NCBI RefSeq assembly: GCF_000008565.1
Contig: NC_000958.1
Coordinates: 60,001-92,000 of the forward strand
From: Deinococcus radiodurans R1 = ATCC 13939 = DSM 20539
Lineage (GTDB): Bacteria > Deinococcota > Deinococci > Deinococcales > Deinococcaceae
Direction of reading: 5' to 3'
Length of the DNA: 32,000 bases
Shown here: one piece after another, positions 1 through 32,000 of the stretch
How positions within the stretch are numbered: the stretch's first letter is position 1
Layout of the letters: each line of letters begins with the position of its first letter
Notes under the pieces: generated by a model
What the model was told of the DNA's origin: nothing
The model's database searches: none
Seen by the model: the letters and a program-made list of their open reading frames with translations, nothing else
Made by a program: the position numbers and the translations under genes

Positions 1-2
1 CG

Positions 3-134
3 GTGGAGCTGACCTACCGCGACGGACGGGTTGTGCGTCAATTCGCGGCTCTTCCGGTTGAGGGGGGCAAAATTACTCCGACCCTGCTGCGGATAGGTGG
101 CGTCACCTATTCTCCAAGCATCGACAAGAAATAA
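3..134 (+). CDS. 3' end of an unidentified CDS entering from upstream of the window
   Basis: The frame is open from the window edge to TAA at 132-134 (...VELTYRDGRVVRQFAALPVEGGKITPTLLRIGGVTYSPSIDKK*). Third positions are mostly G/C, as in neighbouring genes. It is below the 60-aa cutoff of the ORF track. No family recognised. Confidence 0.3.
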   Translation: MELTYRDGRVVRQFAALPVEGGKITPTLLRIGGVTYSPSIDKK

Positions 135-424
135 TCGCTTCTGGCCGCCTCGCTAGAAACACTGTAGGGCGAACAGTCTGGGCACAACCACCGGAAACAG
201 TCAGGTCGCGCTCAGCAAATGGAGTTGATCCGTCCCTTACCCCGAAGCAAGGCGCTTGTCGTGTCTGGCAAGAGCGGTAAGGAAAAGGCACTGATGCTTC
301 CTCAGAGCAGTTGGGGCTGGGTGTCGGGGAAGAGTGCCGGCTTTCAAGCGGGTCTATAGATCAGGCCGAGCCTTCCACTTTGGTCCCTGTTGTTCAGAGT
401 ACCAGCGGTCTACCGGCACTCGTG

Positions 425-826
425 TCAGCCCATCTTTTTGAGCGCGCCGCCTTCCTCGGCAGCGGCCTGCACCGTTCGGAGATCGCCGCCTGTAGCGGCC
501 TCGAAAGCGGCCAGAAAGGCGCCCTCGACCAGCGGCGCCTCGGCAAGGGCCACTCGGACCCTCTGCTCCTCTCTGAGCAGGTCCAGGGCCAGCTCCGACC
601 TGAGACGGGCGCTTCCCAGGTCCATCAGGACGAGCGCTTCGCCGCCCGCCTGGGTGGCCCGCTCCAGAGCCGCGTGAATTCGGGTCGCACTCGTGCCCAA
701 CAGGCCGTCGTCGGTGCCGCCTACTGCTTCAAGTTCCACCTGCCCGGCATTCATCTGCCCGACGAACTCTGCGACGCCCTCGGCGAGCTTGGCGCTGTGG
801 GAGACGATCACGAGGGTCACGCTCAT
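425..826 (-). CDS. dhaM: Dihydroxyacetone kinase phosphotransferase subunit DhaM (single EIIA-Man-like domain)
   Basis: 133-aa product MSVTLVIVSHSAKLAEGVAEFV... has the typical N-terminal V-S-H-S phospho-His region of PTS EIIA(Man)-type DhaM. It overlaps dhaL by 4 nt and is the last gene of a dhaK-dhaL-dhaM operon. Confidence 0.85.
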   Translation of the reverse strand: MSVTLVIVSHSAKLAEGVAEFVGQMNAGQVELEAVGGTDDGLLGTSATRIHAALERATQAGGEALVLMDLGSARLRSELALDLLREEQRVRVALAEAPLVEGAFLAAFEAATGGDLRTVQAAAEEGGALKKMG

Positions 827-1428
827 GGGCGCTGCTCCAGGGCCTCGGCCAGCGCTTCGAACAGCAGGGCGCTGCTCACTGACCCAGGATCGACGTGCCC
901 GGCGGAGCGTTCACCGAGGTAACTGGCCCGGCCCTTTCTCGCCGTGAGGTCGCGGGTGGCTTCCGCCGCTGAGCTCGCCGCCTGCGCGGCGGCCCCCACC
1001 CCACCGGGCAGGGCGTCCAGCGCCGGGCGCCACACGTCGAGCATCGTCTTGTCGCCCGGCTGCGCCTTGCCGCGTTCAAGCAGCCCCTGATAGGCGGCTT
1101 CCAGCGCCTCTTGCAGGTCGTCCTGTGTCCACTCGTCTTTGCCGGCCATGCTGGTCGCGGCCCGCAAGAGCGCCGTGCCGTACAGTGGGCCGCTCGCGCC
1201 GCCGACCTTGGAAATCAGGGTCATGGCGGCGCTTCGGAGCAGGTCAGAGGGGGTCCCGCTCGCGGGGAGAGTCCCCACCACCGCGGTCATGCCGCGCTCC
1301 ATATTGCTGCCGTGGTCCGCGTCTCCTATGGCCGAGTCGAGCTCGGTCAGGTGCTGGTCCGCGGCCTGAATCTTGCGGGCATAGAGCTCCAGAAACTGCC
1401 GGGTCTGCTCGCTGTTCACGCGCCCCAC
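823..1428 (-). CDS. dhaL: Dihydroxyacetone kinase ADP-binding subunit DhaL
   Basis: 201-aa product carries the DhaL signature LDSAIGDADHGSNMERG (D-x3-G-D-x-D-H-G nucleotide/Mg site). It overlaps dhaK by 13 nt. Confidence 0.92.
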   Translation of the reverse strand: MGRVNSEQTRQFLELYARKIQAADQHLTELDSAIGDADHGSNMERGMTAVVGTLPASGTPSDLLRSAAMTLISKVGGASGPLYGTALLRAATSMAGKDEWTQDDLQEALEAAYQGLLERGKAQPGDKTMLDVWRPALDALPGGVGAAAQAASSAAEATRDLTARKGRASYLGERSAGHVDPGSVSSALLFEALAEALEQRP

Positions 1429-2414
1429 CGCAGCGCAGGCGTGACCACTGGCGCGTCCCAGAGCCGCAACTGCTCGGAGCTGGCCCGCAGCAGCGTAACA
1501 CTCAGGCCCTGCATTTCCAGGCTCGTGACATAGTTGCCGACCAGATGTCGGACGACCTTCACGCCCCGGTCTGCCAGATGGTTCACCACGTGGCCGTGGG
1601 CCACATACAGTTCCAGCAGGGGGGTGCCGCCCATGCCGTTGGTCAGGGCAATGACTTCCTCACCGCGCTTCAGGTCGAGGTCCGCCGTGACCGGGTCGAG
1701 CAGGGCGTCCACCAGTTCGTCGGCGGGCCGCAACTGCTGGCGTTCGCGCCCCGGTTCACCGTGAATCCCTATGCCCAGCTCGATCTCGTCATCTGCCAGC
1801 GTGAAGTTGGGTTTGCCTGCGGCGGGCACGGTGGCGCCCGTCAGGGCCAGGCCCATACTCCGGACGCCGTCCATGACGATCTGCGCCACCTGTTTGACTT
1901 CCGCCAGCTCGGCGCCGGCTTCTGCGGCGGCCCCCGCTATTTTTTCGAGCAGCACCGTGCCGCCCACCCCACGGCGCCCGGCGGTCCAGGTGCTGTCCTG
2001 CACGGCCACGTCGTCGCCGATGACCACCGACGCCACCTCGATGCCCTCGGCTGCGGCGAGTTCGGCGGCCAGTTCGAAATTCATCACGTCGCCGGTGTAG
2101 TTCTTGACGATCAGGAGCGCGCCCTGACCTCCGTGCGTGTGCCGGATGGCCGCCAGCATCTGGTCGGGCACCGGGCTGGTAAACACTTCGCCTGGGCACG
2201 CCGCAGTCAGCATGCCGCGCCCGATGTATCCGGCGTGCAGGGGTTCGTGTCCGCTGCCCCCACCCGAAATCAGAGCGACCCGTCCGCGCAGGTCACCTGT
2301 CCGGTACAAAAACAGTGGATCGCTCTGAGGCTTGACCAGATCGGCATGGGCAGCGGCGAAACCTTCGCATGATTCACGCACGAGGTCGGCGGTGGCGTTC
2401 ATGATCTTTTTCAT
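1416..2414 (-). CDS. dhaK: Dihydroxyacetone kinase DHA-binding subunit DhaK
   Basis: 332-aa product carries the DhaK signature ISGGGSGHEPLHAGYIGRGML. GGAGGA Shine-Dalgarno lies upstream of the ATG at 2414. Confidence 0.95.
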   Translation of the reverse strand: MKKIMNATADLVRESCEGFAAAHADLVKPQSDPLFLYRTGDLRGRVALISGGGSGHEPLHAGYIGRGMLTAACPGEVFTSPVPDQMLAAIRHTHGGQGALLIVKNYTGDVMNFELAAELAAAEGIEVASVVIGDDVAVQDSTWTAGRRGVGGTVLLEKIAGAAAEAGAELAEVKQVAQIVMDGVRSMGLALTGATVPAAGKPNFTLADDEIELGIGIHGEPGRERQQLRPADELVDALLDPVTADLDLKRGEEVIALTNGMGGTPLLELYVAHGHVVNHLADRGVKVVRHLVGNYVTSLEMQGLSVTLLRASSEQLRLWDAPVVTPALRWGA

Positions 2415-2873
2415 GCGGTCCTCCAGAAACAGGTCAGAAAAGACGCTCAGGGGAGACTCGGTGGTGAGCCTTTAGGGTCTGCTGGAATGAGTGACTTCCT
2501 GCGTCCAACCACCGCCACTTTGTCCAGGCCATGTCTTGCGCTGGGCCAACGCTTTTTATCGGCGTGGCCCCGCTGGCCGACTTAGACTCTCGACTTGTCG
2601 TGTCCGTCACCTCTCCTCCTGATTGTCTTGAACGCGTTCAGTATGGCTTGACGACGGGAACTTCTCAATGCTCTGGGGGAGCGGCGGGGCACAACTGCGC
2701 TATCAGAGCGTCCGTCAACCTGCTCAGCGAACTGCTGTTCCAAGAACGTGGGCGTCGCGCATAAGGGCAGTGAGCTCGACGTATTTCAGTGGCTCAACAG
2801 ATCGCCTGACCGCATAAAGGCTCTTTCATGGAGACCTGCGGCGACGGTCACGCCCGGTCTCTAGGGTCGGCCC

Positions 2874-3404
2874 ATGAACCCAAACCTCCGAACTGGTGCC
2901 CTGATTCTCGCTTCCGCCTTCGCGCCAGTTGTGGCTGGGGGCGCCGGACAAACGGCCCCGACCTTTGCGAAGTCGGCGTTCTGCCAGAAGTACCAGTGCA
3001 AATTGCTCAGTACAGAAACGGTGGCGCCCGGCCTGACCGAGCAGCGCTACTTTCTGAACGCGGTCGTGTCGAACGATCCCCGGACAGTCGTGTCCACCTT
3101 CATGCGCGGCGGGCAAGTGGTGGGGGCACAGTACGTAACCGGGACCCAGGACGCGTTCTTTGCCTGGAACCTCGGGAAGCCCGAGCCCGAGATGTTTGCC
3201 GAGCTGGTCAAGACCGTGACGGGCAAGCGCCCGACGCCGCAGTTTTTCGAAGGCATCGAAGACCAATGCAGCCGCGTTTACGGCACCGAGAAGTCCGCCC
3301 AAATTCCCGGCACGACCAGCCGGCTTAGCTGCGTCGTCTCGCAGGAGTTCAGCTCGGCTCACGGCAGTGGGGCGGCCCGTCTGTCCCTGCGTGTTCACCG
3401 CTGA
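2874..3404 (+). CDS. Hypothetical secreted protein (signal peptide, four Cys)
   Basis: 176-aa ORF with a hydrophobic N-terminus (MNPNLRTGALILASAFAPVVAGGAG). This frame has strong G/C bias at third positions, unlike the overlapping ORFs. It is followed by a hairpin plus T-run at 3428-3464. No family recognised. Confidence 0.6.
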   Translation: MNPNLRTGALILASAFAPVVAGGAGQTAPTFAKSAFCQKYQCKLLSTETVAPGLTEQRYFLNAVVSNDPRTVVSTFMRGGQVVGAQYVTGTQDAFFAWNLGKPEPEMFAELVKTVTGKRPTPQFFEGIEDQCSRVYGTEKSAQIPGTTSRLSCVVSQEFSSAHGSGAARLSLRVHR

Positions 3405-3427
3405 GCTGACGTTTTCCTGATCGCAGG

Positions 3428-3464
3428 CCTCCGCCCCTTTGTTGGGCGGGGGCGTTTTGTTTTG
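3428..3464 (+). terminator. Rho-independent terminator candidate downstream of 2874-3404
   Basis: CCGCCC (3431-3436) pairs with GGGCGG (3444-3449) across a 7-nt loop, followed by TTTTGTTTTG (3455-3464). Confidence 0.6.
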
Positions 3465-3833
3465 CGTCAGAGCTTTGACATGCTCAGAAGGAGGAGGGGT
3501 GTCCCGGAATCCTATTTTCCGATCGCGGATGACGCTCCCGACGGAGAACTCACGACTCTGGCTTTCGCTGATCTGTTCATACTTCATTCTCCCGCCTGGC
3601 AGCCACCAGCTCGGCAGCAAATGACCATCAGCGTCGCTTTCCATTGACAAAGGCAGCTCAATAAGCTGATGGCCATCAGGCGGCGACTTCAGAAGTTGCA
3701 CCTGTCAAGTTGGCGCAGGCGCCTTTGCTGCGTCAGGTGATCGGAGAGGTCTTTGTTGAGGAAATAATTTCAGAGCCTGAGTGGTTTTGTCATTTTCTCC
3801 AATAATCATGTGAAAAGGTAAAATTCTTATTAA

Positions 3834-3997
3834 CAATGGTTCGTGCAGTTTTAGGCGGCTTTAAGTCCGAAATCCAGCGGACTGAACGGCGAATTCGCTA
3901 ATTCTTCAAAGCGAGCCGAGAGGTCCAGATTGGATAAAATGACCTGGGCCAGCAGGGCGTTATACGCCCTGCGTTTCATGTCTTCGAGACTGAACAC
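3834..3997 (-). mobile_element. Terminal remnant (last ~165 nt) of the IS4-family element seen intact at 7615-8936, in inverted orientation
   Basis: The reverse complement matches the 3' end of the 7615-8936 element. It translates to LVFSLEDMKRRAYNALLAQVILSNLDLSARFEELANSPFSPLDFGLKAA* and includes the terminal repeat CAATGGTTCGTGCAGTTTT at 3834-3852. It abuts the left inverted repeat of another IS at 3998. Confidence 0.85.
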
Positions 3998-4050
3998 CAG
4001 CTCAGTAGGTGACAACTTCGGTTCGACGTTGTCCCAGACGGCAAAAACCA

Positions 4051-4086
4051 ACAGTCGGCCCCATCAAGCTTGATGGGGCCGACTGT
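4051..4086. repeat. Perfect 36-nt palindrome (18+18) inside the left end of the IS4-family element
   Basis: ACAGTCGGCCCCATCAAG / CTTGATGGGGCCGACTGT are exact reverse complements centred on AAGCTT. The palindrome lies about 50 nt inside the left terminal repeat. Confidence 0.9.
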
Positions 4087-4247
4087 TCGCGGTTTCCTGA
4101 GAGTGTGAAATCAACAGAATCCGCTGCCCAGCAGGCTACCGCACTCACCGGGCACTTCAAAACGCATGCCAGTCACCTCCGCATCGATACACTCCAGCGC
4201 CTATAGATAACGTGTAAAGTCGGTAGCGAAGTGGGTAGACTCCAGGC

Positions 4248-5259
4248 ATGCCTCAAGTGTGGCAACCTAATCGGCTTACCCGGCAACAACTCGAAGAACG
4301 TCGTCTCGCGGCGCAGCCCCTCCTGAATAATCCCGAGTGGACGACCGCTTCCATTGCTGAGCATTTTGGCGTCAAACCCAGTACTGTGCGCGTTTGGCGA
4401 GTTCGCCTCAGCGAAAGAGGGTCGCTTGAAGCGACCCTCTCTTCCGGACGCCCAGCTTGGCTCAATGATGCCCAGGTCGCAGAAATTATTGAGCTTCTCC
4501 AACAGGGTCCAGACCCAGAACGTTTTCCCGATGGTCGCTGGACGACAGAGCGCGTCCGTGACGTGATCGGTCTCAAATTCGATGTGTGGTACGACCATGA
4601 CTGGATCGGCAAGTTACTTCGTCGCTGGGGCTTCTCCTGGCAGAAAGCAGAGAAACACGCGATCGAGCAGAATCCGGAGAAGATCGATGCCTGGCTGGAA
4701 GAAGAACTTCCAGCCCTGGAAAAAAAAGGTCGAAGCTGGCGAAACGATCGTCTGGGCAGATGAAGTCGGTTTCAGCATGAAACCGATCTTGGGAAGCACC
4801 TGGGCTCAAACAGGACAGACCCCAGTGATCTTCGCCAAAACCGAGTGGAGGAAGCTGTCAACGATTGGCGGCATCACTTCAGCAGGACAGTTCTTTCAGC
4901 AGACCCATGAAGGCTCCATCAAAGCCGATGACGTCGTCGCTTATTTGGCCCACCTCCTGCGGCATATTGCTGGATCAGTCACCGTGGTATTCGACAACGC
5001 CCGAATTCACCGCGCCAAGGTCGTCCAAGAGTTCCTGAAAGTGAACCCGCGGCTCAGCATCGTTTATTTGCCACCGTATACACCTGAGTTCAATCCCATT
5101 GAGCAGGTCTGGGCCTATGTCAAACGACATCTGCTGGCGAATTGCTGTCCAGCGAGTGTGCAGGAACTCAAAGTTTTCCTTCGTTCTGCTTGGCGGAAGG
5201 TGCGTTATCGCCGCTTACCAGCAAAACTCCTCGGCATCACCGAGGAGTTTCTGACTTAA
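4248..5259 (+). CDS. IS630-family DDE transposase, encoded in two frames (orfA 4248-4763, orfB frame to 5259) joined at an A8 run
   Basis: The N-terminal part is helix-turn-helix-like (...TASIAEHFGVKPSTVRVWRVR...). The catalytic part has WADEVGF, VFDNARIHRA and PPYTPEFNPIEQVW (DD-34-E-type motifs). The frames switch at GGAAAAAAAAGG (4718-4729). Confidence 0.85.
4720..4727 (+). promoter_or_regulatory. A8 slippery run linking the two transposase frames of the IS630 element
   Basis: With seven A the reading is continuous (...PALEKKVEAGETIVWADE...). With the observed eight A the downstream frame is +1 relative to orfA. Confidence 0.6.
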
Positions 5260-5290
5260 CACGTTATCTATAATTGACGTCCTCCTGGCG

Positions 5291-6274
5291 ATGATTGACG
5301 CTCCTCGCGTCAATCATCACGACCTGAGTGCCCATATGCCGGGGATGAGTACCCCGCAGGGCAAAAAGAGACGAGCAGACCGCACCTTCCGGGATGAGCA
5401 GCTGGACAGGGGCTTTTTCATCGCTCTGCTTGTCGTCCATCTTCCACCGGGGAAGGTTTTGCTAAGTCTGGACCGCACCAATTGGGAGCACGGGGAAACG
5501 CCCATCAACTTTCTGGTGCTTGGAGCCGTGGTTCACGGCTTCACCCTGCCGCTCATCTGGGTGCCTCTCGACCAGTCTGGGAACAGTCACACCTACGCTC
5601 GAATGTGGCTGGTGTTGAAGCTCCTTCGGGCCTGGCCAGCGAAACGCTGGCTGGGTCTGGTGGCCGATCGGGAGTTCATCGGCGCGGAATGGTTCCGCTT
5701 TCTTCGTCGTCAGGGCATCAAGAGGGCAATTCGTATCCGACAGACCGACATGCTAGACGACATGAAGGGGAAAGAGTGGTTTGAGCACGTCCAGCACGGT
5801 CATTTTCACGAGATTGGCGAAAAGGTGTTCGTGTTCGGGGAGTTGATGCGGGTGGTCGCAACGAGGTCACCTGTGGGTGACCTCGTCATCATCGCCACAG
5901 ATTTCAGTGCTCGGAAGACCTGGAGGCTCTACAAACAGCGCTGGTCGATTGAGTGCACCTTCAGCAGTTTCAAAAAGCGAGGCTTTGACTTAGAGCGAAC
6001 CGGAATGACGGAAAGGAGCCGTCTACAGCGACTCTTCGGCCTGGTGACATTGGCTTGGATGTTCTGTTTGCGCCTGGGGGTCTGGCTGAGCCAGACCTGG
6101 CCCATCCCCGTTCTGAAGCATGGTCGGAGAGCGGTCAGTCTGGTGCGGCACGGTGCTCAGCATCTCGTGGATGCCCTACGGTGGAAACCCCAACAGTTCA
6201 TGGCGATCCTGGAGGTGTTCATCCAGGCTTTTTGCCCGCCAGGAGCGGCTGAAAGTGAAGTTGTCACCTACTGA
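5291..6274 (+). pseudogene. IS4-family DDE transposase, 3' portion (N-terminal coding part at about 4105-4203 split off by the IS630 insertion)
   Basis: 327-aa ORF with DRTNW, VADREF and YKQRWSIECTFSSFK motifs. Removing the IS630 element plus one TA copy (4204-5272) joins frame 4009-4203 in-frame to 5273 onward (...RIDTLQRL-IDVLLAMIDAPRVN...). Confidence 0.8.
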
Positions 6275-6278
6275 GCTG

Positions 6279-7454
6279 ATGGCCATCCTACAGTACGTTC
6301 TCAGCGCGGTCCCGCTGCGCAAGACGCAGCGGAATTTCCTGACCGTGCTGCTCAGCGTTTTTCTCGCTGTTCCTGGACAGCTGAACGCCCTGAATCTCTC
6401 CCGGTATGCAGCCTGCTCGGAGAGTACGATTCGTCGTTGGCTGCACCGAAGTGACGATGGGGCCATTCCGTGGGGCGCGTTACACCAGGCGACTGTCAGT
6501 ACAGCAATCGAGAGTGGGCTGATCAGCCCACTGTGCGTTCTGGCCATCGACGCCTCTTTTCACCGCAAAGCCGGTCAGCACACCGCACACCTCGGCTCGT
6601 TCTGGAATGGCTGTGCCGCGCGGACCGAACGCGGAATCGAGCAATCCTGTTGTACCCTCATTGATGTCCAGCACCGGCAGGCCTTGACGGTCGATGTCCG
6701 TCAGACCCTGACCGGGTCTGAGGCTCCAACTCGTCTGGAACAGACCGCCGATCAGCTGGATGACGTGCTGCTCGATCTCCGGACTGTTCAACAGCTTGAT
6801 CTGGCTGCTGTCGTTGCCGACGGGAATTACGCGAAGGAACCCATCGTGGAGACCGTGACGGGTCACGGTCTCCCGTTTATCTCCAGATTGCCTCGCAACG
6901 CCAACCTCAACGACCTCTACACCGGTGAGCATCCCAGACGACGGGGGCGAAAGAAGAAGTTCGACGGTAAGGTGGACTTCAGTGACCTGCAGCGCTTCGA
7001 CCTCGTCTCTGCAAGGCCGACTGAGCGGGTGTGGACGCAGGTGGTCTGGAGCGTGCAGTGGGCGCGGGAAGTGCGCGCAGTCGTCATTCAGCAGATTGGT
7101 AAAAAGGGTCAGGTCACCGGCTACGCGGTGCTGTTCAGCACCGCTGTGACCATGCCGGCTCATGAGGTCATGGCGCTGTATCGAAGCCGCTTTGAGATCG
7201 AACTGATCTTCCGGGATGCCAAACAGTTCCTGGGGGGCCAGGATGTGCAACTGCGGTCACAGCAGGGCATCGAGGCGCATTGGAACGTGGTGCTGCTGAC
7301 CCTGAATCTTTGCCGACTGGAGGCCCTGCGAGCGGCAGGTGGCGGGCAGGATCTGGTGTTCAGTCTCGAAGACATGAAACGCAGGGCGTATAACGCCCTG
7401 CTGGCCCAGGTCATTTTATCCAATCTGGACCTCTCGGCTCGCTTTGAAGAATGA
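6279..7454 (+). pseudogene. IS4-family transposase, N-terminally truncated and ending early at a TGA
   Basis: It begins at MAILQYVLSAVPLRKTQRNF... The ORF-track ORF 6120-7454 is an artefactual read-through from the neighbouring IS. It has GAATGAGCG where the remnant at 3834-3997 has GAATTAGCG, so it terminates 16 codons early relative to the other copies. Confidence 0.75.
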
Positions 7455-7519
7455 GCGAATTCGCCGTTCAGTCCGCTGGACTTCGGACTTAAAGCCGCCT
7501 AAAACTGCACGAACCATTG
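6279..7519 (+). mobile_element. 5'-truncated copy of the IS4-family element of 7615-8936 (lacks the first ~80 nt including the left terminal repeat)
   Basis: It is colinear with 7695-8936. The right terminal repeat AAAACTGCACGAACCATTG lies at 7501-7519. The left boundary is the right end of the other IS at 6278. Confidence 0.85.
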
Positions 7520-7614
7520 TTCTGAGGGCCTCACTGGATTTTAACATCCTGCTAACGTCAGTTTCCAACGTCCTGTCGGGGGGTGAAATTGACAGGTTCT
7601 GCTCGCCATTCTTA

Positions 7615-8936
7615 CAATGGTTCGTGCAGTTTTGAGGTCACAAAGAAAGACCCACCGAAAATGGGGCTGTGAACACACCGCTTCCAATGGGTCTAATGGC
7701 TATCCTACAGTACGTTCTCAGCGCGGTCCCGCTGCGCAAGACGCAGCGGAATTTTCTGACCGTGCTGCTTAGCGTATTTCTCGCTGTTCCTGGACGGCTG
7801 AACGTCCTGAACCTCTCCCGATATGCGGCCTGCTCAGAGAGTACGATCCGTCGTTGGCTGCACCGAAGTGACCCCGGGGCCATTCCCTGGGGCGCAGTAC
7901 ACCGGGCGACTGTGAGCACGGCGATTGAGAGTGGGCTGATCAGCCCACTGTGCGTTCTGGCCATCGACGCCTCTTTTCACCGCAAATCTGGTCAGCACAC
8001 CGCACACCTCGGCTCGTTCTGGAATGGCTGTGCCGCACGGACCGAACGTGGGATCGAGCAATCCTGCTGTGCCCTGATTGACGTCCAGCACCGACAGGCA
8101 TTTACGGTCGATGTCCGTCAGACCCGGACCGGGTCTGAGGCCCCGAGTCGTCTGGAACAGGCCGCTGACCAGCTGGATGACGTGTTGCTTGATCTCCAGA
8201 CTGTTCCACGGCTTGATCTGGCCGCTGTGGTTGCGGATGGGAACTATGCGAAAGAATCCATGGTGGAGACCGTGACCGGTCACGGTCTCCCATTCATCTC
8301 CAGATTTCCTCGCAACGCCAACCTCAAGTATCTCTATACCGGCGAGCATCCCAGACGACGCGGACGGCCAAAAAAGTTCGACGGCAAGGTGGATTTCAGC
8401 GACTTGCAGCGCTTTGACCTCGTTTCTGAAACGTCGACCGAGCGGGTGTGGACTCAGGTGGTCTGGAGCGTGCAGTGGGCGCGAGAAGTGCGTGCAGTCG
8501 TCATCCAGCAGGTCGGTAAAAAGGGTCAAGTGACGGGTTACGCGGTGCTGTTCAGCACCGCTGTGACGATGCCCGCTCATGAGGTCATTGCGCTGTACCG
8601 GAGCCGTTTCGAGATTGAACTGATCTTCCGGGATGCCAAGCAGTTCCTGGGAGGCCAGGATGTGCAATTGCGGTCACAGCCAGGCATTGAGGCGCATTGG
8701 AACGTGGTCTTGCTGACCCTGAACCTCTGTCGCCTTGAGGCCCTGCGAGCAGCAGAGGGCGGACAGAATCTGGTGTTCAGTCTCGAAGACATGAAACGCA
8801 GGGCGTATAACGCCCTGCTGGCCCAAGTGATTTTGTCCAAGTTGGATCTCTCGGCCCGCTTTGAAGAATTAGAACATCTGCCGTCCAGTCCGCTAAATTT
8901 CGGCCTCAAAGCCGCCTAAAACTGCACGAACCATTG
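7615..8936 (+). mobile_element. Intact IS4-family insertion sequence with 7-bp target-site duplication
   Basis: It has perfect 19-bp terminal inverted repeats, CAATGGTTCGTGCAGTTTT (7615-7633) and AAAACTGCACGAACCATTG (8918-8936). It is flanked by direct repeats ATTCTTA at 7608-7614 and 8937-8943. Confidence 0.9.
7669..8919 (+). CDS. IS4-family DDE transposase
   Basis: 416-aa ORF (GTG at 7669; alternative ATG at 7687) with AIDASF, VVADGNYA and the Y-x2-R-x3-E-x6-K signature YRSRFEIELIFRDAK. The stop codon lies inside the right terminal repeat. Confidence 0.9.
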   Translation: MNTPLPMGLMAILQYVLSAVPLRKTQRNFLTVLLSVFLAVPGRLNVLNLSRYAACSESTIRRWLHRSDPGAIPWGAVHRATVSTAIESGLISPLCVLAIDASFHRKSGQHTAHLGSFWNGCAARTERGIEQSCCALIDVQHRQAFTVDVRQTRTGSEAPSRLEQAADQLDDVLLDLQTVPRLDLAAVVADGNYAKESMVETVTGHGLPFISRFPRNANLKYLYTGEHPRRRGRPKKFDGKVDFSDLQRFDLVSETSTERVWTQVVWSVQWAREVRAVVIQQVGKKGQVTGYAVLFSTAVTMPAHEVIALYRSRFEIELIFRDAKQFLGGQDVQLRSQPGIEAHWNVVLLTLNLCRLEALRAAEGGQNLVFSLEDMKRRAYNALLAQVILSKLDLSARFEELEHLPSSPLNFGLKAA

Positions 8937-9057
8937 ATTCTTAAGCTGTTCTCAGTTTCGTTCACCTTCTCATTTCTGATCCTGAAATGAAGCTTGGACC
9001 GGATTCTGTGGACCGGCTGAGCGGCCCTGCCGTGAGCGAAATGAGGAGAGTGTCCCC

Positions 9058-9534
9058 ATGAAAAAAGCGATTGCCCTGATGACCCTGACCTTCGGACTCG
9101 CCCAGGCCGCTTCCGTGCCCAGCAGCGGCACCCAGCCCCTCGTGATGGACATGTCCGTGCAGGTGATGGCGCTGTGCACCGTGAACGTCAGCAGCCAAGT
9201 GGCCGACGGCAGCAACAAGACCGGCACCACCTTCGGCAAGTACGACTGGAAGTACAACTCGCTGAATGGCGTGAAGTGGGAAGGGACGATGACCAGCCAC
9301 ACCCTGCGTTGCCAGCGCGGTACCAACGTGACGATGGATCAGGGCGGCAACGGCACCCTGAAGAACGGCAGCAACACCCTGAACTACACCTACAAGAGCA
9401 GCATCGCCAAGAAGGAAACGGCTGACGGCGACATCTGGACCCCCACCGTGTCCGTGGACATCCCCGCGCAGCAGTGGACCAGCCCCGTGGGCGTCTACAA
9501 AGACACCGTCTCGATGGACATCAGCTGGAACTGA
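9058..9534 (+). CDS. Spore-coat-U (SCPU) domain fimbrial major subunit, Csu-type
   Basis: It has a signal peptide (MKKAIALMTLTFGLAQA/AS), a Cys pair (ALCTVNV ... LRCQRGT) and a C-terminal G-x-Y-x-D-T-V motif (GVYKDTVSMDISWN) typical of SCPU/CsuA/B pilins. A GAGGAGAG Shine-Dalgarno precedes it. It is the first gene of a subunit-subunit-chaperone-usher operon. Confidence 0.8.
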   Translation: MKKAIALMTLTFGLAQAASVPSSGTQPLVMDMSVQVMALCTVNVSSQVADGSNKTGTTFGKYDWKYNSLNGVKWEGTMTSHTLRCQRGTNVTMDQGGNGTLKNGSNTLNYTYKSSIAKKETADGDIWTPTVSVDIPAQQWTSPVGVYKDTVSMDISWN

Positions 9535-9560
9535 GCCGGTCTGCGTGAGCCTGCTTCAGG

Positions 9561-9583
9561 CCCCCGGTCTTCAGGGCCGGGGG
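9561..9583 (+). terminator. GC-rich hairpin after the major pilin gene (possible attenuating terminator)
   Basis: CCCCCGG (9561-9567) pairs with CCGGGGG (9577-9583). The downstream T tract is weak, so efficiency is uncertain. Confidence 0.3.
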
Positions 9584-9642
9584 ATCTGCTTATCGGGCGC
9601 CCGCCAAGGTTCGGCTGAGATAATCTGAAGGGAGGCGACAGG

Positions 9643-10065
9643 ATGCGGTGGATGGGTGCAGCGGCGTTAACACCAGCGATATTGGCTCTGCTCGGCAGTG
9701 CTCAGGCGACTTGCAGGCTGGAACGTGCGGCCCCTCAGGTGCCGGCGCCGGCCTACAGCGCCCTGGCACCGCTGCGCGCCGCGCTGACCGTTCAGGTCGG
9801 GTGTGAAACGCCCAACGACGAATTTCAACTTTTTCTGTCCGGCGTGCAGGATGCTGGGCAGGCCAGCCCGGTGCTGACCGTTCCTTTTAAGCAGGGCTCG
9901 GCCCTTTTGCGGGCTACTCTTTCCGGAAACCTAAACCAGTTGCGCGGCCAAGTGCTGCGCGGCAGTCAGAATCTGACTTTTCCCCTCGACTTCGCGTCCG
10001 ACCAGTGGATTGAGATCGGCACCTATCAGGCGCAGCTCAGTCTGGTGCTGCTCAATCAGCCCTGA
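9643..10065 (+). CDS. Putative minor fimbrial subunit (SCPU-like)
   Basis: It has a signal peptide (ALLGSAQA/TC), two Cys (TCRLE ... VGCETP) and a C-terminal GTYQAQLSLVL strand resembling SCPU subunits. A GGGAGG Shine-Dalgarno precedes it. Its operon position is between the pilin and the chaperone. Confidence 0.6.
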   Translation: MRWMGAAALTPAILALLGSAQATCRLERAAPQVPAPAYSALAPLRAALTVQVGCETPNDEFQLFLSGVQDAGQASPVLTVPFKQGSALLRATLSGNLNQLRGQVLRGSQNLTFPLDFASDQWIEIGTYQAQLSLVLLNQP

Positions 10066-10106
10066 CCTCTTCAGGACCTTCCCTCAAGCTCAAGGAAACC
10101 GAATCC

Positions 10107-10838
10107 ATGTCCTATCTTCCGTATCTGCGCCGGCTGCTGCTGGGAAGCGCGCTCGCTGTGACCGGGAGCGCTCTGGCCCAGACGTTCGGCTTTGCCCCGA
10201 CCGTCATCCAGATCAATTCTGAACAGACCCTCAACTCGCAGACCACGGTGTACAACCTCGGCAGTGCCCCGGCCCGCTTCACCGTCACGCCCAAGGTGTG
10301 GAGTCTGCAAGGCGGTCAGACGGTGCTGGAAGACACCCGCGACATCATCGTGAACCCCACCGAGTTCACCATTCCGCCCGGCGGCCAGCAGATTATCCGC
10401 ATGGGTCTGCGCAAGAAGCCGGGGGCCGACGAACTGACCTACCGCTTGCAGGTGCGCCAGCAGGAGCTACCGAACAGCGACGACGCGAGCGTGCCCAATG
10501 TCGGCGGCACCGGCACCAGCCTGAACTTGGTGCTGTCGTTCTCGCTGCCGGTCTACATTGCGCCCAGCAGCGCGGCGGCCAAAATCAGCTACGCCGTGAC
10601 CCGTGACACCGGCGACCTGCTGCTGAAGATGACCAACGCCGGCAATCGCCACGAGACGTACAACAATTTCGTGGCCGAGCGCGGCGGGCGGCAGGCGACC
10701 CTGAATTCCTGGGCGGTCCTGAAAGACTCGGACGTGACTGTGCGGCTCTCCGACCTGGGATCGGCGACCGGGCCGTTGACCCTGTCGTTTACCAATGCCC
10801 GGGGGGAAAAGGTGCATGAAACGCTGGCGCTGCCCTGA
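10107..10838 (+). CDS. Fimbrial (PapD/CsuC-like) periplasmic chaperone
   Basis: 243 aa with a signal peptide. The N-terminal Ig-like domain has the typical pattern F..P.VI.I....T....V.N.G..P..F.V, plus IVNPTEFTIPPGGQQIIRMGLRK. Its size and operon context fit a pilus chaperone. Confidence 0.8.
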   Translation: MSYLPYLRRLLLGSALAVTGSALAQTFGFAPTVIQINSEQTLNSQTTVYNLGSAPARFTVTPKVWSLQGGQTVLEDTRDIIVNPTEFTIPPGGQQIIRMGLRKKPGADELTYRLQVRQQELPNSDDASVPNVGGTGTSLNLVLSFSLPVYIAPSSAAAKISYAVTRDTGDLLLKMTNAGNRHETYNNFVAERGGRQATLNSWAVLKDSDVTVRLSDLGSATGPLTLSFTNARGEKVHETLALP

Positions 10839-13005
10839 GCGGCCTCGGCGCCTTGCGCTGACGCTGGCCCTGGGGCTGGGTGCAGGCCTGGGCGGAGCGC
10901 GGGCGGCCACCTGCGACCTGCCGGAGCAGCTGCTGTCGGTGTCGGTCAACGGGAGCAGCCGGGGGGTGCAGGTGCTGCGGCTGCGCCAGGACGACGCCGG
11001 CGAGGTGCAGGTGCTGCTGCCCGAGGACCTGCTGCGCCCCAGCGAACAGGCCCTGCTGGGCGAGCGGCTGACGTGTGACGGTCAGCCGCTTTTTGCGCCG
11101 GCCCCCGGCGTGCGCGTGCGCTTCAATCCCGGCGAGCAGCAGCTCAGCCTGAGTTTGCCGGCGCGTCAACTCGGCGGGCACGACCTGGACCTCGACCGGC
11201 TGCGGGCCCAGAGTGAGCTGCCCGCACAGCCTTCCTGGGGTGTGGCGTTCGGTGGCAATCTGAACACCGAAGCGCCGCAGTGGAACGGCTTTTCAGTGCG
11301 GGCGGCCCAGGCCTATCTGGGCGTCGGCGGCGTGACCCGGCAGTTCAGTGTCTACGGCGACATGTTCGTGGGGCGCGACTCTCAGGGGGCCTGGCGCTCC
11401 GAGCCACGCGCCGTGCTGCGTTACGCGCTGGGGCCTGGGGCGGTGGTCAGCGCCGTCTGGAACGCCGACCCCGGCCTGAACACCCCCGAATTCAACGAAA
11501 CCGATTTCCGGGGCCTGAGCATCGAAGGCCAGGCCGGGTTCCGCCGCCGCGCCCCCGAGTGGGTGCTTGATTTGCCGCTCGACGCCGAAGTGACCGTGCT
11601 CCTCGACGGCGTGCCGGTCACGACCCGGAGTGTGTCGGCGGGCAGTCTGAATATCCGCAACGTGTGGATCGACAAGGTCGGGACACATACCCTCAAGGCC
11701 GTCATCAGCGACGACAACGGCGTGCGCGACGAAGTACTCGACCTCACCCAGGAAACCTTCGGGCTGCCCCGCGGCGCCCTGGTGTACGCGGCGCGGGCCG
11801 GCACCCAGCGCGGGCAGTGGCTGGTGTCTGGCCGCGCTGCCTATGGCCTGAGCCGCAACGTCACGGTGCAGGGCAGTGCCAGCCTGACGCCCGACTTGCA
11901 GACGGCCAATTTCGGGGTGGAGTATAGCCAGGGCACCTGGAACACCGACCTGGGCCTGCAATACCGCCGTTCGTCGGTCCTTGGGAGCCAGCTCAATGTC
12001 CTGGGGCGGGTGCGGTTCGACCGGGGCAACTGGCAGCTCGGCGGGTTGGTGGTAGTACCCACGCAGTCGTTCGCGGACGGGTCACTCAGCCTGAATGCGA
12101 TTTACCACGTCCGCGACTGGTTCGTGAATACTTCGTACACCCAGGGCTTTTCCGGCAACCAGTGGGCGCTGGCGGCGAACGTGAACCACACCTTCAACAA
12201 TCGCCTCAGCGGCGCCATCTCCGGCGGCGTCGGCTCGGGCGGCTGGCAGGTCGGCGTGCAGTTGGGCTACCTCGTGAACCCACGGCTGCAAACGAGTGCG
12301 GGGGCTATAGCGGGCAGTGCAGGTCTCGGGGGCGCCCTGAACGTGCTGTATACCCCTTCGCCGGCGCACACCTTTGGGGTGGAGGTGGCCACGCCCTTCA
12401 GCGCCGCGCTGCGTTACCGCTACACCCGCGCCGTCGAAGCCCAGTTCGACGTGAGGACCGACGGCTCGGCCCAGGCTTACGCGCGTGGGGCCGTCAATTT
12501 CTCCGGGGGGCTGGTGCGCTTGCAGCCGGCGCTGGCGCAGCGGGCCATCCTGATCCGGACCGGCGTGCCGAATCTGCAACTGCTGGTCAACGGGCAGCAG
12601 CAGGTCGTGACCGACGGCGCGGGCGATGCGCTGATTGCCAACCTGCCCGGCGGCCAGCTCGTCGAAATTGCCGTGAACCTGAATGTCCTGCCGCTGACCG
12701 TCAGTGTGCAGGTCGAGCGCGAACGCCTGATGCCGCCGCTGCTGGGGCTGAGCACCCTGGACTGGCGACAGAACTTCAAGGTGTCGCGCTGGGTGCAGTT
12801 CTCCTGGGAAGATGGCAAACTGGCCGCTGGTGCAGATTTTGTCTCGTCCCAGGGCACCTTCCCGCTGGACGACGAAGGCAACAGCCTGCTGCCCGCGAGT
12901 GCCGCGCCCATTGCCGGGACCCTACGAAGTCAGGACGGCCAGCGCAGCTGCCTGGTCAGGGTGGCGGCGGGCGCAGAGAAGGCGTCCTGTCAGCCGGCCC
13001 CTTGA
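10816..13005 (+). CDS. Fimbrial outer-membrane usher (CsuD-like)
   Basis: About 730-aa protein with a signal peptide (MKRWRCPERPRRLALTLALGLGAGLGGARA) and a Gly/aromatic-rich beta-barrel-like composition. It follows and overlaps the chaperone gene. I prefer the ATG at 10816, preceded by GGGGGAAAAGG, over 10795. The assignment rests mainly on size, composition and operon position. Confidence 0.7.
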   Translation: MKRWRCPERPRRLALTLALGLGAGLGGARAATCDLPEQLLSVSVNGSSRGVQVLRLRQDDAGEVQVLLPEDLLRPSEQALLGERLTCDGQPLFAPAPGVRVRFNPGEQQLSLSLPARQLGGHDLDLDRLRAQSELPAQPSWGVAFGGNLNTEAPQWNGFSVRAAQAYLGVGGVTRQFSVYGDMFVGRDSQGAWRSEPRAVLRYALGPGAVVSAVWNADPGLNTPEFNETDFRGLSIEGQAGFRRRAPEWVLDLPLDAEVTVLLDGVPVTTRSVSAGSLNIRNVWIDKVGTHTLKAVISDDNGVRDEVLDLTQETFGLPRGALVYAARAGTQRGQWLVSGRAAYGLSRNVTVQGSASLTPDLQTANFGVEYSQGTWNTDLGLQYRRSSVLGSQLNVLGRVRFDRGNWQLGGLVVVPTQSFADGSLSLNAIYHVRDWFVNTSYTQGFSGNQWALAANVNHTFNNRLSGAISGGVGSGGWQVGVQLGYLVNPRLQTSAGAIAGSAGLGGALNVLYTPSPAHTFGVEVATPFSAALRYRYTRAVEAQFDVRTDGSAQAYARGAVNFSGGLVRLQPALAQRAILIRTGVPNLQLLVNGQQQVVTDGAGDALIANLPGGQLVEIAVNLNVLPLTVSVQVERERLMPPLLGLSTLDWRQNFKVSRWVQFSWEDGKLAAGADFVSSQGTFPLDDEGNSLLPASAAPIAGTLRSQDGQRSCLVRVAAGAEKASCQPAP

Positions 13006-13009
13006 GGCT

Positions 13010-13336
13010 TCAGTAGAAGACGAAGCCCTCGGCAGCCAGGGCGGCGGACGGTGCGGCCACGTACTCGTTCAGCGTGCCGCCCTGTGGGTTGGCGGTGGCC
13101 CGCTGGAACTGCCACGGAGCCGCCGGGATACGCGCCGCCACCTCGGGGAGGGCCAGCGGGGAGGCCGGCGTGAAGCCCGAGGTACACAGCAGCGTCAGAT
13201 GTGCCTCACTGACCGCCTGCACCTGGCAACTTTCCGCCACGCTGACGCTCAGGTTCAAAGTGACCGAAGCGGCCTGCGCGTGAAAAGCGGTGAGCACCAT
13301 CAACCAGAAGCCAGCCCGTTGTGCAGTCGAGAACAT
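13010..13336 (-). CDS. Small secreted SCPU-like protein, convergent with the usher gene
   Basis: It has a signal peptide (FWLMVLTAFHAQA/AS), then VTLNLSVSVAESCQV ... LLCTSG (a beta-strand-plus-Cys pattern like SCPU subunits). It has a strong GGAGGAG Shine-Dalgarno. Its stop lies only 4 nt from the usher stop. Confidence 0.55.
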   Translation of the reverse strand: MFSTAQRAGFWLMVLTAFHAQAASVTLNLSVSVAESCQVQAVSEAHLTLLCTSGFTPASPLALPEVAARIPAAPWQFQRATANPQGGTLNEYVAAPSAALAAEGFVFY

Positions 13337-13539
13337 GTATGACTCCTCCAGGGGCGGCGCTCGATAGGCCGGCCCCGACTGTGGAGCACGTTAATCGGGC
13401 GAGTCTTTCGGGAAGCTTTCAGGGCGAAGGATGAAGGCCTAAGCCGGGTTCCGAGCGGCTAGTCTTCAGGGATGGGATGCGGAAAACAAGTGACGCAGAC
13501 ATGAGTTGTGCCTTGTCCCAACGGGACCGCAATGGCGAG

Positions 13540-13572
13540 GCCCACACCAGTGCGAGATGCCAAGGTGTGGGC
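13540..13572. repeat. 9-bp perfect inverted repeat (hairpin) downstream of the 1145-aa lipoprotein gene
   Basis: GCCCACACC (13540-13548) pairs with GGTGTGGGC (13564-13572) across a 15-nt loop. There is no U-tract on the minus strand, so terminator function is uncertain. Confidence 0.3.
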
Positions 13573-13684
13573 GGAGCCAGAAGCGTCAAAGAGTTCCAAT
13601 CACTTCGTTGGTTGCGTCGCTGACCAGGATTTTTCTTCAGCAGCGAGGTCAGTCAAGAAATGCTGGCGATTGGAGCGAAATGAA

Positions 13685-16600
13685 TCAGGGCAGCGGTGCC
13701 AGAGCCACGCCGCGCAGGGCGGTATTGGCTTTCGCCGGGCTGAGCAGGGTGGGAGTGCCGCTCAGGGACTTCAAAAAGCCGGAAGTGTCGGTCAGTTTGA
13801 CCAGGCTGCCGGCATTGGTGGCCAGCAGCGTCACGGTATTGCCCTGCTGCACGCCAGCCAGCCCGATATAACTACCGCTGGCAACGCCCGAAGCCACCCA
13901 GGTTCCGTTTTGCAGACTGAATTTTTGCAGGCCGCTCGTGGCGTCGGCAATGTACAGGGTATCCGCACCGGGCAGGCCGTCCAGATCGGCCCAGAAAAAG
14001 CCGTAGCTGTCGCCGGTAACGCTGTCGGACAGACCCGGCAGGCGGCTGACGGTCTGGTTCCCGGTCGTGGGCAGGCCATTTCCTACGCTCAAGAGCCCTT
14101 TCGTGCCGTTGCCACTGCCACTCGACACGTACAGTTGATCGCCGAAGATGCCCAGTTGACGCAGGTTGGACGCGGCGCTGCTGATGCTGAGGCCGCTGCT
14201 GGCGCCCAGCGCGTAGAGCCGCACGCCGCTGTTGCCGCCAGTGACATAAAAACTGCGGCCATCTGTGCTGGCGGCGCTCCGGATATTGTCGCCACTGTAG
14301 GCGTCGGGAAGGGTCGTGGTGGTGTCCACAGTGCCGGCACTGTCCAGACGCCCGATCACGCGAGGTGTGGTCGCACTGTCGCTCGCCTTGACATTCGCCA
14401 GGCCGACGCTGGCCGCGTAGCCGGTCAATACCAGGTAATGAGCGTCCGCCGAGCGCGTCAGCATCCCTTCACTGCTGGCGGTGCCGCTGGCCAGGAGCGG
14501 CCTGTTGCTGCCACTGGTGCTGGTCGGCAGGCTCAGCGTCCGGACCAGCGACCCGTCGTTGGGATTGATGATGTCCACGAAAACGGGCGTGGCGGCGCTC
14601 GTCAGTTTGGCGCTGCCGTCCCCGACGCGGTACACCGCCACGTTGGGCAGGCTGGTCACGGGAGCGCTGACGGTCACGCCCGTGCTGGCGCTCACCGGGG
14701 CGCCGCTGCCGGGCGTGACCGTGGCTGTCAGGGTCACCGTGCCCGCCGCTTCCGCTCGCGCGACGCCGCGCTCGTCCACCGTCAGCTTGCTTGGGTCGCT
14801 GCTGCTCCAGCTGACGTTGACGGCGCAGTTGGGCGGTGACGTGGTGTAGATTGCCTTGAAGGTCTGGGTGCCGCCCACCGGCAGGGTGGAGTTGTCTGGG
14901 GTCACGCTCAGGTTGCTGACGGTGCAGGTCTGGGCCGGCAGGGCACCGACAATCACGGTCTCGGCGCGAAATTTCTGCCAGTCCTGCGCCGGGGCGACCA
15001 GGTCTTTGGCGATCTTGCCGTCACCGTAATACACGCTGTCGCCATTGTCGGTCAGCACCTGCACCGGCTGCCCGGTCAAGGCGTCGCTGTCGGGGTTGCC
15101 CGCAGGCATCGTAACGATGCTTTCCAGGCTGCCGTCCATGCTGGTGGCCAGGGCTTGCAGGTCATTGCGCAGATGCGCCGCGCCGTTGCTCTGGCCGTTC
15201 CACGAGTACAGCGCAAACGAGCTGCCCCCGCTGGCTGGCCCCGCCAGAATCAGGCAGCCCTGATCGTTGCACTTCAGCTCACGGATGCCGCGCCCGCCCA
15301 GGTCGAGTTGCACAGGAGCCCCGAAGGTGGCGGTGCGGGCCGTTCCCGTGACCAGCTCGGTGAAGTTGGTGACGGGAACGATCAACGCAGCGTTGCGCGT
15401 GCCGGACGGTTCCAGCGGCGCTCGGAATCCCAGGTAGGCCACGCTGCTGCCCGGTTTGAAGGCCAGACCTTCGATGTTGTACCCCACGCCGCCGTCGGCC
15501 TCAGGAATGACGCCACTGGCGGCGCTGGCCCCCAGTCCCAGGGCGTTGCCGTTGGCCCGGTCCCAGGCGAGCAGATCGTCGCGTAGATGATCGTAAGACC
15601 CCACGAAGTTCAGGGTGGCCGCCGCGCCCGAGCCCTGAAGGTCGGTCGCAAACACCCGGTTGCGATTGGGACGCGCCTTACCGCTCTTGCTGTTGCTTTG
15701 CGACCCCATCCAGAAAATCCGGTTGCCCAGCCGGGCGCTGGCTTCCAGGTCCATCTCGGGGTTGGCGGTGTCGGTCAGGTTCATCAGGGAACTGAAGTCG
15801 AACTGGGCCACCGGCGCACTGGACGTCGCCTGGGGATAAAGACTCAGCACATTGAACTCGTCGTCGGCCACCACCATGTACCCGTCGCCGACTTCCTGAG
15901 CGCTCGAAGCGTTGCTGGCCCCACTGAAAAAGCGGGTGCTAGACGTTGTGCCCGCCGCCTGACTCGCCGCGTAGTGCACCACGTAGCTGGCGGAGGCGCG
16001 GTCGCCGTCGGCAACGGTAACGGTGATATCGGCGTACCCGGTCTGCCGGGGGCTGATCTTGAGGAGACGGGTCTTTCCGCTGCCGCTGAGGGTGGCCGCC
16101 CCGACGCTGGGGTTGCTGCTGGTCGCGGTCACCGTCAGGCCCGCCGCGTCGGCGTCGCTGTCTGCCACCGTAAAGGTCAGGCCCTGGACACTGGCTGGAT
16201 CCGTCGGATCGCCGAGAGTGCCGCTGACATACGCGGGACTGCTCGCCGGCAACTTCACCTTCGAGTTGGCGCCGGGCGTCGGCGTCAGGGTCACCGGCAC
16301 GTCCACGCTGCCGACCGCCGTGAACACCACCGTGTAAAAGAACGGGTCGGTCGTGCCTGAGGTGGCCGGCATCTGCGTGGCAAAGGTCACGTCGGTGCTG
16401 GCGCCCGGGGCCAGAACGCCGCTGGTTTGCCAGCCGCTGGGGGAGAGGCCGCCCCTGCCCAGTTGCAAGCCCGCCGGGAGGGCGATGGTCTGTCCGGCGG
16501 TGTCGATGGGCTGATAAGGGGTGGCGGCTGTGTCCACCTGACCGCTCGCGTCACGCGCCTGCCCTGGCACCAGCGAGGCCGCCTGATCCGCGGCGTCTGA

Positions 16601-17071
16601 GCCGTCAAAATGCTTGACGTCCTTGAAATAGGTCGCGCCGACCGTAGGAGAGATGGTTGGCGTCGCGCCCGCCACCGCGTCGGTATCCAGGGGAACGAGT
16701 CCCAGATTGGTGATGGTCTGGGCCGACGTGTTCGTGACGTGGTAGGTCACGCGAACGAACCACTGTCCGTCCTGATGCAGCGTCCCCGAGGAGACGTAGC
16801 TGAAGGCCAGCTGGTTGTCCACCAAGCGGGTGGCCTGCGCGCTCAACTGGCCGGGCACCGAAATCGAGGACGTGACCGGGCCGCCCTGACCGTCGCGGCG
16901 GAATTGAAGTTCGTACAGTTGCCCCACCCGTGTTCTGGCCTGGGGAGCCGGACTGGCCGCTGAATGTTCCGGTTTGGCCGGCGAGCTGGGCAGTGGTTGT
17001 CCGCAGCCGGCCATCATCAGGCTGAGCATCAGGGGCAGGGCACACAGGGCGAGCTTCGGGGGTTTGGGCAT
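13685..17071 (-). CDS. Large multi-domain surface/secreted lipoprotein: shared N-terminal domain, phytase-like/beta-propeller-like region, Big_2 Ig-like domain and a C-terminal beta-propeller-like region
   Basis: I prefer the start at ATG 17071 (AAGGAG 8 nt upstream) over the track TTG at 17122. It has a lipobox, LSLMMAG/C. The N-terminal roughly 210 aa are paralogous to the N-termini of 18759-21962 and 22675-25335 (motifs PLDTD, F-K-x-V-x-H-F-D-G-S-D-A, DPFFYTVVFTAV). The Big_2-like segment is VSNLSVTPDNSTLPVGGTQTFKAIY...VTLTATV. Confidence 0.85.
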   Translation of the reverse strand: MPKPPKLALCALPLMLSLMMAGCGQPLPSSPAKPEHSAASPAPQARTRVGQLYELQFRRDGQGGPVTSSISVPGQLSAQATRLVDNQLAFSYVSSGTLHQDGQWFVRVTYHVTNTSAQTITNLGLVPLDTDAVAGATPTISPTVGATYFKDVKHFDGSDAADQAASLVPGQARDASGQVDTAATPYQPIDTAGQTIALPAGLQLGRGGLSPSGWQTSGVLAPGASTDVTFATQMPATSGTTDPFFYTVVFTAVGSVDVPVTLTPTPGANSKVKLPASSPAYVSGTLGDPTDPASVQGLTFTVADSDADAAGLTVTATSSNPSVGAATLSGSGKTRLLKISPRQTGYADITVTVADGDRASASYVVHYAASQAAGTTSSTRFFSGASNASSAQEVGDGYMVVADDEFNVLSLYPQATSSAPVAQFDFSSLMNLTDTANPEMDLEASARLGNRIFWMGSQSNSKSGKARPNRNRVFATDLQGSGAAATLNFVGSYDHLRDDLLAWDRANGNALGLGASAASGVIPEADGGVGYNIEGLAFKPGSSVAYLGFRAPLEPSGTRNAALIVPVTNFTELVTGTARTATFGAPVQLDLGGRGIRELKCNDQGCLILAGPASGGSSFALYSWNGQSNGAAHLRNDLQALATSMDGSLESIVTMPAGNPDSDALTGQPVQVLTDNGDSVYYGDGKIAKDLVAPAQDWQKFRAETVIVGALPAQTCTVSNLSVTPDNSTLPVGGTQTFKAIYTTSPPNCAVNVSWSSSDPSKLTVDERGVARAEAAGTVTLTATVTPGSGAPVSASTGVTVSAPVTSLPNVAVYRVGDGSAKLTSAATPVFVDIINPNDGSLVRTLSLPTSTSGSNRPLLASGTASSEGMLTRSADAHYLVLTGYAASVGLANVKASDSATTPRVIGRLDSAGTVDTTTTLPDAYSGDNIRSAASTDGRSFYVTGGNSGVRLYALGASSGLSISSAASNLRQLGIFGDQLYVSSGSGNGTKGLLSVGNGLPTTGNQTVSRLPGLSDSVTGDSYGFFWADLDGLPGADTLYIADATSGLQKFSLQNGTWVASGVASGSYIGLAGVQQGNTVTLLATNAGSLVKLTDTSGFLKSLSGTPTLLSPAKANTALRGVALAPLP

Positions 17072-17181
17072 TCTCTGATCTCCTTGAGGTCTTTCAGGCG
17101 TCTGGCCGTCAAAGGTGGTCAAGGTAGATCTCCGGTGTCAGCTGGCTGTCGGCGTGCTGGAGAGAGCTGGTTGAACGTGAT

Positions 17182-18498
17182 TTATTCAGGCACCCGGAAG
17201 GACTCGGTAAACCGCTGACGCACCAGCGGCTCGCCGTAGCTCTCCATCACGCCGCGGTCGTCTTCGACCCAGGCGTGCCCCGTCAGGCCGGTCGGGGTCC
17301 GGGCCACGCCGCTGACGAATACGGCGGGGTGGCCGTAGCGGCGCAGTGCCCGGTAGGTTGCCGTCGCTCGCGGGACGCACACGCCGCGCCGGGACTGCCG
17401 GGGATAGAGCAGCCGCGTCCACCAGTTCACCGCGCCGATCAGGTCGTTCTGGGCACTCAGGCTGAGGCGGCCTGAGACCGGCTGGCCCCAGGGCCGCAGG
17501 GCCGCGCGGGGGTCTCCGCCCTGTCGTCCGACCCGGGCCGCCGCATACACGTCCGGCAGCAGCCGCAGCATCCAGACGGCGCGGCGGGGGGCGTTGCGGA
17601 GCCGGGCACGCCAGAGCAGAGCACGGTGGTCTCGTCCGTCGCGCCGCGCGGCGTCCAGGAGGACAGGCAAGCGACCCTGCAAGGCGCTCGCCAACTCCGG
17701 GCCAGCGGGCTGACAGACCCTGAGAAAGGCCGCCCAGGTCTGGCTGACCCCGAGTTCCTGCGCCCGCCGCGCCAGCGCCTCATCGGTCAACCGGTGCCGT
17801 TCGCGCAACACCTGCAAGTCAGGAACATCGGCGGGCTTCAGTCCCCCCGCGTCGCCCCCCCAGCAGCGGCTGACGGCCAGCGTCAGCACCGCGCGGTCGG
17901 CGGGGGAGGGGAGCAAGACAGGCACGCCGGCCCAATCGGTCGGCACCGCCGAGGCCCACATCTGCCGGGTGAGCGCCTGCATCCTTTCTTGCGGCCCTAC
18001 CTCCCAGGTCGTGACGAAGCGGTGAACGTCGAGCTTGGCCTGCCCACTCGGGCTCACGAGGTGCGCGCATTCATGCGTCCAGGTGGACGGACTGGCGTGC
18101 TGACCGTCACTGCGCCAGCCGTGGGCCAGCGCGAGGTGAACGGCGCGGCTGATGAGGTCGGGGTCATTCGGCAGCAGCAGGTCCAAGTCGCCGTAAAAGC
18201 GCTCGGCGGGGGTCGCGTAGTCGAATTCGGCCAGCGCGAAGCCCTTGAACAGCAGGGCCGGCACCCCGGCATCGGCCCAGAGCTGCAACAGGGGCCGGAC
18301 CTCGCTTTTGATGAGGGCGTGGCGCGCGGCGAGCTGCACGGCGTCCATTTTCAGCGCACCGCGCAGTGGGTGGCCCTGCGGCAAGCGCGGGCGGAGGTAC
18401 CCCCCCAGATGGAGCTGGCGCAGGGTGGGGAGGTCGTCCGCGGTGACCTCGCTGGGCGCAGCGAAGGTCCGTCGCAGCACTTCGGACAGGGAATCCAT
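17182..18498 (-). CDS. Fusion protein: NTP_transf_5 (uncharacterised nucleotidyltransferase) domain plus lasso-peptide B2-type transglutaminase-like cysteine protease domain
   Basis: The N-terminal part has AGVPALLFKGFALAEFDYATPAERFYGDLDLLLPNDPD, the K-G ... R ... D-x-D-L-L pattern of NTP_transf_5. The C-terminal roughly 90 aa, RRGVCVPRATATYRALRRYGHPAVFVSGVARTPTGLTGHAWVEDDRGV, shows the Cys ... His-A-W-V-E ... Asp pattern of B2 leader peptidases. The longest ORF reaches 18606, but its first codons overlap the RBS and start of the divergent peptide gene, so ATG 18498 (MDSLSEVLRR...) is preferred. Confidence 0.85.
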   Translation of the reverse strand: MDSLSEVLRRTFAAPSEVTADDLPTLRQLHLGGYLRPRLPQGHPLRGALKMDAVQLAARHALIKSEVRPLLQLWADAGVPALLFKGFALAEFDYATPAERFYGDLDLLLPNDPDLISRAVHLALAHGWRSDGQHASPSTWTHECAHLVSPSGQAKLDVHRFVTTWEVGPQERMQALTRQMWASAVPTDWAGVPVLLPSPADRAVLTLAVSRCWGGDAGGLKPADVPDLQVLRERHRLTDEALARRAQELGVSQTWAAFLRVCQPAGPELASALQGRLPVLLDAARRDGRDHRALLWRARLRNAPRRAVWMLRLLPDVYAAARVGRQGGDPRAALRPWGQPVSGRLSLSAQNDLIGAVNWWTRLLYPRQSRRGVCVPRATATYRALRRYGHPAVFVSGVARTPTGLTGHAWVEDDRGVMESYGEPLVRQRFTESFRVPE

Positions 18499-18591
18499 AG
18501 GCGCCCAGTACAGCACGCGCAGAGCGTCATGAGAGAACCTTGCACTTCCCTGACGATTTGAGGGTAAGCTGGCGCAGCCCTTCATCTTCTT

Positions 18592-18597
18592 AAGGAG
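18592..18597 (+). promoter_or_regulatory. Shine-Dalgarno (AAGGAG) of the 54-aa peptide gene
   Basis: AAGGAG lies 7 nt upstream of the ATG at 18605. Confidence 0.7.
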
Positions 18598-18604
18598 TTT
18601 ATAC

Positions 18605-18769
18605 ATGTCAGAACATTGTCAGAAGACTGCTGTTAAGCCTGAACCCCGCCCCTACCAGGCCCCTGCCGTGCAGGACCTCGGCCCCTGGAAGGCCATGACC
18701 CTGATTTACAGCCTGCCCATCGGCCCCGGCGGCTCCCGTCCTACTGGTGGTAACAGCAATGTCTGGTAA
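18605..18769 (+). CDS. 54-aa precursor-like peptide with a lasso-type leader motif (paralogue 1)
   Basis: It is not in the ORF track because it is under 60 aa. The sequence is MSEHCQKTAVKPEPRPYQAPAVQDLGPWKAMTLIYSLPIGPGGSRPTGGNSNVW*. It has a strong RBS. A 27-residue block is shared with the peptide at 22448-22633, with many synonymous codon differences (Ser AGC vs TCT, Leu CTG vs TTG, Gly GGC vs GGT/GGG). The block fits Y-x2-P-x-[LIV]-x3-G-x5-T-x. Confidence 0.8.
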   Translation: MSEHCQKTAVKPEPRPYQAPAVQDLGPWKAMTLIYSLPIGPGGSRPTGGNSNVW

Positions 18770-21700
18770 GCGCGCCGCCAATGCCCTCTTGCTGGCTGGC
18801 CTTCTGGCCCTGAGTGCCTGCGGAAGCCAGCAGCCTGCGGGCACAGGCGCGGCGGTGCCTGCCCCAGGGCCCGTGACCAGCGGTACTTCCCGCAGCAGCC
18901 TCGGCGTGTACCAGCTCAGCCTCAGCGGGGCGGGCAGCGCCATCAAGCAGGCCAGCGTGCAGCGCTTGGGCGCTCAGGCGACTGAAGTGGGCGGCCTGAG
19001 CTTCAAGAGCAACAACTACGGCTACTACGTCGACAGCTCGAACAACACCCTGCGGATGTGGGCGACGTTCGACGTGACCAACACCAGTGACCAGCCCCTC
19101 GCCGCGCCGACCTTCATTCCGGTCGACACCGAAGGCGCGGGCGGGACCATCGGCACCACGGCGTTCAAGAACGTGCGCTACTTCGACGGCAGCGATGCTT
19201 CGAGCCGCGCGCCGCTGCTGGCCTTCGACTCGTCGAACGACCCCAAGACGGCGGTCAAGACTCAGCTGCTCCGTGACCTCGACAGCGGCAGCGTGCAGGT
19301 CAACCTGCCTGCGGGCCTGCAACTCGCCGGCACCTCGCACACCGGCTGGAAGATGGGCGCCCTGCCGGCGGGCGCGACCGGGCAGGTCACCCTCGCCGCG
19401 AGCATTCCAGCGGCCAGCAACTCTCAGGACAACCCCTTTTCGTTCGACCTGGTCTTCACCGTGGCCGACAACGTGCCCAGCACCACGCTGACCAACATCG
19501 GTGCGGTTCAGGGCCAGACCCCCGGCGGCGACCGGCCCGCAGCCTTGACCGGCGCGCAGACCATCGAAGGCGTCGTGACAGCGGTCGAGCCTGGTCTGAG
19601 CGGCTTTTTCGTGCAGGAAGAGGGCATCGACGCCGACAGGGACGAGACCACCAGCGACGGCCTGTTCGTCTACTGCGCGGCGAGTTGCCCGGCGCTCAGC
19701 GCGGGCGACCGCGTGCGGGTCAGCGGCACGGTGGCCGAATACGGCGGCGCCACCCAGATGACGGCGCCCACCGTGACCAAACTGCTTTCCGGCCTGGCGC
19801 TGCCGCCTGCCGCCGAGCTGAAGCTGCCGCTCGACAAGACGCAACAGGAGCGTTATGAGGGCATGCGCGTGCGCTTCCCCGAAACGCTGACCATCACCAA
19901 CAACTACACCTATGGCCGCTACGGGCAACTCGACCTATCGAACGCCGGGCGCATGTTCAATCCCACCAACGGGAACGCCAGCGCCAGCGAGCAGAGTACC
20001 ATCACACTCGATGACGGCGTCAGCGCACAAAACCCGCTGGACCTGAACTACCTCAGCGCCGAGCGGACCCGCCGCACGGGCGACACGGTCACCGGCCTGA
20101 GCGGCGTGTGGCATTCGGTTGCCAATCAGCCCATGCTGGAGCCGGAGGGAGCGGTCGAGTTCGTCTCCGCCAACAGCCGCGCCAGCAACGCCCTGCCGCA
20201 TGACGTCGGTGGCAGCCTGCGGGTGGGCGGTGCCAACGTCCTGAACTACTTCACGACTTACGGCGGCAGCACGGACCGCGGCGCAAACAACGCCGGTGAG
20301 CTGGCCCGGCAACGCGCCAAGATGGCGACCACGCTGACCACCCTGAACGCCGACGTGCTGTCGCTGATGGAAGTGCAGAACAATGGTGATACGGCGCTCA
20401 ACGACCTTGTCGCGGCGCTCAATGAGAAAGCCGGCGCCGGGACCTACGCCGCCGTGACGACGGGCTCCGTCGGTACCGACGCCATCAAAGTCGCCATCAT
20501 CTACAAGCCGTCTAAGGTCACGCCGGTCGGCCAGTTCATGACCGACAACAACTCTGTCTTCTCGCGCCCGCCCGTCGCCCAGACGTTCCGTGACAAGACC
20601 ACGGGCGGCGTCTTCAGCGTGATCGCCAACCACCTCAAGAGCAAAGGCAGCTGCCCCACGTCCGGCGACGTGGACACGGGCCAGGGCTGCTGGAATCAAC
20701 TGCGCGTGCGGCAGGCTCAGGCGCTGCTGGGCTTCGTCGATACCGTGAAGCAAAAAAGCGGCGACCAGGACGTCTTGCTGCTGGGGGATTTCAATGCCTA
20801 CGGCGCGGAAGACCCCATCAAAGTGCTGCAAGGCGGCGGATTCGAGAGCCTGAACCTGCGTATTCCCGCAGAAGACCGTTACAGCTACCAGTTCAATGGC
20901 CTGTTCGGTTACCTTGACCACGCGCTGGCGAGCCAGAACCTCAGCGCTCAAGTGAGCGGCATCACCGAGTGGCACGTCAACAGCGACGAGCCGGTTATCG
21001 CCGACTACAACACCGAGTTCAAGAAGGTTGCGGGCTGCACTGGAACCAACTGCACGGGCATCGATCTGTTCGACCCGACCAATCCCTTCCGCGCCAGCGA
21101 CCACGACCCGGTGCTTGTCGGCCTGAACCTGACCGCCGACGCAGGGACCACTCCCACTCCGGCACCGACCACGGCGCTGAGCGCCAACCCCAGCGCCCTG
21201 ACGGTGACGGCGGGCGGCGCAGCCGTGAGCAGCACCCTGACGACCAGCACCCAGAACTACAGTGGCGCCGACTTCACCGTCAGCACCCAGAACAGCGCGG
21301 GTCTGACGGTCGCGCCCTCGGCGACTTCGGTGAGCCCCAACGGGACGTTCACCGTGAGCGTCACGGCGCCTGCGGGCACGGCAGCCGGAACGTACCCGGT
21401 GACGGTGACGACCACAGGTGCAGGTGGCCTGACGGCGACTGCGACCCTCAACGTCACGGTGAGCGTAGGCGGTACTCCTCCCCCCAGCTCGACTGGCAGT
21501 GATCTGATTATCAGCGAGTACGTCGAAGGAACCAGTAATAACAAAGCATTGGAGTTCTACAATCCGACAGCAAACACTCTTGATTTGAGTGCTTATACGG
21601 TCGAACTGTATGCCAACGGCGCGACGAAGGCCACAAATACACAGAAGCTCACTGGGAGCCTGGCTCCTGGCGCTGTCTTGGTCCTGGTCAACGGTTCTGC

Positions 21701-21962
21701 TGTACCTGAGCTCAAAGCCAGGGGAACTGTCAGTAGTGTGACCAATTTCAATGGTGATGACGCCATTGTGCTGAAAAAGAGTGGCGTGGTCATCGATTCG
21801 TTTGGTCAGGTCGGGGTACAGAGCATGTGGGGCGCGGACGTTACTCTGCGCCGTAAGAGTGGCATCGTTTCAGGCGATAGCAACCCGAATGATCCCTTTA
21901 GCGCAGCGACCGAGTGGGACAGTTTTCCAGTTGACACTTTCGATGGACTTGGAAGCCGCTAA
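18759..21962 (+). CDS. ExeM/NucH-type extracellular nuclease lipoprotein (shared N-terminal domain, OB-like domain, endonuclease/exonuclease/phosphatase domain, Ig-like repeats, lamin-tail domain)
   Basis: It has a lipobox, LLALSA/C. The NucH-type segment is IEGVVTAVEPGLSGFFVQEEG...DGLFVY...GDRVRVSGTVAEYGGATQM. EEP motifs are GGANVLNYF, SLMEVQNN, LLGDFNAY, YLDHALAS and RASDHDPVLVGL. The C-terminal lamin-tail domain is DLIISEYVEGTSNNKALEFYNPT. The ATG at 18759 (track GTG 18747) overlaps the upstream peptide gene by 11 nt. Confidence 0.9.
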   Translation: MSGKRAANALLLAGLLALSACGSQQPAGTGAAVPAPGPVTSGTSRSSLGVYQLSLSGAGSAIKQASVQRLGAQATEVGGLSFKSNNYGYYVDSSNNTLRMWATFDVTNTSDQPLAAPTFIPVDTEGAGGTIGTTAFKNVRYFDGSDASSRAPLLAFDSSNDPKTAVKTQLLRDLDSGSVQVNLPAGLQLAGTSHTGWKMGALPAGATGQVTLAASIPAASNSQDNPFSFDLVFTVADNVPSTTLTNIGAVQGQTPGGDRPAALTGAQTIEGVVTAVEPGLSGFFVQEEGIDADRDETTSDGLFVYCAASCPALSAGDRVRVSGTVAEYGGATQMTAPTVTKLLSGLALPPAAELKLPLDKTQQERYEGMRVRFPETLTITNNYTYGRYGQLDLSNAGRMFNPTNGNASASEQSTITLDDGVSAQNPLDLNYLSAERTRRTGDTVTGLSGVWHSVANQPMLEPEGAVEFVSANSRASNALPHDVGGSLRVGGANVLNYFTTYGGSTDRGANNAGELARQRAKMATTLTTLNADVLSLMEVQNNGDTALNDLVAALNEKAGAGTYAAVTTGSVGTDAIKVAIIYKPSKVTPVGQFMTDNNSVFSRPPVAQTFRDKTTGGVFSVIANHLKSKGSCPTSGDVDTGQGCWNQLRVRQAQALLGFVDTVKQKSGDQDVLLLGDFNAYGAEDPIKVLQGGGFESLNLRIPAEDRYSYQFNGLFGYLDHALASQNLSAQVSGITEWHVNSDEPVIADYNTEFKKVAGCTGTNCTGIDLFDPTNPFRASDHDPVLVGLNLTADAGTTPTPAPTTALSANPSALTVTAGGAAVSSTLTTSTQNYSGADFTVSTQNSAGLTVAPSATSVSPNGTFTVSVTAPAGTAAGTYPVTVTTTGAGGLTATATLNVTVSVGGTPPPSSTGSDLIISEYVEGTSNNKALEFYNPTANTLDLSAYTVELYANGATKATNTQKLTGSLAPGAVLVLVNGSAVPELKARGTVSSVTNFNGDDAIVLKKSGVVIDSFGQVGVQSMWGADVTLRRKSGIVSGDSNPNDPFSAATEWDSFPVDTFDGLGSR

Positions 21963-21989
21963 AAACCAAAGTTGAGCTTGAAGGCTTGA

Positions 21990-22020
21990 GCTGCCCAGTC
22001 TTAGACCGGGCAGCTTTTTT
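21990..22020 (+). terminator. Rho-independent terminator after the nuclease gene
   Basis: GCTGCCC (21990-21996) pairs with GGGCAGC (22008-22014) across an 11-nt loop, followed by TTTTTT (22015-22020). Confidence 0.8.
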
Positions 22021-22447
22021 GCGTCCTTATAGTCCATCTCCTTGGCTTAACCTTTCCCTCCGGCCAGCCTTCTTTTCTCTGTTAGCCCCCAAACAGTCAA
22101 ATTGTTGGTGAGTTCAGCTTGAGAATGTCTAGACAAATACTTTTAAGAAACTTTTCTCATACGGCTGTCAGGATGCTGTGACAAATATCGTTTGGAAAGT
22201 GTTGGGTCTTCAGAAAACATACATGTAAACTTCTTGATAAAGTTCATCAATTTTACTCCTCAACTCTTTGCTTGGAAGTTACATCTATACACCCAGGCCA
22301 TTTATCTGTTCCCATTTTTCACATATAGTAAATAAGTCGGAAAATTTAATCGGCTTCTGTGCCCCGCGAAGGCGCAAAAAGCTTATCTGGCCTCGGCTTA
22401 CTGAGGAGGTCGGGTCTGTCTTTTTATTCCCGCAACTTGGATCAGTT

Positions 22448-22633
22448 ATGCAAATAAGTGAAGCTAAGCCGCAAGCAAACTTCTCAGAGGAAGCTGAGAA
22501 AACCAGTCTTGCCAGTAAGTACGAAGCCCCTCAAATAAAGGATCTGGGCAGCTGGAAAACCATGACCTTGCTTTACTCTCTCCCTATCGGCCCTGGTGGG
22601 AGAAGCACACATCAAGACGGCCCATTGTATTAA
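22448..22633 (+). CDS. 61-aa precursor-like peptide with a lasso-type leader motif (paralogue 2)
   Basis: The sequence is MQISEAKPQANFSEEAEKTSLASKYEAPQIKDLGSWKTMTLLYSLPIGPGGRSTHQDGPLY*. It is the in-frame ATG portion of track ORF 22268-22633. It shares the block Y-[QE]-A-P-x-[VI]-x-D-L-G-x-W-K-x-M-T-L-[IL]-Y-S-L-P-I-G-P-G-G with the peptide at 18605-18769. Its RBS is weak. Confidence 0.7.
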   Translation: MQISEAKPQANFSEEAEKTSLASKYEAPQIKDLGSWKTMTLLYSLPIGPGGRSTHQDGPLY

Positions 22634-22674
22634 AAACCGTTCATCTTACAAGTTGTGATGTTTCGAGGATATAA

Positions 22675-25335
22675 ATGAAAGTGTCCAGATCTTTAGTTCT
22701 TTTGGGTCTTCTGACGTTGGCTGCCTGCGGTTCTACCCCTGGCAACACTTCTCCCCAGCCTTCGCCGATCGTAGCTCCTGCAAGGCAGTTACAGAGCTTT
22801 GGATTGTATGAATTGAGTGTCAATGGCGCTACGACTGCGGCGCCTGAGAGCAGAATTTTCAGGACTGGTCTGAGCTCTCAAACTAACGATATTCAAGGGC
22901 TTAAATTTACTCCTTTGTCGACGGGAACATACACCGATGAGTTGAGCCGCACACGTTATTTGCGCGCTTCGTTTAAGGTGAGTAACGAAACTGGACAACC
23001 CTTAACGGTTCCCACCTATGTCCCTGTCGATACGGATGGAAACGACGCTACTGTGGGGGCAACTCCATTTAAAGCGGTGCAGTACTTTGACGGGAGCGAT
23101 GCCAGCTCAAGAGCCTTAGAATTGCAGCTGGATACAGCACATCGGTTTAATAGTGCTACTGGCGCCAATGAAATAGATCTGGACGCTACCCCCCTAGTGA
23201 CCAAGCTTGATACCCGTGATCTGGTCATAAACCCGCCGCCTGGGACCACAATCGCACAGGTCTTTCATCAGGGCTGGCAAGGGCGACAGTTGGCTCCTGG
23301 AGGAACCCAGGTCGTCACTTTCGCTGCCCGACTGCCTATGGCTGCTGATTCAAAGCTAGATCCCTTTAGATTTAAGCTGATGTTTGCAGTGACAGATAAT
23401 CCTGCGCCTTTGCCTGATGATCAGATAGCACCAACAGTATCACTGACATTAGATCCCATCGAGTTGACGTCGGCAGGCTCCGTCACTTTTCGCGCCGCCG
23501 CTGAAGACAATGTCGGCATCCGGGACGTTACTTTTTATGATGGTGACAAACTCCTAGGGACTGTTACCGAGGCGCCTTATGAGTGGAAGTCCGCTTATAC
23601 AGCTGCCGATAACGGAGAGCACGTCATTCGTGCGGTTGCTACGGACACCAGTGGAAATACCGCGCAAACGACCAGTAGACTAAATATTAAAATCTCTACA
23701 GCAAATGTTCCATTTATTGGGAGTGGCCCGGCTGGTTTGATGGTCGATCTGATTCGTTCGAACCGTGGCGAAGGAGTCAGCGATTCTACAGTTCGTATCT
23801 ATCATAGTGGTGATCGCACAAAGGTGTTGGCTGAGACTCAAACTGATAAGAGTGGTTTTACTCAATTTCTGAATATTCCAGAAGGAACCTACGACTTAGT
23901 TTTCAGTAAAGCTAATGCGGCAGGTTCGGAATTTAATGGTGCAGTTGCAAAAGCGGGCGTCAATCAACGCCTCAAGATTGCCCAGTTTGATGCTCAGAAC
24001 CCTACAGCCGGGAAAGCAACGGCCAAGCTGGCTGTCCTGACGCCTACTGCCCTTGCTGCGGATGGAACTGCTGTGGATTGGAAAGTGCTGACTCCCGGCA
24101 CTGTAATGAACAACGATATTCAACTGAGGGCTTACACAACCGCTGAAAACCCAGCTCCACTTCAGCTCAAGTACCTGATGTTTTCGGTCGTGAATTTCGA
24201 TGCCACTGGGCAGATGACCGAACTGCGCAGTGCGCTGGCCAGTATTGATGCTGGCAAAGTGAATCCGGGCATGGAAAGTCAGGACAGCGGTCTGATGACG
24301 CTCGACACAGCCGGGCTTCAAGGCGATATTTATGTACAGGTCTCTTCGCTGGATTTTAATAACAACCGTTCGGCTTATTTGATCCCGGTTCGCCTTGAGC
24401 GGAGCAGTGCGCCCGGTGCTGTGACAGCGCCCACTGGAGTAAGCGCTATCGCCTATACCAACGGTGAACGCATCAACTACATTTATGGAGTCACTGACCC
24501 CAGCACTCAAGGAGAAGGTAAAAATATTTTCCCGGACACGAACAGCTGGGTGAGCGTGTCCTGGGATATGCCGAGTACCACTGCTGGCTTGACTGGCTTC
24601 CGCGTTCTGCGCGCGGTGGCGCCGCAAGGTCCATACAGTGAAGTGGCGTTTGCTGGTGTAGCGCAGTGCCGCACTTCGACCAAGCGTTGCACGGCCAGCG
24701 ATAATACTGCCACTCTGCAAGTCGGTCAGGACTATTACTACCGGGTTAAAGCTATCGGAAGTAACGAAGCCTTGAGTGCTACGCCATCACAGGCCAGCAC
24801 GCGGATTTTGCCTCCGTTTAAGCCACAGCTCCTCAGTCCGGGTTCGGAGCAGACGGATGTCAGTCTCCTCCCTGAGTACACGTTTAAGACCAATGCTTTT
24901 GAGGGTGGCGCCACGGGGCTGCGCTTTGATCTGCGCGTCAGCGACGCTTTTACTTCCGTCGGCAATACGGACGCGCCGCCCCTGCGCATTGTGGGCCAGG
25001 GCGGGACCTTCAAGGTGATCGGCGCCGATAACGACACCCGGGATTACGCCAAGTGGGTAACCTATGACGTGGCGAGTGACGTGGTCAAAGTCCCTCACGA
25101 CCTCACCCGGGTGCGCTCTGGCCTGGCGCCACAGCCGCTCCAGACGAATCGGCGGTACTCGTGGATGCTTCACCGCGCTTATACCTACCGTCTCCTTGAT
25201 CCAACTTTGCCGGAATCGACCACCAACCCTGTCGTGGCTTACTCGGTGTATAGCGACCCGGACACCACCAAGATTGTTCCCGGCGGCGTCACGCAGAGTG
25301 TCAGCACTGTCTACCACTTCATTACCCGGCCCTGA
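22675..25335 (+). CDS. 886-aa multi-domain lipoprotein (shared N-terminal domain, bacterial Ig-like domain, carboxypeptidase-regulatory-like domain, FN3-like domain, unknown C-terminal region)
   Basis: It has a lipobox, LLTLAA/C, and a GAGGA Shine-Dalgarno. Its N-terminal domain is paralogous to the other two lipoproteins (PVDTDG, F-K-A-V-Q-Y-F-D-G-S-D-A-S-S-R-A, DPFRFKLMFAVTDN). The Ig-like segment is APTVSLTLDP...AAAEDNVGIRDVTFYDGDKLLGT...PYEW...VIRAVATDTSGNT. Confidence 0.85.
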   Translation: MKVSRSLVLLGLLTLAACGSTPGNTSPQPSPIVAPARQLQSFGLYELSVNGATTAAPESRIFRTGLSSQTNDIQGLKFTPLSTGTYTDELSRTRYLRASFKVSNETGQPLTVPTYVPVDTDGNDATVGATPFKAVQYFDGSDASSRALELQLDTAHRFNSATGANEIDLDATPLVTKLDTRDLVINPPPGTTIAQVFHQGWQGRQLAPGGTQVVTFAARLPMAADSKLDPFRFKLMFAVTDNPAPLPDDQIAPTVSLTLDPIELTSAGSVTFRAAAEDNVGIRDVTFYDGDKLLGTVTEAPYEWKSAYTAADNGEHVIRAVATDTSGNTAQTTSRLNIKISTANVPFIGSGPAGLMVDLIRSNRGEGVSDSTVRIYHSGDRTKVLAETQTDKSGFTQFLNIPEGTYDLVFSKANAAGSEFNGAVAKAGVNQRLKIAQFDAQNPTAGKATAKLAVLTPTALAADGTAVDWKVLTPGTVMNNDIQLRAYTTAENPAPLQLKYLMFSVVNFDATGQMTELRSALASIDAGKVNPGMESQDSGLMTLDTAGLQGDIYVQVSSLDFNNNRSAYLIPVRLERSSAPGAVTAPTGVSAIAYTNGERINYIYGVTDPSTQGEGKNIFPDTNSWVSVSWDMPSTTAGLTGFRVLRAVAPQGPYSEVAFAGVAQCRTSTKRCTASDNTATLQVGQDYYYRVKAIGSNEALSATPSQASTRILPPFKPQLLSPGSEQTDVSLLPEYTFKTNAFEGGATGLRFDLRVSDAFTSVGNTDAPPLRIVGQGGTFKVIGADNDTRDYAKWVTYDVASDVVKVPHDLTRVRSGLAPQPLQTNRRYSWMLHRAYTYRLLDPTLPESTTNPVVAYSVYSDPDTTKIVPGGVTQSVSTVYHFITRP

Positions 25336-25352
25336 ATCCAAGGAGCATTTCT

Positions 25353-27587
25353 ATGAAAAGACTTTCTCTCGCGGCGCTCAGTCTTACTGTTCTTCTGGCG
25401 GCTTGCCAGCAGCAGAGCACCGTTGTCAATCCCCGCCCACCAGTGACCTCTTCACCGATGCAGGCCGGTGGCATTCCTACCCCTGACATTGATCCAGCGC
25501 GCATTATCCTCGACCCAAACAGCGGGGCCCAGTATGTCAGCGATCAATTGGTCGTCGGCCTGGGCGGGCTGGACTCCACAACCCTGGCAGCCCAGCTGGG
25601 GGCGACCGTCATAGACCGTTTGCCGCAGCTTGACGCTGTGGTGCTTCACCTCAGTGATGGAAGTGCTTTGCAAAAAGCCAGGCAGCTCAATGAAGAAGGC
25701 CGTGTCACGTTCGCAGCTCCCCAGCAAATTATGCAGATGGAACCCTATACGAAAAGTATTCGGGAGCCTGCATTATCGCCGCTGGCGGTCAATCAAGTGT
25801 TCGACGCTCTGCCGCAGTACGCATTGGATAGCGAGCATCTCAATGCCAAAGCAGCCTGGGACGCCGGCTTTACGGGACGTGGCGTGACTGTCGGAGTGAT
25901 TGACGATCCTGTTGATGTTTCACACCCTGACTTGCGAGCCAACTGGGCTGGGAAAGCGTACGATCCGAAGGCCGACAAGACCTATACGACAGTGCAAAGT
26001 TGGCTTGATGCGATTGATGCTTTCGGTTCAGTGCCGATGCCTGTAGACAATCAGGTGGACGAGAACATTGAGCACGGTACTGCCGTCACCTCCACTATCG
26101 CTGCCGCTCGTGATGGGCGAGGGGTCGTTGGAGTGGCGCCGGATGCCAAGTACCTCACGGCGGCCATGTTTCAGCCGGGGAGCGTCGGCTCTGCTGGTGT
26201 GGCGAAGGCCATCTTATGGATGGTAGATAATGGAGCAAAAGTCCTGAACAATTCCTGGGGCGGCGCTGGCTTTGACCCCCTGATCAAGGCTGCAATGGAC
26301 TACGCTCTGGAACGAAACGTCACTGTGGTAGTTTCCGCTGGCAATGAATCGCGTGAATATTATCAGCGGCCAGCGCTTTTTGCGGGGGTTATTCCTTCTG
26401 CGGCCCTGGCTGTCAATAATACTAAAGCGAGTTTCTCTTCTTTCGGGCGCCATATCAGTGTGGCTGCGCCTGGGACAGACATCCTCATGGCCTCACCGCT
26501 GTTCATTAATGACGATGGAACACGCAAATTGGGTGCCACTCCTCCAGATGGCAGTGGCTACGTCCTGATGAGTGGAACTTCCTTCTCTGGACCTTATACG
26601 GCAGCTACGGCAGCTCTGATTCTAGGTGCCCACCCAGAGCTCGACCCCTATCAAGTGCGGCGGCTGATGGAAGAGACGGCTGACGGAAGCGTCGGCGAAA
26701 ACCCCAATGGTTTTGACCGGGGGACAGGGTATGGCCGCATTCAACTGGGAGAACTGGCTCAACGTCTCCAAAGCGGTCCTATGCCGGCAAAAGGCGGCGC
26801 CCTTAAGGTACTGGTGCAATTTAAGAAAAGCGACGGCACCTTCGTGACTCAGACCCAGCCTTCAGACGTGATTATTGAAAAAGACGGTGAAAATGGGGCG
26901 ATTTACGGGGCGCAGACCAATGCCAAAGGTTTGGTCCAGTTCGCGGCGATGGCGCCTGGAACCTATACTCTTCGGGTGGGTGGCCCTGATCTGAAGGCTG
27001 ACACAGCGCTAAAGGAGCGAGGCAGTTATACGGGCAAAGTCACTATCACGTCCGGTACGACGTTGGCTGACGCCGAACCGATCGTGGTGACACTGGATAA
27101 AGGGTTCTATGAGCCCCCACCTCCTGTGGTCGATCCCTATGAGCCGAACGACAGTCTTGAAACGGCAACTCAAATTTCGATTGGTATGCGCACGCAGCCG
27201 GCGCTCATTTATAGGGAGAGCTGCTCTTCTTCCTGTACGCCAGTCAATGGAGATGTCGACTTTTACAAATTCAGCGGTACTGCTGGGCAAACTGTAGAAG
27301 TGGCTCTCTTTGATAAATATCACCCCACCGAAAAGATAGGCAATATGTGGGGAGTAATATACATTCGTGATTCAACCGGCAATCTTCTTAAGGATTCCGC
27401 TGGGAAAGTCATCCAACCGGGAATCGTTGACAACAAATTTACAGCTAAGCTGCCTACAGATGGGACCTACTATTTACAGGCTGGAACCTATCTCCATCTG
27501 AATCCGACCCAGGGAGAAAAGCCTTACACAGGAGGCTTTACAAATAGTAAGGATAACAAATATTTTATAGAACTGAAACTCAAATGA
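25353..27587 (+). CDS. S8 (subtilisin-family) serine protease lipoprotein with C-terminal PPC (pre-peptidase C-terminal) domain
   Basis: It has a lipobox, VLLAA/C, and an AAGGAG Shine-Dalgarno. Catalytic motifs are VGVIDDPVD (Asp), EHGTAVTSTIAA (His), NNSWGG and MSGTSFSGPYTAATAALIL (Ser). The PPC-like tail is YEPNDSLETAT...GDVDFYKFSGTAGQTVEV. Confidence 0.9.
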   Translation: MKRLSLAALSLTVLLAACQQQSTVVNPRPPVTSSPMQAGGIPTPDIDPARIILDPNSGAQYVSDQLVVGLGGLDSTTLAAQLGATVIDRLPQLDAVVLHLSDGSALQKARQLNEEGRVTFAAPQQIMQMEPYTKSIREPALSPLAVNQVFDALPQYALDSEHLNAKAAWDAGFTGRGVTVGVIDDPVDVSHPDLRANWAGKAYDPKADKTYTTVQSWLDAIDAFGSVPMPVDNQVDENIEHGTAVTSTIAAARDGRGVVGVAPDAKYLTAAMFQPGSVGSAGVAKAILWMVDNGAKVLNNSWGGAGFDPLIKAAMDYALERNVTVVVSAGNESREYYQRPALFAGVIPSAALAVNNTKASFSSFGRHISVAAPGTDILMASPLFINDDGTRKLGATPPDGSGYVLMSGTSFSGPYTAATAALILGAHPELDPYQVRRLMEETADGSVGENPNGFDRGTGYGRIQLGELAQRLQSGPMPAKGGALKVLVQFKKSDGTFVTQTQPSDVIIEKDGENGAIYGAQTNAKGLVQFAAMAPGTYTLRVGGPDLKADTALKERGSYTGKVTITSGTTLADAEPIVVTLDKGFYEPPPPVVDPYEPNDSLETATQISIGMRTQPALIYRESCSSSCTPVNGDVDFYKFSGTAGQTVEVALFDKYHPTEKIGNMWGVIYIRDSTGNLLKDSAGKVIQPGIVDNKFTAKLPTDGTYYLQAGTYLHLNPTQGEKPYTGGFTNSKDNKYFIELKLK

Positions 27588-27602
27588 CTTGAAAAATAAT
27601 AC

Positions 27603-27640
27603 AGCTGGTTGAACCTAAAAGTTCAACCAGCTTGTTTTTT
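27603..27640. terminator. Strong hairpin between convergent genes (bidirectional terminator candidate)
   Basis: AGCTGGTTGAAC (27603-27614) pairs with GTTCAACCAGCT (27621-27632) across a 6-nt loop. It is followed by TGTTTTTT (to 27640) and preceded by an A-rich tract. It overlaps the last codons of the minus-strand kinase gene. Confidence 0.75.
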
Positions 27641-28486
27641 AAGTAGCATTTCCTCTGTTTGCTCTATAACTTTTTCCCGCGTCGTTCCCTGCACGGTCAG
27701 TCGGCGCAGCAGCTCATTTACCGCCTGAGCGCTGGCCTGCCGGGTGCGCGCCAGCAGCGGCACGCCAGTGCATTCCCAAAGTGCCTGTACGCTGTCCGCT
27801 CGTGAAGGGTGGTGCGGCAGGCCAAAAACGAGCAGGGTGTCTAGAGTCGCAGGCGTCGTTGGTGGCGTGAGGGGCACCATCCATTTGCCGTAGGCGTCTT
27901 GCCCCTGCGCGGCGGCCCGGAGCCCCGGAGCGAAGCGGTCCAGACTGTCCGGGTAGGTTCGCAGGAAGCGGTCGAGTCCCAGCACCCGTCCTGACCCGGC
28001 GTGCACCCAGGTCTGGTCCTCGGCAAGCACGCTCAGGCCCGCTGCCGCCAGCCGCAGGGCCGCCGTGCTTTTGCCCGCGCCGCTTACGCCCGTGATGCCT
28101 ACCGCCCTACTTTCTCGCGCCACCGTCGCGGCGTGCAGGGGCAGCCAGCCGCTCAGGCGCTGCAACTCGGCCAGGGCCAGCAGCCAGGCAGCTTCAGAGG
28201 GAGCAGCCAGATGGACCGTCAGGCGCGGCGCGGCGGCGAGTTGCAAATGTAAGTGGTTCCCCAGCCACAGCTCGTCTCCCTGTGCCCAGATGTCGAGGAC
28301 TGTGTTGGAAACCATGATCTGCTGGGCGGGCACGTCCGGTTGGGGCGGTAACTCCCCAGGAAAACACATCACTTTGAGGGGCGTGTCCACCAGAGACACC
28401 GTTTGCCAGCGCTCCTGCAACTGCCGCTCCAGTTCAGTGGGTAAGCGTGCAGTCTCTAAGTCCAGCCCCAGCGAAAGCCAGGTCAC
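27623..28486 (-). CDS. HPr-kinase-like (HprK C-terminal domain-related) P-loop kinase of the kind found in lasso/RiPP clusters
   Basis: 287 aa with the Walker A segment GITGVSGAGKSTAALRLAAAGLSVLAEDQTWV. Its GTG start overlaps the stop of the upstream PqqD-like gene (GTGA), which suggests translational coupling. Confidence 0.8.
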   Translation of the reverse strand: MTWLSLGLDLETARLPTELERQLQERWQTVSLVDTPLKVMCFPGELPPQPDVPAQQIMVSNTVLDIWAQGDELWLGNHLHLQLAAAPRLTVHLAAPSEAAWLLALAELQRLSGWLPLHAATVARESRAVGITGVSGAGKSTAALRLAAAGLSVLAEDQTWVHAGSGRVLGLDRFLRTYPDSLDRFAPGLRAAAQGQDAYGKWMVPLTPPTTPATLDTLLVFGLPHHPSRADSVQALWECTGVPLLARTRQASAQAVNELLRRLTVQGTTREKVIEQTEEMLLKKQAG

Positions 28487-28734
28487 GACGGCTGCACGAG
28501 GCCGCGCTCGGCCAGAGCCGCCATCAAGCTCTGCACGTCGCGCAGGGCGTCTGCCGGCGCGAGGTCATAGGTGCGGGCCAGCAGCTCGCCCAGGGCCGTC
28601 TCGTCGGCGGGCAACGCGTTCCAGAGCAGTCTGCCGGTTTCGTTCAGGCTGAACATCACGCTGCGCACCGGCTCCATCAAAACGAGTTCGTCGCCGAGGT
28701 CGGTGGTCAGGACAGCCGAGTTGGGTTCCCACAT
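28483..28734 (-). CDS. PqqD-family protein (lasso B1 / RiPP recognition element)
   Basis: 83 aa: ...LGDELVLMEPVRSVMFSLNETGRLLWNALPADETALGELLARTYDLAPADALRDVQSLMAALAERGLV. This is the typical PqqD pattern (x-L-N-x-T-G ... W ... L ... D-V ... F/L ... L ... G-L). Confidence 0.85.
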   Translation of the reverse strand: MWEPNSAVLTTDLGDELVLMEPVRSVMFSLNETGRLLWNALPADETALGELLARTYDLAPADALRDVQSLMAALAERGLVQPS

Positions 28735-28740
28735 GCGGGC

Positions 28741-28746
28741 ATCATA
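28741..28746 (-). promoter_or_regulatory. -10-like box (TATGAT on the minus strand) 6 nt upstream of the PqqD-like start codon; candidate leaderless promoter
   Basis: The plus strand reads ATCATA at 28741-28746, GCGGGC at 28735-28740 and the start codon CAT at 28732-28734. There is no Shine-Dalgarno and no convincing -35. Confidence 0.35.
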
Positions 28747-28824
28747 GCGAGCGGGGTAAAAAAGCGCCGGAAAAGCCGTTGCTCTGGCTGAGCTGACAAG
28801 GCTCGAAAAGGGAAGCCGTCGGGG

Positions 28825-29199
28825 TCAACGCAGCGGCGCAAGCAGCGCATCATAGCTGAACACCCACTCCGGGTCCGTCGGCGTCCGCATCCAGCTGTTT
28901 TCGGAAGACACTTTTTGGACCTGCGCCACCCGCTCCGCCCGCGTCTGCTGGTAGTGGTCGTAGGCCGCCCCGGCAGCGGCACCGTACGCCCGCAAGCAGC
29001 GCACCAGCACCGCCGCGTCTTCGATGGCCATCGCCGCGCCCTGCGCCATGTGGGGCCGCATGGGGTGCCCGGCGTCACCCAGCAGCACCAGCGGCCCCCG
29101 GCTCCAGGTGGTGTCCGGCTCACGCTCGTGCAGCGGCCAGAGGCACACTTCCTTGGCGGCCTGCAAAATGGCCCGCGCCTCGGCGGGAACTTCATTCAG
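28825..29199 (-). pseudogene. C-terminal fragment of an FAD-dependent aromatic-ring monooxygenase (salicylate-hydroxylase-like)
   Basis: It contains the conserved C-terminal FAD motif LLGDAGHPMRPHMAQGAAMAIEDAAVL, but the N-terminal roughly 250 aa (GxGxxG Rossmann part) are absent. The homologous frame runs up to an in-frame stop at 29200-29202, 11 nt from the fruA stop. Confidence 0.7.
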
Positions 29200-29213
29200 T
29201 TAATTGCTGTGGG

Positions 29214-31010
<1,797 letters not shown>

Positions 31011-31033
31011 GGTGGGGCCTCCTGAAACATCTT

Positions 31034-31066
31034 CCGATTGAACCCGGTCATTCCGGATTCAATCCG
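31034..31066 (-). repeat. Imperfect 14-bp inverted repeat in the fruK-fruA intercistronic region
   Basis: CCGATTGAACCCGG (31034-31047) and CCGGATTCAATCCG (31053-31066) match 12 of 14 as reverse complements, separated by 5 nt. The repeat lies about 25-55 nt upstream of the fruA start. Confidence 0.4.
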
Positions 31067-31148
31067 ACTTGAAAAGCTGAGCAGCAGAGCGGCTGCGAGT
31101 AGAAACAAATTCGTAGGAAAGGGGGAGAGAGGACTGGAAAAGGACGAA

Positions 31149-32000
31149 TCAGAGAGGAGTGACCGTCACCTGCGCCGCGTACCCGGCGAGCTCGTCACGC
31201 GCCGGGAGATGCGCGCCCAGCCGGGTGATGGTGCTCACGCTGAAACTTGTGGCGCGGCGGGCGGCGTCTGGGAGGGGCAGACTGTCGAGATGGGCGGAGA
31301 CGAGGCCCGCCACCATCGCGTCCCCAGCGCCCACCGTGGAGACGACCTGAACGTGGGGCGGCTTTGCCTGCACGGTGGCGCCCGGAGTCACGAGCAGCGC
31401 GCCGTCTTCTCCCTGCGAAATGGCGACCAACTCGGCGCCCCGACCCAACAGGTCACGGGCAGCGGCGAGCAGCTCGGCCTGCGTGCCCAGCTCGCGGCCC
31501 AGCGCGGCGGACAGTTCGTGGGTGTTCGGCTTGACGAGGTGGGGCAGCACGTTGGCGGTCAGGGCGGCGGTGAGGGCCGCGCCGCTGGTGTCGAGCGCGA
31601 CGAATTTGCCCGCGCCGCGCAGCTTCGCCACCAGCTCGGTGTAAAAGTCCGGCGCAATGCCCGGCGGCAGGCTGCCCGCCAGGACGAAGGCGTCGTGGGA
31701 TTCGCACAGGGCGTCCAGTTGGGCGTGCAACTCGCGCAGGTGCTCGGGCGTCGCCCGCAGGCCCGGCAGGTTGATGTCGGTGGTCTGCTGCGCGGCGTGG
31801 TCCACGATTTTGACACCCACGCGCGTTTGCCCCGGCACCCGCACGAAGGCGTCGGTGATGGCCTTGGTCCGGAAAAGGGCATCGAACACTTCGGCGTTGT
31901 CCTCGCCGAGCAGCCCGCTCGCGGTCACGGGCAGGCCCCAGTCGGCCAGGAAGGACGCGACGTTCACGCCCTTGCCGCCCGCCGTGAGGTGCAGCGTCTG
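31149..32000 (-). CDS. fruK: 1-phosphofructokinase (PfkB family), 5' end outside the window
   Basis: The frame stays open to the window edge (...QTLHLTAGGKGVNVASFLADWG...). It has the N-terminal GGKG-x-N-V-A motif and the C-terminal ATP-site motif STVGAGDAMVAGLV. It lies directly upstream of fruA. Confidence 0.9.
   Translation of the reverse strand, partial: QTLHLTAGGKGVNVASFLADWGLPVTASGLLGEDNAEVFDALFRTKAITDAFVRVPGQTRVGVKIVDHAAQQTTDINLPGLRATPEHLRELHAQLDALCESHDAFVLAGSLPPGIAPDFYTELVAKLRGAGKFVALDTSGAALTAALTANVLPHLVKPNTHELSAALGRELGTQAELLAAARDLLGRGAELVAISQGEDGALLVTPGATVQAKPPHVQVVSTVGAGDAMVAGLVSAHLDSLPLPDAARRATSFSVSTITRLGAHLPARDELAGYAAQVTVTPL

Follow-up and report, generated by a model that had tools for sequence, protein, structure and literature searches.

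The closest known systems to the locus described here are gene clusters for phosphorylated and phosphoglycosylated lasso peptides: those for paeninodin (pade) and pseudomycoidin (psmCAKB1B2ND), and proteobacterial clusters of the kinase type, for example a plasmid-borne one of Paracoccus sp. MC1862 (L038). A kinase and a nucleotidyltransferase occur together with B1 and B2 in paeninodin/pseudomycoidin-type clusters, which include fusions of the nucleotidyltransferase (N) to B2 (PMC8498205, PMC6993621). PsmK and PadeK phosphorylate linear precursors, and PsmN attaches a hexose to the phosphate in a DxD-dependent manner (PMC6993621, PMC8498205). PsmN activity was not reconstituted in vitro (PMC6993621). 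The PAD of citrulassin is a tailoring enzyme encoded apart from its lasso cluster (PMC8498205).

An HPr-kinase-like protein likewise stands beside a small PqqD-family protein in the NCBIfam families TIGR04352/TIGR04355 (HprK-related kinase A/B) and in SynChlorMet ScmC/ScmD. A PqqD-like neighbor is part of the genomic context of the HprK-related kinase A and B families. The SCM cassette, seen in one of the loci that we compared (L032), has radical-SAM enzymes in place of B2 and the nucleotidyltransferase. RRE-Finder reports lasso-type RREs without a co-occurring peptidase and cyclase; its paper regards them as potential false positives and contains no account of the present architecture. In contrast to these orphan RREs, the Deinococcus loci retain B2 together with a canonical leader, and the cyclase alone is missing. 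We found no publication describing this cyclase-less Deinococcus system.

The Deinococcus system has in common with the paeninodin/pseudomycoidin-type clusters the YxxPxLx3Gx5Tx leader, split B1 (PqqD) and B2 (transglutaminase-like Cys protease) proteins, an HPr-kinase-like K of the type that acts on the linear precursor, and an N of the NTP_transf_5 type that has a DxD motif and in some cases is fused to B2. Unlike them, it has neither the Asn-synthetase-like cyclase C nor a conserved ABC exporter D. Its cores also differ in their Ile/Leu-type start, mostly lack Asp/Glu at positions 7–9, are never Ser-terminated (the known kinase site) and share a conserved N-terminus (xxS[LV]PxxPG). A further difference is the coupling of peptide and lipoprotein genes. 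Because the combination of K, N, B1, and B2 is already known, the novelty lies not in the enzyme set; it is the loss of the cyclase, a new substrate family, and the lipoprotein link.

Organization of the Locus

The window (the whole 32,000-nucleotide stretch that was analyzed) is part of megaplasmid MP1 of Deinococcus radiodurans R1. The initial annotation had noted lasso-type recognition and cleavage genes without a cyclase. This observation is confirmed: B1, the kinase, the NTP_transf_5–B2 fusion, and both precursor peptides all lie where they had been placed. The flanking genes are unrelated, as had been described, with a chaperone-usher-like, pilus-type operon to the left and, to the right, a fragment (113 aa) of an FAD monooxygenase together with fructose PTS (fru) genes. 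The cluster also adjoins an IS cluster. An intrinsic terminator after the nuclease gene (21988..22021, plus strand) was read directly as gctgcccagtcttagaccgggcagc followed by tttttt; a lower-GC block begins here, with the GC content going from approximately 0.65 to 0.45–0.58. A bidirectional intrinsic terminator (27603..27632), with a 12–13 bp stem and T tracts on both strands, separates the convergent S8 protease and kinase genes.

The Processing Enzymes

The fusion gene (17182..18498, minus strand) encodes a protein of 438 amino acids. It consists of an N-terminal NTP_transf_5 nucleotidyltransferase (residues ≈44–263; PF14907, E=4.5e-23) and a C-terminal lasso-type B2 cysteine protease (residues ≈310–433; PF13471 Transglut_core3, E=3.5e-18), and scores 43.1 bits against the lasso_biosyn_B2 model NF033537 (cut-off 33). 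Residues G86, D104, D106, D157, C374, H408, and E412 are all invariant in an alignment of 14 sequences. When 51 sequences are aligned, G86, C374, H408, and E412 are invariant, and D104, D106, and D157 are kept in at least 90 %. The AlphaFold2 model (pLDDT 92.4, pTM 0.83) has two domains predicted with high confidence. Foldseek matched it to Pol-beta-type nucleotidyltransferases (5uvd, E=3e-4; 4wse; 6kal, FKRP) and weakly to transglutaminase-like cysteine proteases. The majority of the 72 fusion homologues are metagenome sequences, and those with an organism name are all from Deinococcus. In five loci the fusion gene stands by itself in unrelated surroundings.

The adjacent gene for K (27623..28486, minus strand) was identified as an HPr-kinase-like P-loop kinase from weak HprK-type matches in the P-loop region and from conserved motifs. 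The profile matches (HprK_rel_B, E=4.6e-8; HprK_rel_A, E=1.1e-7; ScmC, E=1.6e-5) are far under the family cut-offs. The P-loop aligns with that of HPr kinase (PDB ID: 1jb1), and 22 homologues keep the motifs LHAA, GxSGxGKST, and ED with little or no variation. The kinase region shares 35 % identity with its counterpart in a canonical Paracoccus lasso cluster, and K is predicted to phosphorylate the precursor. With the HprK-related A/B and ScmC/ScmD models, the window proteins score about 32 bits against a cut-off of 200 and 24 against 125. This weak likeness of the kinase to the HprK-related families counts against our main reading.

B1 (28483..28734, minus strand) is a stand-alone PqqD-type RiPP recognition element (PF05402, E=1.3e-14). 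It matches the NCBIfam lasso PqqD chaperone models weakly, under their cut-offs, and its closest relatives in the PDB are the lasso B1 proteins TfuB1 (6jx3_B) and TbiB1. The B1 stop codon and the kinase start overlap by 4 nt, and B1 orthologues adjoin the kinase gene in 21 loci. Its predicted ligand is the Y/P/[VLI] portion of the leader. Across two families of Deinococcota, at 33–65 % pairwise identity, all three enzymes keep their catalytic residues with little or no change.

Absence of a Lasso Cyclase

The window contains no SGGxDS ORF of at least 250 aa, no similarity to AsnB or to two real lasso cyclases, and no Asn_synthase domain among the scanned ORFs, in agreement with the initial annotation. 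A cyclase was also absent from 31 related loci (≈0.6 Mb) searched by SGGxDS motif, AsnB tblastn, cyclase tblastn/phmmer, and Pfam analysis of candidate ORFs. The approximately 10 kb around each of some 30 loci, from roughly 20 species, likewise contain none. The search was validated on two canonical kinase-type lasso clusters, whose cyclases were recovered at E=1e-5 and 4e-4. At the level of the whole genome, absence rests on the literature, in which D. radiodurans is reported to be without AsnA and AsnB (PMC2330236).

Precursor Peptides

Precursor A1 (18605..18769, plus strand; RefSeq WP_166466122.1) has 54 amino acids and matches the family HMM with E=1e-22. A ribosome-binding site, AAGGAG, lies 7 nt upstream, and the 3′ end overlaps the start of the nuclease gene (ATG at 18759) by 11 nt. 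Its leader ends in YQAPAVQDLGPWKAMTL and is followed by the predicted core IYSLPIGPGGSRPTGGNSNVW. Precursor A2 (22448..22633, plus strand; 61 aa; family HMM E=4e-21) is unannotated; its leader ends in YEAPQIKDLGSWKTMTL and its predicted core is LYSLPIGPGGRSTHQDGPLY. The A2 orthologue in Deinococcus sp. VB343 is IYSVPMGPGGRSTSPGSQTF. Both peptides carry Y-x-x-P-x-[VI]-x3-G-x5-T-L, an exact fit to the lasso leader YxxPx[LVI]x3Gx5Tx. The leader pattern is identical in Paracoccus (YSRPVLRVQGQLEAMTH/GNSRGSALD...TFS) and D. radiodurans (YQAPAVQDLGPWKAMTL/IYSLPIG...). The window contains three matches to the motif with a short tail, where chance would give a mean of 0.007 (300 Markov simulations). 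The third match falls within the B2 domain and is incidental. Neither peptide occurs in a proteomics data set of D. radiodurans small ORFs.

Over 27 codons, A1 and A2 are separated by 10 synonymous and 7 non-synonymous changes. In the core alone there are 7 synonymous changes, including a Ser AGC→TCT switch, and 1 non-synonymous change; judged from these codons, the core is therefore under purifying selection at the amino-acid level. The consensus of 22 homologous cores is x-x-S-[LVIF]-[PG]-x-x-P-G. Ser3, present in 20 of them, is the conserved hydroxyl near the core N-terminus, and Tyr2 occurs in half of 20 aligned cores (10/20). An Asp or Glu at positions 7–9 is found in only one of the 22, several have no acidic residue at all, and a C-terminal Ser is found in none (0/22). 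Residue 1 is mostly Ile, Leu, Thr, Glu, Val, or Gln; it is Ala in two and never Gly, Ser, or Cys. The cores are incompatible with lasso formation across the 22 homologues, in line with what had been claimed for the two peptides of the window.

Lipoproteins with a Shared N-Terminal Domain

The gene overlapped by A1, DRB0067 (18759..21962, plus strand), encodes an ExeM/NucH extracellular nuclease (NF033681, E=6e-171) that is a lipoprotein with Exo_endo_phos and LTD domains. It is reported to be the sole nuclease outside the cell, to depend on Sec, to be attached to the hexagonal layer, and to be freed after irradiation (PMC3554781). Its residues ≈50–270 form a domain resembling that of the lipoprotein encoded at 22675..25335 on the plus strand (E=1e-37). 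The latter combines this shared N-terminal domain, detected by tblastn, with Ig-like domains (Big_7) and a DRA0282-family region, the match to NF052428 (E=8e-151) being under that model's cut-off. It is followed by an S8 subtilase with a lipobox (25353..27587, plus strand; Peptidase_S8, E=6e-49; Ig_DR_A0283-like, fervidolysin pro-domain, and PPC regions). The three-gene block of A2, the DRA0282-like gene, and the S8 subtilase also adjoins the enzymes in two related loci (L005 and L022). A third lipoprotein with the shared domain (13685..17122, minus strand; RefSeq start 17071; tblastn E=1e-18; Pfam matches to DUF3616 and Big_2) is encoded immediately 3′ of the fusion gene in the same orientation, and its orthologues adjoin the fusion gene in L012 and L027. 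It lies just beyond the region to which the initial annotation had confined the system, and it belongs to it.

The domain family comprises 196 clusters. It is specific to the phylum Deinococcota, is unmodelled, and always sits at the N-terminus after the lipobox, with a nuclease, protease, lyase, or amylase as passenger. The domain may be a beta-sandwich module; its structure model has low confidence (pLDDT 59.6), and no informative fold match was found. At 14 of the 15 loci with an assignable downstream ORF, the gene downstream of the peptide encodes an N-domain lipoprotein and abuts or overlaps it, the lipobox protein starting between 22 nt upstream and approximately 100 nt downstream of the peptide stop codon. 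The coupling of peptide and shared-domain lipoproteins proposed earlier is thus borne out, except that the S8 protease had been counted among them and lacks the domain by tblastn.

Conservation of the Cassette

The cassette is present in about 20 Deinococcus and Meiothermus loci, with synteny and gene overlaps kept in about 20 species. Fusion, kinase, and PqqD genes occur within 10 kb of each other in 21 loci, 18 of which also have the peptide. In Meiothermus, the genes for B1, K, peptide, and lipoprotein follow one another on the same strand. The compact arrangement suggested as ancestral is a real gene order, occurring in D. antarcticus, D. psychrotolerans, D. hohokamensis, and others. Peptide operons are located away from the enzymes in D. 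ficus and D. gobiensis. Conserved genes of the Deinococcus cassette include neither an exporter nor a lyase, ATP-grasp, YcaO, or radical-SAM enzyme.

Proposed Maturation and Alternatives

Lasso parts without the ring-forming enzyme, used on non-lasso peptides ahead of genes for surface enzymes, point to an undescribed modified linear peptide. The recruitment of the recognition and cleavage half of lasso biosynthesis for such a peptide, as first suggested, is supported at the sequence level. We consider it probable that the system carries out a cyclase-independent, lasso-derived maturation of ribosomal peptides with a modified linear product, and the best reading is that it descends from paeninodin/pseudomycoidin-type lasso pathways. 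B1 would bind the 54-aa and 61-aa precursors through Tyr-17, Pro-14, and Val/Ile-12 of the leader. The kinase would phosphorylate a core hydroxyl on the still-linear precursor, the best candidate being the near-invariant Ser3. This site is a guess, since a C-terminal Ser, the target of known lasso kinases, is lacking in these cores. The nucleotidyltransferase domain may then decorate the phosphorylated site, either with a hexose on the phosphate, by analogy to PsmN, or with a nucleotide directly, and the B2 domain would cleave after Thr(-2)-Leu(-1). As no macrolactam would be made, the product should be linear, rich in Pro and Gly, and about 20 residues long, probably phosphorylated and perhaps glycosylated. 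The peptide genes are presumably co-transcribed, and often translationally coupled, with the lipoprotein genes. From this coupling, the peptide most likely acts together with the N-terminal module, for example in tethering, release, or regulation of surface enzymes, and not as a free antibiotic. Counting against this scheme, a peptide processed in the cytoplasm must meet Sec-exported lipoproteins, yet the cassette has no conserved exporter. The lone fusion genes of five loci, the peptide operons apart from the enzymes in D. ficus and D. gobiensis, the low-confidence model of the N-terminal domain, and the missing peptides in the small-ORF proteomics data also speak against it.

An ordinary lasso cluster with a cyclase encoded elsewhere in the genome and acting in trans would also have the canonical leader, B1, and B2, and tailoring enzymes away from a lasso cluster are known (citrulassin PAD, PMC8498205). 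This is extremely improbable given that only one of the 22 cores has Asp/Glu at positions 7–9, that residue 1 is Ala in two and never Gly, Ser, or Cys, that validated searches of approximately 10 kb around some 30 loci in roughly 20 species gave no cyclase, and that D. radiodurans is reported to have no AsnA/AsnB homologues (PMC2330236). It is also very unlikely that the locus is a decaying, functionless remnant left after cyclase loss. Its megaplasmid position beside an IS cluster and the monooxygenase gene fragment, and the five genomes that keep the fusion gene alone, would suit decay; the conserved catalytic residues, the purifying selection on the peptides, and the retained synteny and overlaps argue against it.

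Other chemistry by the same machinery has a modest chance of being correct: AMPylation or UMPylation of Tyr2/Ser3 directly by the nucleotidyltransferase domain, phosphorylation–elimination to dehydroalanine, or non-lasso cyclization. The Pol-beta fold is generic, with RNA nucleotidyltransferases and the phospho-alcohol transferase FKRP among the nearest structures; Tyr2 is frequent, and PsmN lacks in vitro reconstitution (PMC6993621). Against this, none of the lyase, ATP-grasp, YcaO, or radical-SAM genes is conserved, and the one chemistry known by experiment for such an enzyme pair is the addition of phosphate, then of hexose. We think it unlikely, too, that the small proteins yield no released product and act inside the cell to regulate or chaperone the expression or export of lipoproteins, controlled by B1, K, and B2–N through phosphorylation and cleavage. 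Such a role would agree with the tight translational coupling, a core N-terminus that is conserved rather than hypervariable, the lack of a conserved exporter, and the peptide–lipoprotein operons found apart from the enzymes. However, it has no known precedent, variable C-terminal tails and a leader/core layout are what RiPP substrates typically show, and a related MAG family has an ABC exporter. This second cyclase-less family, from uncultured bacteria, has Ser/Arg-repeat cores and two kinases besides the exporter, which fits phosphorylated linear products.

Gene organization of the locus

The fusion protein of the window is 100% identical to that of the D. radiodurans R1 megaplasmid MP1, and the order of genes is that of the RefSeq annotation of NZ_CP038993.1. 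A lipoprotein gene with a DUF3616 domain (13685-17122, minus strand) lies next to the gene of a fusion protein (17182-18498, minus), which joins an NTP_transf_5 nucleotidyltransferase to a B2 cysteine protease. On the plus strand, the gene for precursor peptide A1 (18605-18769) overlaps the start of the ExeM/NucH nuclease gene DRB0067 (18759-21962, plus) by 11 nt, and an intrinsic terminator is located at approximately 21988-22021. The paralogous precursor A2 (22448-22633), a lipoprotein of the DRA0282 family (22675-25335) and an S8 protease (25353-27587) follow, all on the plus strand and inside a block of 45-58% GC. Beyond a bidirectional terminator (27603-27632), the HPr-kinase-like kinase gene (27623-28486, minus) and the gene of the PqqD-family leader-recognition protein B1 (28483-28734, minus) overlap by 4 nt and are convergent with the S8 protease gene. 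A search of Rfam over 13000-29500 returned no RNA element. A reading of the locus as a defence system was also considered and rejected; PADLOC gave just a trivial P-loop match and a generic subtilase match.

The flanks agree with the initial annotation: a chaperone-usher-like operon, beyond which lies an IS cluster, borders the locus on its left side, and a fragment of an FAD monooxygenase and the fructose PTS genes border it on the right. The IS cluster consists of 4 or 5 transposase genes (4173-8919; IS630 and ISDra1/IS4 families) between dihydroxyacetone kinase genes and the chaperone-usher-like operon (9058-13005). The fragment (28825-29166, minus), which is a CDS in RefSeq, comprises 113 C-terminal residues of an FAD-dependent aromatic monooxygenase, with the PqqD gene on one side and the fructose PTS operon on the other.

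The lower-GC block (22000-27600; GC 45-58% vs approximately 67% for the replicon) starts directly after the nuclease terminator. An orthologous block with the peptide, a DRA0282-like protein and an S8 protease adjoins the same enzymes on chromosome 2 of Deinococcus sp. VB343 (locus L005). The block is thus not foreign cargo but a mobile module that belongs to this system.

Precursor peptides

Both peptides of the window carry the leader Y-x-x-P-x-[VI]-x3-G-x5-T-L. The lasso leader YxxPxLx3Gx5Tx, with Thr at position -2, is present in these two and in 20 homologues, and the Y, P, G, W and T of the leader are invariant among the 22 peptides. The pattern is identical to that of a genuine lasso precursor from a Paracoccus control cluster, which bears out the lasso-type leader recognized in the initial annotation. 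With a short tail added, the leader pattern occurs three times in the window, against a mean of 0.007 in 300 simulations; one of the three is incidental and lies inside the B2 domain. This match, at the C-terminus of the domain (17182-17337, minus), reads YGHPAVFVSGVARTPTG followed by a 34-aa tail, and we regard it as a coincidence in a conserved protease motif.

A1 is preceded by a strong ribosome-binding site. Its predicted core, released by a predicted cut after ...KAMTL, is IYSLPIGPGGSRPTGGNSNVW. Among the 27 codons shared by A1 and A2, 10 are identical, 10 differ synonymously and 7 non-synonymously. Of the core differences 7 are synonymous and 1 is non-synonymous, and among them is a serine codon that switches from AGC to TCT; this excess indicates that the amino acid sequence of the peptide is under selection. 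A word-index homologue search with A1 gave 2 proteins only, so most such small ORFs are not called in databases. Neither peptide is present in the supplements of a small-ORF proteomics paper on D. radiodurans.

The 22 cores start with x-x-S-[LVIF]-[PG]-x-x-P-G and diverge thereafter. Position 3 is Ser in 20 of them; it is Thr in D. pimensis, and in Meiothermus the Ser is displaced by one position. The cores begin with Ile, Leu, Thr, Ala, Glu, Val or Gln. One core of 22 is acidic at any of positions 7-9, and several cores have no acidic residue at all. The last residue is Trp, Tyr, Phe, Asn, Gln, Cys or Ala, and never Ser. A lasso-competent core combines a small residue 1 (Gly, Ala, Ser or Cys) with Asp or Glu at positions 7-9, so the earlier view that these cores cannot form a lasso extends to the homologues.

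Enzymes of the cassette

The fusion protein matches PF14907 (E=4.5e-23) and PF13471 (E=3.5e-18), and its B2 domain scores 43.1 bits against NF033537, above the cut-off of 33. In an alignment of 14 sequences the invariant columns include G86, D104, D106 and D157 in the nucleotidyltransferase and C374, H408 and E412 in the protease. In an alignment of 51 sequences G86, C374, H408 and E412 remain invariant, and at least 90% of the sequences retain D104, D106 and D157. A transglutaminase-like B2 cysteine protease of the lasso type, with its Cys-His-acid triad, is therefore present as had been proposed. The AlphaFold2 model of the fusion is confident (pLDDT 92.4, pTM 0.83). Its N-terminal half looks like nucleotidyltransferases of the Pol-beta type (5uvd, E=3e-4; mimivirus poly(A) polymerase; TUT7; FKRP), and its C-terminal part has a weak resemblance to transglutaminase-like cysteine proteases. 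A profile of the fusion family found no match in the PDB. The BLAST similarity between the fusion and the nucleotidyltransferase of the Paracoccus lasso cluster is not significant.

B1 matches PF05402 (PqqD, E=1.3e-14), and the closest PDB sequences are the lasso B1 proteins TfuB1 and TbiB1, in agreement with its initial assignment as a PqqD-family RRE. Its score against the NCBIfam lasso_PqqD models is below the cut-off (29.9 vs 70).

The kinase is the weakest of the component assignments. It matches HprK-related models and HPr kinases in the PDB in the P-loop region only, and it falls below the cut-offs of TIGR04352, TIGR04355 and TIGR04249 for HprK-related kinases A/B and SynChlorMet (31-32 bits vs 200; 24 vs 125). 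It is 35% identical over 60 aa to the kinase of the canonical proteobacterial lasso cluster from Paracoccus. An LHAA motif, GxSGxGKST and an ED pair are conserved among 22 kinase homologues, consistent with the P-loop and the acidic metal-binding pair of the HPr-kinase-like enzyme that had been proposed.

Absence of a lasso cyclase from the window and related loci

We detected no Asn-synthetase-type macrolactam synthetase in the 32-kb window, in 41 kb of the MP1 megaplasmid, or in the 31 related loci. The SGGxDS motif was sought, AsnB (by tblastn) and two genuine cyclases (by tblastn and phmmer) served as queries, and candidate ORFs were scanned against Pfam. Apart from locus L008, no ORF of at least 250 aa with SGGxDS was found in the window or the loci; the single such ORF (L008:6267-7874) is a TilS fused to a deaminase and not a cyclase. 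With E. coli AsnB as the query, nothing better than E=1.1 was obtained over approximately 0.6 Mb. Canonical kinase-type lasso clusters on plasmids of Paracoccus sp. MC1862 and Sulfitobacter indolifex served as positive controls. Both of their cyclases carry SGGLDS and are detected by the AsnB tblastn (E=1e-5 and 4e-4). When these two control cyclases were in turn searched against the window and loci, no match resulted (best E 0.3-0.9). The lack of a cyclase first noticed in the 32 kb thus holds by motif, AsnB and real-cyclase searches, and a comparison of related loci, as had been proposed, shows none in any of the 31. According to the literature, D. radiodurans itself has neither AsnA nor AsnB (PMC2330236).

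Several other candidates were discarded. Large unannotated ORFs beside distant clusters (L029:3-2333, L028:1301-3943 and L031:7726-9498) contain no Pfam domain, and the PPDK and aldolase genes in L030 are unrelated. In the search of all plasmids with AsnB, the Bacillus thuringiensis match is a genuine asnB. The asnB of D. ficus is approximately 30 kb from the peptide operon of that species and sits beside a glycosyltransferase gene.

Distribution across genomes

The fusion family has 72 detected members, most of them metagenome sequences; all those with an organism name are Deinococcus. The related loci comprise 28 from one representative genome per species and 3 from plasmids. Fusion, kinase and PqqD occur together within 10 kb in 21 loci, the window included, and 18 of these also have a homologous peptide. 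The cassette is present in D. antarcticus, D. hohokamensis, D. psychrotolerans, D. wulumuqiensis, D. xinjiangensis, D. petrolearius, D. caeni, D. aquatilis, D. pimensis, Deinococcus sp. VB343 (two loci) and a Meiothermus MAG, among others. The compact layout predicted in the initial annotation for the locus without the lower-GC block is the actual layout in several of these species. D. ficus, D. gobiensis, QL22 and KNUC1210 have further peptide genes on plasmids, and the 21 plasmid records with a match are all from Deinococcus. In five loci (L019, L020, L021, L023 and L026; match at approximately 10001-11300 in each) the fusion gene stands alone, with no kinase, PqqD or peptide within 10 kb. 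It adjoins unrelated genes there (aminotransferase, TerC, SSB, lysine aminomutase).

Coupling to lipoproteins with a shared N-terminal domain

The ORF downstream of the peptide encodes a lipobox protein in 14 of the 15 loci in which a downstream ORF could be assigned, which substantiates the genetic coupling first seen in the window. In Meiothermus, B1, kinase, peptide and lipoprotein are arranged in a single row on the same strand. The lipoprotein starts between 22 nt upstream and approximately 100 nt downstream of the peptide stop codon. Because this spacing varies between species, a programmed frameshift that would fuse the peptide to the lipoprotein was rejected.

Three lipoproteins of the window have an N-terminal region of around 220 aa in common (18900-19560, 22816-23433 and 16310-16966, the last on the minus strand; tblastn E=1e-37 to 1e-14). 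It has no counterpart among the models of Pfam or NCBIfam. A word-index homologue search gave only 4 proteins; a profile run against 1.84 billion representative proteins gave 196 clusters, 107 of them at E≤1e-10. The domain is nearly always found at residues ~35-280, after the lipobox, whose Cys is at least 90% conserved in 52 members. The passengers C-terminal to it include nuclease with LTD, DUF3616, polysaccharide lyase 8, amylase, peptidases of the M66, M23, M8 and trypsin families, and Vgb-lyase-like and RCC1 domains; besides these diverse hydrolases, some are adhesin-like. The AlphaFold2 model of the domain is poor (pLDDT 59.6) and Foldseek returned generic beta-sandwich and CBM matches (E>1e-3), so the structure gives no indication of function. 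Experiments identified DRB0067 as the sole extracellular nuclease in D. radiodurans; it depends on Sec, binds to the hexagonal surface layer and is set free after irradiation (PMC3554781). Taken with the passengers, this behaviour makes the domain look like a handle, specific to the lineage, on secreted enzymes that are bound at the surface. Probably it serves as a tethering or sorting module for the surface that is specific to Deinococcota.

The start of the peptide core, [IL]-Y-S-[LV]-P-[IV]-G, weakly resembles the strand predicted to come first in the domain, G-[LVM]-Y-[EQ]-L-x-[LVI] (18653-18769 vs 18900-18930, and also in other loci), a conceivable case of strand mimicry. The structure model places this strand poorly.

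A second recurrent operon has the order peptide, lipoprotein, beta-helix/VcbS protein, tail-collar proteins, SBP-like protein and GNAT. QL22, D. aquatilis, D. ficus and D. gobiensis all have it (L002:13349-20562, minus; L007:~16277-18507, minus; L034:1428-8704; L035:8938-16398), with a large beta-helix/VcbS gene and 2 or 3 'tail fiber' (tail-collar) genes. In D. ficus and D. gobiensis, B1, kinase and fusion are absent within 9 kb of it.

Comparison with lasso systems and proposed pathway

Among characterised systems, those closest to the Deinococcus one are the paeninodin and pseudomycoidin clusters. In these, an HPr-kinase homologue phosphorylates the linear precursor, and the nucleotidyltransferase PsmN adds one or two hexoses to the phosphate in a DxD-dependent manner; the nucleotidyltransferase is occasionally fused to B2 (PMC8498205, PMC6993621). 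In the fusion, whose PF14907 domain has a fold of the Pol-beta type, D104 and D106 are conserved and may form a comparable DxD motif. The C-terminal Ser of the core is the kinase site in the phosphorylated lasso class, but none of the 22 cores has it. The Paracoccus precursor (leader and core, MVKTYSRPVLRVQGQLEAMTH|GNSRGSALDNTFQAGTPVSQLTFS) shares its leader pattern with the peptides of Deinococcus. Its core has Gly1, Asp9 and a C-terminal Ser, three features absent from the Deinococcus cores.

RefSeq names the fusion 'lasso peptide biosynthesis B2 protein'. Two defining features of lasso clusters, a cyclase and a lasso-competent core, were not found, nor was the C-terminal Ser of the phosphorylated subclass, and we would therefore not classify the system among the lasso clusters. 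The most fitting description is that of a new variant assembled from known parts. By analogy with the characterised clusters, B1 would bind the leader, the kinase and the nucleotidyltransferase domain would decorate a core hydroxyl, and the B2 domain would cleave after Thr-Leu to give a linear peptide. Since the known target, the C-terminal Ser, is absent and Ser3 is the sole conserved hydroxyl, Ser3 is the predicted site of modification. The absence of a conserved exporter is a difficulty for the scheme.

We consider it possible, though unlikely, that in Deinococcota the recognition, cleavage and tailoring half of lasso biosynthesis has given rise to a new class of linear, Ser-phospho(glyco)sylated RiPPs that act as a dedicated partner (ligand, anchor or release signal) of the phylum-specific N-terminal module, which would tether DRB0067 and diverse other secreted hydrolases to the envelope. 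If so, a RiPP would be part of protein surface display or release, rather than an antibiotic. Confirmation of the product and of its link to the lipoprotein module would establish a new RiPP class with an unusual, non-antibiotic role.

Literature searches on the architecture, on PF14907 and on lasso systems that lack a cyclase gave no description of this arrangement. RiPP classes are defined by a class-defining enzyme, and the genome-mining rules for lasso peptides demand the cyclase. Mining based on the cyclase is expected to miss these loci or to give them the B2 protein label. The RRE-Finder study goes no further than to note that around half of lasso-type RREs are without canonical partners (PMC7470986). 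Conserved recognition, proteolysis and tailoring of the lasso type without ring formation would show that B1 and B2 can act as a general module for leader removal, and the system would add a new family of linear modified peptides. The N-terminal lipoprotein domain defined here adds an unmodelled family of approximately 200 sequence clusters. The host is a genetically tractable model in which the system lies directly 5' of DRB0067, a nuclease that reportedly influences natural transformation and the resistance to oxidative stress, so a link between a RiPP-like peptide and an envelope enzyme is testable.

Related loci outside Deinococcota

In three loci from high-GC MAGs of uncultured bacteria (L028-L030), genes for PqqD, two HprK-like proteins and an ABC exporter occur together with B2 and NTP_transf_5 as separate proteins, and no Asn_synthase domain was found. 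The peptide gene is located between the two HprK-like genes (L029:3628-3780, plus; L028:6192-6344, plus; L030:5093-5185, plus), and its leader is related (MKxW[ST]PMKV[ST]VVGxVxEVVL). The cores read GSGRRSGRG followed by RS, SQ or SK repeats, or AVGQRSGVPQ. Ser-rich repeat cores beside two kinases fit phosphorylated linear products. These loci suggest that the cyclase-less design extends beyond one phylum.

In a Binatia MAG (L031; 7596-7892, minus, and 9368-11031), a stand-alone B2, a kinase and PqqD are located by a 1705-aa DUF11/CARDB protein. The candidate precursor in this locus, with an HMM E-value of only 0.007, ends in ...RPYTAPVLERHDEWHLVTG|LNPSIV and would have a very short core.

Follow-up and report, generated by a model that had tools for sequence, protein, structure and literature searches.

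The window analysed here, a stretch of 32,000 nucleotides, holds two paralogous small genes on the Deinococcus radiodurans R1 megaplasmid pMP1, which the region matches at 100% identity. We consider it quite probable that both, peptide 1 and peptide 2, encode precursors of a linear offshoot of the lasso peptide pathway, which works without a cyclase, is processed in the way proposed below and serves lipoproteins. The coding status of the gene, the leader motif, the set of enzymes, the absence of a cyclase, the invariance of one Ser/Thr and the linkage of the genes can all be read directly from the data. A literature search found no paper on a cyclase-free lasso-like system in Deinococcus, and the apparent tie of such peptide genes to a surface lipoprotein family including the D. 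radiodurans extracellular nuclease is new. The features are collected in Table 1.

Table 1. Positions of the peptide genes, candidate processing enzymes and lipoprotein genes in the window
Feature	Position	Strand	Details
DUF3616/Big_2 lipoprotein, directly downstream of fusion enzyme gene	13685-17071	-	BLAST against other module carriers
Module in DUF3616/Big_2 lipoprotein (third carrier)	~16301-16927	-	module HMM E=9e-63
Fusion enzyme, 438 aa: NTP_transf_5 nucleotidyltransferase (N-terminal) and lasso B2 transglutaminase-fold cysteine protease (C-terminal)	17182-18498	-	PF14907 E=4e-23, PF13471 E=3e-18
Shine-Dalgarno AAGGAG of peptide 1	18592-18597	+	7 nt upstream of ATG, read from the sequence
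Precursor peptide 1 gene, 54 aa	18605-18769	+	translation MSEHCQKTAVKPEPRPYQAPAVQDLGPWKAMTLIYSLPIGPGGSRPTGGNSNVW; family profile, motif statistics, codon test
Peptide 1, predicted leader	aa 1-33, 18605-18703	+	lasso-type motif
Peptide 1, predicted core	aa 34-54, 18704-18766	+	IYSLPIGPGGSRPTGGNSNVW
Peptide 1 Ser36 (core Ser3)	18710-18712	+	invariant residue
ExeM/NucH extracellular nuclease lipoprotein	18759-21962	+	NF033681 570 bits; lipobox LSAC
Module in nuclease	~18888-19496	+	module HMM E=9e-70
Precursor peptide 2 (paralogue), 61 aa	22448-22633	+	translation; P0001 and P0005 elsewhere
Peptide 2, predicted leader	aa 1-41, 22448-22570	+	
Peptide 2, predicted core	22571-22630	+	LYSLPIGPGGRSTHQDGPLY
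DRA0282-like Ig-domain lipoprotein, downstream of peptide 2	22675-25335	+	NF052428 503 bits, below the 800-bit cutoff
Module in DRA0282-like lipoprotein	~22786-23409	+	module HMM E=2e-80
S8 subtilase lipoprotein, DR_A0283-like, no module	25353-27587	+	Pfam; conserved partner of DRA0282-like gene
HprK/ScmC-like P-loop kinase	27623-28486	-	weak TIGR04355, TIGR04352 and TIGR04249 matches
PqqD-type RiPP recognition element (RRE, B1-like)	28483-28734	-	PF05402 E=1.3e-14

Two small genes with a lasso-type leader

The reading frame of peptide 1 translates exactly as given in a preliminary description made from the sequence, and the strong, well-spaced ribosome-binding site and the paralogue reported there are both present. 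Within the 27-residue central block, 20 of 27 residues are identical between the two peptides; only by including conservative changes does one arrive at the 23 retained residues claimed earlier. For ten of the identical residues the codons differ between the two copies, Ser for instance being AGC in one and TCT in the other, and by the Nei-Gojobori method the pair has dN 0.23 and dS 1.26 (dN/dS ~0.18), in agreement with the protein-level selection that had been proposed. Peptide 1 is a real coding gene under purifying selection.

The claim that the gene was unlisted holds in part, as some RefSeq pMP1 records carry it as the hypothetical protein WP_166466122.1 and it is missing from others. Peptide 2 is absent from the gene table of the one RefSeq record examined. 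Neither peptide matches a family in NCBIfam or Pfam, and scans for promoters, terminators and Rfam families around both genes gave nothing useful. In the accessible part of the supplementary files of a D. radiodurans small-ORF peptidomics study peptide 1 is not listed, and this counts against our main reading. A near-identical relative of peptide 2 (P0001) and an orthologue (P0005) are found elsewhere with the same gene pair downstream.

The leader of peptide 1 reads Y17-x2-P20-x-V22-x3-G26-x5-T32-L33, and the spacing of the lasso leader motif, described earlier as exact, is indeed so in both peptides. The pattern Y-x2-P-x-[LVI]-x3-G-x5-T-x has three matches in the six frames of the window, while base-shuffled windows average 0.075 matches per window. 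Two of the three are the peptides. The remaining one, YGHPAVFVSGVARTPTG, lies on the minus strand in the B2 domain within 17182-18498 and is judged a chance match because its Tyr and Thr are not conserved among orthologues. The predicted core of peptide 1 contains no Asp or Glu; it ends in Trp, and that of peptide 2 in Tyr.

Enzymes encoded in the window

The gene of the fusion enzyme is divergent from peptide 1. Its product scores 43 bits against the lasso_biosyn_B2 model NF033537 (cutoff 33) and is named 'lasso peptide biosynthesis B2 protein' in RefSeq. Seven orthologues share an invariant G-D-x-D with a downstream Asp in the nucleotidyltransferase half and an invariant Cys and His in the B2 half. 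The start at 18498 follows RefSeq and the alignment of orthologues, and a divergent intergenic region of 106 bp results. In the ORF list the gene is extended to an ATG at 18606, and this ATG and the start of peptide 1 share the palindrome CATG (18604-18607).

For the RRE, the closest solved structures are the lasso B1 proteins TfuB1 and TbiB1, and its gene overlaps the start of the kinase gene by 4 nt. The kinase reaches 32 bits against HprK-related models having cutoffs of 200, which counts against the main reading; its P-loop GxSGxGKST is invariant in orthologues. On the whole, the enzyme set looks intact, judging from the catalytic motifs kept in orthologues. Beside the RRE gene, a 113-aa ORF (28825-29166, minus strand) resembles FAD-dependent monooxygenases at their C-terminal end only (FAD_binding_3 279-346); it looks truncated, consistent with a rearrangement at the edge of the cassette.

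No Asn-synthetase-like cyclase is present among the ORFs of the window, and the gene tables for about 15 related loci list none either. Two components of the linear polyphosphorylated peptide (LPP) system compared below were also looked for. [quoted passage not shown] Only in D. wulumuqiensis does an ABC transporter adjoin the nuclease gene.

Sequence features of the peptide family

The preliminary description had proposed a search for homologues and their neighbours. Our initial search returned nine peptide relatives, and tblastn against plasmids gave hits in D. wulumuqiensis, D. psychrotolerans, D. ficus (two), D. gobiensis, QL22 (two) and KNUC1210. Scanning species-representative genomes with a peptide pattern, which was probably too narrow, yielded one Deinococcus MAG only. 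A profile search of 1.84 billion representatives (50% identity clustering) gave 203 matches at E<=0.001, nearly all of 50-90 aa. Overall, the family comprises about 200 relatives, and the small ORF is conserved at orthologous loci. The peptide gene is uncalled in L026, L027 and D. ficus pDFI1, where only the profile detected it.

Among 163 small family proteins, 158 carry [YFW]-x2-P-x-[LVIM]-x3-G-x-[WF]-x3-T-x at exact spacing. All 150 distinct leaders have Pro(-14), Gly(-8) and Thr(-2), and 149 have Leu(-1). Cleavage of peptide 1 after its MTL, as predicted earlier, is plausible given the invariant Thr(-2). On the core side, 144 distinct sequences were compared. Position 3 is Ser or Thr in 143 of them, and Pro occupies position 5 in 133 and position 8 in 118. 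Asp or Glu occurs at positions 7-9 in five cores, and 54 have no acidic residue anywhere. The residues at position 1 are Gln, Ile, Val and Leu, with Ala in 11 of 144, and Gly, Ser and Cys never occur there; the C-terminal residue is mostly Phe, Ala, Gly, Tyr or Trp. Core length ranges from 8 residues (e.g. QQSVPIFP) to 48. The essential part appears, from this conservation, to be the block x-x-[ST]-[VIL]-P-I-G-P rather than the variable tail. Core Ser3, corresponding to Ser36 of peptide 1, is the likely site of modification, a residue not singled out in the preliminary description.

A few members deviate. In Deinococcus sp. KNUC1210 one peptide (L029 4519-4866) has Ile in place of Thr(-2) (…SWQTVILLVSIPMGPGNF…), and it may be a decaying copy or have a variant cleavage site. 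The long proteins P0017 (1239 aa) and P0037 (1829 aa) match the P-I-G-P-G part of the profile in 10-18 repeats and are probably unrelated Pro/Gly-rich repeat proteins. In an 'LTLQQS' subfamily from lineages of 69-71% GC (L023 6872-7961, the contig of P0033, and L021), the peptide gene is divergent from an ECF sigma factor gene, and in one case it stands after a Ser/Thr kinase with TPR repeats; these neighbours are hints of dedicated regulation.

The cassette in other genomes

Peptide, fusion enzyme, RRE and kinase are found together without a cyclase in a Deinococcus MAG (L001), in metagenome contigs (L002), and in D. wulumuqiensis, D. psychrotolerans and QL22. The cassette is also present in distant lineages of 69% GC (L024, L026 and L027), with enzymes 35-44% identical. 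Taken together, the arrangement recurs in L001, L002, L014, L019, L020, L024, L026 and L027, and the kinase gene lies within the cassette in L001, L002, L019, L024, L026 and L027. At least 25 named Deinococcus species encode the PF14907+PF13471 fusion, usually under the label 'lasso peptide biosynthesis B2 protein'. The enzymes adjoin only one peptide copy per genome, the remaining copies being far away; even the copies distant from the enzymes retain Thr(-2), the Tyr and Pro of the leader and core Ser3, therefore all copies are likely still substrates.

In other genomes the gene order is compact: fusion enzyme, RRE, kinase, peptide, nuclease. In the window, a segment at 22-28 kb holding peptide 2, the DRA0282-like gene and the S8 subtilase gene separates peptide 1 and the nuclease gene from the RRE and kinase genes, and its GC is 0.45-0.58 against 0.65-0.70 elsewhere. 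Because the cassette is contiguous in other genomes, the D. radiodurans locus looks like a cassette split by insertion. Two further regions of the window are described here for completeness. A lower-GC stretch at 4248-8919 carries a transposase cluster with an HTH + DDE_3 pair (IS630-like) and three DDE_Tnp_1 genes. At 9058-13342, small uncharacterised ORFs lie on either side of the genes for a PapD-like chaperone (10107-10838) and a protein with a weak likeness to ushers (10795-13005), and this may be a chaperone-usher-type surface fibre locus.

Lipoproteins downstream of the peptides

The TAA stop of peptide 1 (18767-18769) lies 11 nt within the nuclease gene, whose ATG is at 18759; the coordinates were read directly and RefSeq has the same nuclease start, confirming the overlap reported earlier. 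The overlap recurs at orthologous loci, being 11 nt in L002 and L010/L011 and 1 nt in L001 and L019. The coupling to the nuclease proposed in the preliminary description stands in this respect; what has to be widened is the partner, which is not the nuclease as such but an N-terminal domain common to many lipoproteins. The window nuclease is, by inference, DR_B0067, an extracellular nuclease that was the subject of PMC3554781. In D. radiodurans, DR_A0282 has DR_B0068 as its homologue, and each such gene is then followed by a DR_A0283-type subtilase (PMC6300522); this DR_B0068/subtilase pair matches the two genes behind peptide 2 (22675-25335 and 25353-27587).

The genes that follow the peptides vary. 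They encode ExeM/NucH nucleases, DRA0282-like Ig proteins with the subtilase, beta-helix proteins followed by 'tail fibre' proteins, trypsin-domain proteins and others. A peptide specific to the nuclease is rejected because the same family precedes these unrelated effector domains. All-against-all BLAST shows that the downstream proteins have a region of about 200 aa in common right behind the lipoprotein signal peptide, here called the module. Other carriers include DUF3616 and IPT/TIG lipoproteins. The module HMM matches the gene immediately 3' of the peptide at 18 of about 20 loci (E 1e-26 to 1e-81), distant lineages included; the loci without it downstream are L027, where the peptide precedes an enzyme gene, and one short contig. 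Against a generous background of ~0.8% of genes, the module frequency on the KNUC1210 plasmids, this linkage has a binomial P of ~1e-35, with loci that are not fully independent. In the reverse direction, one of five module genes found independently of the peptide has a family peptide upstream, namely the copy with Ile(-2). This counts against the main reading, and a strict one-to-one pairing of peptide and module is rejected by it. A word-indexed search with the module gave four matches only, and the module has no match in Pfam or among PDB sequences. AlphaFold2 models it as an all-beta sandwich (pLDDT 69, pTM 0.71), and the predicted structure has no significant structural neighbour.

Because the peptide genes directly precede the lipoprotein genes, and in the nuclease case overlap, the product would be made together with the lipoproteins, and it probably serves those bearing the module, for example as a ligand, anchor or maturation factor. 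A cytoplasmic product has to be set against lipoproteins exported by Sec, since an exporter is not conserved and most of the signal peptides are without a twin-arginine; this again counts against the main reading. A more specific proposal, which we offer as possible but doubtful, is that the module, as borne by Deinococcus surface lipoproteins (among them the nuclease and the DR_A0282-type proteins associated with the S-layer), has a dedicated partner in the mature phospho- (or phospho-glyco/nucleotidyl-) peptide. If true, the RiPP would localise, anchor or activate surface proteins and would not be an antibiotic or signal.

Proposed pathway and alternative explanations

From homology and conservation, each chemical step, the order of the steps and the link to the lipoprotein domain can be proposed as follows. 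The PqqD-type RRE would bind the leader via Y17-x-x-P20. The HprK-like kinase would then phosphorylate the invariant Ser36, possibly several times, and the nucleotidyltransferase half of the fusion enzyme could extend or decorate the Ser36 phosphate. The B2 half would cleave after Thr32-Leu33, and the released product would be a short linear modified peptide starting I-Y-pS-L-P-I-G-P-G-G. Polyphosphorylation of core Ser3 is suggested by analogy with the LPP system, its support here being the Ser/Thr of 143 of the 144 cores, and the physical fusion of nucleotidyltransferase and B2 domains would fit a coupling of modification to cleavage. The phosphate or nucleotidyl/hexosyl-phosphate adducts anticipated in the preliminary description fit the adjoining kinase and nucleotidyltransferase as well as the published LPP system.

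That the peptides are true lasso precursors with a cyclase encoded elsewhere in the genome is what the exact leader motif, the adjoining lasso-type B1 and B2 proteins and the RefSeq label of the fusion enzyme would lead one to expect. No cyclase accompanies the cassette in the window or in the related loci, however, and the cores are of the wrong kind: that of peptide 1 lacks Asp/Glu, the family rarely has an acidic residue at positions 7-9 and often has none at all, and position 1 is never Gly, Ser or Cys. Because cores may be as short as 8 residues and, with five exceptions among 144, are without Asp/Glu at positions 7-9, a lasso macrolactam is impossible on them. We therefore hold this explanation to be very improbable and agree with the earlier view that peptide 1 is not a lasso substrate. 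It is extremely improbable that the ORF is a chance one and not a gene, as its small size and patchy annotation might suggest, given the family of about 200 members, the purifying selection and the strong Shine-Dalgarno sequence.

The placement of the peptides leaves room for two other readings. One is an upstream regulatory ORF, in which translation, perhaps with slowing of the ribosome on P-I-G-P-G-G, controls the lipoprotein gene and the peptide itself has no role. The constant position directly 5' of module-bearing genes, the Pro/Gly-rich nature of the conserved block and the stop/start overlap kept in nuclease-type loci (11 nt in three lineages, 1 nt in two) would all be expected from it, but it leaves unexplained both the exact motif for RRE binding and B2 cleavage and the co-occurrence with RRE, kinase and B2-nucleotidyltransferase across distant lineages. 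Moreover, in L027 the peptide gene precedes an enzyme gene and not a lipoprotein gene, and in operons of other types 40-270 nt separate the peptide gene from the following one, too long a distance for coupling. We regard it as rather unlikely in this exclusive form, and a regulatory role may exist in addition to the main mechanism. The other reading takes the product as an unmodified small protein, for instance a chaperone or inhibitor of the shared lipoprotein domain, whose likeness to lasso leaders is a relic; it draws on the tight linkage to the module and on the peptide copies that lie distant from the enzymes. Precursor genes far from their enzymes are common among RiPPs, and the processing motif and core Ser3 are invariant in those distant copies too, which makes a relic quite unlikely.

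The linear modified peptide, our preferred reading, would mean that the module of lasso leader, RRE and B2 found a further use in the making of linear modified peptides. It links a RiPP pathway with the long-known surface nuclease and envelope proteins of D. radiodurans, and Ser36 offers a concrete, testable site and substrate in a genetically tractable organism. In addition, the analysis flags about 200 small genes that are unannotated or 'hypothetical', a widespread lipoprotein domain, and enzymes whose present annotation as lasso biosynthesis proteins is wrong.

Comparison with known systems

Compared with a lasso biosynthetic gene cluster, the system here shares the leader motif, the RRE (B1) and B2, and it lacks the cyclase and the Asp/Glu at positions 7-9. 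The paeninodin/pseudomycoidin type of lasso peptide reportedly follows the same YxxP...T-x leader logic, and is said to have a cyclase, a threaded lasso and a kinase that targets the C-terminal Ser. Unlike that type, the Deinococcus system has neither a cyclase nor an acidic residue as ring acceptor, and its cores usually end in an aromatic residue (not in Ser in peptides 1 and 2). Common to both are a B1 RRE, a B2 protease and tailoring by an HprK-like kinase and a nucleotidyltransferase (PMC13381572). Haft's 'HPr-rel-A system' and SynChlorMet (TIGR04352/04353/04355; ScmC/ScmD) are alike in combining a PqqD-family chaperone with an HprK-like P-loop protein. The window proteins are nevertheless not members of these systems, because they score far below the family cutoffs, and no precursor of the peptide 1 type is described for them.

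The closest comparison is with the LPPs of Bacillota, made by LppA/B/K/N/S/D (Popov et al., Nat Commun 2026, PMC13381572). There, the kinase is HprK-like and depends on the RRE; it polyphosphorylates a linear peptide whose leader carries YxxP, and the site was mapped by experiment to core Ser3. Cleavage requires that phosphorylation has come first and is inefficient otherwise, and activity of the NTP transferase could not be demonstrated (PMC13381572), which counts against the main reading here. Both systems combine a discrete lasso-type RRE with an HprK-like kinase and an NTP transferase and are without a macrolactam cyclase, and in both the precursor has an N-terminal YxxPx[VL] leader, a variable C-terminus and a Ser at position 3 past the cut, which here is set by the lasso rule, one residue after Thr. 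With the LPP consensus YxxPxVLxHQxIxFET-xxS the peptides have YxxPx[VL] and core Ser3 in common, whereas their central part is LGxWxxxTL.

There are also differences. As leader peptidase the present cassette has a B2 cysteine protease, fused to the NTP transferase, in place of the SipW-like signal peptidase of LPPs, and the MsbA-like exporter of the LPP cluster has no counterpart in the Deinococcus cassette. The peptides of the present family retain the lasso spacing throughout the leader, with Gly(-8), Trp(-6) and Thr(-2)-Leu(-1), and have their own core block x-x-S-[VIL]-P-I-G-P in cores down to 8 residues. Their genes are tied to lipoprotein genes, in contrast to the capsule loci of LPPs. 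LPPs are described as restricted to Bacillota (PMC13381572), while the hosts here are Deinococcus and high-GC lineages, and the system would represent a second branch of the lasso pathway without a cyclase, derived independently and found outside Bacillota.

Follow-up and report, generated by a model that had tools for sequence, protein, structure and literature searches.

The 121-aa open reading frame (ORF) in front of the lipoprotein gene DR_B0068 on megaplasmid MP1 of Deinococcus radiodurans R1 raises the question of whether it conceals a gene for a small precursor peptide and, if so, which product and which partner such a peptide would have. We analyzed the ORF in its window, a stretch of 32,000 nucleotides to which all positions refer, and compared it with related loci.

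The pep2 gene and its start

The enclosing ORF is located on the + strand at 22268 to 22633 and comprises 121 codons; its non-ATG start, noticed in a sequence-only reading of the window, is TTG. That reading had also proposed that only the last 61 codons are genuine, and the comparison with relatives bore this out, since none of them conserves the 60 upstream codons. The sole in-frame ATG of the ORF is at 22448, and from there the frame runs to a TAA (stop codon 22631 to 22633). We named this gene (22448 to 22633, + strand) pep2. It encodes a precursor-like peptide of 61 aa, MQISEAKPQANFSEEAEKTSLASKYEAPQIKDLGSWKTMTL followed by LYSLPIGPGGRSTHQDGPLY. Across the relatives, the in-frame stretch upstream of the ATG is between 6 and 89 codons long, and its sequences are unrelated between loci. 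The homologues have a length of 54 to 72 aa. Furthermore, the exact 61-aa product was called on 66 contigs by the JGI, ENA and Logan pipelines, while the 121-aa product was found in none of the protein collections examined. Homologue length, the unconserved extension, the position of the Shine-Dalgarno (SD) sequence in relatives (see below) and the calls on 66 contigs together support a start at ATG 22448.

The family HMM matched residues 61 to 116 of the 121-aa ORF (E 5e-19). In a BLASTP comparison of the ORF with the peptide encoded at 18605 to 18769, only residues 72 to 111 were aligned (24 of 43 identical, E 4e-16), in agreement with the paralogy suggested earlier. This paralogue, which we named pep1 (18605 to 18769, + strand), encodes 54 aa and is annotated as a "hypothetical protein" (WP_166466122.1); its stop overlaps the start of DR_B0067. 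When a 26-codon conserved block was compared with relatives, the uncorrected pS was 0.38 to 0.79 and the pN was 0.05 to 0.25. A near-identical copy of pep2 differs by only two substitutions, both in the leader. In 14 MP1 records, the gene tables show no annotated feature under the pep2 match. We conclude that positions 22448 to 22633 are a genuine 61-codon gene, which is missing from the MP1 records examined. The heavily studied strain R1 gains a gene whose neighbours have already been discussed in stress biology: DR_B0067, an extracellular nuclease, and DR_B0068, which is paralogous to the DNA-binding protein DR_A0282.

The spurious N-terminal extension (22268 to 22447, + strand), which begins with the TTG in an AT-rich 5' region, is the most likely site of the pep2 promoter and 5'UTR. 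A promoter-like site at 22318 to 22345 was detected on weak evidence, and an Rfam search and a promoter/terminator scan over 21900 to 22750 yielded nothing significant. After the DR_B0067 stop, a terminator-like hairpin can be read from the sequence (AGCTGCCC...GGGCAGCT, then TTTTT; 21989 to 22020, + strand). The consensus scan missed it because of its 11-nt loop, and its position past the DR_B0067 stop suggests that pep2 begins its own transcription unit. Comparison of the -40 to +6 regions of 10 loci revealed AGGAG 6 to 9 nt before the ATG in the homologues, whereas pep2 keeps only GGAT at that position (22439 to 22442, + strand), a degenerate SD remnant. A small-ORF proteomics study of D. 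radiodurans lists no tryptic peptides of pep1 or pep2 in its supplementary tables. As regards conserved upstream regulators, we observed one BTAD/TPR protein and one ECF-sigma/kinase pair only, and nothing general.

Lasso-type leader and enzymes, and the absence of a nearby cyclase

A profile search of 1.84 billion representatives returned 203 peptide clusters (E<=1e-3); the residue statistics below rest on the 145 peptides out of these clusters that were parsed. The motif spacing claimed for pep2, Y25-x2-P28-x-I30-x3-G34-x5-T40-L41, is present. Its Y25-E-A-P28-Q-I30 segment (22520 to 22537, + strand) is the leader recognition motif and corresponds to Tyr(-17), Pro(-14) and Ile(-12) of lasso leaders, for which the numbering Tyr-17, Pro-14, Leu-12 and Thr-2 and the role in B1 binding have been described (PMC10368454). 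Position -17 is Y, W or F in 145 of 145 peptides, and position -12 is L, V or I, also in 145 of 145. Thr40-Leu41 (22565 to 22570, + strand) corresponds to Thr(-2)-Leu(-1), with T at -2 in 144/145 and L at -1 in 145/145. By analogy with lasso B2 enzymology, a B2 protease would cleave after Leu41, i.e., after position 22570. The lasso leader motif is thus spaced from the predicted cleavage site exactly as in the canonical case, and the view of pep2 as a second RiPP-precursor-like copy is upheld.

The predicted core LYSLPIGPGGRSTHQDGPLY (22571 to 22630, + strand) carries Ser44 (22577 to 22579) at position 3. This position is S or T in 144 of the 145 peptides and is the sole near-invariant hydroxyl residue of the family. 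Proline is found at core position 5 in 133/145 and at position 8 in 122/145 members; D or E occurs at positions 7 to 9 in five, and G, A, S or C at position 1 in nine. The shortest cores have 8 aa (QQSVPIFP), and the core of pep1 contains no acidic residue at all. The strict family pattern, [YWF]xxPx[LVI]x3GxWx3TL-xx[ST][VIL]Px.., is matched by pep2. The earlier description of a divergent leader and tail, typical of RiPP precursor families, held in part. The C-terminal tail is indeed variable and is also dispensable, many relatives terminating at ...QQSVPIFP without it, but the conserved block is not the leader alone, as it reaches about 9 residues into the predicted core.

Neither pep1 nor pep2 matched Pfam-A or NCBIfam at E<=10. 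The same was true for six relatives, except for P0053, which had a sub-threshold match to NF033521 (lasso_leader_L3; 12.6 bits vs. a cut-off of 19). A profile search of genome contigs returned one locus, from a Deinococcus MAG and identical to locus L001; it did not return D. radiodurans itself and therefore says little about distribution. The metagenome scan was run with an alignment of the QQS subfamily, and scans of viral contigs for the peptide gave no match. In the literature on PF14907, ScmC, cyclase-less lasso systems, Deinococcus lasso peptides and DR_B0065/69/70/71, we found no description of the peptide system.

The window also encodes proteins related to lasso enzymes. A nucleotidyltransferase (NTase; PF14907, 82.5 bits) is fused to a lasso B2 protease (PF13471 and NF033537, both above cut-off) in the product of the gene at 17182 to 18498 (- strand), labelled "lasso peptide biosynthesis B2 protein" in RefSeq. 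The Cys (GVCVPRA) and His (GHAWVE) motif residues of the B2 protease are retained, and the NTase-B2 fusion is kept in 9 of 21 long loci. A putative HprK-like/ScmC-like P-loop kinase is encoded at 27623 to 28486 (- strand); its motifs LPLHA, GxSGxGKST and AED are invariant in nine homologues, and it matches the HprK P-loop region weakly. Its HMM scores are 31 to 33 bits vs. a cut-off of 200. The kinase gene shares a 4-nt overlap with a gene for an 83-aa, B1-like RRE of the PqqD family (28483 to 28734, - strand). The PqqD protein is annotated, the lasso B1 proteins TfuB1 and TbiB1 are closest to it among solved structures, and its matches to the lasso_PqqD models are weak, with HMM scores far below the curated cut-offs.

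D. psychrotolerans, a Deinococcus MAG and distant metagenomic lineages carry the same set of peptide, PqqD protein, kinase and NTase-B2 protein. Roughly half of the long loci lack the enzymes within 10 kb of the peptide. BLAST clustering of related loci revealed five conserved components only, and neither this clustering nor the best 25 of 67 neighbour Pfam families revealed an exporter conserved near the peptide system. This counts against the explanation proposed below, in which a peptide matured in the cytoplasm would have to meet an exported lipoprotein.

Two hallmarks of lasso systems are thus present, namely the leader YxxPxL at -17 to -12 with Thr at -2, and a PqqD-like B1 with a transglutaminase-like B2 protease nearby. 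Two others are absent. No lasso cyclase is encoded within the 32-kb window, and no Asn-synthetase-like C protein was detected there or in the related loci. The SGGxDS PP-loop motif was absent from every ORF in 487 kb of related loci (49 distinct peptides), and Asn_synthase was absent among the best 25 of 67 neighbour Pfam families. Moreover, the core of pep2 neither starts with Gly, Ala, Ser or Cys nor contains Asp or Glu at positions 7 to 9. Since there is no Asn-synthetase-like cyclase nearby and the core lacks ring-forming residues, the product would be linear and not a lasso. The annotated "lasso" B2 and PqqD genes probably make no lasso, and they are better explained by the unnamed cyclase-less family of 203 clusters with its invariant Thr-Leu motif at the predicted cleavage site and Ser/Thr at +3.

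Pairing of the peptide with lipoproteins

As had been read from the sequence, a gap of 41 nt separates pep2 (stop codon 22631 to 22633) from the next ATG at 22675, which is the start of DR_B0068 (22675 to 25335, + strand). This lipoprotein has 886 aa and the signal LLTLAACGS at its N-terminus. It comprises a novel N-terminal domain (approximately 22774 to 23409, residues ~34 to 245), Big_7, a CarboxypepD_reg-like region and a C-terminal part of the DRA0282 family. The same N-terminal domain is present in DR_B0067 (18759 to 21962, + strand), an ExeM/NucH extracellular nuclease lipoprotein with a C-terminal LTD. It is also present in a third lipoprotein (13685 to 17071, - strand), which has Big_2 and DUF3616 C-terminal parts and whose gene immediately follows the NTase-B2 gene, unaccompanied by a peptide gene. 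The proposal of a shared N-terminal domain was confirmed for the three lipoproteins of the window and six relatives, with 35 to 64% identity over approximately 210 aa. DR_B0068 matched the HMM of the domain with an E of 2e-92. The AF2 model of its domain is all-beta (pLDDT 92, pTM 0.89) and gave no convincing fold match; a PHROGs search with the domain gave no match.

Downstream of DR_B0068, DR_B0069 (25353 to 27587, + strand) encodes an S8 subtilase lipoprotein similar to DR_A0283. With pep2 and DR_B0068 before it, it is third in the low-GC module, in line with a drop in GC over 22000 to 27600 that spans all three genes. The same peptide-lipoprotein-S8 module is present at locus L006, with a differently sequenced peptide and a good SD sequence.

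The pairing of peptide and lipoprotein noted in the window was recovered widely. In 34 of 41 distinct loci with enough flank, including distant high-GC metagenomic lineages, the next gene after the peptide encodes a lipoprotein with the N-terminal domain of about 210 aa. Peptide stop and lipoprotein start overlap in five loci, and locus L036 harbors a tandem duplicated peptide-lipoprotein pair. Moreover, the peptide subtype tracks the lipoprotein subtype. The domain also occurs without a peptide gene, in DR_B0065, in the second lipoprotein of locus L019 and in the prophage-borne P0016, which makes a strict 1:1 subunit model unlikely. The signal peptides of the lipoproteins resemble those of the Sec pathway and not those of the Tat pathway, arguing against the co-export of a folded peptide-lipoprotein complex. 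We also considered whether the core imitates the domain's first beta-strand (TL[IL]Y[ST]L vs. LG[LV]Y[QE]L) and rejected the idea, since the similarity is mostly a clade signal and has counter-examples.

Proposed explanation, alternatives and known systems

We propose that pep2 is the second of two precursors of a cyclase-less, lasso-type RiPP-like system on MP1, with a linear product that is modified at Ser3 and tied to lipoproteins; on the whole, we consider this reading fairly probable. The PqqD protein (28483 to 28734) would bind the leader via Tyr-17, Pro-14 and Ile-12, and the HprK-like kinase (27623 to 28486) would phosphorylate Ser44 at core position 3. The NTase domain of the protein encoded at 17182 to 18498 may extend the Ser44 phosphate, e.g., with a hexose, and the fused B2 cysteine-protease domain would cleave after Thr40-Leu41. 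The predicted product is a short linear peptide, LYSLPIGPGG..., modified at its Ser and without a lasso fold; the Ser3-phosphorylated candidate cores are LYS(P)LPIGPGGRSTHQDGPLY and IYS(P)LPIGPGGSRPTGGNSNVW. There are precedents for the putative reactions: BsfK requires B1 to phosphorylate Ser3 of its precursor (PMC10368454), and PsmN, which is often fused to B2, adds a hexose onto a phospho-Ser (PMC8498205). The peptide and lipoprotein genes move together as a unit, pep2 being joined to DR_B0068 and pep1 to the gene of the DR_B0067 nuclease in the window. For this reason, the most likely target or partner of the peptide is the N-terminal beta-sandwich domain, and the peptide would serve these surface proteins as a ligand, a partner or a factor in their maturation.

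Whether this amounts to a new RiPP class, in which repurposed lasso machinery yields, without cyclisation, a linear phospho(glyco)peptide as a dedicated ligand or maturation factor of the lipoprotein domain, is a bolder idea that we put forward only tentatively. The system proposed for pep2 would itself be a natural case of leader-dependent lasso enzymes without the class-defining step, and a rare RiPP whose likely client, the lipoprotein domain, is suggested by gene order. Under the bolder idea, a peptide-plus-lipoprotein module would control exoprotein display or activity in at least 200 lineages, with nucleases, adhesin-like beta-helices and Ig-domain proteins as clients and, in D. radiodurans, the DR_B0067 nuclease and DR_B0068. 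Genetic work in D. radiodurans is feasible, and MS can directly check the chemistry predicted here (+80 Da on Ser44, cleavage after Leu41).

Alternatively, the peptide could be an unmodified small protein or an upstream coupling ORF, one that regulates the lipoprotein encoded downstream, acts as its chaperone or couples its translation. It would bind PqqD without being matured and could, e.g., activate or titrate B2 or the kinase toward another substrate. The tight gene coupling with its stop/start overlaps, the lack of an exporter, the enzymes beyond 10 kb in about half of the long loci and the position of the supposed cleavage site inside the conserved block fit this possibility. We regard it as unlikely, because Thr(-2)-Leu(-1) and Ser/Thr at +3 are located exactly where lasso-type B2 and kinase act, the enzymes co-occur with the peptide over very distant lineages, and the amino acid conservation exceeds what coupling alone needs. 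It is also quite unlikely that pep1 alone is functional and pep2 is a silent or decaying passenger of the low-GC DR_B0068/DR_B0069 island. The GC drop does mark an acquired island, the SD sequence has decayed in comparison to that of relatives, and pep2 is found neither in the MP1 gene tables nor in the proteomics supplements. However, the ORF is intact and retains all family-invariant residues, the near-identical copy differs in the leader only, and the homologous module at L006, with its other peptide sequence, has a good SD sequence. Moreover, weak or absent SD sequences are often tolerated in Deinococcus, which also counts against a passenger.

A true lasso precursor, with the cyclase and perhaps the exporter encoded elsewhere in the genome, would account for the perfect lasso leader motif, the adjacent B1 and B2 homologues and the RefSeq name of the latter, and the cyclase search spanned the window and the 487 kb of related loci. 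Nevertheless, we consider it very improbable in view of the cores, that of pep2 lacking the residues required at position 1 and at positions 7 to 9 and that of pep1 any acidic residue, with D or E at 7 to 9 in just 5 of 145 members and some cores of just 8 aa. The absence of PP-loop proteins in the 487 kb around 49 distinct peptides speaks against it as well. That the entire 121-aa ORF (22268 to 22633) is the gene is scarcely credible. The frame is open and TTG is permitted as a start, but the extension has no homologue, its counterparts of 6 to 89 codons are unrelated in sequence, and it lies in an AT-rich region with promoter-like and hairpin elements. In addition, the HMM match is confined to residues 61 to 116 and the BLAST match to residues 72 to 111, and no protein collection contains the long form, as compared to 66 contigs with the 61-aa form.

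The modified linear peptide that we favor can be compared with the products of known systems. The Pade/Bsf/Psm systems (paeninodin PadeK; Bradymonas BsfK/BsfB1/BsfB2; pseudomycoidin PsmK/PsmN) have the leader motif Tyr-17, Pro-14, Leu-12 and residue -2 in common with pep2. The split into B1 (PqqD) and B2 is shared as well, and so is the fusion of a PF14907 NTase to B2, which has been described for phospho-/glyco-tailored lasso clusters (PMC8498205); the putative HprK-like kinase would be a further parallel. The residue phosphorylated by BsfK, Ser at core position 3, corresponds to Ser44 (S/T in 144/145). The acceptor would therefore be of the Bsf type and not of the Pade/Psm type, a C-terminal Ser, because the C-terminal residue of pep2 is Tyr. 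Unlike the Pade/Bsf/Psm systems, the D. radiodurans system has neither a lasso cyclase nor an ABC exporter near the locus, and its cores lack Gly1 and Asp/Glu 7-9. Cores of the family can be as short as 8 aa, and the family has invariant residues of its own (Gly-7/Trp-5, Leu-1, Pro+5, Pro+8). To our knowledge, linkage to a lipoprotein domain has never been reported for lasso clusters. With canonical lasso systems (TbiA/TbiB1, TfuA/TfuB1), the RRE-leader recognition logic is shared, but their macrolactam and threaded topology cannot form here, as the locus lacks a cyclase and the core an acceptor residue.

The kinase and the PqqD protein also weakly match the TIGRFAM HprK-related kinase A/B and SynChlorMet ScmC/ScmD cassettes (TIGR04352/TIGR04355/TIGR04249 and TIGR04248), and Pfam ScmC matches the homologues. 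Since the scores are far below the curated cut-offs, the two proteins are not members of these families. We know of no precursor peptide assigned to such PqqD + HprK-like + NTase cassettes (TIGRFAM, SynChlorMet), which are known only bioinformatically. For QhpC, the gamma subunit of quinohemoprotein amine dehydrogenase, and for PQQ, leader- or PqqD-dependent enzymes act in the cytoplasm to mature a small ribosomal peptide, whose gene adjoins that of the exported protein using it. The likeness is an analogy only, the D. radiodurans system having no radical-SAM enzyme or dedicated exporter. In contrast to QhpC, the putative client proteins here share the N-terminal domain only, and their C-terminal enzymes or adhesin-like parts are unrelated.

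The pep2 gene and its family

The 121-aa ORF at 22268-22633 (+) begins with TTG, and its sole in-frame ATG is at 22448. The sequence-only reading had accepted only the last 61 codons (pep2, 22448-22633 [+]) as genuine, and this was borne out: close relatives are 54 to 72 aa long in all nine clusters, the family HMM matched residues 61-116 of the ORF (E 5e-19), and the JGI, ENA, and Logan pipelines called exactly the 61-aa product on 66 contigs. None of the protein collections searched had the 121-aa product, and in ten loci the open frame 5' of the peptide ATG ranged from 6 to 89 codons, with sequence unrelated between loci. The 121-aa ORF was therefore rejected as the gene, and the N-terminal extension was, as proposed, not genuine. 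BLASTP aligned the 54-aa paralogue pep1 (18605-18769 [+]) with residues 72-111 only of the ORF (24/43 identical; E 4e-16), in line with the earlier alignment, and the Y-x2-P-x-[LIV]-x3-G-x5-T-x spacing reported there is present as Y25-x2-P28-x-I30-x3-G34-x5-T40-L41. Across a 26-codon conserved block, pN was 0.05-0.25 versus a pS of 0.38-0.79, the synonymous differences being near saturation. Every relative in the ten-locus comparison has AGGAG 6-9 nt before the ATG, whereas pep2 keeps only GGAT (22439-22442 [+]) at the Shine-Dalgarno position. The 12 kb around pep2 are 100% identical to megaplasmid MP1 of D. radiodurans R1 and other strains. The pep1 gene has an annotation, hypothetical protein WP_166466122.1; 0 of 14 MP1 records have a feature at pep2 in their gene tables, which are incomplete by design.

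A profile built from the eleven close peptides gave 203 matches at E<=1e-3 among 1.84 billion representative proteins, and nearly all of the best 150 were 47-95 aa long. The pattern [YWF]xxPx[LVI]x3GxWx3[T]L fits 145 of the 152 small members retrieved. With the core counted from the first residue after the leader, these 145 have Thr at position -2 (144 members), Leu at -1 (all 145), Ser/Thr at core 3 (144), Pro at core 5 (133), and Pro at core 8 (122); Asp/Glu at core 7-9 was present in 5 and Gly/Ala/Ser/Cys at core 1 in 9. Core length varies from 8 to 48 aa, and many metagenomic members stop right after ...ALTLQQS[VI]PIFP (loci L023, L032, L034, L035, L043, L045, L047, L051, and others), several of them at QQSVPIFP, which leaves a predicted core of only eight residues. 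Thus, the variable tail, including the G/N/P-rich tails of Deinococcus, is dispensable, and the constraint falls on the leader motif together with xx[ST][VIL]P[IV]. None of the Pfam and NCBIfam models covers the family; the closest curated one is the NCBIfam lasso-leader model, with a sub-threshold match of one member.

A lasso-type leader and its predicted maturation

A leader ending at Leu41 puts Tyr25, Pro28, Ile30, and Thr40 at -17, -14, -12, and -2, exactly the leader positions used by lasso-peptide B1 and B2 proteins (PMC10368454). Matching enzymes are encoded in the window, and together with the motif they uphold the view of pep2 as RiPP precursor-like. NTase-B2 (17182-18498 [-]) is a PF14907 nucleotidyltransferase fused to a PF13471/NF033537 lasso B2 protease. 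The best solved relatives of an 83-aa PqqD protein (28483-28734 [-]) are the lasso B1 proteins TfuB1 and TbiB1. Overlapping its gene by 4 nt is that of a 287-aa P-loop protein with weak HprK-related/ScmC matches and the invariant motifs LPLHA, GxSGxGKST, and AED. The B2 and PqqD genes are already labeled in RefSeq; no description of the peptide family, the cyclase absence, or the lipoprotein link was found in curated libraries or searchable literature.

A true lasso peptide served by a distant cyclase is next to ruled out by core composition: the pep2 core LYSLPIGPGGRSTHQDGPLY lacks both Gly/Ala/Ser/Cys at position 1 and an acidic residue at 7-9. The pep1 core has zero acidic residues. No Asn-synthetase-like cyclase is encoded in the 32-kb window, the SGGxDS PP-loop of Asn-synthetase-type enzymes is missing from every ORF in 487 kb of related loci, and Asn_synthase is absent among the 25 families listed in a Pfam scan of 64 large neighbors. 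We classify the system as a putative lasso-type leader-dependent maturation without cyclization.

[quoted passage not shown] In the pseudomycoidin pathway, a PF14907 nucleotidyltransferase, often fused to B2, adds a hexose to phospho-Ser (PMC8498205); NTase-B2 is a PF14907 + PF13471 fusion. By analogy, PqqD would bind the leader, the P-loop protein, a putative kinase, would phosphorylate Ser44, the NTase domain might extend the phosphate, and the B2 domain would cut after Thr40-Leu41, giving a linear modified peptide. No ABC exporter is encoded in the 32-kb window. The weakest link of the model is how the peptide would meet an exported, apparently Sec-dependent lipoprotein, since no exporter is conserved nearby.

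Pairing with a lipoprotein domain

The two peptide genes in the window precede lipoproteins that share an N-terminal domain, a region of ~210 aa after the lipobox with 35-64% identity among Deinococcus proteins (alignment A4). It is recognizably homologous in distant lineages (RFDGS..., DQFDGxVTFA...DPF...FLAVDD) and has no Pfam, NCBIfam, or PHROG match. Its AlphaFold2 model is all-beta and confident (pLDDT 92; pTM 0.89); Foldseek gave nothing convincing for it in PDB or BFVD. The C-terminal partners are very different: nuclease+LTD, Big_7/DRA0282, Big_2/DUF3616, IPT/TIG, and beta-helix (as named in RefSeq annotation). Some proteins have the domain but no peptide gene, namely DR_B0065, second copies in some loci, and a prophage protein encoded next to a tape-measure gene. 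A third domain lipoprotein of the window (13685-17071 [-]; Big_2 + DUF3616 C-terminal parts) lies 59-110 nt downstream of NTase-B2 and has no peptide gene of its own. In the prophage-like setting, the domain is in a 352-aa lipoprotein just upstream of the tape-measure gene, and a second copy is cut off by an IS (L016 3639-10455; L017 10001-10624); neither copy is near a peptide gene.

The pep2 stop (22631-22633) is followed after the 41 nt noted earlier by ATG 22675, which begins the signal peptide of the lipoprotein DR_B0068. All loci were mapped with HMMs built for five components, which gave 49 distinct peptides; for 41, the downstream sequence spans 900 nt or more. A domain gene starts directly after the peptide in 34 of these 41, so the pairing seen for pep2 holds widely; in the exceptions, a domain gene lies immediately upstream (L043, L047) or NTase-B2 immediately downstream (L041, L051). 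Furthermore, peptide stop and lipoprotein start overlap in five type-1 loci. The pep1 end overlaps the DR_B0067 start (18759-18769; AAT GTC TGG TAA versus ATG TCT GGT AAG), and four other loci (L011, L013, L002, L001) keep this overlap. The overlap suggests translational coupling, and it limits the choice of C-terminal peptide residues (NVW, NVF, YEW). Locus L036 has a tandem duplicated peptide-lipoprotein pair, and the peptide subtype follows the lipoprotein subtype, the co-variation that had been proposed as a check. This gene pairing argues for a joint function of the peptide and the lipoprotein N-terminal domain.

That the peptide is an unmodified small partner or a coupling ORF we consider rather unlikely. 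A more radical reading, a new peptide-lipoprotein system, can be put forward only tentatively. For pep2 specifically, a silent passenger copy is possible, given that its ribosome-binding site is weak and that one proteomics data set lacks it. Leader-dependent maturation without cyclization is the reading we prefer.

The beginning of the predicted core, TL[IL]Y[ST]L in Deinococcus and TLQQS[VI] in the other lineages, is similar to the initial beta-strand of the domain next to it (LG[LV]Y[QE]L versus LG[LV]VE[VI]; window 22565-22590 versus 22786-22815; 33 peptide-lipoprotein pairs). This may be coincidence, as it mostly follows clade and has counter-examples (L057, L059).

Gene neighborhoods and the low-GC module

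The order NTase-B2(-)/PqqD, kinase, peptide, ExeM nuclease was found in one Deinococcus MAG and three metagenome contigs. D. psychrotolerans has kinase, PqqD/peptide, nuclease, B2, and the distant metagenomic contig L019 has peptide, two lipoproteins, NTase-B2/kinase, PqqD. A metagenome scan with the QQS subfamily added 35 further loci. BLAST clustering of all neighbors gave only the five HMM-mapped components as conserved, and FG-GAP repeats were the sole family common to more than one neighbor among the 25 families listed for the 64 large ones. NTase-B2, PqqD, and kinase genes lie within 10 kb in roughly 40% of long loci; in the remainder they are presumably at another genomic site. In L056 (D. 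gobiensis plasmid P1, 8941-14105) and L058 (D. ficus pDFI2, 1428-7016), the peptide is followed by a small domain protein, a ~900-aa domain protein (a right-handed beta-helix repeat protein by the D. gobiensis annotation, hypothetical by that of D. ficus), and two or three genes whose annotation is 'tail fiber protein'. L019 likewise has a YadA_head/Peptidase_S74 protein. No maturation enzymes were in the flanks of these two peptides (about 9 kb, less in L058).

The old locus tags (literature and RefSeq table) are DR_B0067 for the 1071-aa ExeM/NucH nuclease, DR_B0068 for the 886-aa lipoprotein after pep2, a paralogue of DR_A0281/0282, and DR_B0069 for the S8 protease. A terminator-like hairpin read from the sequence (21989-22020) lies 3' of DR_B0067, and GC is 0.45-0.58 across 22000-27600 versus 0.65-0.70 in the flanks; pep2, DR_B0068, and DR_B0069 therefore seem to have been acquired as a unit of their own. 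Locus L006 has the same three-gene module. In the window it resembles an inserted island, with DR_B0067 on one side and the kinase/PqqD pair on the other; this pair is inverted relative to L001 and L002. Adjoining the PqqD gene is a 112-aa ORF (28825-29166 [-]) whose only matches are to the C-terminal quarter of FAD-dependent monooxygenases; it is probably what remains of a gene at a rearrangement boundary.

The mechanical 474-aa ORF of NTase-B2 starts at 18606, overlapping the pep1 ATG in a CATG palindrome. The RefSeq start at 18498 (Met37) leaves a 106-nt divergent promoter region common to pep1, which would place the published binding region of the quorum-sensing regulator DqsR 'upstream of DR_B0067' at or before pep1. 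NTase-B2 is annotated as three separate CDSs in D. radiodurans strain BND-54 (L015, NZ_CP050122, 583-1897), and the DR_B0065 homologue is shortened to 227 aa in another strain (CP094464), reflecting either sequencing errors or system decay in some strains. Farther upstream, an IS-element cluster (4248-8919) comprises HTH+DDE_3 and three DDE_Tnp_1 transposase genes, two of which (6120-7454, 7669-8919) have identical domain composition. Three co-oriented genes at 9058-13005, with weak PapD_N (E 2e-5) and Usher (E 7e-5) matches, would be a chaperone-usher-like set, unusual for Deinococcus.
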